Source: Octopus bimaculoides
Lineage: Eukaryota
Reading direction: 5' to 3'
Length of the DNA stretch: 64,000 bases
Assembly (NCBI RefSeq): GCF_001194135.2
Contig: NC_068982.1
Location: 155,171,505 to 155,235,504 of the forward strand
In this document: positions 1 through 64,000 of the stretch, one piece after another
How the letters are laid out: each line of letters starts with the position of its first letter
How positions within the stretch are numbered: the stretch's first letter is position 1
Notes under the pieces: generated by a model
Database searches by the model: none
Told to the model about the DNA's origin: nothing
Seen by the model: the letters and a program-made list of their open reading frames with translations, nothing else
Position numbers and translations under genes: made by a program

Positions 1-1000
1 ATGATATCAATGTACATCAAACGATTTCAGAATCTAACAACACTATTTTACATGGTTGCACAACCTACCGGTAATAGTAACTTATATCTCCCTCAACTCA
101 CACCTTACAGCCTTAGGATATCTTCTGATGGACGAAAACCTTCACATGTCTAGGATTGCATTCCAAAGACTGGCCGGTGGAGATGGACTATATGTAATCT
201 GAACCTTTCCCCCCCCCTTATTTATTAATTTTTTTTTCCGGAATCCCATGTTTTAGGCTATGGAGATTCCGATTCTGAAAAAAAATTGTTTGAAAAATTT
301 CAATTCCCCCCACCACCACCACCAAGCAGGCTATTTACATGCTAGAAATAACAGCCAAATCTCACAAAACTAGTATTAGGGTTAGGTTTAGGGTCAGGGT
401 TATGGTCAGGTTAGGATTTGAGTTAGCGTTAGGTTTACCCTGTGGATCTATATAAAAACCAGGGGGGGGGGAGGATCGAAATTTTGAAATTGAGATTTTT
501 GAAAATTTTTTTCAGAATCGGAATCTCCATAGCCTAAAACGTGGGATTCCGTAAAAAAAATAAAATAAGGGGGGAAAGGTTCAGATTACATATAGTCCAT
601 CTGGACCGAGGCCGACAATGAAGTACTGCTATCACATCTGGAACTGTGCTGCTGCTACTCACACAGACATCTTTGACAGCATCCAAAAAAATGCCGCACA
701 ACCAAAAAAGCATTAAGTCACTTGCTGGAGCACCCTAGCCTCAAGACCACAGACGCATAGTCTCTTCTCTTGGCATTTTCTACCGCTACTGTTATGGTCT
801 TTGCTCCTCAGTGCTGGCTGGGCTCATAGCACTTCCACTCATGTATTTTTGGTCCACTCGTCTTCCTCTTCTCATCATTGTTATGTCCGACACCCAATGC
901 TCCATACTAATCACTATCTCACAACTCTTGTCTTTCACGCAATTGTTGACTAGCAAGGGTTCGAAAACATTAATAACATCACTCTCGCCGGTCTAGGAAA
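1..1000 (+). mobile_element. Decayed CR1/Jockey-group LINE 3' fragment, interrupted by a foldback element
   Basis: Residual RPTMKYCYHIW..AATHTDIFDSIQK and VSSLGIFYRYCYGLCSSVLAGLI, resembling post-RT LINE regions; frameshifted. Confidence 0.5.
175..608. mobile_element. Foldback/MITE-like element with ~110-135 bp inverted termini and a degenerate (TTAGGG)n core
   Basis: 175-~310 is the reverse complement of ~461-608 (GATGGACTATATGTAATCTGAACCTTTCCCC...TAGGCTATGGAGATTCCGATTCTGAAAAAAA); about 10 TTAGGG-like hexamers at 376-436. Confidence 0.8.
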
Positions 1001-2042
1001 CCATGAGCCCTGTCCATTCCTCTAGACTTAAAAAATAAAACAGAAGTATTAATAACTACTATATTAGACAATATAATTCCTGATGTACAAAAAGACAAGA
1101 TGGACAGAGTGGATCTAGGACTAAATAACAATCTGTTGTTTTTGTGTCGTCGCTCGATTTGCTAGAAATGACAACCATATTTTCCATACACTAGAATGCA
1201 GTGCCTCTCAGACATATTCTCCAATAAGTTTTCAACTTCCAGAAAGAAAATATCTATGCCTTGACAGAAATTCATCATGTGTTTATTGATTTAAAATCTA
1301 GTTCTCAGTAATAAAAGCATTTCAACAAACTATTCTTTTAATATATAATATTTCTTGATCGCATGAAACTGATTATATAAATGGTATCAAAAGTTAATTT
1401 AATATAAGTGATCAATAGTATTACTATTTCATGAAATGGAAAAATATGAAGTCAAAACATTCCGGAAAAAATGTTTTCGAATGTTCGAAATAATATTTTC
1501 AAATAGTATTCACCAATTGTAATTAAATGATATTAAATATATAGACGTTTACTCTTTATCATTACTAAACCCAAACAAAAACTTACGTCAATTATTTTCA
1601 GGGATGAAGTCTTTCAGGCACGTTTCAATTTGTAATTAGTAGAAACACATGGTGCTACGCTATTATATTGGTCCACAACACAAGCGACGCTTTCTCACTC
1701 TCTTCAGGTGCACGTTAGTTAGATTCTTAATTCCGCCCAGTGAACTTACGAATTCTTCTCACTAATTGTTGCCGACGGAGACCATCAATACTTTCCTCAG
1801 ACTTCTGATTTTATCCTAAGAAATATTATATTCCTAAAATAACTTATTTAAGTAAAATTTAAATCCACCAGGGACAACTATTTCCTGACACCGCTTAAAC
1901 AAGGGAGATAATGAAACACGTGGTCTGAGTTTTGTATCTGTGTTGACATGAAAATATCGCAATAGTTCTAAATACCTTTATATATATATATAAATTCAAT
2001 GTTCTTTAGCGTAACCTTGCTGAATACCCGATTTTCGTAGAT

Positions 2043-5020
2043 ATGGAAGAGCCGAAGCGACTATTTATTGGTGGACTTTTTGATAATGTGACGGAATGTG
2101 AACTTAAAGACAGGTTCAAACATTTTGGTAAAGTGTCCGAAATAGAAATTCGAAACAAAAAGGATGAATCAGGTATGTTATGGCTAAAGTAACATAAATT
2201 ACCGTTTTCTGATTCAGTAACTTTTTGTATAATCAATATATTTGCATGTTTATATTTTGTATTCTGGTGATTTTTCGTTTTAGAAGTGACTAGTGGATTT
2301 GAGGTAAATTTTCCTGGTACACTCCATGTAATCTAATAACTATTTCTATTGACTTAACAGCTAAGTAAACTGCAAGAATAAAATATTTTAGCCAGAAACA
2401 ACTGAAAACTGTGGCAGTGTATTTCATCTCAACCTACGAATAACCAATCTACATATTTAACTTAAGTGCTTTGACACTCAATCCACTAAAATGCGTTTGC
2501 AAACTTCAACGTTTGCATAGATTTTCACACAAGTAGTTAAGTGTAGTGAAATCTAGAATTTATCTATATGAGGTCTGATCAATAAGTATCCGGACTGTTG
2601 CTACAGTAACGAAGCTAAAGCATGCAGAGTAGAGTCGCTTGGCAAAGATTGACCCTGTGCAGTGCATGCGCATTAAGTTTTAACGTTCTAGCTCACGTCT
2701 GCTGTTCACAGCAGTGCTTGGAAGGAACGTGTGTAGCGTGTGACTGTCGCATTGACCATGACAGAGAAAGTTGTCATGGCGATACCTGCTCAGAGGCCTA
2801 CGCAAAGTTGCAGAAAGTGTATAGAGAGGGGCGTATGAGCCGCACACGAGTGTACGAATGGTTCAGACATTTCCAAGATGGCCGAAAAATGACGATATTA
2901 ACGAACGTTCTAGGAGACCCGCAACCAGCAGAACTGAGAAAAGCATCGCAGCTTTGAGGGGAAATCATTGAATCACCATCTGTGAGTTGGAGATTTGGGT
3001 ATGAGACGTGTGTCTGCCAAGTTTGTGCCAAAACTGCTTTCAGCTGACCAAAAAGAGACTCTGGTTACAGTTGCACAAGATCTCCAAGAACAAAACCTTT
3101 TTGAAAACTTTGTGTAGGGCTTCTAAGCAGGTATTGCCAAACTTTTGGCAAAATTTGATGTAGATTCTCTGCTCAACTCTCTCTGTTGTGGTCAATGCGA
3201 CAATCACACGTTACATACCTCCCTTCCAAGCACTGCTGTAAACAGCAGAGGTGAGCTACAATGTTAAAACTTAGTGAGCATGCACAGCAGAGTTTAAGGT
3301 CATTCTGTACCAAGTAGCTTTACATTGTGTGCTTTAGATTCATTACTGTGGCAACAGTCTGGATACCTAGTGATTGACCACATATATAAAATCAACATAA
3401 TTTACAAAACAGTAAAAAACGGGAAGAAACAAAAGAAAAGAGAATCAGCAGAATAAATAATCGAAATAGATGTATGCAATTCCATCTAATTTATTCATCT
3501 TATGAGGAGTAACTGCTATTTTTCTCTAAAACATTAATGGCATTACAGTGGATGGTTGTAAGGCTGAGGTGTATAGAATAGCCAGGCAGTCTCCTAGGTA
3601 TCATCTGATATGTCAGTAATGCAGGTCACCAGTGAAATTAATAACTTTCTTGTCACTAGCCCAACACCCACCAATGTCTCAAAAACCATAAGCTGGAAAA
3701 CCCTCATCTCCATTGCTACATAAAGCATATGTGATGGAATTGAAAGGCAAAGAGTGAATCCATCAGGCTTCCTTTTGATTCTTTTCTTTCTTTCCATCTT
3801 TTACATTATGTAAAATTATGATTTAACCATTTAGTATTCAGATTACTCTGTCAGATATAATATTTATTTAATCACATTTTATAAAATTAATCCTGTATTA
3901 TTTTGCAGCTTGGATATTTCAAAGATATGATTGTTTATTTTCAGAATGACATTGCAGGGTTGGTGTGAGAGGCCTGATCTGGTTAGTTTTATCTTAAAAC
4001 GGGTAGAATATTTGGGCTATATATGGCCATTTTAAATGCTAACGGGTTCAAGATATTCTTCTACCTGCCTCTAATTATCCCATCTTTTTATCCAGACTTA
4101 AAATATTTAGAATGTCATTATTCAATATTTTGTCTTTTTCTAAGACAGAAGAGTATTAACAAAATTACAACAGAGAATTACCCATATCAGACTGAAAGCT
4201 AGTTTATGTTGTTGATCTTTTACATCTAATTTGGTATCAAATTACTTGAATCAGAGATGACTTAGCAGAAAGGAGTTCCATCTGGATTAGAGTTGACAAT
4301 GAGCAGAATGTTGAAACAAATGTCAGTGTGGAACAGCTGGACTTCCTACAGGAGTTTGACATTGATCACAGAAGCAAACTCACATGATCAGTAGATTATA
4401 TGGTTTGCAGAAATAAGATTATGAATATTTAGGATTGAATTAAAACAAAAGTTTATGTTTGAGTTGGACAAACTCACTGCTATGTCCTTCTACTGATGGA
4501 GGCTCTACCTAGTCACATGGTCTGCTTGAAATAGTAGCAAAATCACATCTTACTGTCTTAAATAAAGAAGGATACATTGGACAATATGGTTTTAGATATA
4601 TAAAAAAGCGATTGTCATGACTGGAATACCTTTGATCAGAGATCAGGTCAGTCAATGCTGATCTGGGGCTGAACAACTTCAGGCTGTCACCTTCTCTCTT
4701 ACTTAAACTCCTGTTATTAATTAATCACCCAACCTGCCGGAGCCTAAATTAAGATACCTTGTAACAATCTTTATTGTACGTTACTATCAGTTGTAATATT
4801 TTCTTCTTGCTTCTCTTCATAGGTAAACCAATAAAGACTTTTGCCTATATCAATATAAACACTACAGATGAAAAACTGAAATCTTGTAAGTAATATATAT
4901 TATTTTTACTCACCAAGATCAGTAAAATATACTACCACTCAAATACTGGAATCAATCTAATCAACTCTAGCCTTCCCCCTATCTATTTCTACACTGATTT
5001 CTTGGTGATGGTCGCAGCAA

Positions 5021-5051
<31 letters not shown>

Positions 5052-8000
5052 AGGAAAGGCAGCAAGCTAACAGAATCGGTAGCACACTGGGCAAAATGCT
5101 TTGCGGCATTTCAACCATCTTTACATCTGTGTTCAAATTTCGCTAAGGACAACTTTACCTTTCATACTTTTGAGGTTGATAAAATAAGTACCAGTTGAAC
5201 ACTGGGATTGATGTAATCAACTTACCCACTTCCCTGAAATAGTTGGCCTTATGCCAAAAATTTGAAACCAATATTATTATCAGGAGATGGCAAACTGGCA
5301 GAATCGTTAGCACGTCAGGCAAAATGCTTAGCAGTATTTTGCCCATCGCTTCAAGGTCAACTTTGCCTTTCATCCTTTTGGGATCAGTTAAATAAGTACC
5401 AGTTATACACTGGGGTCAATGTAATTGACTTAGTCCCCTCCTGCAAGCTGCCTTTGTGGGAAAAATTTGAACTCATTATTATTATTATTATTAGAAGGAG
5501 GAGGCTGATAGATTGACAATTTTTAGAGCATTTGACTAAATAACTAGTGGTGTAGATCAACTTTACCTGCCATGCTTTCCAATTCGATAAAATAAATATC
5601 AGTAAGGCACTGGGGTTAATATTAAATCAACTATAACCTCTGCTCCCAAATATTTATAGCTTTGTGACTGTATTTAAAATCATTGTCATTTCTAAAATGT
5701 ATGTATTAAGTGACATAGTGCATGGAAGGCGGTTAAGTTGTTAACTTCTGATCATATCACCATGTGTTTAAACTTTGCTACTGTTATGTCCCTTTGAGCA
5801 AGATATATGTACACCTCTTTACTCCAGTTTATCTGACTGATATAGAGCAGGTTCCATTTACCTCATAGATGAATGATCTAAAAACAATTGCTCCACCAAG
5901 TAAACCATGTCACCAGGCAAATACAGACAAATGTATGTAAAACTGTTAGAGAAATGAAATAGACTCTAAGATAGAAGAGTTGGATACTTTCTTTTCCTTG
6001 TAATAAGTTCTCAGTCTTCATCCTGGTTATTGCACATTTTGCCTAGCTTCCTGGGTCACGGTGGAGGTAGTGAAATGTGCATTAGTGGATGCGCCAGTAG
6101 AAGAGTTGTTTTGTTAAAGTTTGACAAAAAGTGCCCATCACTTTTTGCCAGGGTTCCCAAATTAGTGTAGGAAAGATAGGAAGAGAGCACAACTCCTGGA
6201 TTAATCTCAAACAAGAATTATGGCCTGAATATTCACAACAGAGCAAACTCTACCCAGAGGTCATGTAGTGGTGTTGAACCAGGTGACAAATTATGTCTAC
6301 AACAGTCAAGAGACTAGAGTTTTGAAAGGTCAACTACCAGAAAAAAACAAATCTTGTAAATAACCAACCAGTGATTCACTGCATCATTTGAAGAATGATG
6401 AACATCACTAATTGGTATTCTTTCTAAAGTATCTAAGATTGGGGCAGTTGAGACAATAATCTTTACCTTATAAGGCTGAATGTAACTGTTGAGGTTAACA
6501 ACAGTCTTTTGTTTTAGTGAATGAGGACCAAGACACATAGTGCTTTGTTGTACTCAAGAAGACCTGCCCACTACAACAGAATCGTGATCCTAAAACCAAG
6601 GTGCTACATTAAAAGTATTGGTGTAGGTACTGGTGCTAGCGCCACATAAAAAACACCCAGTGTAATCTAAATGCTTATGTTACTGCTTAACTCCAGCTCA
6701 GACCTGATCTAGCATTAGGAAGAGCATCCAGCCATAGAAACGTAGCCAAAATAGACTATGGAACTTGATGCTGCCCCTAGCATTGCCAGTTCTTGTCAAG
6801 CCGGCCAACCCATGCCAGCATGGAAAATGGACGTTAAATGATGATGATGAATGTGAAAATATGGTAAAGAGGTGACCAACTACAACAGTGCTACATTGAT
6901 TTTGTAGTAAGAAGATAAATGTATTCTGTCTGATAAATTCTTTGATGCTAATCTAAATGCTTATGCTGCTACTTAACTCCAGGTCAGACCTGATCTAGAT
7001 CTTTGATCAAAGGTCCTACAGTAGTGAGCATCCCATCTTTTATTGAGACATAGTTTATCTATGAATGTATTATGCAGTGTGTACTTTGTTTATAAGACAT
7101 AAGTGTATGATGTCAGGGTGGTTTAGCTGCTATTTCTGGAAAGTCAGGCAGCCATGTGGAGGAGCTCATTAGCTCATAATCTGTTTTATTTTATAGGTAT
7201 GAAGGCATTGAATTGTACAAAGTGGCGGTCTCATGAAATGAAAATTGAAATAGCTAAGCCAAGTTTTTACCATAAGTAAGTATCTTTCTAATCTCAGTTC
7301 AATATTTATTGTTTGTTTTTCACATTGGCATGGGTTGGACAGTTTGACAAGAGTTGGCAAGCCAGAGAACTGCACCAGGTTCCAGTTTGATTTGGCTTGC
7401 TTTCTATATCTGGATGTCCTTCCTAACATTAACCACTTTACAGTGTGTGCTGGGTGTTTTTAACATGTAACTGACACAAGCACTATTGCATGGCACTGGT
7501 GCGAATGCTTTTCACATGGCACCAGCACAGGATTCTTGTAAGCCAATCTTCTACACAAGGGGATGTGGCCTTAACACTTCTGCTGTGGAGGACAGGTCTT
7601 CTTGCAAAGGCAGTGAGCTGGCAGAATTGTTATTATTCATGACAAAATGCTTAGTTGCATTTCTTCCAACTTAACATTCTGAGTTCAAGTGCTGCCAAGG
7701 TCAGCTTTGCCTTTCATCCTTATAGGGTCAATAAAATAAGTATCCGTTATAGTACAGGGATCAATGTAATCAATTTATTCCCTTCTCCAAAATTGAAAAT
7801 ATGTCTAAGCATAAATCTGTCCATAATCTGAAGGACTAGGGAGAAATATTACCTTGTTTGGAAAAATGGTGAGGTTTGGTGACCGAAAGAGTGTCTGACC
7901 ATGGAAAATTTACCTCAACAAATTTCGTCTGATCCATGGAAGAATGGAAATGCAGACATTAAAACGATGATGAGGTTGAATTTTATACTGGGTTTGAGAT

Positions 8001-11000
8001 TAAGTAAGATATTGGACTACTGACTATGTGGTCATGTGTTCAAACCTTACTATTGCAATCACCCCAGATCCAACTCTTTTGACCCCCATTGATAGATTTG
8101 ATTGAGACAGATCAAAAAATCAACTCACTTAAGTTTTCTATGCTCATGCTAGAGATATGAGTCGATAATTGTCCTTTATATATATAATAAATTATAAGAC
8201 AACTAATAGCATATTTCTGTTTTATTACAGCTTGTTAAAAGTTATTGCTGAACAGAAAAGACAACTGACAGAAAAGGAACCAGATAAAATGGAGCTATCA
8301 TCAAATGCAGGTTCTGGTGTAAAATGGTCCAATAAAACCTTCCGTAATGCCAGGTTAGGAAGTAAAGTTTCTGACAAGAAGGTATTTTAAGTTGATTAAT
8401 AATAATATGAAGAAGTAAGAAGTGTGTTTTTTTTTAAAGGTTTCATGAGGATCTTTTCCAGACCTCTGGAAATATGCTGTGCGTGAGAAGACCCGGCAAG
8501 CCAAGTGAGACCTAAATCTAAGGCCTCAGCCAGTCCACTTATGCGTACCTTCCTTCATTGGACACTAAACTCCACTTGCGAAGACCTGTTGAGGCAAGTG
8601 AAGTCGAGATCGAGTTAAATTCGACGACTGGCACCCATGCCAACGTCGTCTCCTTCATTGGACACGAAACTCAGCTTGCAAAGATTTATTGGGGCAAGCG
8701 AAATCGTGATGGCACCTGTGCCTAGCGTCGCCTTTCTGGCACTTGTGCCCGCGGCATGTGTAAGGACTTTCGAGTGAGATCGTTGCCAGTGCCCCTGGAC
8801 TGGCTCTTGTACAGGTGGCACATAAAATACACCATTTTGAGTGTGGCCGTTGCCAGCACCGCGTGATTGGCCTTCGTGCCAGTGGCACGTAAAAGCACCC
8901 ACTACACTCTCAGAGTGGTTGGCGTTAGGAAGGGCATCCAGCTGTAGAAACTCTGCCAAATCAGATTGGAGCCTGGTGTAGCCATCGAGTTTCACCAGTC
9001 CTCAGTCAAATCGTCCAACCCATGCTAGCATGGAAAGCGGACGTTAAACGACGATGATGATGTCCATCATAGATTTTACATCCACTTTTCTTACTACACA
9101 GAACCATTTTACTTGTTTTCCATCATTCTTAATACTGTCTTTTCCACTAACACATTACATTGATCACTCTCAACTACACATCATCTCAATCTCTCTCTCA
9201 TCCATCCCCTGTTTGTTGTACCATTATTATTATTCTATTGTTCTTCTCTCCCAGCCCATACCTTTTTCTGCAGTGTCAGTTATTTCTTACTCCTCTCTAG
9301 CTCCCCACATCTCCACCTCATATCCACTACATCCACCATTCAACCTAGATTCAACAGCTGTCACCTAGTCTCCCCACTTATCATTCCTTAACGCCTGTTC
9401 TTCATTATATTCACCCCTCACCCATTCCCCATCTGTAACCATCTGCTCTCCCATATACTCTTGCAAATTCCACCCACTCACTTCTACTCACCTCATATGT
9501 TGAAGGTCCACCCTGACACCTTGTCAACACTATTTTATCTCTTTCCAGCTCCACCCATGTCACTTCCCACCTCTTTTCTATAATATGGGTAGCCTCTATA
9601 GCAAGAAACCTGTTTTGTTCTGGCCCCTTCTCTCATACTTTAACCTCTTATCTCCTAGTATCAAGCCACCTTGTTCAGTCAAAGAGCATCTTAGTCTTGC
9701 AAGCTGCATTGTATCTCCTCAGTACTGATGCCACAAGAAAAAAGCACCCAGTACACTCTGTAAACTGGTTGGTATTAGGAAGAGCATACAACCATAGAAG
9801 CCATTCCAAAGCTGACATTGGAGCACAATGCAATCCTCAGACCCACTGGATCCTGCCGACCCATGCGAGCATGGAACATGTGCATTAAATGATAACAATC
9901 ATTTTCTCGACTTGCATGAATCGGATGGAATTCATTGAGGCAGATTTTCCATGACTAGATGCCTTACCTGTTGCTCACCTTCACCTGTTTCTAAGCAAGG
10001 TAAGATTTCCCGTGACCAGACAAGTTTTCAGTGAAAAACTCAAAACAAACAATATCACTTGTATGATGGTGATGCTCATTAAGAACCATCATGTGGCAAA
10101 TTTTCTGGAAGGTTGGAAGTTTTAAAGGATGCAATGTCTCAGCAACTAACAACTGATGCAGGTAGTTTGTTCCATGCTTCAACAACTCTTAGTGTGAAAT
10201 GCATAAATACAATGGACTGTTTTCAGCAGACAAACCAATGATAATATATTGCTATTGTTTTTCCAGGATTGGGTCAAGTATGGACAAGCACTTCCAATAA
10301 TGAGAATCCGACAAAACAGATGGAAAATATCCTTTCAGTTAACTATTTTCTTTTTGAGGTTTATTTTGTTAAGGCTATTTGTTATTTAAGTTTTCTAATG
10401 AAGCATGTTGGTGCTGCTAAAACACAAAATACTTTTTAGCTTATGACAGTAGTATCTGGATACATTAATTTCTCAGTGAAAACACTTCAAATCTTTCATT
10501 CAAGTAACTGTAGATTATTTTTATCTCAAAGAGCTTTCTTCCTAGGTCACTATATTGGTATTTGGCTGATCAAAAATAGGATTGTAATTGATGTATATTA
10601 CCTATCTTATTTCCACCTCAACTGGAAGATGAAGCCATGAATATCTCATCTTATATTCAAAGCATGCCTAAGACTACATAATCCAATGTGTACTTTTTTT
10701 TCTGAAGATAGTAGGATATGATTTGAGAGAAATTTTGCTGTTATTTCTAGCAAGTTCAGTGACTGCAGAAAGGTTCCCTCGTGTATGTATATTTGATAAT
10801 AAACTTCAGTTTGTAGCTCTGCACTTGATTATGCAGGGTGATAAGTAAACATTATACAGGAACTTGTGTGCATGCACACACATACACTACAGTTCTGCAC
10901 AGTTTCTGTCAACCAAATTCACTCACAAGGCAATGAGATTGAACTCAAACCATGTGCTTCAGAAGTAAACTTCTTAACCACACTACTATACTTGTGTCTA

Positions 11001-12666
11001 AAGACAATGTTGACTTTGACATGATCTAAAACTCAAAATGTAAAGAGGTCACATGACATTTTCTCCAAATGATTTTGCTAATCAACTGCCCAACTCATGG
11101 CAACATGGAAAGCACATGTAAAATGATGATGATGGTTATATGTAAACACACATATATATTAGCGATATGCTGTGCTTGAGAAGACAAGTGAAATCATAGT
11201 TGTGGCCAATGCCAGTGTCATGTAACTGACACATAAAAATCACCTATTACACTCTTGGAGTGGTTGGTGTTTTAGGAAGGGCATCCAGCCATAGAAACCA
11301 TGTCAAATCATATTAGGACCTGGTGCAGCTCCCCAGCTTACCAGTTTCAGTCAAACTGTTTAACCCATGCCAGCATGGAAAGCTGATGCTAAATGATGAT
11401 GATATATATATGTTTATTATTGTATCCTTCCATAATGATATGATAAATACAGTTGAAGTTTAACTTGATTTTCTCAGCTTTTAATCCCATCTACATTTCT
11501 AAAACTTCAGAAATTGTTCTCATGAAAATATTTTGTTAAACTACAAGTGAAAATGTTTGATTCATTCCAGAGTTTGCAAGTTCTCATTGATATTGATTTC
11601 TTATATATAAGCACCAAAGACTTAAATTTGGGTTGTGTTGAATACTCCTCTCTCTCTCATCCCAAATGATAGCACTGATAATGTAATATTTGAAAGTATA
11701 GTGCATATCTTTATTTCTGGCTATTTGTATGATGTTGCCTTTGTTGATTTTGTTTTAATGAAAATATTTTTTCTTAACAATTTTTACATCATCACTGTAA
11801 ATCCTTCAAAATTTTGTCGTAACCACAAGAAATTTGAATGGAATGACAGTTATTTAAACCAAACCAGACAAAAATTTCCTCAAAGTAAGCAAGCAGCAAA
11901 AAATAAAGCAAACAAAAGTCAGATTTCCAAACAATTCAAGGACAGGTTTACACCCAAAAATTATGACATAAAATCAAGTAATGTTGCCAAAGAATTTACA
12001 GCTCCTGGTTCTGTGTCCAAAGACCAGAGCAATTTGATGACAAGTACTGTTTCCAAAGAACCTACAGTTCCTGATTCAATATCCAAAGACTGTAGCAAAT
12101 CAGTTTCATATACTAGTTCTAAAGAACTCGTGGTTCCAGATTCTATATCCAAAAACTGTCACAAATCAGTATCAATTAGTGTTTCAAAAAAAAATGTGGT
12201 CTCTAAGTCCATACCTAAAGATTTAAATTGTACAGAATCAAATATCACTTCTAAAAAGTTAAAATATAATGATTCCAAAGATGACAACTTGGAATCCAGT
12301 TCTGTTTCCAAAGGGAAAAGAGTTATTGATGCCACTACTAAAGCTTCTGGTTATACAGAATCAAACAAAATTTCCAAAAAGATCAAATATGATAGTATCA
12401 AAACTTCCAGTGCTCATAAAAGTGGACAGTCAGAGCCAAAGAAAGTGAACCCACTTCAAAAGAGTCAAGATCTATCAGCAAAACCTGTTAAAATTACTAC
12501 TGAATCAGTTGAAAACAAAACATTAAAAGCAACTTATGTAAATTTCAAAGTACTACAGAAATGTATACCTACTAAAAGGTCATGTGGCCTGGTTCTACAA
12601 GCAAAACCTAGTCTCTTACTTAAGTATAAAGCAATAAATTCAGTGGAGTTGAAGTCTCAGAGCTGA
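2043..12666 (+). CDS. NOL8: NOL8-like nucleolar RRM protein, 453 aa; join(2043..2172,4823..4885,7197..7275,8231..8381,10267..10326,11788..12666)
   Basis: Spliced translation MEEPKRLFIGGLFDNVTECELKDRFKHFGKVSEIEIRNKKDESGKPIKTFAYINI...CTKWRSHEMKIEIAKPSFYHN...DWVKYGQALPIMR...IITVNPSKFCRNHKK follows the NOL8 N-terminus as recalled (KRLYVGGL, VFAYINI, TKWKGG..LAKESF, NWVVSKFGRVLP, IIKYDPSKYCHNLKK). Introns 1-4 are GT-AG, intron 5 is AT-AC, and all phases close. Confidence 0.88.
2567..3384. mobile_element. Non-autonomous mariner derivative built from two inverted 5' ends, in NOL8 intron 1
   Basis: + strand encodes mariner HTH remnants (EAYAKLQKVYREGRMSRTRVYEWFRHFQDGR; MRRVSAKFVPKLL). ~3105-3384 is an inverted second copy of the 5' end, including MTERVEQRIYIKFCQKFG. 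TA at both ends. Confidence 0.8.
5057..5490 (+). mobile_element. Two tandem SINE copies with a Meta-domain-like core
   Basis: GGCAGAATCGTTAGCAC...AAGGTCAACTTTGCCTTTCATCCTTTTGGG..AAATAAGTACCAG. Further copies at ~7609-7800 (+), ~45095-45215 (-), ~47470-47640 (-) and ~63405-63640 (+). Superfamily assignment is from memory. Confidence 0.6.
8467..9062 (+). mobile_element. (GAT)n-tailed RTE-type retroposon 3' end, young copy
   Basis: Shared core GAGTGGTTGGCGTTAGGAAGGGCATCCAGCTGTAGAAAC...CATGCTAGCATGGAAAGCGGACGTTAAACGA(TGA)n. Confidence 0.85.
10327..11787 (+). other. U12-type AT-AC intron (NOL8 intron 5)
   Basis: 5' end ATATCCTTT; branch-like TTTCTTAAC at 11770-11778; ends AATTTTTAC. Splicing joins RQNRWK to IITVNPSK in frame. 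Confidence 0.93.
11986..12250 (+). repeat. Coding minisatellite, 66-nt / 22-aa period, in NOL8 exon 6
   Basis: AKEFTAPGSVSKDQSNLMTSTV / SKEPTVPDSISKDCSKSVSYTS / SKELVVPDSISKNCHKSVSISV / SKKNVVSKSIPKDLNCTESNIT; unit starts at 11986, 12052, 12118 and 12184. Confidence 0.9.
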
Positions 12667-12779
12667 AATGTTAGCCAAACTTAATGAGAGAAAAAACAAA
12701 ATGTAAAACATTGTTAATAACTTGAATGATGATATTAACAATGATAAAACATCTGACAACCAATTGTGATCCAAAAGAG

Positions 12780-12785
12780 AATAAA
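12780..12785 (+). promoter_or_regulatory. Candidate poly(A) signal for NOL8-like gene
   Basis: First AATAAA after the stop at 12666; AT-rich context makes chance occurrence likely. Confidence 0.3.
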
Positions 12786-13778
12786 AGTTCACTAATTTTT
12801 CTATTAAAACAGATTCAAAAAAGCTGTCTATTATATTTTTATATATAACTTGTTGATTCCCTTCAACAGTTGTTGACTGAAGATCATCACCTGATTCTTT
12901 CATCACTATCAAACAGCATTGATACTACCAGGGAATAGCCAGGTACTTTTGGTCCACACTATAGCTTGCCTTTTATCTTCCTTCATGACACCAAAGGATT
13001 GATTTATTGGGTCATGTTTGCTGAGGTGATATGAAAGGAAAATAAAACATAAACAATTACTTTTGATATTTTGTTATACTTCAGACTTAAGCTGTGAAAA
13101 CTGTTTTCTTCTATCTGTGTTTCTCTTTAATTTGAACTTATTCCTAACTTTAGGATTCTGCTTTCTGCAGTGCTAAGTGGATTGTAAAGAGCAAGGTTTC
13201 ACCTAAACAGGGTGCTTGTCTATCACAGGAAATATCTGGTAACCATTTGGATTGAGTAAAGAAGACTGAAATGTCTATTGTACTGAAATTCAAAACACAT
13301 GAAATAACACCCTAATGAGGGAATCTCTACATGGGTCACTTGGCTAGCTATAAATAACAACCTAATATCTTGTGAAAGTATACATTAAATAAAATAAAAA
13401 CATCCATAAGATCAGATGGTCAAGATGACCATTGATCATAAGTCTAATTAATCAAGGCTGATCTAGAAGTTAATATGAATTGACAATCCCAAAAGTTCCC
13501 TTATTGGCTTGTGGGTAGCTCGATTTTTAGAATAGGTACATCATATTGCAAGATGAAACTAAAAGAATAGGCATTAAGAAGAGTATCTGGTTGTAAAACA
13601 CTGTCTCGTCCAACCCATGCCAACATGACAATACAGACATAAAAAATCATTTTAAGTAGGGGTAAGTACATTGCTCTAGTACACAATATAACTGTACACC
13701 TGATCCGTAACACAAAAGACGAATTAAGTAACATAAAATGTAGTAGTCACAGAGGTAACAAACTTGCATATTTTTTTC

Positions 13779-13784
13779 TTTTAT
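13779..13784 (-). promoter_or_regulatory. Candidate poly(A) signal for FIG4
   Basis: AATAAA on the minus strand ~105 nt after the FIG4 stop; another lies near 13003. Confidence 0.3.
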
Positions 13785-13888
13785 TGGCATTTTACGTAAA
13801 AATTTAGATAAATAGAGCAAAACATTTTAAATGATTTTGTTTTTGCTTATATATTGTTGGTATTTAGCATGGTTTGACCGGGGTATTT

Positions 13889-16800
13889 TTATCGATATTT
13901 ACAATATAAATATCTCCTGTAAGTTTCCATATCTTTTGCCTTTGGTGGACCAGGGCCGTGTTTTCCGCAAAGTACGTAAGATGTGTAAATTTGGTCAGAC
14001 ATTTTATTCACGGGAGGTAACTCCACTTGGTAAACACTATCCAGCTTGAAGGCACTCATTTCCCATCTGAAAATAAACAAATAAGCTAACAATTAATTAC
14101 ACCATGGTTGAATAAAAGCATTTAGAAAGTAGGTACATTGTTATATTCACTTATGGAAGGTTTTTTTTTTTTTTTTCAATTTATTACGTTTTAAAATCTT
14201 TTGTTATCTAAAACTGTTGTAGTACACTCGCACCTAACGATTCTGAAAAGAGAAACAGAAATTCGACTATGAAAGGTTACTATATGTGGAGAAAGCATGG
14301 GAGAACAAGTTCTTCCCAACATAGAGACCAGCTATCCTAGTTGACAGAAGTATAACAGATAGAGCAATTAAAGATATAAAAATACACAAAGCCTCAACTC
14401 CATCAGGAATTACTGTAGTTACACATCAGGTAGTACAGGAAGGTGCCATACACAATGATTGGTGTGACAGCATTAGAGTCAACTGTTAGAAGAGTAAAGG
14501 AGCTGCCATAGACAGAAGTAATTACAGAGGTCTCAAATTGCTGGACCAGGACATAAAAGTTACAGAAAGTGTTACAGTTCAATTAATTATGTAGACAATT
14601 AGTCTAAATAAGATTCAGTTTGGTTTTGTGCCAGAGAGTACTACTGATGCACTCTATCCTAGTAAGACAACTGCAGGAGAAGTATTTAGCTAAAAGTAAG
14701 TTATTTTACAGGAGAAAACTTTGACAAGGGCTTCGATTCAGTGATCCAGAGGTCTCTGAGCAAGATAAGACAAGGCAAATGACTTGTGTGAGTCATACAA
14801 ACCATGTAAAGTGGTGCTGTCAGTAACATGAGGGTTAGTAACAAATTTAGTATGCAAAGAGTTCACCTGAAATCAGTTTTCAGTCCCCTTCCATTTATCA
14901 TAGCTCACCATAACACAGAGTAACTTAAAACTACTAGCCCTTGGAAACTACCATATTTTGATGACTTCATTCTTATAAAGGAATTTGTAGTAGAATTAGA
15001 AAAGAAATTCCATTTGTAGGAGCAAAATCTGGAATCAAAGGGCCTAGCAAAGTTCTAGTAAGAAAACAGGACTTTACTCCCTTCAGTGAAATGGCCTTAT
15101 TCGATATTCAGATAAAGTAATAGCAGAAATTCCATATTGGTAAACCTAGTGAAAGCTATGGACATACAAGAGGCACAGCAGAACCACAAGAAGGTTAACA
15201 GAAAAAGCAGACTTTGTGTGATGTGCAGGAATAATAAACATTACAAACAAGAAGAATAGATTGAAAGGAGCTTGCAAAAGATACGGAAAAATTGGTCTCA
15301 GGATAATCATTCCCAAGAAGGAGATGGCAAATGATTGCAGCAAGTGGAGAGAGATGCTGGAGAAGACCTTTCAAACATGGACTAAAGAGTGTAAAATAAT
15401 GATGATAGTAATAGGAAAAGATAAAAAGATTGTAATTAGAAATAAGGGATACTACTTACAATTGATCGGTTATCTTTCTGGTATTTTTGTCTTGAATTGA
15501 CGGTGGTTTATACCAGCTATCTCCAAACTGGGCATACCTATTTAGAAAAGAAAGGTCCAAGTAAAGAAAAACCATAAAATTTCAACCAATTTCAGTTTTT
15601 GTTTTCTTTGTGTTTGGAAGAACACACATTGCCCATGAATTGTAGACCCTCCAAGACTAGTGACCAAGGATTTCAAGGGAAGAAAGGACTGGTAATAATG
15701 GTCAGTGTGGGGTCATGGGGATGGAAACACTATGAGTGGAAAGATGAATAGAACAGAAATACCCAGCGGTAAGGGTATAAAATCAGCCAATTCCAAGAAA
15801 CAGAGGTCATTATAGTAGCAAAAGAAAAAAAATCAGAAGAGACAGCATGCTAGAGCATATCTATTAGTGATTGAATTCCAACTGGTCAAGTGACCTTTCT
15901 CTGGATGCAGTTTTTTACATACCTTTCATAGATACACAATCCTTGTTTTGAAGGCTGGTTGATGTTAAAATCATAAACCTGCTTTGTAGTTGGGAAAACA
16001 TCCTAAAAAGAAAACATCCAAGAAAACTATATTAGAAGATAACACAAGGAGTTTTAATCCATCACTCACTTTAACAAATTTAGTTACATGGAAAGCATTG
16101 AGGTCAAGTCTCCAGTATAAAGATAAGCGATTCCCTTTATCCTGTCTGCAATGGAAGCCCTAAAGAGAATCTTTCTCTGGCTAAGCTATTAAAATGAAGT
16201 CAGAAGTAATTGAAGAAATATCCAACTGAAGACTAAAAGTAAAAATAAAAATACAAGAAAGAAAAATATATTTTATATTTAATGACATACCAAAGAGATA
16301 ATTCATAATTATTATTACTGTTGTGATTACTTATATATTTAGTTTACTGCTGTAATTATATATACATGTATGTGTGACGGGGCATGATTCTATGGTGAAG
16401 AAATTTGTCTCACAACAAGGTTCAGAAACTTTATGCAAACATGGCAAAATAGATGTTAAAATGATGATAATGATGACAGGATCTTTTCAGTTTCCATCTA
16501 CCAAATATGGAGACTCAGATTTTGATTTCACTGTATAGCAATCTGAACAAGTGTCTCCTATCATATCTTCTGATCAACCAAAGTCCTGTGAGAATAATTT
16601 CATAGATGGGAACTGCACAGAAGAGCTTATGGGTTACGAATCCAGTCTGATAACATCTCCGATCAGCCATAAAGGGTACTGCCTTTTTCCTTCTGATGAA
16701 GCTATCTAAAAAAATAATTCACTAGGTGCAGGCATAGCTGTATGGTAAGAAGCTTGCCTCCCAACCACATGGTTCCAGGTTCAGTCCCACTGCATGACAC

Positions 16801-19800
16801 CTTGGGCAAGTGTCTTCTAATATAGTCTTGAGCCAACCAAAGCCATGTGAGTGGATTTGGTAGACAGAAAGTGAAAGAAGCCCGTCATATATATATTTGT
16901 GTTTGTGTTTGTCCCCAACCACTGCTTGACAACTGGTGTTGGTGTGTTTATGCCCCTATAACCTAGCAGTTCAGCAAAAGAAACCAATAGATAAGTACCA
17001 GGCTTTAAAAAAAAAAGTAAGTACTGGGGTCTTCAAGGTGGTGCTCCAGCATGGCCACAGTCTAATGACTGAAACAAGTAAAAGATAAAGATATCCTGAA
17101 TCTCCCTACCATACACTCCATTCTTCCAAGAAACAACAGTGTAAAACTTCAGCTGTTCATCAGAGAAAGAATCAAAGATAAAAAAGCAACAAAGAAGGAA
17201 ACAGGTATGGTTTACCTTAAAAGAAATCTGTTTGTTTTCTATTGTTGAATTATCAGAGTTGGAATCATCAGAGAAGTCAACATCACCATCCACTTCATCA
17301 CTCTCACTACTACTAAGACTGTCTTCACCTCCTCCTCCTCCAACACGACTACCTGCTTCACTGCCTCCACTGTTACCTCCTCCTCCTCCACTCCCACTCC
17401 CAATGAGATTGGAAGCATTTGCAGGTTCACTTTTGTTACTTATTGATGCTTCAAGACTGGAAAAAGAATAGAAGAACACAGCATCATCAGTCATCTTTAT
17501 TATTTTGAAACATATATTACATTTTAAGTCAAATAAAACCAAAATCATAGCATTGGCCAGTCCCCCCCCCCTCGACTGGCTCTCGTTCCGGTGGTACGTA
17601 AAATGCATCATCTGAACATGATCAATGCCAGTGCCCTCTGACTGGCTCCCATGCCAGTGGCACATAAAAGGAACCATCCAAACGTGATCGATGCCAGGCC
17701 GCCTGACTGGCTCCTGTGCCGGTGGCACGTAAAAGGCACCCACTACACCCTCGGAGTGGTCAGCATTAGGAAGGACATCCAGCTGTAGAAATATAGCCAG
17801 ATCAGATTGGAGCCTGGTGCAGTCACTGGCTTCCCAGACCTCAGTCAAACCGCCCAACCCATGCCAGCATGTAAAACAGATGTTAAATGATGACGATGAT
17901 GATGATATATTACATTTTTAAAAATAGTTTTAATCAGGTTGATGATAAACATTCTTCTTCTTCTCTCCCTTTCTGTCTCTTTCAGAGAGGGATGGGTCCT
18001 ATCAAATTTAGATGCCTAAGATATGTTATATGTTACGACCCCATCAGGACTTAATGACTCAAGTCAAGGCAGGAAGTCATTGTCATCATCACCACCATTA
18101 TCATAATGATCATGATTATCATCAGCACAAGCGCTGACATCGCATATGCTTAAGATATTTGCTTTACAGTCATGTATTTCTAAGTTTGATCCCACTATGC
18201 AGCATCTTGGGTCTTCTGCCATAGACTCAGATCAACCCAAGCCTTTCCAACACAATTGCATGAATAGAGTGTGCAAAAGACCATCAGAGGAACTGTACCT
18301 AGTACATGTGGTAGACTTAGTACGTTGTCCAATTTAATACCACCACCTGATCTTTGTGTGCCCTTTGGTCCACTCTGTCAGAAACATTCATACCAGATAT
18401 CCAGTGTCAGGATTACTCAATCTTTGTATGATTTCCTTCTTAAACAAATTGCCCCTTTTAATCTCAGAGACCCTGCAAAAGGGTCACTTCTTCAGTAAAT
18501 CATAAAATATTGGTCATCAAAGTAATGATAATCATGTTATATTAATAGTGCACATCTGCTGTTCTATCTATTAAGCTTCCTACATAAAAAAAAACAATAA
18601 ATTCCTTACCTCTGGTCATCAATTGGTCGCTCTGGGTTGACACGAATGGAAAATGGGCTGTAATCTGTGGCATGTTTAGGCATCACATTCCTTGAGTAAA
18701 TGAAATACAAGAGATTGAAGCAACCACATAGACAATTAGACATCAGGAAGTTAAATCATTATATAATCATTAAACACACAGCGAGATCGTTGCCAGTGCT
18801 GCTGGACTGGCTCCTGTGCAGGTGGCACATAAAATACACCATTTTGAGCGTGGCTGTTGCCAGTACTGCCTGACTGGCCTTCGTGCCGGTGGCACGTAAA
18901 AGCACCCACTACACTCTCGGAGTGGTTGGCGTTAGGAAGGGCATCCAGCTGTAGAAACTCTGCCAAATCAGATTGGAGCCTGGTGTAGCCATCTGGTTCA
19001 CCAGTCCTCAGTCAAATCGTCCAACCCATGCTAGCAAGGAAAGCAGACGTTAAACAATGATGATGATGATGATGACACACATATGGACTACAGTGGAATT
19101 CAAATTTGATAAAGCTGTAAATAATAGTATGTAAATATTTGTTTTTTTAAGTTTCTAAATTCTTATGAAACAATAATATCTGTAATAATATTCATTTAGG
19201 TAAACTCATGTTTACAAACTAGATTTCAAAAAGTACTAACTATAAGAACAAGAGTTTATAGTTTTGGGGTTATGTTTTTTTTTAATTTAAAGCTGAAACT
19301 TCATAAGTTACAACTGCTAGTTTAATGTTGGTAATCCTCAAAGAATTAGGAACCAGAAACTAGTACTTGTAATTTATGAAGTTTTAGCTTAAAAACAAAA
19401 GTTATATATATTATTTTCACAATCTTGTAATGGTGAAAAGCAGAGTCAGCCTGGGTGCAAAATGACAGAAACAAATACAAGATAGGTTAGTGGTGATGTT
19501 TTGAGGGGAAGGGGCAGTGATGGTTACATAGTATTTAAGGTGGCGATGGTGGTGGGAGTGGTGCCATTCATCAAAGAGATCATGATGAAAAGATGCTGAT
19601 ATACTTTGAAGCTCTAACAAAACAACCATTAATGGATAAAGTAGTCCTAGAAACACTATGTCTCTGAATAAAAGACAGGATAAATGGTAATGTTTGGGAA
19701 TGTCTTTGAGGAACACGGGTCTGCTAGATCTAAATAAACAAGTTTGTGAAGTGGGAAAGGGATTAAACAACAACAAGGAAAAATATATTGGATGATGTCT

Positions 19801-20827
19801 GAATAAAAGATGGAAGGTCAAGGCTGGGAACATCTTTGATCATAAGTCTGCTAGATAGAGTGGATTTGGAGTAAAACAACATCAAGAACACAACGATGAA
19901 ACACTGCAAAGTTCATCCACCTACCTTACCCTACGAAATTGTTCCTTACCTTATGGAATGGGTGAGTGTAAAAGCAAATAGCTCTTCCAATGATGTCAAT
20001 TCATAAGGATGATAATGTTCTGCAAATTCATCCACACACTCATCTGTTCTTCTGTTCACAGAAACATGCAATTGGTCGTTTAATCCTTTTTCCTCTGTAA
20101 CAAAAAGAAGTGTATGGATGAGCATTGCTCCTCTTGGCTGACTCATCGTACCAACTCTGAAAGAATTTTAGTTCCCAGATGAATGTTAATTAGGCTAAAC
20201 CTGAGGCTTAGCTTAATTAAAACTAACAAGACATCAGCATAGGTATAGCTGTATGATTAAAGAGTTTGTTTCACAACCACATGGTTCTAAGTTTGACTTT
20301 ACTGCATGGTGCTTTGAGCAAATGTTTCTACTTGAGCTTCAAGTTAACCAATACTTTGTGAATAGAATTTGGTAAACAGAAGCTGCACAGAGCCTGACAT
20401 ATATATGATGTAGCATGCAGGTATGGTTGTGTAGTGAAGAGATTCACTTTACAACTACTACATGGTTTTGGGTTCAAATCCACCTTGGGCAAGTATCTTC
20501 CAACATAAACTTCAGTTGACCCAACAACATGAGAATGAAATTTCAGTGGCATGTACAAAGCACCATCCGAATGTGGTCAATGCCAGCCCCCTCACCCCAT
20601 CTGGCTCCTATGCCAGTGGCACATAAAAAGCACCCACTACACTCTCAGAGTGGTTGGCATTAGGAAGGGCATCCAGCTGTAGAAACACTGCCAGACCAGA
20701 TTGGAACCTGGCGCAGCCTCCTGGCTTGCCAGACCCCAGTCAAACCGTCCAACCCATGCCAGCATGGGAAACGGACGATGATGATGATGATGAAGATGAA
20801 CTGTACTAAAGCATATATCCACCTATA

Positions 20828-20860
<33 letters not shown>

Positions 20861-23800
20861 CTACACACACACACACACACACACACACGCATATACGTGC
20901 ATGTGTGTTAGTCTTCAAATAGCCTCATATTGACACCACTAGAGTACAGTGATATTGGTTTATGTCCCAGCTCTTGGGTTCTATTTGCTAATTCCAGTGG
21001 CAAAACTCATACAATACTGACCCAAGAAATCTCATCCAATCCATACCAGTATGGAAAAAGCAGGCATAAAAATTATGATGATATGTTTGTGTATGTGTGT
21101 TTAGCATTGGATATGTAGATAGCATCAAGTTATGCAACCAACTACCTACATGTCAACAACAGAGCTTTGACATAGTCATTCAACTTGCTAGATATAGCAG
21201 CAAAACTTCTTATTGTGCACACATTGAATAATGTAGTACTAATTATGCACAAAAACAAAATAGTTTCATCAGCATGATAAAAAACGGTTGATGTAAAATA
21301 GTAAAAATAATCTAACAATGTAAAGTTACTGTTCAATGAATTTGTTTGGTTTCAAAAACTAAAACAAAAATTTTAAATAAATTTCTCCAAGCTGCTGACT
21401 TACCTTCATCTAGTGGTAAAGGTAGATGGTATGGCACATTGGGATCCCACCACTGACAGTAGCTGAAAGTAAGATAAAGGTTAGATTTAGTAAATTATAA
21501 TATAAAAGGAAACGCATAGTTAAACTAATATTATGATCTTTGGCCCACAGACACTGTTCATCATCTCCCTCTTTGTTCTAACCCTACAACTACATCATCC
21601 TCTGCTCCTCTGAACTAGCAAGTTGGAGAGCTCCTCTGTCACCCTGACTAGGTCTCATGGTGCTAACCTTGTCTCTAATTGTGTCTCATGGTGCCACGCT
21701 AACCTTTTTCCCTATATCACCTTTCAAGAATTCCTTTCCCACCAATATGTTTCCTGCAGACAAATATTTAGAAATGTTCAAGCTAAAGACACACCACCCT
21801 CAGTGGACCTTTGAAGGCTACAAGGAACAACACCAGAGCATGAGTACAACTCGAAACCAAACCATTAAAAAGTAATAGGTTAGGTAATACAAAATAAAAT
21901 GAAAAAAAAAACACAAGAAGAAAACAACAATACAAGGATGTAGTAAATGCAAAGTATTAAAAGACGCTCAGGGAAGCAAAGAAAGGTTGTTTTACATTTA
22001 GCTACACAGCTTTCAGGTGAAATGGTTGATATTAAGGAGACTTGTGAATAAAACACATCATTTTATTATTATTTTTAGCTTTAAAATATGAGAACTGTGC
22101 ACAGTTCTGTGAGGAAGTGTTTATGTGTATGTAAATATGCAGAAGAATACGTGTATCATCATCATCGTTTAACGTCCGCCTTCCATGCTAGCATGGGTTG
22201 GACGATTTGACTGAGGACTGGTGAAACCGGATGGCAACACCAGGCTCCAATCTAATTTGGCAGTGTTTCTACAGCTGGATGCCCTTCCTAACGCCAACCA
22301 CTCAGAGAGTGTAGTGGGTGCTTTTACGTGTCACCCGCTCGAAATGGTGTCTTTAATGTGCCACCCGCACAAGAGCCAGTCCAGGGGCACTGGCAACGAT
22401 CTCGCTCGAAAACCCTACAAAGGCCAATCAGGCGGTATATATATATNNNNNNNNNNNNNNNNNNNNNNNNNNNNNNNNNNNNNNNNNNNNNNNNNNNNNN
22501 NNNNNNNNNNNNNNNNNNNNNNNNNNNNNNNNNNNNNNNNNNNNNNNNNNNNNNNNNNNNNNNNNNNNNNNNNNNNNNNNNNNNNNNNNNNNNNNNNNNN
22601 NNNNNNNNNNNNNNNNNNNNNNNNNNNNNNNNNNNNNNNNNNNNNNNNNNNNNNNNNNNNNNNNNNNNNNNNNNNNNNNNNNNNNNNNNNNNNNNNNNNN
22701 NNNNNNNNNNNNNNNNNNNNNNNNNNNNNNNNNNNNNNNNNNNNNNNNNNNNNNNNNNNNNNNNNNNNNNNNNNNNNNNNNNNNNNNNNNNNNNNNNNNN
22801 NNNNNNNNNNNNNNNNNNNNNNNNNNNNNNNNNNNNNNNNNNNNNNNNNNNNNNNNNNNNNNNNNNNNNNNNNNNNNNNNNNNNNNNNNNNNNNNNNNNN
22901 NNNNNNNNNNNNNNNNNNNNNNNNNNNNNNNNNNNNNNNNNNNNNNNNNNNNNNNNNNNNNNNNNNNNNNNNNNNNNNNNNNNNNNNNNNNNNNNNNNNN
23001 NNNNNNNNNNNNNNNNNNNNNNNNNNNNNNNNNNNNNNNNNNNNNNNNNNNNNNNNNNNNNNNNNNNNNNNNNNNNNNNNNNNNNNNNNNNNNNNNNNNN
23101 NNNNNNNNNNNNNNNNNNNNNNNNNNNNNNNNNNNNNNNNNNNNNNNNNNNNNNNNNNNNNNNNNNNNNNNNNNNNNNNNNNNNNNNNNNNNNNNNNNNN
23201 NNNNNNNNNNNNNNNNNNNNNNNNNNNNNNNNNNNNNNNNNNNNNNNNNNNNNNNNNNNNNNNNNNNNNNNNNNNNNNNNNNNNNNNNNNNNNNNNNNNN
23301 NNNNNNNNNNNNNNNNNNNNNNNNNNNNNNTGATGATAGTGATGAAAAGCTATGTTAAAACAGAGTAAGCAGGGATTTTTTTTTTTTTTGTTATATAAGA
23401 CCGTAAACAAATGTAGTTAAGCATTTTACCTCTTTCTTGAAAGCAACTTCTTTCCAAAACAGTCAGGGTTGTGAAGATAGTAATCAGTTGAGAGTTCCCA
23501 TAAATTTGGTGTTCTAGAGTTTGGACTGTAAACTCCAAGAAATAAATTAATTGATTGCTGCTTCTCGGCATCTGGTTACAAGAAATACCAGCATATAATA
23601 AGAGTCAAGAAAAGAATTTGTTGAAGAAGGAGAAATGATAATTCATTAACAAGATAAGTTTAATAATTGAAACAGGTGAAAAGGAAACAGATTCAGAGGA
23701 AGGTGTTGCTGGTTTGTGACAACAAAAATTATACACAGAAGTATGTGAATTTGGGCAAGTTTGTATGTCATGTGGTGAACACAGCATGACCAGAAGATAA

Positions 23801-26800
23801 AAAAGTTTGCTTTGCAATCACAAGATCTCAGGTTTAATCCCATTGTATATCATCTTCAGCAAGTATCTTTTATCATTAACTTGAGCTGACCCAAGCTTCT
23901 TGAATGAAACAGGATATATACACAAATTGAGTGGAAAGCCACCAGATGAACTGAACTTATAATTCACACACAATGCAATGCCATGTTGATTCTGTCTGAA
24001 ACAAATGTTAAGGATATACATGCTTGTGTGTGCGTGTGGAATACTCAGATACTTACATGCTAATTCAATGAGCAGGGAATTAAGTTAACCAAAATCTCAT
24101 CATTGAAACTGACAGAGACTCATTCACCTTTATTTTTATACCATGTAGTAAGGAGGAATCTGATGCTTTAGAGATGTTCCTTCATTTATCTTTTTACTTT
24201 CACTCAAAGATACAGGCTCAGTAACTTACCAGAGAATGCATTGCTATAGTAACGAGATATGGTCTGAACCAAATCTCGAGAGTTATATGTCCAGGTGGCA
24301 ATTTTGCGGTAACCTTTGATTCTGTGTACCAGCTGAGAGCCACCGTATTGAAGGGCTAATGTGTTTCCTTGGTCTTCATATAGTTTTTCCAACATTCTAA
24401 AAGAAGTAAACAGAATACAATAAAATAAATGCAAAGTAAAACATCTGGAATCCAAGGAAATTGGTGATTTTCTGTGACAGCAATAATTAGTCTATAAGAG
24501 AGATTGCTGAGTCTACTTGCTGCGCAGAATGTAGAATATGTTTCTGGATTTGCTCTTTGTCTCACCACACCACTTTTTCTCTGACTTTCATTTACAGACA
24601 AAGAGCAAGCACCAAAACATTAGTTAATACACTCCTCATAGCAACTAAAATAACTGAACTTTCCTATGAAATAAAAATGGTTTTAAAAATTAAATGCTTT
24701 GGTTCTTGAATAAAAGGCAAATTATTAATAATATTTTTTTTTATGGCTTTATGAAAAGAAGAAGAATAGTGACTATGATCATCACAGAACCTCAAAGACT
24801 GGTGAATTGAAATGGAGGAAGAAATAATGACTTATAGGTTACTGCAGTAGGAAATAGTATATCAAAGTATCGAGATTTCTATACTTCAATGAAAGACCTT
24901 ACAGATTTAAAGCATAATGGACACATATATTTTAGTGTTAAACCAAGCAATGGGTTAATGTAATTATGTCTGTTGTGGTTTGAAGCTGTCTAAGCATAAT
25001 TAGACATAATGGAATTTGCAAAAGAGAAGTAATAATGATCTTGCTAGCAGGTAATTTTTGAATACTCAGGAAATTAAGAGTGAACAGGTGTGGGGTACAT
25101 AATGGTCAGATACCAGTGATGACCAGTGGTGACACGTAAAAAAGCACCATGCAAGTGTGGTCGATGCCAGTGCCACCTGACTGGCTCCCATGCCGGTGGC
25201 ATGTGAAAAGCACCCAATACACTCTCAGAGTGGTTGGCATTAGGAAGGGCATCCAGCTGTAGAAATCTTGCCAGATCAGATTGGAGCCTGGTGCAGCTTC
25301 CTGGCTTGCCAGTCATCAGTCAAACCATCCAACCCATGCCAGCATGGAAAGTGGACGTTAAACAATGATGATGACGATGATGACGAGGAGGAGGNNNNNN
25401 NNNNNNNNNNNNNNNNNNNNNNNNNNNNNNNNNNNNNNNNNNNNNNNNNNNNNNNNNNNNNNNNNNNNNNNNNNNNNNGGAGGAGGAGGAGGAGGAGGAG
25501 GAGGAGGACTGGTCATTTCCCTTCGTCATAAATCAAACCAATGTCTCCTAAACCCCAAGGGGCTTTTAAGGAAGTTCAGTGCTTCACAACAATACAACAA
25601 AGTTGGCAATTTTTCTCTGTTACTGCATGACAAAGGACCAACAAGCTGTGAGGTACTGTGAGACTTGTCCAATCCATGCAAGCATTGTAAAAGCAAAGAT
25701 AAACTGATGATGATGATGATAAAGACATTGGTGGCAGCGGTGAGAACAGGACAACAATGACAAAGAGAATGATACAACAGGAAATAATAAAAAAAATGTT
25801 CTTACCTTACACAGTCTGTATCATATTCTAAATTGGGGCTAGAATTAACTCCCATAGCATACAACTGAAAAAAAATGTAAAAGGTAAAGACAAGACCAAC
25901 ACCTGGAGGTGGCTAAGGAAAAATGATCTGAAAGGATGCATTGAAGTATTGATATATTGCACTGATTTTTTTCTTTTCTCTCATAGAAATCAGCATTTTC
26001 AATTTCACAGTACCTCACCTGTTAGCATCTTTAGATGTAAAACCTTGTTGTCCCTTCACATCTCTGGCTGGGATTTGAGTGCAACTTGTATAAATTAAAG
26101 CAAAGCCAAAACACAATAATAATAATAAATTCTAACATAATTAGACACAAAGCAATACATTTTCAGAGGGAGGCATGTAGTCAATAAGTTGCAATATTTA
26201 ACAAGTACTTATTTTACTGACCCCCACCCCTACAGTAAATCAGGATTGTCACAGTTTCAGCAAATCAGATCAGGTCACAAGCCGAACACACACAACTCAG
26301 AAATAATACAATTGTTTACTTAGAAATAGTAGTTACCTGATATCCCAAAGCACATTTGCCAACAGCAAACTGTGCTGTGTTTGTGCGATCAAGGCAATCA
26401 ACACAGTTTGTTCTCACTACTCCAGTTTGCTTTTTTCCATATTCGGTCTTTACTCCTCGAATTCCTTTAAGTCTGAAGACAATATGACAAAACAGAAAAG
26501 CCTTAAGGACAAGAATCATTTTTATCACTAAAAGTAAACACTTATTTGTTTCATATGCTTTTTAAAACCCCTTCCTGAGTATACTTCTAATGAAATACAA
26601 AATCCAGATGTTTCAATTAATTTTCAAAATAATCAAAAACTTAGAGGGATTTAGTACAGTGTTGTTGTTGGCACTCCATCGCTTACGACGTTGAGGGTTC
26701 CAGTTGATCCGATCAACAGAACAGCCTGCTCATGAAATTAACGTGCAAGTGGCTGAGCACTCCACAGACACGTGTACCCTTAACGTAGTTCTCGGGGATA

Positions 26801-29800
26801 TTCAGCGTGACACAATGTGACAAGGCTGGCCCTTTAAATTACAGGCACAAAAGAAACAGGAAGTAAGAGTGAGAGAAAGTTGTGGTGAAAGAGTACAGCA
26901 GGATTCGCCACCATCCCCTGCCAGAGCCTCGTGGAGTTTAGGTGTTTTCGCTCAGTAAACACTCACAACGCCCGGTCTGGGAATCGAAACCGCGATCCTA
27001 TGACTGTGAGTCCACTGCCCTAACCAGTGGGCCATTGCACCTCCAGTAACTTTGTCATTATTCACAGAATATATCATAACGAAAGTTTCTTACACAAAAT
27101 TATTATTTAATTTATGTTATCAATTTCCCTGAAAGCCATGACATACTGAGAAAGAGTATATAATATCGCATATATGTAAGACAAAACAAAATCACAACAA
27201 AAATCTAAAAAATAGAATGGAATAAAGGTTTGGATAAAGAAAAATGTTTCTGTTGTTAAAACTTTCTATAACCTCAATGATGTGGAAGATCTTATTTAAG
27301 ATTGATGAGCCTTGAAAATAAATTGCATCTCCAGCCCTGTAGCTTTTTAAACCAGTTGTAATTTTAATATAAATTTTTTAAAACAGTTTTGTATCATGGG
27401 AACAGAAAAAAATCTCAAGTAGAATGACATCAAAAGGATTAAGCAAAGAGATGAGAAAGAAGACCACAAAATCACAAAAATTTGAGCTGAGGAAAAGAAA
27501 ATTTGGGAATAGACATGCTTGTTATAGTAAAATGGTGCTTTAGCTGTTCTAAAAACATTATTTTAAGGAGTGTAGTTTCAGCCATTCAGCTGAGGCCATG
27601 CTGGGACACCATTATATAAATAGGTTTGTTTTTTTTTCATACATATTATTCAGTGTCAAGTGTAAGAAATAATCCTATAACATCTCTGTCTTCTCCTTAT
27701 ACATGTCAAATTAGGATTATTAATATAAAACAAGAAACCTAGATTGGATGAAAGTTCTAGGGGGATGGAGTTGTAATTCTCGGATGGCAGGACTGGTAAG
27801 TGCATTATACAGATGTAGAGAATGATACATATTAAGTATGGCAGAAGGAAAATCAGATGAAATGAATGAACTTGTTGACTGAGTAGACTTATGATGAAAG
27901 ACATTACAGTTGTGACAATCATATTTTTGGGGTAATAACTGTGTATGTAGAACTACATTATCTTATTTAAAATAGTAGAATGCAATTTGAGGGAGATTTA
28001 GCTGTTATTTCTAGCTGATTAAACAACCATATAGAGAAGTAAGTAACATAGTAGACATAGCAGTGAAAGAAAATGGACACTGTGTGATTCAGATATTTGC
28101 TTCACAATCACATGATAGCAGGTTCAATCCCCCTATACAGTATCATAGGAAAGTGATTTTTATAACAGCCTCAGCTCAACCCAACTGTTGTGAATGATAC
28201 TGAGTCAATGGAAATGTGCAAAAGCTCATCAAATGGACTGTACCTGTTCATGGGAAATGTTAGACCAAATCTGCTACTGAGTTTAAAACGTCCCACTTAA
28301 CCCTTGAGTATCTTTTAATGGAGTTTATTGTTTCAGACATTAACACTAAAATCTCCAGTCTGAAGATAAGATCTTCCTCTCTTCTACAAGGCACAGAAAC
28401 CCAACAGAAAAGTCACTGCTGCTGATTTTAATCTTTTGGTTGAGTCATATAAAAAAGAAGAAGAAATGCACAGCACTTTTCAGGATGGGCGATAGCTTTA
28501 GCTGTATTGCTGTTTAGCCCTAGGTCAGTCTTGACAGAGGAAATATAATCAAAAGCATTCCAACCATGATCATTATATCTTTTTTATTTCAGTCATCTAG
28601 GAGTGAACTGTCCAACATATCCTTCCCATTTTTTAAGGGAATTGATCTGAAACTAAACAACAACAAACTTATCCCATTTGTTTCAATTTCTTTTACCATA
28701 CTTACACTACCAAGAACTTAACAATCTTTGCACCCCAATATACATTCTTCTAGAACTTCTATTGGGTTGTCCAGAAAGTTTGTGCCAATTTTTAAAGGAA
28801 AGAAAAAGGTCAATAAATACTTGCCATTACATTTTTAATCAACCAAATATGAACCATTTTGTTGCACAATGCATCTCTATTTTTCCTTTAACTTGAAAAT
28901 ACCCTTTTCGCAGAATTGAGGTGGTTTCATGGCAAATAAGTCGAAAGGTAAGCTACTATAAAACGGCATGAACTTTCCAGACAACCCGATATTTGAAAAG
29001 GATATGGCTCCTGTTCAGCAACCATATAGAGGCTCCTTTTGTTTGTAGAGGTAGAATCAAGAATCCATCTTATTTCCCCACCTCTGCCTACTTATTTCCA
29101 AAATTTTCTCTATCATAAATATAATTAGTGAAAAAATTCAGACAGATTTATGTTCCTATTCCAAAGCTACAAAAATATCCTCAATTCTGGTTTCCCCACC
29201 ACCACCACGACCATCACCACTAAACATGAAAAACATGTCAACTTACGGTTCAGACATCCATAATTCGTCATGAACATTAGAAGGGGAGTGAAAATAAAAC
29301 CCTGTACGTTTGATGCAGCTTTTTGCAATTTTGCCCAAACGATCCATAACACTGCAATCTTTCCTGAAATTAAAAGCAAAATGAGGAAATTTAAACAATT
29401 TACAAGTCCCCCTATATTATTCATTTTACACATGTGTTCACAGACACATACNNNNNNNNNNNNNNNNNNNNNNNNNNNNNNNNNNNNNNNNNNNNNNNNN
29501 NNNNNNNNNNNNNNNNNNNNNNNNNNNNNNNNNNNNNNNNNNNNNNNNNNNNNNNNNNNNNNNNNNNNNNNNNNNNNNNNNNNNNNNNNNNNNNNNNNNN
29601 NNNNNNNNNNNNNNNNNNNNNNNNNNNNNNNNNNNNNNNNNNNNNNNNNNNNNNNNNNNNNNNNNNNNNNNNNNNNNNNNNNNNNNNNNNNNNNNNNNNN
29701 NNNNNNNNNNNNNNNNNNNNNNNNNNNNNNNNNNNNNNNNNNNNNNNNNNNNNNNNNNNNNNNNNNNNNNNNNNNNNNNNNNNNNNNNNNNNNNNNNNNN

Positions 29801-32785
29801 NNNNNNNNNNNNNNNNNNNNNNNNNNNNNNNNNNNNNNNNNNNNNNNNNNNNNNNNNNNNNNNNNNNNNNNNNNNNNNNNNNNNNNNNNNNNNNNNNNNN
29901 NNNNNNNNNNNNNNNNNNNNNNNTACACACACAAGGGTGTGCTGAAAAGTTTCTGGCTTTAAGAGAATTGTGAAAGGCCTGGTTGAAAGCCCAACCTTTC
30001 AAGTTTTTTTACAGGGCTTAGAAAAACTGAAGGATGACTGCAATAAGTGTGTGAATCTGAGAGGGGAATATATGGGATAGAAACATAATCAACTGATCCT
30101 CTAGTATTTTCTTTTACCCAAAACCAGGAACTCTTCAGTACCCACTCATGTGTGTGTTTTATACATATATATATATATATATATACAATTTTAAGGTATA
30201 TCCTGCTGACCCCCTCGCCCAGTTGACTCGGCTGGACTTAATCAAGTCCCATCTTGCATCACTGCAGTAGCAAACCACTGATCTGCCTTCTTTATACAAA
30301 GCCACCTAGTGGACTTCTCTGCAACTTCAGTGATGGAGTTTATAGTCGTCCTCTTTGTTTTTAATTTGTTTTGCAAGAATGTTATCATTCAGATTATTTT
30401 GTCAAATGTAAGGCTTATTCATCCATATTTTTAGGAATTAATCATGCATTACCTCATAGCTCTGAGATTTTGATGTGGTTGTTTATCTTTAGAATGACAT
30501 TGTTGGGCAAGTATGAGAGGCCAGATCTGGCCAGTTTAAACATTAAACAGGTAGAATATTTGGGCTGGCTTTGGATGGTTTAAATGCTAAAAGATTAAAG
30601 GAAGGACACACATGTAAGATAATGTGGCCCTAGACGCACACCACATCTGAATAAAAAAAAAAACTAGTTTGAAAGTTTTTGATCATGTGTCTGCTTGATC
30701 AGAATTGTCTAAGGTCTAATCAACACCAAACTTACTACACTAGACTGCCATACATTTACCATTATATTACACCACAATTATATTGCATTATTGTTTCTTA
30801 TATATATGGATATCACAAGCAATAAAGTAAATTTTAATGATTCTCACTTACTTCTTACTAACACCTGCCATATCAAAACCAATGTACTGTATGTTGTGTG
30901 AATAGGCTAAGAACTGGTTGAGATACTCAATAGCACTTATAAATTCTTTGGTCAATATACTTTCATGGCGCCGTTTCTCTCGACGCTGAAAATAGAAAAC
31001 ACTCAAAAACTGAAGCATGATAAAGAACACAGTAGAAGTACTTAACAGACTAAAATGTAATGAGAGAAGTAGCAGAAGTTGTAATCGGTAGTCTGATTGT
31101 CTAACCCAAAGTCAACTCTAATGCAACTGATCTATGATGAAAGGCATTCTAACAGTGATCATCCTGTCTTTTACTATTTTGAGGCATGATGTATCTAAGA
31201 GTATATTATTTTTGACACGCATCTTTTTTCTTAAGATGGTAAAGTGTAGTTCGAGGAAAATTTGGGTGTTATTTCAAGCAAGTCAAATGAGTGTGGAAAA
31301 ACAAAACATGAGTGATGGAATAATCATCATCATCGTTTAACATCCGCCTTCCATGCTGGCATATAGGTGAATATTTCTCCATTAAAGGCCTTAGCTTTTA
31401 TATGGTTGCTTGACATGCTAGAAACAACAGCAAAATCTTCCTCACATCATACACAACCATCTTTAAAAGTTAAATGATATATAAAGCATTAAGAAGTTAA
31501 CTAGAAATAATTATGCAGTAAGGAAGAAAATGTTATTAATCTACAGCTAAATTATTCTAATTTTCCCAGAAAATACAGGACACATTTCAATCTTATTGTG
31601 ACTTCATCAACAATGTGCAACCCGCATTGTAATTCCTAAAGCTTTCAGTCCAACAGACAGTAAAAAAGTACGTATGTCAAGAATAGCTCTGTAGTTAAGA
31701 AGTTTGCTTTGCAATTATGGAATTTGGGGTTCAATCCCACAACAGGATACTTTAGGTAAGTGTCATTTGCCATAGTCTTGGGTCAACCAAAGCCTTGTGA
31801 GTGAACTATGACAAATGGAAACTCTATGGAAATCTGTCAGAGAATGATTCCCATTTTTAGGTGGCGGACTTAATCCATCACCTGATTTAACACCATCACT
31901 TGTCCCATAGGAGCCTGAAGAGGACTCCACTCAATTGCAAGCATTTGGTTTATGTGAGACAACTTGCTGCCACCTCCCTTCATTTTCCAAGGCTCTTAAC
32001 AAAAGGGATCATAGGTACTGTCCTTCTTCTTTTCACTAAGCCATTAAAAACTTTAAAATAAATATAAAAATAAAAACGACCATAAAGATTATGTCATTGT
32101 ATAAATTCTCTCTGAGTAATCAAACACAGCATAGGAAATCAGACAACAAATGAGACAAAAGAGTACTATATATGTTGACACACACAGCCTTTGTTTCAAT
32201 AATTTTTGAAAATGATGAAGAATTTAATAAAATAACTGTCCTTACTGAGTGGATTTTTAGAACATAAACTGTCACAAAATTTATATGGAAGCATTTAATT
32301 TAAATCACTTTAAAACAGGAAGTATGTATCGTACAATCAGAGACAGTCTTGAGTGGGTTGGTAACAAAAGAGTTAAATTTAATTAATTGGATTACTTTTT
32401 TATTGGTTCTAACAAATGTATGTGATCATGTTGGGACACGTATAAAAAACAAAACCCTTTAAAATGCAATAAACAACTATTACAAGAAATAATGAGTATA
32501 AATTTGAATGCTACAGAACGCTCACCTTCACCAAGTTAAGAACAATAATAGGAGCTCCAAATCGCTTTATAACATCATTGAAATGTTGACCAGCAACAAA
32601 AGCATAAGGGTCTGCTTGATCGACTGAAAGGTAGGAGAGAGAAGTAAATCATTAAGTAATACAGTATTACCTCGGTTTTTAAACAACTCTGATTATGAAT
32701 AAATCATGCTTTATCTCCTGTCTTTCTCATATTCATTTAATACAGTAGTACTTCGGTTTACAAACACCTCTGATCATAAATAGTG

Positions 32786-32844
<59 letters not shown>

Positions 32845-35770
32845 CGAAATCGTGATGGCACCTGTGCCCAGCGTCGCCTTTCTGGCACTTGTGCCCGCAG
32901 CATGTGTAAGGACTTTCGAGCGAGATCGTTGCCAATGCCCCTGGACTGGCTCTTGTGCGAGTGGCACATAAAATACACCATTTTGAGCGTGGCCGTTGCC
33001 AGTACCGCCTGACTGGCCTTCATGCCGGTGGCACGTAAAAGCACCCACTACACTCTCGGAGTGGTTGGCGTTAGGAAGGGCATCCAGCTGTAGAAACTCT
33101 GCCAAATCAGATTGGAGCCTGGTGTAGCCATCAAGTTTCACCAGTCCTCAGTTGAATCATCCAACCCATGCTAGCATGGAAAGCAGACTTTAAACGATGA
33201 TGATGATGATATATATATATATATATAAAGCACGATTTATTCCTGACCAGAGTAGTTCGAAAACTGGGGTACTACTGTACTACCATTTTAGCTTATTGGT
33301 AAAATAAGGTTCTATTTGTACCTTGGGTTATGAAGATATGATGATTTCAAATCAGCACTTGGTGCTTAACATCCACTTCTAATTACACAATGACTTCAAG
33401 AATATACATGTCCTTACAAACAGAATAAATCAACACAAATACGTTTTCCTAGAAAAAAAACAACTAATGTTAAAATTACTTCTTTTTTTTTTAATGTCCC
33501 ACCCTTATCGGCTTAGAAAAATGGGTGTAATGATACTATGACGACGATGAGATAGAGGATGAAGAGGGTGGTGGTGGTGGTGGTGGTGGTGGTGGTGGTG
33601 GTGACAGCAGCAGCAGCAGCCACAGGCCACGAGGTTAGAATATTGTATTATTGGCCACTAAGTCATAAGTTCATACCCTACAACAGCTTGCTTACTACCC
33701 TCAGGCCATCTGGATAAAATATAGGTGCAACACACCAGCTTCACAGCTGAATTTCTGGCAAAAAGAACTGAAACTGCAACAGTTCAGTATTGGGAAATAC
33801 TCAAATACATAAAAACTGCATCTCAAAAACTGTGACTAACATAAAGCTGGTCACTAACATACACTAACTTGGACCCACAGAGGTGCTGTCTTCTCTCTGC
33901 CTTTTCTGATACTACTATAATGACCTCTGCTACTCAAAGTTGACTGGTTTCATGTCATCTCCACTCAGACACTCCCACCTTATTTCTCTCTCTTCCTCCC
34001 ATTACCCATACTGTTTCCACCACTCAAACAACTATACCCGTCCTTTCCTTCAGATAATGTCACTTCACAGGAATTCCTTTCTATTTTTTTTCTTCCCGCT
34101 ACTATTGGTCTGCAAATGTTCAAACGGAATTTTAAGAACATCAAGCTCACCAGCCTTGGAAGGCCTGCAAAGGCCATGAACACATATCCTTCCAATCCAT
34201 CACACCAATCAAAGATGAAAATACTGTACCAGTAAAAAGGTAAGCACTGCTGTCATTCAAGAGCAAGTCTGACTTGGTAACTTGTACCATGCTTTCATTA
34301 ATCAGTTTTGTTGCCTGTGTAGTCACAAGCAGACATTAACACTTTTCTGGCTCTCCCACCCTTAACCCAGCAGAACAACTAGAATGTGAAGCAAGAGGGA
34401 GAGAGGGTTGTACCAGTACTGGAGTGGTACTTTCATTTTCAGCAGAAGGAATTGGTGCAACATAATGTGAAGCGATTTTCTCAATGTGCCACCTGGTCCA
34501 GGAACTGAACCTACAATATTATGCTTGTGATCCTAACACCCTAACCACAAGGCCATACACCTTCACACTGTACTGATACCAGTGAAAAATGCACGGAAAA
34601 GACTTTTTGAAATATATGAAAGCTGCTAGCACTCTACGTAACATTATTCTTCTTCTAGAATAGAGAGTATAGTCCCTTCAACTAGCCATGATTAATACTT
34701 ATTTTATGAATACCTTAGAGATGAAATGCAAAGTTCTTTACTGACAGGATTTAAATTTAGGATGTTGACAAAACTCAGTTCTAAAACCATCAAATGAGAA
34801 AGGCTACAGTCAGTAATCAGCATTTGACAGGTATGTATTTTATCTAAGCCATAAGAATGTAAGGCTTGTAAATTTTGACATGACTTGAACTCATAACATA
34901 AAGTGCTGTAATTAAATATTACAAGGAATTTTATCCATTACTCTACAGACACTACCAATTTACCATCATTCCAAAGTTAGATATTGATAAAGAAAGTAAG
35001 AAATAAAATATAATTGCCTTAAAAACATATACATATGTGTTTACAGAACTTACCAACAATTTGAGGCTTGGGAACCATTTTTGAAATATCTTGAGACCAG
35101 AACAAAGGTATGGAACCTCGGAGTTGCACAAAAGACGAAACACAAGCAGAATTCAGGAATGTTACTGAAGCATCATGGACAATTTGTTCTGTTTCAACTT
35201 CATTTGCTACTGCACCCTACAAATAGAAAAGAGATCCAATGCTTATATAGCTGATGATAATGGAGCTTTCTATATGAATTTTACACAGCGTTTGAAATAT
35301 ATACAAAATGATTATTATTTATTCAGAGTAGTATTTGACTGGCAAGTAACTCGATCTGGGACCATGCATAGAAATTCAAGCAGCTACAACATGGAAGAGT
35401 CATTTAATTATACACAAGGCTGTTAAATTCACTTTAAATTTATTTCGTGAGTTCTGCTGTTATGTGATGAAAACTTTGACATCTCATGAAATAAATTTGA
35501 AGTGAATTTAGCAGCTTTCTGTGATATATAATGGTTTATTCACAATGTAATTGTAATTCCATATTTTACAGCTTTCTATCACTGAACCTGTGGCCATATC
35601 AGGGTAACCCCTTCTCAGCGTTGATTATTGTCAAGTATATCCAACTTAAGAAAGATGCAAAGGTAGAGTGGATCTGGTTGGGCATTGAATTTGTAATGTA
35701 GAGAGACATAAACTAAATATTACGAAGTATTTTCTCCAAGCTCTACCAATTCTTCTCTCCACCTCCAATG

Positions 35771-35804
<34 letters not shown>

Positions 35805-38160
35805 NNNNNNNNNNNNNNNNNNNNNNNNNNNNNNNNNNNNNNNNNNNNNNNNNNNNNNNNNNNNNNNNNNNNNNNNNNNNNNNNNNNNNNNNNCATCGTC
35901 GTTTAAAGTCTGCTTTCCATGCTGGCATGAGTTGGACGGTTTGACTGAGGACTGGTGAGCCAGAAGGCTGCACCAGGCTCCAATCTGATCTGGCAAAGTT
36001 TCTACAGCTAGATGCCCTTCCTAATGCCAACCACTGAGAATGTAGTGGGTGCTTTTACGTGCCATCGGCACGAGGACCAGTCGGGCAGTTCTGGCAACGA
36101 CCATGCTCCAAAGGTGTTTTTTACATGCTACCTGCACAGGAGCCAGTCTGGCGGCACTGGCAACAAACATGCTCAAATGTTGTTTTTCACATGCCACCAG
36201 TACATGTGTAAGTAAGGTGATGTTGGCAACGATCATGCTTGAATGGTGCTTTTTACGTGCCACCGGCACGGGAGCCAATCAGCGACCCTGGCAATGATCA
36301 CACTCAGATGGTGCTTTTAACGTTCCACCGGCACGAGTGCTAATCAGGCGGGACTGTCATCGGCCACATCAGCGATTTTGATCTTGGTTTCACTTGCCTC
36401 AACAAGTCTTTGCAAGCAAAGTTTATTGTCCAATGAATGAGGGGTACTCATAAGTGGGCTGGTTACACCCACGAGCATAGGCCATGGGTTATGGTCTCAC
36501 TTGGCTTGTTGGGTCTTCTCATGCACAGCATATCTCCAAAGGTCTCAGTCACTAGTCATTGCCTCAGTAAGGCCCAATGTTCGAAGGTTGTGCTTCACCA
36601 CCTCATCCCAGGTCTTCCTGGGTCTACCTCTTCCACAGGTTCCCTCAACTGCTAGGGATGTTAGACACTTTTTCACACAGTTGTCCTCATTCATTCGCAA
36701 CACATGACCATACCAGCGCAGTTATCTCTCTTGCACACCACATCTGATACTTCTTAAATCCAACTTTTCTCTCAGGGCACTTATGTAAAAGAGAATAAAG
36801 AGAATAAAGAGAATAAAAGAGAATAAAGAAAATCTTACTCTGTTGTTGGCTCCTCTCTTTAAGAAACGAGTTCCAGCAAACTGATTTGACCGGCGACCAA
36901 TTAGGGTTAAATAAATAGGTTTACCAAATACACAAATATCTAAGAGAAGTTAAGGAGAACAGAATGACAGTGTTGTAAATTCAGTGACCCTTTATTGCCA
37001 CTATTCTTACAACTACATACTAAATAAGCTAAAGAGGACCTTCTAAGTAGTTACGTCACCTACAAGTAATAGTAGATTAATATCCCTCAAATTCACACCC
37101 AGTTGTTTTACAAAAACTAAAACTCATTGGATAATGTTGTCTTGGACACAATCAATTAATTCAATATGTCAAAATAAAAGATGAGATGATAGTCCCAATT
37201 GGGACCTTTCCTCATAGGTCTGTTACATCAAGGCTGATATGAGATGAAACAAAAAGGAGAGTGGTCACTTAACTTACAAGAAATATCAGTAAAATTTCCC
37301 TTAAATCACAGTTCAATCTTAAAAAAAATAAATGAAGGCAGTGAAATTTTCACACAATGATAAAACAAAAGGATATTGACTTGTCCAATAAAGCCATGTA
37401 TAATGTTGATAACCCAGTCTGAATGCACCATATCTTTACATGGCTGTTGAAGAGCTGCATTCCAAACAAATTTACTTGAAGCAACATTTTTCACTCCTAA
37501 AATACAGTCTGAAAGAAAGAAAGGAGAGAAAAAAGTAAAATTTATAATATTCCAAATAAAATATATGCTCTAGATTAGTTAGAAGAATGAATCAGAAACA
37601 CTTTTTTTAAAGTTATTACACCTATCAATATTCATTCACTCAAACCCTATCTTTCAGTTACTTAAGGTCTATCAAGTAGTGATAACAGCCATGCTATGCT
37701 GAGGAGGTCTAAGAAGCTTAAAAATCATTTAGCAAAGATCAGACTCATTCACCACTATGTTCCTCCATTCAATTTTTGCATAATTTAAATTTTGGAGATG
37801 TCTCCTTTGCCTTTCTTAGTATGAAACAATTTCTTGCTGACTTTAACTAATATTTTTGATTTATTACATTAAGCATGTTTGCATTAATTTAAGCACATTA
37901 GTTAAATTTGTTAATATAATTATGGCAAATAACGAGATTGGTAAAGATAAACATAATGAGGGTGAAAATAATATTTTTGAAAGCATAATCAGGTATGGTT
38001 GTGTAGTTAAAATTTTGCTTCCCAACCACATGATTCAAGATTCAGTCCCACTGCCTTCCATCATGGGTTAGTCTCTTCTACAACAACCCTGGGCCAACCA
38101 AAGCTTTGTGAGGGTATGTGGTAGATAGAAACTGATAGAAGCTCGTCACACACACAAGTA

Positions 38161-38204
<44 letters not shown>

Positions 38205-38396
38205 NNNNNNNNNNNNNNNNNNNNNNNNNNNNNNNNNNNNNNNNNNNNNNNNNNNNNNNNNNNNNNNNNNNNNNNNNNNNNNNNNNNNNNNNNNNNNNNN
38301 NNNNNNNNNNNNNNNNNNNNNNNNNNNNNNNNNNNNNNNNNNNNNNNNNNNNNNNNNNNNNNNNNNNNNNNNNNNNNNNNNNNNNNNNNNNNNNNN

Positions 38397-38445
<49 letters not shown>

Positions 38446-41400
38446 GGACAGAGTTGAAGTGTGAAGATAGTGTATGTGAATTGATCAACTCTGTAGGGTT
38501 AATTATGTAATCTTGTTATGCACATTGTGAACTATTCAATTCAACAGTAAATTTTCTATCAATTCACATACACTGTCTTCGCACACCAACTCTGTCAACC
38601 AGGTTGATAAATTGATAAAAAAAAACTTACCTTCTGGTAAAGTGTAAGGAGTAGCTGTAGTGTGAAACTTACTCCTGTCCACAAAAAGATATGAGTAAGA
38701 ATCAGAATTGTGAGACGAATCTTTAGAACCTGATGGTGAGTTTGTTTGAGCCATGTTGTATTGTAGAGAGTGAGTTAAATCATAACTGTAACTGTAATTC
38801 AAATGAAATTAATATAATTAACAGTTAATTGTAGTAAATAGAGAAAATTCAGAATCATCATGATTATCGACAACTTTTTATTATCCATGTCAACAATGGG
38901 TTGGCTGTGATATTTATCATTATCACAATGTAACAGCAATATTATGTGCCACGTAAAAAGTATTGGTGATAAATGCTACATAAAAAGCACACAGTAAACT
39001 CTGTAAAGTGGTTGATGTTAGGAAGGGCATCCAGCTGTAAAAACCAAGCCAAAACAAACTATGGAACCTGATGTGAGCCCTGGCCTTGCTAGTTCCCGTC
39101 AAGCTATCCAACCCCTGAGAGCATGGAAAATGGACATTGAATGTTGATGATGGTAACAAATACAACTGTTTAAATGTCTGAAAGTGTTGTTAATAAGAGC
39201 ATATATGTCAGTGGTTTGGTGGACAAAGCCAATATTATGTATAGTTTCTACTCTGAATTTGTGAAGGCACATGGCTAAGTGGTTAAGGTGTTGTGCTCGT
39301 GATCATAAGAGCATGATTCTGATTCCCTGACCAGGTTGTGTGTTGTGTTCTTGAGTAAAACACTTCATTTTACATTGCTCCAGTCCACTCACCTGTAAAT
39401 GAGTCCCCCTGCAATGGATCAGCTTCCCATTCATAGGAAGCCATGGGAAACAAGTAACCAGTCTGATGAGTCCGCAAACTCAAGACACAACTCATACAAT
39501 TTGAATGTAACCTGGTACATATTCAAGAATAAGACACCTGACAAAGCTTGAAAATCAAACCAATTGCAATGTATTGTAGATGTAAATATTTTTGTATCTA
39601 AAGACAAGATTAATAGTTTCATCTTTAGATTCAATTAGAATTGTGATTAATTCCTACAGGTAAATTATCAATGTATCATTAACTATGAAATGGTTTTAGA
39701 ATGAAAATAACCTTACCTGAAGTAGAAATTACTAGAAAGATCTACATTCTGAAACATTTTCACATATCTACAATAAAAGAGAATTAAAACATTGAGCTAA
39801 TCACAGCAATTAATCAAATTTAAAATGCTAAACCATCATAATCTCAACATCATTTTAGTGCAAAGTAGCCCAATCCTAAGTCCACTCCTCAGGAAGGCCT
39901 AATATTCTTAGTTCCTTTCTTAATTCTGTATAAGTATTTTCCATGTTACACTGAATCTAGATGAGTGTTATTCAAGTTTGATGCAGTCAGAATTGTATAA
40001 ATAGTTTGGCAAGTTACAGCGAGATTCAACTCCTGCTGAAATGCATAAGCGAAAATCAAACACATCTGAGCTGTTTTCTGTATCCACTAATGAAAAGAAT
40101 TAGTATTGTTCATCACCAAATAATATTTCCTTAACCACTTGCCTGCAAATACATTAGCTGCACAACATTCTAAACATTAAATATATATTCACCTAACTCT
40201 CAGTTCACATATACATCAGCTGATACTCAGAATAAATTATCTTGTAGCTTAGATTCAGTAATCACTGAACAAGGAAAATCACATAACACCACATAGAGCA
40301 TAACAATCAATTCTACATATGAGAGTATTACAAGTCTTTGTCTAAAATAATTTTAGAGCAATGCTAGCAATAACCTCTTATACAGAACTTGGTTGCAGTG
40401 TAACTATTAAAACAGAATAGAACTAATGTTGGGTCTTGTTAAAAGAAACTGTTTTTTAAATGCCATAATAGGAGTTGTGAAGGAACACAGCCTAGTGATT
40501 ACGGTATAGCACTCATGATCAGAAGACTGTGGTTTTCCAGTAGTGTATTGTGTTCTTGAGCAAAACATTTCATTTCACATTACTCTTGTCCACTTGGCTA
40601 TAAATGGGTTAACCCTGCAATGGACTGGCATTCTGTTCAGGGAGAACGTTGGCCTGCCAGCCTGCCTGCAAAGCCAGCAGTGTGGGATCATGCGAAAGCT
40701 ACAATGCATGGTAGTACATTGTGACCAGCAGTATATAACATCCAATAATTTGGTCAATATAGTGATAATAAAAGTCATACAGCAATGATCATAAGTTGTA
40801 GAATAGCATTTACAGAGAAGTTTTATAATAGGAGTCATATAATAGCACTTGTATAATAGTAGCACTTGTATAATAGAAGCACTTGTATAATATCATAAAA
40901 TAACATTTATATAATAGAAGTAATATAATAGATGTATATAAGTCAAATAATAGCAACCATATAGAAAAGATAATAATAGCAGTCATATAAATGAAGTCAT
41001 AATCACAGGCAATAACAGAAGCTAAATAATGAAAATGATATCATATCAACAGCTAGATAACAAGTCATATAACAGCAGGCATACAATAACAAATCTATAA
41101 TAATAAAAGAATTGGAGAAAAAAGACCAATGCCATACCGACTTTCATCCGAATGGATATGATGAGTTCCCACATTAGGTATGTATATCATACATGTATCC
41201 TCAACTTTATAAATTGTGTGTGGACCAATTAATGCAACACGGCGCCGTTTTGTAATTAAGATCATATAATAACCTTCTAAAAAACGTACAAACCCTGCAG
41301 AAAATAGAGAATATTACACATCAGTAAGCATAAAGCACTACAGATTAATAGGTATTTTATTCAGAGAAGATGAAGTTTAGTTTATAAATAATATCTTTTA

Positions 41401-44400
41401 ACAAAAGCACAAGTTCATAAATATATATGGGGTGGAATATAGCAGATAAAATCAATACCAGTTTTGATTAGTACTAATTTTATCAACAATGGAAAGATGA
41501 CTGTTAAAGTTGACGTCAATAGAAACTTAACTCAAAGCATAAAAATTTAGTCAGCAATTTAGTCATGAGTGAAAACTTGTTGCACATAAACAGAGTGCAT
41601 TGTATACAAGTTTTTTTTTTTGGCAGTTTCTTCACAGTTTCAGCGAAGACAAAGGATCTGTGCCCTTGACTTTTTGCAAGACAAGTAAGATTGATGCAGT
41701 TGTCATTCAGTTTGAGCAGCTGCAAGTTGATTATTGTGAGGAATATGTGGCTGGAAAGTAAACAACATGTTGCAATCAAAAAGGAACCAAAAAGAAAGAG
41801 AATCAGAAGATAGCCTGAAAAGTACTATAACTTACCAGCAATACCAAAAGCTGATTCAGATTTAAACAACCCAGAACCACCTTTTAGAATACTTGATAGG
41901 GGTCTATTACCCGATTCGATCATTGCAAGTGTATTACGCACTTCATCTGCTGTGTACACTTTCTGCAGGAAAAAAAAAGACATATTATGGTCAATATAAT
42001 CCTACTACTAGCACTATCACTACCATTATTTTGAATACAATCTTTTTATTTAAATTGTAAATGAAATTATGGTAGGCTCACATAGTCTAAGAAAGACAGC
42101 TCTGCAATTTCATGCTAAACCTGACAAATGATTCGTTTACAGTGATCAAGTGTTTGTGTTGTACATTAGCTCACTATCTCCATCAAATCAGTGTTGCTCA
42201 AACAGGTGCACAATGTACCACACGTCAGGTGTTGAAGTGATCAGAGAGTAATGTGAGAAGAAGTGTTTTGCTCAAGAACTCAATACATCACCTGTTCCAG
42301 GAATTGATTTCACAATCCTGAGTGCAACACCCTAAACACTCGGCCATGCACCTCAAGTAATTCTAAATGATAGCAGTCATATAAAAAGCAAACATATAAC
42401 TTCCTCCCTGCAATCACAGAAGCCCTTTTCATAGTCTCTGAAACAGGTGGGAGAAAGCAATCTTCAAACTGGGGATCTGACTTGAATGCTCACAACAGAG
42501 TGTGCTCAATAAATAGCAGCCAACAGCCAGATGGATTTTAAACTGGGTGACGGATTAATTCTACCATCTAAAAATATCTCTCCACAGGGCTTCCTTACTG
42601 TTTTGTCTATCAAATTTGTTTCACAAGACTTTGGTTGACCAGAAGTTACAGTGGAATACACTTGTGTAAGAAACTACACAGTAGGATAAAACACAAAACT
42701 TACATAGTTGCACAGCAAAATTCTTAAACACAGCAATGCTTGCATCCATAGAACGTTTCTGTACAAGACAATTCCACTTACTTTAGTTGACATCAATGTA
42801 GAATACATGTCAGAAATTTCTAGGAATGATACTTCTTATAGACTAAAATCTTTTGCAAATGACTCAGTAGATATGGCACAAAGCTACAAGATCAGGAATC
42901 TTAAGATCATATCCACTGTGCACAGTGTATTTGGATACATTCATGAGTTCAGATTCAAATCAGAAATTAAGAACTAAATCTTCTGGATATATTTTCTACA
43001 ATAAGCTGGTATTCTATCACAGGAAAAGTAGCATATCTGCTTTATCAGAGGAAGCAAAGAAAAGCTTACTTTCCAAAGATCAAACTCACTCCCCATAGTA
43101 TACCACCATTCAATTTATAACTCTAATTTTACATTGATCTCCCTTGCTTTATTTCATAGGAATATATTTTATTTGATAAAGCTATTGATACATTAAGTAT
43201 GTTTATGAAAGATAAAAAAGTGACTAAGTTGATTGAAATTTTTTTAACCATACATGAATAATGAATGACTGTAGAAAATTTGAAAAAAAAATGGATGCAA
43301 TTTATGACCTTACCATGTCATCTTCCATAATTAGGTCACGTGGCTCATTTCTATGTATCTTGAGAATGCGAAACTTAGTCTCATCATTATTTGAACCAAC
43401 GACATATATACGCTGAAAATGAGAGAATATTACAAGATACATTACCAAAAATAGAGATGGCCTATATTCAAAGAGAAAAAAGGCAAATAATAGTGAACTA
43501 CAGATTTAAACACACTAACTGTAGATTTCCTATTCATGGAAGATTATACATTGTTTAATTACAAAAGATTCTCTAACCAATGAAGGAACCTCTATGTGGT
43601 CGTTCAAACTGCTAAAAGTAACAGCCAAATCTCCCTCAAATCATCTTAAAAAAGAAATGTTGGATAAAGGTGCCATGGATTACTTGGACATAACAAAAAG
43701 ATGGGATAGTCATGACTGAAACACCTAAGTTATAAAAATAACTAAAGATTTTCAATTCTAAAGAAATCAGTATGTCAACAACCAGTAAAGACAAACCAAT
43801 AAGGGAACTTCTACATGGGAGTTGCACCTGCAAGAAATAGCAGACAAATGTCACTCATATCCAAACCCTGCCATCTTGAAAAGGAAGGGACACAGTAGAT
43901 AATGTAGTTTGAAATATGTAATGCCCAACATAAGTACAGTGTAGTTATAGTTGGAATGCTTTAATGGTTTGTTGAATCAGCACAAACCAGGAGCTAAATA
44001 TTAGCAACAAACAGTTCTACAAATTTTATTACATGCACCTTCAGCTGAAATACTGAATATCCACCATGATTGCTCAACCTGCTCAAAATAGCAGCTAAAT
44101 CTCCCTCAAATTACTCTCTTAAAAAAAAAGAATCAGATACAATGGATAATGTAATCCAAAATACAGTATCATGAAAATAAAAGATGCAATGGTCAAGGAA
44201 CCTCTAATCTTTCAGTCTGCTCAAAATAGCAGCCACATCTCCCTCAGATCACACTCTATCAGCTTTAAAAAAAAAAAGGCACATTGGAAAATATATTCTT
44301 AGACACAGCTTGTTAGACTAAACAAGATGTAACAGATGGAACTTCTGCTGTAGGTTTTCTCAATTAGGTTAGACCTGTGACTAAACAATAATAATAAACC

Positions 44401-47011
44401 TTACAGAGACAAATTTAATATTGATTTCTAACATCGGCACAATAATTGATTAGTTGTTTATTTTATTGATTTTAAGTTAACATCAGCAAGATCTAAACTC
44501 AGAACGTGAGTACATAAGCCAGTTATACCCTAGCATTAGAGGGAACTTGTAGAAGAGGTAGACCCAGGAAGACCCGGGATGAGGTGGTGAAGCATGACCT
44601 TCGAATGTTGGGCCTCACGGAGGCGATGACAAATGACCAAGACCTTTGGAGATATGCTGTGCTCAAGAAGACCTGGCAAGCCAAATGAAACCATAACCGT
44701 GGCCTATGCCAGTGCAGCATAACCAGCCCATTTAAGGGTACCCTTCAATCATTGGGCAATAAACTGCGCTTGTTGAGTCAAGTGAAGTCATTGTCGTGGC
44801 CGATGACCATGCCGGTGGCACGTAAAAAGCGCCATTAAAGCGTGGTCGATGCCAGTACCGCCTGACTGGTTCTCGTGCCGGTGGCACATAAAAAGCACCC
44901 ACTACACTCTCGGAGTGGTTGGCGTTAGGAAGGGCATCCAGCTGTAGAAACTTTGCCAGATCAGATTGGAGCCTGGTGCAGCCTTCTGGCTTGCCAGCCC
45001 TCAGTCAAACCGTCCAACCTATGCCAGCATGGAAAGCGAACGTTAAACGACGGATGAGGATGATGATAATATTATCTTCAAATGTAGAGATCATGGCTTC
45101 AAATTTAGGGAATGGATGCAAAGTGATTGATCGATCCCAGTACTCAAACGGAACTTATTTCATCAAACTTAGAAGGATGAAAGGCAAAATCAGCTTCGAT
45201 GGGATTTGAATTCAGAACGTTAAGACACTCATGTATACAACAGTCTTTTGGAGAAGGTATACAAGAAGTGAAAGTACTTGTAATATACATATATTTATAT
45301 ATACACGTACACAAAAATACATAAACAAATGTGATTCAGCTGAAAGAAAAAGAAAGAATTTTTTACGGAATTTGCCGAACAAATGCTTTCACTTTTCATA
45401 TTTTCTCTGAAAGATTGTCATATATCACAAGACATTTTGTCCAGCACAACCGATTCTGCCAATCTATTATTCTTTAATAAATACTGATTTCTTTCATATG
45501 CACAACCTATCCATTTAGTAAGTGGATGAAGGTATAGTCGATATCATTAACTTCTCCACGCACCCAGAACTTGATATTTTATTTTATCGCCCCATGAAAG
45601 GCAAAGATAACTTAGCTAGGATTTGAAATTAGGATGTCGAGGTCGCAAGGCATTGTCCGACACTCTTTCAATTAACCCATTAAAACTATTAATAACTCCG
45701 TCAACAATGAAGTGATTCTTCTCTTTCAAGTATTCGGGAAGAAGTGTCCTATTATGTCAATGAGATGAACAAGTGAATATGCTGTTCATGGTTTATAACA
45801 TAAGGTTATTCCTAGTTTAAAGTTCACAAATAGGCATAATGAAACAGCAGTTAAATCGCATTAAATCACGCTCTACTGTGCCCATCTTTCGTTAGTCCAC
45901 TCACCACACACACACTGGCTAATATAGACCTAAAATAGCAGTCTGAAAATAAGAGGGGATCGTCGTGGTAGGCACGATTTTAAGTGAAAGTGTGTTGTAT
46001 CAGTGATTACCAGATGTTAAACAACAATGATGGGCGACATGGGAGCCTCTACATGGACTTTCGATTTACTAGAAGTAGCAGCCAAATCTCTCAAATCATA
46101 ACGTACCGTTTGAAAAAGAGGGCGGATATATTATTAGATAATGTACTCCAAGGTAGGATACATCTGAAACAAATGGGTGAAATTGTTATGACTGGAACAC
46201 CTTAGATCAAGGCTCTGCTTGATCAGCGCTAAGACAATTTGAACAAACGTAATAAAAATAGTGAAAATAAAATGATACATATAACAATAAGATTTTGATA
46301 AAATAAACTGTCCTAGTAAATTCCTAAGTATTACATTTGCATAACAATGGATATACTGCCAAATTCTACTTATGGTGTTTATATTGTTTCATCTAAGACG
46401 GATAATATCACGCACTGTCTGATAATGAATGATGAAACTTTCTGAAAACCTAAGGTGGCATATAACACCAGAACTCGATATTCTAAGAGATATAGTATAG
46501 AGTAATTAATTGCTTTTTTTTAAAATTTATTTAAATATTAGATATTAGTAATTACTCAATTTTACAACTAATTACTAAATGCAACATGTCGCTAAAACAT
46601 CTTGCTTTCCGTACATTTCAGAACACTTGGTATGCGACTAAGTACAAACCCTCCCACGGAAATCTGAAAAATTGGGAATTAAAACCGAGTAGAGGACAGA
46701 AGACATGCACTAAAGTTTAATATATTCCTAATATAATGAAATTATGAATGAAATTATAACAAACACCTGTCAAATCGTCAGCGGAACACATAGGCTTTCA
46801 TTTATCAATTAATTTACAATAGAAGAGTTATAAAGTTTTATAACAACTGGTCTGTTTTCTTGACTATTATATCTATTTACCGATTTTTTATACGATTTTA
46901 ATGGTTAAAATATTTAACTGCAAATAAAGACTCGTAGAAACTTACCGCTTTTGTCTCATATAACAGCAGCTTTTGCATAGAGGAAATAAATGGAACTTCT
47001 GTTTGTTTCAT
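13889..47011 (-). CDS. FIG4: FIG4/Sac3 polyphosphoinositide phosphatase, 923 aa, 23 exons: 46946-47011, 43314-43412, 41836-41962, 41138-41294, 39717-39767, 38631-38791, 37377-37508, 36839-36939, 35054-35216, 32526-32623, 30852-30985, 29247-29363, 26337-26472, 25806-25864, 24230-24396, 23430-23571, 21404-21462, 19950-20094, 18610-18690, 17216-17456, 15923-16002, 15460-15537, 13889-14066
   Basis: Exons translate to [128 protein letters not shown] and the C-terminal [21 protein letters not shown]. Exon lengths sum to 2772 nt, open from ATG to TAA. Confidence 0.97.
14320..15290 (+). mobile_element. Decayed RTE-type reverse transcriptase fragment
   Basis: Remnants of [30 protein letters not shown]...VRQLQEKYL and the zinc-knuckle-like [13 protein letters not shown]; many stops. 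Confidence 0.7.
16727..17090 (+). mobile_element. tRNA-headed SINE with CORE-like CCTTGGGCAAGTG segment and TGACTGAAACAAGTAAAAGATAAAG tail
   Basis: Pol III-like head GCTGTATGGTAAG..GGTTCAGTCCC; related heads at 20250, 20420, 31685 and 37990. Confidence 0.7.
17570..17910 (+). mobile_element. (GAT)n-tailed retroposon 3' end with several ~65-bp subunits
   Basis: Same core and tail; repeated GTGCCGGTGGCACGTAAAA units. Confidence 0.8.
18781..19075 (+). mobile_element. (GAT)n-tailed retroposon 3' end, young copy
   Basis: Near-identical to 8790-9062 and 32920-33210. Confidence 0.85.
20560..20795 (+). mobile_element. (GAT)n-tailed retroposon 3' end
   Basis: Same core and tail. Confidence 0.8.
20833..20890. 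repeat. (TA)n(CA)n compound microsatellite
   Basis: Seen directly. Confidence 0.9.
22157..22437 (-). mobile_element. (GAT)n-tailed retroposon 3' end, young copy abutting a gap
   Basis: Reverse complement of the core, starting CATCATCATCATCGTTTAACGTCCG. Confidence 0.85.
22447..23330. other. Assembly gap (others: 25395-25478, 29452-29923, 35805-35893, 38205-38396, 54435-54444)
   Basis: Runs of N, mostly bordered by microsatellites. The FIG4 frame closes without needing any exon from the gaps. Confidence 1.
25110..25390 (+). mobile_element. (GAT)n-tailed retroposon 3' end
   Basis: Same core and tail. Confidence 0.8.
26337..26472 (-). CDS. FIG4: FIG4 exon 13 carrying the SAC catalytic CX5RT motif
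   Basis: Translates to [31 protein letters not shown], flanked by ttcag acceptor and gtaact donor. Confidence 0.97.
26661..27045 (-). mobile_element. Second copy of the (CAA)n-tailed tRNA-derived SINE
   Basis: Colinear reverse complement of 62802-63190 over its whole length. Confidence 0.9.
28760..28991. mobile_element. Mariner-type MITE, ~27-bp TIRs, TA flanks
   Basis: TATTGGGTTGTCCAGAAAGTTTGTGCC ... GGCATGAACTTTCCAGACAACCCGATA. Confidence 0.75.
29930..30149. mobile_element. MITE of the same family as 56834-57003, opposite orientation
   Basis: Starts ACAAGGGTGTGCTGAAAAGTTTCTGGCTTT and ends TTTTACCCAAAACCAGGAACTCTTCAGTACCCACTCAT. Confidence 0.65.
32741..33279. mobile_element. pogo/Tigger-like MITE (TACAGTAGTAC termini) hosting (TA)n and a retroposon insertion
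   Basis: The left arm TACAGTAGTACTTCGGTTT..AAATAGTGCTTTA matches the reverse complement of 33225-33279; an extra left-arm copy lies at 32660-32713. Confidence 0.6.
32843..33210 (+). mobile_element. (GAT)n-tailed retroposon 3' end between two (TA)n tracts
   Basis: Near-identical to 8700-9062. Confidence 0.85.
33567..33620. repeat. (GGT)n followed by (CAG)n microsatellite
   Basis: Seen directly. Confidence 0.9.
35894..36780 (-). mobile_element. Retroposon 3' end including the RT C-terminus ([12 protein letters not shown]) and five ~65-bp UTR units
   Basis: Minus strand reads [26 protein letters not shown]..[16 protein letters not shown], then UTR and tail. This links the (GAT)n tail to an RTE-type ORF. 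Confidence 0.85.
36940..37376 (-). other. U12-type intron with AT-AG ends (FIG4 intron 7, 437 nt)
   Basis: On the minus strand the 5' end is ATATCCTTTT, the branch is TTCTCCTTAAC, followed by TTCTCTTAG. The join gives [14 protein letters not shown], colinear with FIG4. No usable GT donor in the required phase. Confidence 0.88.
40740..41100. repeat. Degenerate AT-rich minisatellite (TATAATAGCAGTCA-like, ~16-18 nt)
   Basis: Repeated TATAATAG..CACTTG / CAGTCA units. Confidence 0.65.
44525..45065 (+). mobile_element. Retroposon 3' end (end of RT, UTR, tail)
   Basis: [33 protein letters not shown], then core and GAT tail. Confidence 0.85.
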
Positions 47012-48879
47012 TGTGGACGTTTTTGTTTTGTGTGTGTGTGTGGTGGGGATTATTTAGTGAATAAATATATAGTATTTGGGTTTTATTAACACTGACACGA
47101 AAATAATGTACGATAATTAGTAAGAAGAACAAAGTTTTGGATAAGAGACATCCTGAGTGTACTATTTAACAAATATTCCCGTTAATAGGAAAAAAAAATA
47201 CAAAAATATCTCTGGTATGAAGAGACTGAAAACTATAGATTAAATGTAATGAGTAGGAAAATACTGAGGGTACAGATTTTCCTCTTTCTTGGTTCCGAAA
47301 TGAATGTACATCACAGAGAGTAGAAAATAGCGAAGATGAGAACAAAATGTCTGTAATTCGTGTTGTAAACAAACTACTGGAATAAACAAATAACTAGAGA
47401 GGAAATGTAAGGAAGACAATTCACTTAAATCGTCTGCTATCTATAAAGATAACTACCAACATGACTTATAAATCCCATTCATATTAGTTTGAAATGTTAG
47501 CACAAAACCAGCAATTTCGGGAGAAGGGTTAGGTTGATTACATCAAGTGTTCAACTGGAACCTTATTTTATCGACCCTGAAAGGATGAAAAGCAAAGTCG
47601 ACCTCAGCGAAATTCCAAATCAGAATGTAAATACAGACGAAATGCCACTAAGCTTTTTGTTCAGTATACTAACGATTCTGTCAGCTCAAGGCGTTATAAA
47701 TCCTTTTCATTTTAAGGATTACTTGACTAGTTTTTTTATCGTTTTTTTATCGAAGGAATGAAAGTCAAAGTTGATGTCTGCGGGGGTCTGAAATCAGAGC
47801 GAAAAGGATCGTACTTAAAAACTGCGAGCATTTTATCTGACGCTTTAAAGAATGTCAGCCCACCACCGTGCAGCAACTTACTAAAAATAGCAGCCAAATC
47901 TCACTCAAATTATAATTCTATCGTCCTTTAAAAATAAAGAGAGTACAAAGTGGATTTGGATAAACAAGAAGACGGCTTGGACGTTGCTGAAATGTCTTCA
48001 TTCATAGGTCTGTTCAATAAATAACAAGTGATTTGTTGTACTGGTGTATCTCGAAAAATATCTAATATTACAAAGTCGTAAGGGTGATGGATTGACAAAA
48101 TTAGTGGGATGGAGAGGAAAATACTTTATGACATTTAGTAGTCAAAAATCGGAGCTAATAAATAGAAAACTAAATTATATTAAACTATATTTTTAACATT
48201 AACTGAGTAAACATAAATCATCATCATCATTTAACGTCTGTCTTCCAAGTTGGCATGGGTTGAACGGTTTGACAGTAACTGGTGAGCCAGATGCACCAGA
48301 CTCTATTGTCTGTTTTGGCATGGTTTCTATGACTGGATACCCTTCCTAATGCCAACCACTTTACTGGGTGTACCGGGGGCTTTTATGTGACACCAGCACT
48401 GGTGCTTTTTAAGGGGAATTTCCAAATATACGTACAGTATCTCAAAAGTACAGAATCCTTTCGTTTTGGGTATATGAAATTATAATATTGCTTTCATCTA
48501 TTGGATTTTTTTCATCAGTTACAACTTCACCGAAGAATAAAGTGAGCTGTTATGAAGGTTCTTTAAAAGAGAGGGTAAGAGACAAATTTGAGAGGGAAGA
48601 GGAGAGGTGAATTGAGGAAAGTATTTTAATGCCTTTGTGGGGAAGAGGTGGAGAGTGAAGTGCTGTCACTGATGGTAGTTGTTCAACCAACAAAGAATAA
48701 AGTACAGCCAGTGCTGGATTTTCAGGAGCTGAATGTGGCATATGGTGCTAGTGAAGAGGCTGTGGATATATAAAGGAGACTAGAGGTAGATGACTGGGGC
48801 TTCTACAATAGTAGATTTGAAGTCAGCCAAGCTACAATTTCATGTGGCCAAAAAACTGTGGAAATACCAGCTGGTGAAG

Positions 48880-50400
48880 TACAAGGATAAGATATATTGC
48901 TTCACAGGTACAGATTCACTAGCCCATATCCTACCAAACAAGGAGTGAAGTTGCTGCAGAAGTTTCTCACTATCATGCTGCAACAACTCCACATGTATAC
49001 CATCTATAGCTGGAGACCTCCCATTATTCGTCCTTGAGACAACCACCGCAACTTCTTCTAGCATTGGTGGTTCTGCAAGAGCTGCCTTCACAGGTAATTC
49101 AGGGATGAGACTGAGAACATCCTCACTAACTACAGACTACTGATTCAAAAGTTCATCAAAGTGTTCTCGCCACCTTCACAAAATTTTATGTGAATCATGA
49201 AGAAGCTCTTTACCATCCCTGCTTCGAAGTGGCGTCATCAGAGAAGAAATCAGTTCATAAACTTCTCGCAAGAGACCATACAACAGCTTTGTGTTATTGG
49301 AATCCAACGCCGCCTGTATCTCACCAGCCTTCTTACTCCACTACATATCCCTCGTCTGAGAAAGCCTCCACCTCACACGTGATTTCATATCCTTGAGCTC
49401 CCTATGCAACACATCTCTCTCCTGTGGCTTTGCTGACAAATTGCATGACAAAGTACATTTTTTATCAGCCAATAAATCATCTATATGTTCATCATTTTCT
49501 TTAAACCAATCTTGATGCTTTCTTTGTATCAATCCCAGAACTTTCCTGCCTATATCATAAACTGACTTTTTAAGGGCTAGCCAATCTTCCCCAATATCTG
49601 CAACATTCATTTCCTCTCATAAAGTTCTCAGTCCAACACTGAGCCCCACGAAGAACACAAACACACTGCACATCTCATCTGTCATGCACAAGGATGTAAT
49701 CCAGAATATGCCATTCTTTAGATGCAGGGTACATCAACGTGGTCTTAAACTTATTCTTTTGTTGAAATATAGTATTGGTAACACAAAGACGCAGCTCCTC
49801 GCACATCTGCAGCAGAAGCATACCATTACTATAACACTTTCTCACCCCATGCTTTCCAATTACAGTCTATGTATTAAAATCCCTGCCCACTCTAGCATTA
49901 AAGTCACCCAATACGACGACTTTGTCTGCTTGAGGGATATTTTTTATAATGCCCTTCAAAGCATGGTAGAAAGAAACTTTTTCGTCATCAGTAGAGCACA
50001 TAGTTGGAGCATACACACTCACCAAGGTCACATAATTTCCTTTAACCAAAGGAATTCTCATGGACATAATATGCTTGTTAATCCTGACTGGGAATTCCTC
50101 CACAATAGTAGTCTTAACAGCAAATGTCACTCCAGCCTCTCCTCTAAACTCTTCATCTTTCCCTTTCCAAAAGAATGCATATTTTCCACAAGTTTCTGTA
50201 AGATGACCATCTCCAGCTAATCTCATCTCAGATAAAGCAACGATGTCAAGATCATGGCGTCGAAGCTCCTTCGCAACAAGAGCAATCCTTCATTCAGGAC
50301 ATTCTGAGGACACGCGGTTAAGCAGTGTCCATACATTCCAACAGCCAATATTCAATATTTTATTTGGTTCTATCACAGTAGCATGATGACGGCCAGGTTC
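48880..50400 (-). mobile_element. Fragmented RTE-clade LINE: APE endonuclease and linker, RT core missing
   Basis: NIGCWNV, DIVALSEMR, VSVYAPT, VLGDFNARVG, KHQDWFKEND and GRSPAIDGIHVELL, in several broken frames. Confidence 0.88.
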
Positions 50401-50582
50401 AGACTGTGATGCTCTGGAGCCCCTGTCAGGCCAGACTCTTTCATCTGATGTGGTTCCAGAGTCCTTACTGCCATTTATTTTTATACTGTTTTGGTACATC
50501 ATTGATTGTTTGCTTAAGGCTACAGCCAGCCATTCAGTTGTGACTCACAGCACTATCAATAATCATCAATTAGTTAATTGAT

Positions 50583-50865
50583 TTTCGAGCGAGATCGTTG
50601 CCAGTGCCCCTGGACTGGCTTGTGCGGGTGGCACATAAAAGACACCATTTCGAGCGTGGCCGTTTTCATGCGGGTGACACGTAAAAGCACCCACTACACT
50701 CTCTGAGTGGTTGGCGTTAGGAAGGGCATCCAGCTGTAGAAACTCTGCCAAATTAGACTGGAGCCTGGTGTTGCCATCCGGTTTCACCAGTCCTCAGTCA
50801 AATCGTCCAACCCATGCTAGCATGGAAAGCGGACGTTAAACGATGATGATGATGATGATGATGAT
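50583..50865 (+). mobile_element. (GAT)n-tailed retroposon 3' end, young copy
   Basis: Shares diagnostic GTTGCCATCCGGTTTCACC with the 22157 and 53490 copies. Confidence 0.85.
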
Positions 50866-51549
50866 TAATCAATCAATCAGTCAATGTTGTTATTGTGCAG
50901 TGCCTGTGCAAGAAGATTTTTTTTTAAAGTGAGGAAAGGCTGTGCACTGAGTCAATCCCACTCACAAAGCAACAGCAGCCATAACCCGAAAAGAAGAAAT
51001 CAACATTATCGGTAACCAGAGCTGCAGGCTTTATGTTAGAGTTATCCCAATTACCTGAGTTGCCTTCTCCTAGAAGGATGTCCTAACAATGGTTTACCGT
51101 GCAATCGGATATTCAGTCCTATTATTTCTATGTCCCCACGCAAGATACAGCCATAAGCTGGATAAAATAGATATAAGGAAAGAAAAAAACCTGTTGCATG
51201 GTCAGGCGGTCGGAGACTAAACTGGCAACTCCACCAAGCTTGCTTAGTGAGGAGGGTGTTTGTAGGACACCCTGCAGGATGAAAAACAAAACCTGTCAAA
51301 GGGCAGAGGAACTCTTGTGAGTCAACGGCCATCCAATATGTGTGTAATTATGTATTTACTGTATATCCCCTTTTTTCTCATAAATTTTATATATAGTATA
51401 TTTTTTATAGTTTGCTCATTATATATATTTTTATGTATATATTGTATATCAATATTTTTTTTTATATATTGTACATGTACATACATACAGATATATATAT
51501 GTGTGTGTGTGTGTGTGTGGAAACTAGGGATATATTATATATGACCGAA

Positions 51550-52160
51550 ACCTTTGGAAATATGCTGTGCATGAGAAGACCCGGCAAGACAAGTGAGACC
51601 ATAACCCATGGCCTTTACCAGGGGTGTAGCCAGCCCACTTATGCGTACCTTTCCTTCTTTCAATTTCTCTTGCACCAACAGGTCTTCGCAAGCAGAGTTT
51701 AGTGTCTAATGAAGGAAGGCTGACATGGGTGCTAGTCATCGAATTTGGTTTGATTTCGATTTCACTTGCCTCAACAGGTCTTCGCAAGCAGAGTTTAGCA
51801 TCCAATGAAGGAAAGGTACACATAAGTGGGCTGGCTACACCCCTGGTAAAGTCCATGGGTTATGGTCTCACTTGTCTTGCTGGGTCTTCTCACGCACAGC
51901 ATATTTCCAAAGGTCTCGGTCACTAGTCATTGCCTCGGTAAAGCCTAATGTTCAAAGGTCGTGCTTCACCACCTCATCCCAGGTCTTCCTGGGTGTACCT
52001 CTTCCACAGGTTCCCTCAACCGCTAGGGTGTGGCACTTTTTCACACAGCAATCCTCATCCATTCTCGCCACATGACCATACCAGCGCAGTTATCTCTCTT
52101 GCACACCACAACTGATGCTTCTTAGGTCCAACTTTTCTCTCAAGGTACTTACACTCTGTC
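51550..52160. mobile_element. Rearranged retroposon fragments in both orientations
   Basis: 51550-51660 (+) is inverted relative to 51808-51915; the minus copy continues to LRWYGHVARMDE near 52080. Confidence 0.75.
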
Positions 52161-53489
52161 GAGTATGCACACACACAAGTTTAATATCTTTTCCAGATAT
52201 GTACCATGATCAACAGTTTTGACTGACTAGAAAATTCTTTTACTGTTGGATTGTCCTGCAGGAAGAGGCTATGCCCATAGCATTTGCAAGTCATCTGATA
52301 CAAGTGGGATTGGTGCAGTTAACATTCTTCCTGAACATTGCAAGAAAGATCATGTGCAGGGAGGGATTTCCAGAGAACTGGCATTCTGGAGAGGCAGGAC
52401 TGGGTTGAATGTTCAATGTCAAACTTGGACCCAAGAGTGATAAGAGTCAAAAGTAACTGAATGAAGGTGGCACATGACCAGCAAGCTCTAAGGACTATAG
52501 GCCACTCAAATTGAAGTGGAAAAGCAGAAAGGAAACAATATATGTGTGTGTCAAAATTTGAGGGCACTGGCAAGTGATTTCATGCCAATCAGTCGGGAGG
52601 CTGTTTTGTCGTGTCTTTTGTTTAGGATATACGTATGTCTAGCTGCAGCACTGTCTCAGATATGGGAGCAATACTCTATGATGGGTCTAACCTGAGATTA
52701 GTAAAGCATTGATAAACACTGAAAGATAAAGTATTTTCTTGTTTTGAAGAAGAAGGCCAGTCTTTGCTATGTTGAAGATCTGAGTTTTGTCAAGAGAGAA
52801 CCTAAGAAATAGTGAGGCCTAACATTTATAGTGATCTTGAAGGTCCTAATATGTGTTTAGTGTGGGGATGTTTTCTTGACAAGTGTAGTGACTACAAATA
52901 TAACAATAACTCTCCCAATAGATGACAAACCAAATACTAAAAGAACTAATCTATAAACAAAAGAAAATGATAATAATATTGATAATTTATCAAAAAAAAA
53001 ATTCTCAACCTGTGTCTATCTACAAAGCTGAGAAAATATCATCCTAACAATTTAAATTACTAAACAAGTGTAATTTCAAAGTTCTGGCCAGGTTCTGAAA
53101 ACATTCAAGTCATTATCAGTGACGGAGAAAAGTGTTAAATGTTTATAAGCTGAATATTATTGCAAACTGCCTTTATTCATGTATTATGTTATGTTCATTG
53201 TGAAAAGAGCAGCAGACTAGAGTACCTTACATACAAAATAAATTCAAGTGAAAAGCAGGTTCAGAACAATCCATGGAATCTCCTTCCATCAAAAGAAACT
53301 GCTTGAAATGTATAAATATAGTGTCATAACAAGAAATTATACGGGTGGTGCTGACAGCAACTACATCTGGTTCCAAAAGTTATTTGCTATTATAACACCG
53401 ATATGGGAGACATTGGTCAAGGTGACATAAGGTTATGTTGAACTTTTAGATATTGAAAAAAGTGATTTTCAGTGTCATGAACCTTTTAG

Positions 53490-53745
53490 CATCATCATCA
53501 TCATCATCATCGTTTAACGTCCGCTTTCCATGCTAGCATGGGTTGGACGATTTGACTGAGGACTGGTGAAACCGGATGGCAACACCAGGCTCCAATCTGA
53601 CTTGGCAGAGTTTCTACAGCCGGATGCCCTTCCTAACGCCAACCACTCAGAGAGTGTAGTGGGTGCTTTTACGTGTCACCTGCACAAAGGCCAGTCAGGC
53701 GGTACTGGCAACGGCCACGCTCAAAATGGTGTATTTTATGTGCCG
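53490..53745 (-). mobile_element. (GAT)n-tailed retroposon 3' end, young copy
   Basis: Reverse complement of the core with a (CAT)n run. Confidence 0.85.
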
Positions 53746-54444
53746 TAAATGTATATATTTTGTATGGTCAGCATACATTTGAGGTTCAGTCCTCTGAGTG
53801 TAATGTTTTGTGGGTGTGGTTGAAACACTAGTTCAAGAACAAACAGAAGCTAAAGAAGAACCTCAGCATGGCAAAAGGATTTCAGAATTCACTCAAGGAA
53901 TGAAAAACTCAGATTATTCCTGATTGCAAAAACAAAGAGTATTGCATTTGCAGCAATCAGAGACTCCCTGGTGGTTAAAGATAATCATGTGCTGAGTACT
54001 ACAACTGTAAAAAAAAAAAGAAGGGCTTCATAGAAAAGTGTCTGCATAAGCACAAGTGTAAAAGAGCTGTACTGTTTGCTGACTCTGAATTCATTATTTT
54101 TAAAAGGTTTAGTAAACAAGATAAATAAACAGTATTTTACTGTACTTACACACTGCCAAACTTTACTGAAGTTGATTTTTGATCAGGATCTTACTGTCAT
54201 CTATACTTAGCCATACCACTACCTTTAATTTTATTAAGCAAAAAAATATGTTCCATGTTTGGTAAATTGATTAACTATTTTCAGCATTATTATACAACAA
54301 AAGTTGAATGGTTTTGATAGTTTTTGGGTGATTTTGGTAGATGGCAAGCCCTGCAAGAAATCAGAACTTTACTATTCATACAAATGCTCTTTAGCACTCA
54401 AGTGAGCTAATTAGCATAATTAGTTAAATTATAANNNNNNNNNN

Positions 54445-55030
54445 CTCTCTCTCTCTCCTTCTCCTGCACTTCCTTCAGGCTGGGTAACCATGTATTTTCT
54501 TTGCAGCAGCACACTTGCTTCTATCTTCATTCCTGATCTCTCTCTCTCTCTCTCTTTCTAGCTGGGTAACCTTGTACCTCCTCTATAGCAAGACACCCAT
54601 TTCTGTCTCTGTGCCTCACTATAACCTTTCATCATCTGACACAAGATTACCTCCTCCAATGCCACCTCCCCTCTCAAAAAAAGTGGGGTGTCTTGCAAGT
54701 ACTTGGTGATCCGGTCAGTGCAAGTGCCACTTAAAAGTACCCAGTCCACACTGTAAAGTGATTGGTGTTTAGAAGGGCATCCAGCTGTAAAAACCTTGCC
54801 AAAACTGACCTTGCCTGTGCCAGTGCCACGTAAAAAGCACTAAGTCTACTCTGCTGAGTGGTTGGTGCTAGGAAGAACATCCAGCTGTAAAAATCCTGCC
54901 AAAACAGTTACAGAAGTCTGGTGCAGGCTTCTGCTCGGCCAGCTCTTGTCAAACCGTCCCACCCATACTAGCATGGAAGGTGGATGTTAAACGATGATGA
55001 TGACGACAATGATGATGATGATGTTGATAA
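54445..55030 (+). mobile_element. Retroposon with a pyrimidine-rich body and the (GAT)n tail
   Basis: Body (CCTCTATAGCAAGACACC..) resembles 9590-9700, and both lead into the shared tail. Confidence 0.6.
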
Positions 55031-55847
55031 TGATTAACTGAGTTGCCCCATCTGCAAGTTTTAAAAAATCTGTGGTTTATATCACCATCGCTTGACAGTT
55101 ATTTAAAGTGTACTATTTTGCTGTTTTTGACAAATAACCGACAGTGTTTTTGGCTATATAGTCAAAAAGACTACAGTACTAAAAGTTTCAAACAATTGGC
55201 TAAAATTTTTGCAAGCTGAACATACTGTTACCTTCCAGGTGAGGAAATCGTTTTCTGAGATCATGATATATGAACCTCGGTACTTAAAATCATGCATACA
55301 GTTTAGAATGTTATTACTTAAGGCTTTCAAAACATTAAACACTAAACAATTTACTGGACTTTACCACTCATCTCACAAACAATTAGACAACATATTGTAG
55401 AATTTGTACTGGTTTAGAGCAAAAGATGAGCAAGCATCATTTTTTTCATCAGAGACCTCAACCAGCTGGTGAGAAAAGTCACAAGCTCTTCTACCCAAAT
55501 GTTATAACCAGAGATTAAAGAAACAAGGTGATAGATTTTGGTGAACTGGGAAATTTGTCAACTGGGATCACCAGTACACAATGATGATGATGATGAGGAG
55601 GAGGGGGATGATAGCAAAAGACAGAATACAACTGCAGATAATTAAAAAGAAATGGTTTATTTCATACAATGATGACCTGTTCCTCTGATCTCTAGACCAC
55701 TATATAACTTCTAGTGATGATAGATGATACAATCAACAATGTGAATGCATGAAAAGTGAGATCAATAGAAGAAAGAACACATGATGACAGTCATTAGAGA
55801 AATGTCACAGCCAAAGTTTAGTTAAACAGAGCCACATTGGTGAGGGT

Positions 55848-58800
55848 TCATTCACTGTCACTGCCTGATTCAGTCAAATGTAAGTCTTCACCTAGAAAAA
55901 TAGAAAGAGAGAATAAAATATACAATGAGATAACACTTTCTGTTGGAGGAGGAGGAGGAGGAGGAGGAGGTTGGGGATTCACATAGTTGATAGCAAGAAA
56001 AAAAAAAGGTAACTATCTAGATATTCTGTATCAATATTTTGTCTTTTTGTTTTCTTTATTTTTCACTGCTACATTTAATTATTTTTGCTGTTGTTCCACC
56101 CAAGAACAACCTAATTACAATTATTTACTAATAAAAATTCTCAAAAACCTGAGCCACTAACATTTAAAAAAAAAAAGTTCAGTGTCTTTATTTTACAGCT
56201 AATCACCATTATTACGCACTGTTATGAGCTGGAAGATAGTGTTTCACTACATGTCATAGTGCGCTTAATCAACTGATATACACGAAATCAGAGATAACTG
56301 CTAGTCTTGTTGTTGAGTATGTTATGTGTTACAGCATGGACTCCATACATTTTACACAAAGACACACACACAAGAGCAATCAGCCACAGAAACCATGCCA
56401 AAGCTGACATAGGGAAAACATGCAGTCTTGTGGCTCATCAGAAACTGTTAGATCATCCAACCCATACCAGCACAGACATTAAATGATGATGATGATATAT
56501 ACACAAAGAAATGTACATATATATATATATATATATATAAATGTTTTTGTAGTGTGTAACATGGGAAGCAGAGATGAAGTATAGATAAGGAATAGAAAGT
56601 CATGGGTAAGGGGTAGGTTGCATCAGAGTCCACAGATATTAGAGAAGTGGAAGGCAAATTATTGCACACTATGACTGGTAAATGGTGATGTTACATGGGT
56701 CATATGTTAGATATACCACTCAAAATGAAACTGTGAAGTAATTGAAGAACCTTTTTTTCATGTCAGCAAGATACATAAAAGCAAGGAGAGTTAAATGTGT
56801 TGGTCAATGTTACACTACAATGATCATAATGAATATGAAGGGGTGCTGAAAAGTTCCTGGCTTTGGGTAAAAGAAAATACAGGAGGATCACAACAGATTC
56901 CCTTCTTGGAGTCACAGACTTATTGCAGCTGTTGGAGGTTGGGTCCCCAACCAAGCCTTTCACAATACCCTTAAAGCCATGGACTTTTCAGCACCTTCTT
57001 GTATATGAAAAAAAAATGAGAATAAATGATACTCACTTAATGTACAAAGGTCTTTCGATGGAACATCACACGGAGCAGGAGTATCTGAAGAAAGATATCA
57101 AATAAGATTTAAAAAATAAGAAAATGAACGTAATTACTGGAATGAGGAACATACTTAATAAAACACATACACACACACACACATAAATGTATCTATTTAG
57201 CAAATAATAAAAATCAACAAAAAGTGGGATGAGTTCACAATCCATGTTACAAACTTGACACTCAGGGAAATGAAATTAGTTAATCTCTAAAACGTTTTGG
57301 ATATTGTACTGCAGACAGTGCAATACAAGAGGAGGAAAGACCAGGAGAAAGTGGAAAATGAAGAAGTAAAAAATTAAAAACAGCAATCCCAGTGAAAGAA
57401 GTTTGTCAACTTGCTGGCCACTGACTCACTGAAAGTAGGGGTAGATTAACCATTTAGCATTTAATCCAGCCCAAATATTCTACTTATTTCATGTTAAAAC
57501 TGATCAGATCCAACCTTTCATACCTACCCTACAATGTCATTCTAAAAATATACAGCAGGCCAACATTGTCACAGTGTGTCATGTTGAGTTTACCTCAGAA
57601 TTACAACAATGACTCAAATACATTTTAAACACTCAGCTACTTACTCAATAAAGCGATGAGTTGGTAGTTTTGTTCATCGAACAATTGAAATATTCATCAC
57701 CAAAACTGACAGAAAATTCAATTTGCTATTGAGTGCATTAGTTTGTTTGACATGGAAGGAGGTATGATTGCTTAGTTTGTTAACTGCAAAGCCATCAAGC
57801 AGTTTCTGAGGAATATCTTTACAAAATGTAAATTCATCGAATCATCAAATTGAAACAATGTTTACCTTTGTTAGGTCCTCCCTCTGAATCAGAGTTGTCT
57901 GATTCTGAATCACTAGACATGTCACTGCCACTTGATGAAGAACTACTACTGCTGCTTTCTGACATGTTATTTGTCAACGCTACTGGAGCACAAACATTTA
58001 AAGAACTGTTACCATTATCTGGAATAAAACAGAAACAACAAAATCTCAATATGTAGTTGAACACATAAATCTACAAAGTGAACAGTTATTAGGCAGCAAA
58101 AGCTAAATATCAGACCAGATTGGAGCCTGGTGCAGCCACTGGCTCTCCAGACCTCAGTCAAACCATCCAACCCATGCCAGCATGGAAAACAGACGTTAAT
58201 TGATGATGATGGCTCACTTGCATTTAATGAGGCTGCAAAGAGAGAGACCTGGAGATACCACTAAACGAAGAGAAAGAGAGTCTGCCAAATGTTGACCCAA
58301 CAAATGGACTAGCTATCCAAATTGACAGTACCTTGGTAGATAAAGCAATTAAGAGTATGAAGATAGGGAAAGTTCCTGGCCCATCACAAATCACTGCAGA
58401 GATTCTAACAGTTACTTTTTCAAAGTTATAATAGAAAAAACAAAGGAGCATATTTGGCATATTTTGCTTTATGGATTCAATAAAGGCAACAATGCAACAG
58501 AAAGTGCAAGAAATATTAATGCAGTATATGGGGATCAGACAATAAGCATAAGCCAGTGTCAACATGATTCCAGAAATTCCGAACCAGAAACTACAGCCTA
58601 GAAGACAAGCCTCATCCTGGAAGATCTGTAGAACTCGACGAGGATGTCTTGCAAAGCCTGGTGGAACAAAATCCCATCATAACCATTGAAGAACTAGCAG
58701 AGAAGCTTGAAATTCGTCATTCAACCAGTCATTCAAGTCAGCACTAGGAGAAAAACGACCATCTTTAGTTTCAAGATGAAAGGTGTTCTTTCATCAGGAT

Positions 58801-61800
58801 AATGTTTGGCCACATACATTGAGGATGATATTCCAAAGCTGGAACAATTTGAATGAGAAATGATGCCCCATCCACCATATTCGATGGACATTGGCCTATC
58901 TGATTATCATTTATTCCGCATTCTTCAAAATCATCTGTAGATGAGGTCAGGACAGTACTGGAGGAGAATTTTTTGTCACGGACGAGTAAATTTTGGAAGA
59001 GGGGCCTTACCAGTCTACTTGATAGATGGAAGAGCATTGTAGAAAATGAAGGAGAGTATATTTTAGATTAAAAATGAACTTAGTTTATCTTAATTTTGAA
59101 AAATAAAAGAACCGCATCATTTATGGGATGACACAGTAGATACATACACACAAACATATACATCATCATCATCATCATCATCGTTTAACGTCCGCTTTCC
59201 ATGCTAGCATGGGTTGGACGATTTGACTGAGGACTGGTGAAACAAGAAGTGATGTTTAGATTCTCAATCTCAGAATAATGCTAATAATATAGCCTGAACA
59301 GGATAAACTATCCCTATTTTGCAGAGAAAAGTGCAGGTGACTAGCAGCTAGTCACCTACACTTTTCTCTGCAAAATAGGGATAATTTATCCTGTTTAGGC
59401 TATATTATTAGCATTATTTTGCGATTGAGAATCTAAACATCACTTCTTTAACTTTCTATAAAAAGACATCTCAATGCTTCTAAAAGCAAGCTTCACTTGT
59501 TTGTTTACGTTTGTCGTAATTTGTATTTATACATATATATATATATATATATACACACACATGTTTATGAATTTGTGTTGCATAATTATTGATGTGAAGT
59601 TGTGTGTTGAACAGATATTATTGTATTTCAGGATGGTCATTTATTTATTCATTATTTCTTCCAATTAAACACATGCACTATATATTCGTTCTTCACTCAT
59701 TTATTACTGTTCTTATTCTAACTCATTTCCATTGTCCAGAAATCTTTTGTCATACATGTGTGACTTTCTCAGCGACACTTTCCATCTTCGTGAGTGCTCC
59801 TGTTCCACTTATTCCATTCTGTTCTTCTATGATGTGTCTTCTTATATGCACATGTGTCTGTGTTTGTGTGCATTTGAGTCATTGTTCTGAGTAGCATTAT
59901 GACCTGCTCCTCAGCCCTGTCCCCTGCTCTGTTGCTGCTGCCCTCAAACCCGACTTTTTGTACCGTTCTTGTAACTTAGTGTGTTTGTATGTTTGCCCAT
60001 GCTGCTGCCATCATGGTCAAACAAACAAACACAGTGAGTTACAAGAATGGTACAAAAAAAATCGAGTCAAAGGGCAACAGCAGTGACAACAGGGCAGGGG
60101 ACAGGCCTGAGGGGAGGGTCATAATGCTACTAAGAACAATGACACACACACACACACACACGCACAAACACAGATGCATGTGCATATCAGGATACACATC
60201 ATAGAAGAACAGAATAGAATAAGCAGAGCAAGAGCACACACAAGATGGAAAGTGTCGCTGAGGAGGTCACAGATGTGTGATGAAAGATTTTTGGACAACG
60301 GACATGAGTTAGAATAAGAACAGTAATAAACGAGTGAAGAACAAGTATATAGTGTGTATGTTTATTTGAAAAAAAAATGACCATCCCAAAATATATATAT
60401 ATACACGCACACACTCAGCGGAGTGGTTGATATTAGGAAGGGCATCCTGCTATAAAAACCATGCCAAAACAGACACAGACATTTGGTACAGTCTTCTGCC
60501 TGGCCAGCTCCTGTCAAATCATCCAGCCCATGCCAGCATGGAATGATGATGATGATGATGATGATATATGTATGACAGGTTTCTTTCAGTTTCCATCAAC
60601 CAAATTCACTCATAATGCTTTGGTCAACCTGGGGTTATATATAGTAAACAAGGTGCCACTCAGTGGGACTGAACCCAAAACTATGTGGTTGGGAAGCAAA
60701 CTTATATATTACTTACCTCTGTTGTTATCAGGTTCAACTGGAGTCAAAGCTGGAGAACACTCTTTAAAGGAAGATGGGCTATGCTGAGACATTTTGCCAC
60801 TTTTTGGAGGTGATGTTTTCATTTTACTACTGTCAACAGGAGTGAGTGGCCTCATAGAAAGACGACTTGAACCTTCAGCTCTAAAAATAGGAAAAGAAGT
60901 AAAAATAACTATATAATTAAAAAAAAAATAAAGATTATATTTTTTCATGACTGATGATTGTCATCACTGATCAGTATAAGATGTCATAAATATATTGCAT
61001 AGAAAGTTGTGAAGTTGTTGCTTTTAATACTTAAGTTGGCCATGTTTCAGGAAACTTCTCGTATATCTTTAGGGTAACCAATAACTTGTGAGTAGTATTT
61101 GGTAGATAGAAACTGGCTGGAAGCCTGTTGTATGTGTAAGTTTATATCTTTTGGCAATGTGTATCAGTCAAGGATATATCACCAGCAAGAAAACACCCCA
61201 AACACTGCTTTATGAATAACGTCTCTTGCGATATGCTGAGTTTCAAATACTGCTTTGTTATTCTTGTCATTAGAAACATAGTGAAATGGTTATTGGCACA
61301 TTGAATATCTATAATCAATGACCATATTGTAAAAAAAATTGATACAAATTTTTTTTAAAAATGGTTTCAGTCATGAACATTCCAACTTCCTATCCAAATA
61401 AAATGTTCTTTTTCATAAAATGTTACAATATGATCAACGACGTTTGGCTTCTATTTTTAACAAACTGAGTGACCATATAGAGGCTCCCTTGTTAGCTCTA
61501 TCATCAGTTAAAGCCAAGTCAAACGTAATCAAACCAATTTACAATCAAAAATGTTTCTGCAATGACAGTCCCAACTTATTATGTAGATAACATCTAATAG
61601 TCCTCCAGGCAATATTAGTGGAATTAAAGACATGCTGCTCCCCAGGAGCTCTTTTATGCTGATGACCTTGTTTTTATAGCTGAATCACTACCAGAACTAG
61701 AGAAGAAGTTTCAGGTATGGAAGCAAGGTCTAGAATTGAGGGGCCTTAGAGTTAACCTAGCAACAACTAAAGTCTTAGTAAATAGAAAGGCAGACAAACC

Positions 61801-62575
61801 CCTTCAGGTAGATGGCTCTGCTTGATCTGTAGAAAATGTGTAAGTAGAAACTCTATAAGATGTACACAGTGTAAGCTATGGACACATAAGAGGTGCAGCA
61901 ATATTAGGGGAAGGTTAACAGGGAAAATAGCTTTTGTGTGTGGAAGATGCACCACAATAAACACCAAAAATGTATAGAAAATTGACTCCATCAACTGTAC
62001 AGAAAATAAACTCCAGGGGGTTAAGCTACAGGTAGTAGATAGCTTCAGTTATCAAGGTGACCAAGTTAGTAGCAGAGGTGGATGCTCTGAGAGCGTAAAT
62101 GTGAGAATAAGAATAGGCTGAGCTAAGTTTAGAGAGCTCCTACCTCTGCTGGCAACAAAGGGCCTCTCCCTCAGAGTGAAAGGCAGATTGTATGGTGCCT
62201 GTGGGTGAACAGCTATGCTGCATGGTAGTGAAACTTGAGCTGTGACAGCTGAGGACATGCATAGTCTTGAAAGAAATGAAGCCAGTATGGTTTGCTGGAT
62301 GTGCAATGTCAGTGTGCATGTCAGACAGCTACTATTTATATGTAATGGCCCTGACTATTTTTGTCAGCGGTTATAAGCATCTTGAGAGGAAATAACTAAA
62401 TCCAATTAAAATCTCTTTAATGAGGCTGTCACACTTACCTAGTTTTCTTCACTTGTATGGTGTTGGCAAGTTTTTCCAATGTAACCGATCCGGAGGCATT
62501 ATCAATAATAAGGACGCACTCTTTCGGACATGTCCTTTTGTTTCCTTTATACACAGTGTGTGTCGTACCTGAACT
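55848..62575 (-). CDS. EAF1: ELL-associated factor (EAF1/EAF2 co-ortholog), 3' part; exons 62439-62575, 60717-60880, 57866-58018, 55848-55891; 5' exons beyond the window
   Basis: [38 protein letters not shown]|RAEGSS..., then a Ser/acidic tract, then C-terminal [13 protein letters not shown]. This matches the EAF pattern as recalled (VFKGNKR..CVLII..LEKL..IQVKKTRAEGSS; DLQLSESGSDSD). GT-AG junctions are in phase. Confidence 0.93.
56834..57003. mobile_element. MITE (GGTGCTGAAAAGTTCCTGGCTTT TIR family), copy 1
   Basis: Inverted termini TATGAAGGGGTGCTGAAAAGTTCCTGGCTTT / AAAGCCATGGACTTTTCAGCACCTTCTTGTA; internal sequence shared with 29930-30149. Confidence 0.7.
58560..59138 (+). mobile_element. 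Degraded mariner (DD34D) transposon, 3' part with right TIR
   Basis: [45 protein letters not shown] and [17 protein letters not shown] (YSPDLAPSD-like), with stops and a deletion; ends ...TTTATGGGATGACACAGTA. Confidence 0.8.
59160..59243 (-). mobile_element. Short young retroposon tail truncated at the 205-bp palindrome
   Basis: (CAT)n CGTTTAACGTCCGCTTTCCATGCTAGCATGGGTTGGACGATTTGACTGAGGACTGGTGAAAC, the same as 53490-53570. Confidence 0.8.
59244..59448. repeat. 205-bp palindrome (102-bp arms, 5 mismatches, no indels)
   Basis: Read base by base; centre at 59346 (GGTGACTAGC A GCTAGTCACC). Confidence 0.95.
59629..60387. repeat. ~760-bp inverted repeat (two ~365-bp diverged arms, 22-nt spacer)
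   Basis: 59629-59995 aligns to the reverse complement of 60018-60387; the ORF track shows homologous peptides on opposite strands ([13 protein letters not shown]). Confidence 0.9.
61625..62320 (+). mobile_element. Decayed RTE-type RT C-terminal fragment
   Basis: [43 protein letters not shown], followed by same-family sequence as 14950-15290. Confidence 0.75.
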
Positions 62576-62801
62576 CTGAAGACAGATGGAAAATAAATAC
62601 CAATTCAGTCATTTCTCAACACAATTTTTAAAAATTTTATTTACTATTTTAAATCTCTTTTAACTTGCTTGCACGAGAGTGAGGTGATTTATTTACCATT
62701 GCCTACCACAAGCCATGAACCAGGCTAGAGTCTAATTCAACTATATCTTCTTTCTTTGCTGATATGTCCAAGCTTGTTTCTTCTGTTGTAGCTTTATTAG
62801 A

Positions 62802-63190
62802 GTGGAGGCGCAATGGCCCAGTGGTTAGGGCAGCGGACTCACGGTCATAGGATCGCGGTTTTGATTCCCAGACCAGGCGTTGTGAGTGTTTATTGAGCGA
62901 AAACACCTAAAAGCTCCACGAGGCTCCGGCAGGAGATGGTGTCGAACCCTGCTGTACTCTTTCACCACAACTTTCTCTCACTCTTACTTCCTGTTTCTGT
63001 TGTGCCTGTAATTCAAAGGGTCAGCCTTGTCACACTGAATATCCCCGAGAACTACGTTAAGGGTACACGTGTCTGTGGAGTGCTCAGCCACTTGCACGTT
63101 AATTTCACGAGCAGGCTGTTCCGTTGATCAGATCAACTGGAACCCTCGACGTCGTAAGCGACGGAGTGCCAACAACACAACAACAACAAT
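62802..63190 (+). mobile_element. Full-length tRNA-derived SINE with (CAA)n tail and 10-bp TSD
   Basis: A-box-like TGGCCCAGTGG and B-box-like GGTTTTGATTCCC; TSD CTTTATTAGA at 62792-62801 and 63191-63200. Confidence 0.9.
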
Positions 63191-64000
63191 CTTTATTAGA
63201 CAGTAGAAAGGCTAAGTGGGTGGCAGTCTCATGAATCCATTAGTGAATGTAAACAATTAGAATAATTGTTTATTACAGCTGAGTGCACTTCCTACTAAAG
63301 ACTAAATAGTCATGGAGTATGCTCAAAGTGAAATTTTTAACCAGTCACACAATCTAGAACAAAAGGAGTTATGTGTTGCTCAATACAATTTAAGCTTATG
63401 ATCATGATGTCAGTGGTCCAATGTCATAACCACCAAACAAAAAGCCTTGAAGTATTTAGTTACTTAATATTCTTGAGTTCAAATCCTGCTGTGGTCAACT
63501 TTGCATTTCATCCGTCTGCGATCAATAAAACAAAGTATCAGTCAAGTAGAAGGGTTGATTTTTTTTCATCTAAACAACCCAATCAAATGGTTGGCCTTAT
63601 GTATATGTATAAAAAAATTTTATTATTAAATGGGATGATAAATTAGAAGGATCAAAACAAAAAATACCTTGTGGTATTTAGTTATGTCCCCTTTACTTTC
63701 TGAGCTCAAAAAGAATTACAGCGTGATGTGCTGCTTGACTGGTCCCCCCTCTCTCTCTCTCTCTCTTTATATATATATATGATGATGATGATGATGATAT
63801 ACATGTATATATAAATCTGTAGTACATTGAGAGAAATTCCAGAAATGGAATGCTTTTTTGTAAAATTTATATATAAAATCAAAAAATTTGCAAGCTCCAT
63901 GAACTGTGTACATGGATATTAATGAACCATTCATACTCACTCTCCCAACTACTTATATGTGTGGGTAGTCTACTCGTGGTTTGATGTTCAAATTTCAGTC

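Follow-up and report, generated by a model that had tools for sequence, protein, structure and literature searches.

The window analysed here, a stretch of 64,000 nucleotides of Octopus bimaculoides DNA, carries on its minus strand a gene encoding a polyphosphoinositide phosphatase. We rebuilt its gene model by exact spliced matching of the 923-residue RefSeq protein XP_052821638.1 to the window, proceeding from 47011 to 13889; over the extent of the gene, the window matches the genomic locus of this protein (GCA_001194135.2, CM046602.1) at 100% identity. By its sequence affinities the product can be assigned to FIG4/Sac3, a polyphosphoinositide 5-phosphatase, rather than to SAC1 or synaptojanin. 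The SAC domain (PF02383, Syja_N) is recorded on all relatives of the protein, and its closest relative is the FIG4 of Argonauta hians, at 85% identity with an approximate 717-residue model as query. The cluster to which the Argonauta protein belongs at 90% identity also contains the FIG4s of O. bimaculoides, O. sinensis and O. vulgaris. The peptide spanning the junction of exons 7 and 8 aligns without gaps to residues 229-301 of human Fig4 (PDB: 7k1w_F; ...GQSKLLIYGRP...) with an E-value of 1.5e-22, whereas the match to the yeast SAC1 structure is much weaker (4e-5). Of the 22 introns of the gene, 21 have GT-AG termini, with U2-like donors (GTAAG, GTGAG or GTATG) and pyrimidine-rich acceptors. 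The sole exception is intron 7, which lies within the SAC phosphatase domain, upstream of the catalytic CX5R motif. The features of the gene that bear on this intron are the following:

13889..47011, minus strand: coding region of FIG4 (polyphosphoinositide phosphatase), 23 coding exons, spliced match to RefSeq XP_052821638.1
26382..26405, minus strand: catalytic CX5R(T) motif CVDCLDRT, in exon 13
37377..37508, minus strand: exon 7, 132 nt, ending in ...GGACAAGTCA, phase 1
36940..37376, minus strand: intron 7, 437 nt, AT-AG termini, probable U12-type
36839..36939, minus strand: exon 8, 101 nt, coding
37367..37376, minus strand: U12-type 5' splice site ATATCCTTTT, with the +1 A at 37376
36949..36956, minus strand: U12 branch-point sequence TCCTTAAC, with candidate branch As at 36951 and 36950
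36940..36941, minus strand: 3' terminal AG
37306..37308, minus strand: in-frame TGA met upon retention of intron 7

Structure of intron 7 and the join across it

In its wider context, exon 7 ends at 37377 with ...ATTGGACAAGTCA and is followed by the intron start ATATCCTTTTGTTTT, while the intron ends with ...GTTCTCCTTAACTTCTCTTAG, its last base being 36940, and is followed by the exon 8 start ATATTTGTGTATTTGGTAAACCT. The 5' splice site ATATCCTTTT fits the U12 pattern /RTATCCTT from position +1 (slashes here and below mark splice boundaries), and TCCTTAAC near the 3' end fits the U12 branch pattern TTCCTTRAY. The branch motif is separated from the end of the intron by 9 nt, TTCTCTTAG, such that the candidate branch As at 36951 and 36950 sit 11 and 10 nt, respectively, from the last intronic base. 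This spacing is close to the optimum of 11-13 nt between the branch A and the 3' splice site of U12 introns (PMC3584512). Pyrimidine-rich sequence is found in the 9 nt past the branch motif and upstream of it, in TTCTGTTC, a feature that fits introns of either the U2 or the U12 type. Across the window the two motifs occur without enrichment relative to shuffled sequences (RTATCCTT 10 times against 5.4 expected; TCCTTAAC 4 times against 2.4). The probability of finding both exactly at homology-defined exon ends is about 6e-9 per intron, as calculated arithmetically from the shuffle densities. Other ATATCCTT sites in FIG4 introns (29005 and 24017, minus strand) lie away from exon ends and were set aside as chance matches.

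The dinucleotide AT comes after both the end of exon 7 and the terminal AG of the intron, and hence the mRNA alone cannot separate an AT-AG register from a TA-GA or an AT-AT register. However, the ATATCC register, together with the GT-AG boundaries of the orthologous introns described below, settles the boundary as AT-AG. These sequence features indicate that intron 7 is a U12-type minor intron of the AT-AG subclass. A preliminary description of this DNA had proposed as much, and its account of the motifs, spacing and termini, which we place on the minus strand, is borne out, as is its numbering of exon 7, which is correct in the rebuilt 23-exon model.

We enumerated the in-frame, stop-free joins around intron 7 that combine GT, GC or AT donors with AG or AC acceptors (n=37). 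Only one of these, 37377^36939, is collinear with a FIG4 protein derived from a cephalopod mRNA, which upholds the earlier statement that no other join is free of gaps. The best canonical GT-AG alternative, from a donor at 37355, inserts 7 residues. The AT-AC options, with acceptors at 36948 or 36918, were rejected since they create indels, and some 31 nt separate the latter acceptor from the branch motif. The same junction is found in RefSeq XP_052821638.1 and XP_029657210.1, such that the NCBI Gnomon models of O. bimaculoides and O. sinensis already use the AT-AG intron. Furthermore, transcript contigs from decapodiforms encode the collinear peptide GQVNICVFGKP. These models and contigs lend indirect support to the presence of the junction in mature mRNA.

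Retention of intron 7 would, as previously claimed, stop translation ahead of the CX5R motif, with the TGA at 37308-37306 lying upstream of CVDCLDRT at 26405-26382. However, the protein would be cut short ahead of CX5R if any one of introns 1 to 12 of the gene were retained, and we find nothing to support the proposal that this particular intron gates FIG4, nor the idea that it is a deliberately inefficient one.

Orthologous introns and the polarity of the change

Two independent assemblies, of O. sinensis (GCA_006345805.1) and O. vulgaris (GCA_951406725.2), have an identical A at the +1 position of the intron. The flanking context in these species is ...GGACAAGTCA/ATATCCTTTTGTTTTATCATTG at the 5' end and ...TTCTCCTTAACTTCTCTTAG/ATATTTG at the 3' end, and the intron itself reads ATATCCTTTT...TCCTTAACTTCTCTTAG. 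It is 2078 nt long in both, because of a 1.64-kb indel that starts 46 nt into the intron. The three Octopus introns are about 94% identical overall, and the conservation of the 16 motif bases among them is therefore weak evidence. A wider phyletic sampling yielded orthologous introns as follows:

Argonauta hians: 5' GTCA/GTATCCTTTG (GTATCCTTT); branch and 3' end TTGTTCTCCTTAACCTCTACCAG, that is TCCTTAAC plus 9 nt, AG
Batillaria (gastropod): 5' GTATCCTTTT; branch and 3' end TTCCTTGAT plus 11 nt, AG
Candidula (gastropod): 5' GTATCCTTGT; branch and 3' end ATCCTTGAC plus 9 nt, AG
Danionella (fish): 5' GTATCCTC; branch and 3' end TTCTTTAAC plus 12 nt, AG
One further metazoan contig: 5' GTATCCTG; branch and 3' end TCCTTAAC plus 10 nt, AG
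Short Logan contig: 3' portion only, TCCTTGAC plus 11 nt, AG

The introns of Argonauta, Batillaria, Candidula, Danionella and the further metazoan contig all have the form GTATCC...CCTTRAY and interrupt the gene at an identical codon and phase, namely after the first base of the codon next to GQS or GQV. Octopus and Argonauta share a 14-nt block, TTGTTCTCCTTAAC, the remaining intron sequence being unalignable. In mammals, FIG4 is among the genes listed as containing minor introns (PMC7507305). The 5' site of the minor intron is CAA/GTATCCTTT in human, where the branch region is ACAACCTTAACT, and CCA/GTATCCTTT in mouse (Olthof 2019, PMC6717393, supplementary file 3); for both species this supplement gives a GT-type 5' site without the 3' dinucleotide. 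Several short genomic ORFs from other organisms read straight through the junction, as would be expected if some lineages had lost the FIG4 minor intron. The decapodiform genomic contig begins at exon 9, short of intron 7.

The GT-AG termini of the orthologous introns, along with the GT-type 5' site of human and mouse, imply that the AT-AG state of the octopus intron is derived, by a G-to-A change at +1. Thus, the comparison indicates that the ancestral state is a GT-AG intron of the U12 type and that the substitution belongs to the Octopus lineage. Among the sampled genomes, it falls between the divergence from Argonauta and the later one that separated O. bimaculoides from O. vulgaris and O. 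sinensis. The preliminary description had suggested a comparison of orthologues, and this shows that the intron is not AT-AG throughout animals, being GT-AG in Argonauta, the gastropods, the fish and the metazoan contig, so that the ground on which the description would have counted it as real but not novel falls away. The same comparison overturns its suggestion of an intermediate on the way from AT-AC to GT-AG: the relatives are GT-AG, and the direction is from GT-AG to AT-AG in the octopus.

Proposed splicing of intron 7 and the alternatives to it

We regard it as very probable that intron 7 is an ancient FIG4 minor intron, removed by the U12 spliceosome, which was made AT-AG by a G-to-A substitution at +1 after the split from Argonauta. 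Under this proposal, recognition of ATATCCTTTT would fall to U11 and U6atac, and that of TCCTTAAC, which lies 10-11 nt before the 3' end, to U12. The 5' site of minor introns is read chiefly via its ATCC(TT) core, and hence the +1 position may be either A or G. By a single substitution at this position, a 'G-type' minor intron (GT-AG) would have become 'A-type' (AT-AG), and splicing at 37377^36939 would then yield the only collinear, functional FIG4. Compared with its GT-AG ancestor, the AT-AG intron probably splices at somewhat lower efficiency, a fraction of transcripts retaining it or using cryptic U2 donors. This lower efficiency is extrapolated from mammalian A-type minor introns and minor introns with mixed termini. 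The anatomy of the sequence, the orthology, the direction of the change and its occurrence in three genomes and in RefSeq models are demonstrated, and for the octopus intron we infer reliance on the U12 spliceosome and a possible drop in efficiency. A-type kinetics, with what is probably a modest cost in efficiency, would thus have been tolerated through evolutionary time; the AT-AG state has evidently been tolerated.

The first alternative is that, with loss of the +1 G, the intron passed to the U2 spliceosome, which would use a cryptic GT donor with the same AG, leaving the AT-AG junction minor or absent. Two such donors are present, both in frame with the acceptor:

37354..37355, minus strand: cryptic in-frame U2-type donor ATT/GTGTGA; a gain of 21 nt (7 residues) when joined to the intron 7 acceptor
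37438..37439, minus strand: cryptic in-frame U2-type donor CAT/GTAAAG in exon 7; a loss of 63 nt (21 residues net) when joined to the intron 7 acceptor

Each of them has been adopted by one annotation set: the donor at 37355 appears in O. bimaculoides models of 2015 (A0A0L8GG37, A0A0L8GG44 and A0A0L8GHF2), and that at 37439 in the O. vulgaris model CAI9717902.1, which reads ...QQPYICVFGKP. Moreover, CAT/GTAAAG is a good U2 donor, and a pyrimidine-rich stretch precedes the acceptor. There is also a precedent, in that activation of cryptic U2 sites is a known outcome of weak minor splicing (PMC8280824). Nevertheless, several considerations make a takeover by the U2 spliceosome very unlikely. The two joins add 7 or remove 21 residues where the SAC domain is most conserved, in a segment that aligns without gaps between octopus and human; both U12 motifs are still perfect in three Octopus species; and the evidence-guided Gnomon models of two species take the AT-AG junction. 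Furthermore, the only branch-like A near the acceptor is 10-11 nt away from it, which is too near for typical U2 usage. The models with GT donors are most simply explained as products of pipelines that disallow non-canonical intron ends. The corresponding joins could exist as minor isoforms, as seen under weak minor splicing.

A second alternative, to which we assign very little probability, holds that ADAR edits the +1 A to inosine in the pre-mRNA, producing an IU-AG intron that acts like GU-AG and so masks the genomic G-to-A change. RNA editing is very extensive in coleoid cephalopods, which lends the idea some appeal, and the 5' neighbour of the +1 site is an A, which is acceptable to ADAR; its 3' neighbour, however, is a U, which is disfavoured. 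A>G mismatches have been observed in human poly(A)-minus RNA at the terminal A of two U12-like AT-AG introns, in NUP210 and CRYZL1 (Parada et al. 2014, PMC4176328), but AT-AG U12 introns without editing are also known (PMC4176328). We looked for RNA structure at the +1 A by folding positions 36900-37520 (621 nt) and found none beyond expectation (z = 0.10), the +1 A itself falling in a loop. An RNAduplex scan of 2 kb on either side gave a best partner at 36700-36746 (-32.6 kcal/mol) that leaves the +1 A unpaired. We rejected this segment as an editing complementary sequence: the duplex is a GU-rich one of about 40 bp, and 34% of randomly chosen native 51-mers from the same gene pair equally well or better, as expected of chance. 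The long inverted repeats of the region were likewise discounted, consisting of (TA)n tracts and N-runs rather than structure. Rescue of the +1 A by editing is therefore unsupported by the local RNA structure, as both the fold and the duplex controls fail to provide the double-stranded structure at this base that editing calls for. That productive splicing of Octopus FIG4 should depend on editing of AU to IU is, in our estimate, highly improbable. If true, it would mean an editing-dependent U12 splice site in a heavily editing lineage, with editing permitting an otherwise harmful G-to-A change.

Finally, an error of assembly or sequencing at 37376, masking the G of an ordinary GT-AG U12 intron, has next to no probability: although one base divides the two states and G is present in all sampled relatives outside Octopus, the identical A in identical context in the O. 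sinensis and O. vulgaris assemblies, and a search of intron 7 that found no assembly gap within it, exclude such an error for practical purposes. The reading frame that continues out of exon 7 into intronic sequence was also queried, with the A and with a hypothetical G, against an ORF collection, where neither version had an exact match.

Implications of the AT-AG state

The splicing of an ancient minor intron with a substituted +1 base, which we favour over these alternatives, makes intron 7 of octopus FIG4 a new example, from a mollusc, of the documented AT-AG class of U12 introns. The class itself is already known, as are GT-to-AT switches such as that of ACTR10 and the idea of AT-AG introns as intermediates, and the octopus junction is present in RefSeq models. 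A literature search found no paper on the octopus FIG4 AT-AG intron specifically. Its value is modest, and it opens no new kind of mechanism. It does, however, offer a well-polarised invertebrate case of a GT-AG minor intron that became AT-AG and persisted in this form through speciation, and thereby adds to the mammalian cases that have led to AT-AG being viewed as tolerated, or as possibly the opening step of subtype switching. It also exposes an annotation trap, in that three differing protein models exist for Octopus at a single junction: the collinear SAC domain is obtained only from the model that permits non-canonical ends, while the others have a 7-residue insertion or a 21-residue deletion. 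In addition, the AT-AG intron of Octopus and its GT-AG orthologue in Argonauta offer a natural comparison for studying the in vivo cost of the +1 G-to-A change and any role of editing in it.

Comparison with known minor introns

Mixed AT-AG termini are described in reviews as disfavoured and poorly spliced (PMC3584512). One study counts 11 AT-AG U12 introns in human and 8 in mouse, including pairs of orthologues with AT-AG in one species and GT-AG in the other (Sheth et al. 2006, PMC1557818). The preliminary description was right to treat AT-AG as a rare class but overstated its rarity, these numbers placing it among the commonest of the non-canonical U12 classes. Three of the human AT-AG introns, those of XPO4, ACTR10 and SCN10A, have GT-AG counterparts in mouse, and it was proposed in the same study that AT-AG introns might be viable intermediates in subtype switching (PMC1557818). 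For ACTR10, the GT-to-AT change is specific to primates (PMC4176328). On the functional side, depletion of the minor-spliceosome factor CENATAC in human cells increases retention or the use of cryptic sites in 92% of A-type minor introns, including AT-AG ones (de Wolf et al. 2021, PMC8280824), and when placed in direct competition in human cells, GT-AG sites beat AT-AC sites (PMC8280824).

The window also contains a second U12 intron, of the canonical A-type:

10327-11787, plus strand: NOL8-like AT-AC U12 intron, 5' site ATATCCTTT, branch TTCTTAAC

The gene interrupted by this intron is a putative NOL8, by resemblance. As noted earlier for this DNA, it agrees with intron 7 of FIG4 in the distance from the branch motif to the end of the intron, TTCTTAAC being followed by 9 nt that end in AC; its termini are the canonical AT-AC, in contrast to the AT-AG of FIG4. 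Another occurrence of TTCTTAAC, at 10971, was considered as the acceptor region of the NOL8-like intron and discarded because it has no open frame; the correct copy is at 11771.

A known counterpart of the octopus intron is the minor intron of human and mouse FIG4, which agrees with it in gene, position, phase and the 5' motif from +2 onwards (TATCCTTT), and which has a CTTTAAC/CCTTAAC branch site (PMC6717393). The human intron is presumed to sit at the same codon, going by the three exon bases that the supplement lists and by the fish locus, where the orthologue was read directly. The vertebrate introns differ from that of Octopus in the +1 base, which is G in the former and A in the latter. 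In its termini, octopus intron 7 is a member of the CENATAC-dependent A-type (AT-AN) class, although dependence and efficiency for this class were measured in human cells only. It further resembles the human AT-AG introns of ACTR10, XPO4, SCN10A, NUP210 and INPP5B, which combine U12 5' and branch sites with AT-AG ends (PMC1557818; PMC4176328). In ACTR10, XPO4 and SCN10A, the orthologue from the other lineage is GT-AG, one base apart, as in the octopus case, and the recent, lineage-specific GT-to-AT change of ACTR10 is exactly the pattern seen in octopus FIG4. What sets the octopus intron apart from these human examples is that it belongs to another gene and another phylum, and that its AT-AG state is fixed in at least three Octopus species.

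Protein models and length of FIG4 intron 7

Public protein models were found to disagree at the junction of FIG4 intron 7 when the O. vulgaris model P0423 and the 2015 O. bimaculoides models P0426-P0428 were compared. The 2015 models (UniRef A0A0L8GG37, A0A0L8GG44 and A0A0L8GHF2) carry a 7-residue insertion (NILLFYHY), while the O. vulgaris model CAI9717902.1 is missing a net 21 residues, a 22-residue segment being replaced by Y. All of these models use cryptic GT donors, and not the AT donor:

37354-37355 and 37438-37439, minus strand, cryptic GT donor sites of the P0426-P0428 and P0423 models, respectively

The intron spans 437 nt in O. bimaculoides, whereas it reaches 2078 nt in O. sinensis, with a similar length in O. 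vulgaris. This difference corresponds to a 1.64-kb indel, which starts 46 nt past the 5' splice site:

L008 16494-18135 and L009 13375-15018 (O. sinensis and O. vulgaris loci), extra intron 7 sequence; matching window point about 37330

The extra sequence is probably a repeat element, as a short piece of it (approximately positions 139-196) has matches scattered over the window in many copies.

Outside these species, short ORFs of genomic contigs, such as HGFIGQSNVSIFGRS, run uninterrupted across the site of intron 7 (read-through proteins P0002, P0005, P0007-P0009, P0012, P0019 and P0020), which suggests that the minor intron of FIG4 was lost in some lineages.

Two further perfect matches to ATATCCTT occur on the minus strand in FIG4, at 29005 in intron 12 and at 24017 in intron 15, the latter overlapping a TCCTTAAC match (ATATCCTTAAC). 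Both lie away from exon ends and appear to be chance occurrences.

Repeats and assembly gaps

A 32-residue peptide is common to several ORFs of the window, which constitute a dispersed repeat family; its copies lie within the introns of FIG4 and adjoining the gene. A putative LINE-like region is also present, with an ORF (...VSVYAPT...VVLGDFNARVG...) that we take to resemble the endonuclease domain of LINE-type retroelements.

8615-8995 (-), 17033-17857 (-), 22221- (+) and 32788-33141 (-), ORFs with the common peptide
49684-50226, both strands, putative LINE-like region; ORF 49867-50226 (-)
22447-23330, 25395-25478, 29452-29923, 35805-35893, 38205-38396 and 54435-54444, N runs (assembly gaps)

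Five of the N runs fall within FIG4 introns, and intron 7 is untouched by any of them. The lower GC content at 22-24 kb stems from N runs, and apparent long inverted repeats, which were accordingly rejected, stem from N runs combined with the (TA)n tracts that flank them.

A second U12-type intron in the window

The plus strand contains an AT-AC intron in a gene that presumably resembles NOL8:

10327-11787, plus strand, AT-AC U12-type intron; 5' end AAA/ATATCCTTTC; TTCTTAAC at 11771-11778, then AATTTTTAC/ATC

The exons on either side join in frame (DWVKYGQALPIMRIRQNRWK/IITVNPSKFC), and a long Ser/Lys-rich exon follows (ORF 11635-12666). The spacing from motif to intron end is 9 nt both in this AT-AC intron and in FIG4 intron 7.
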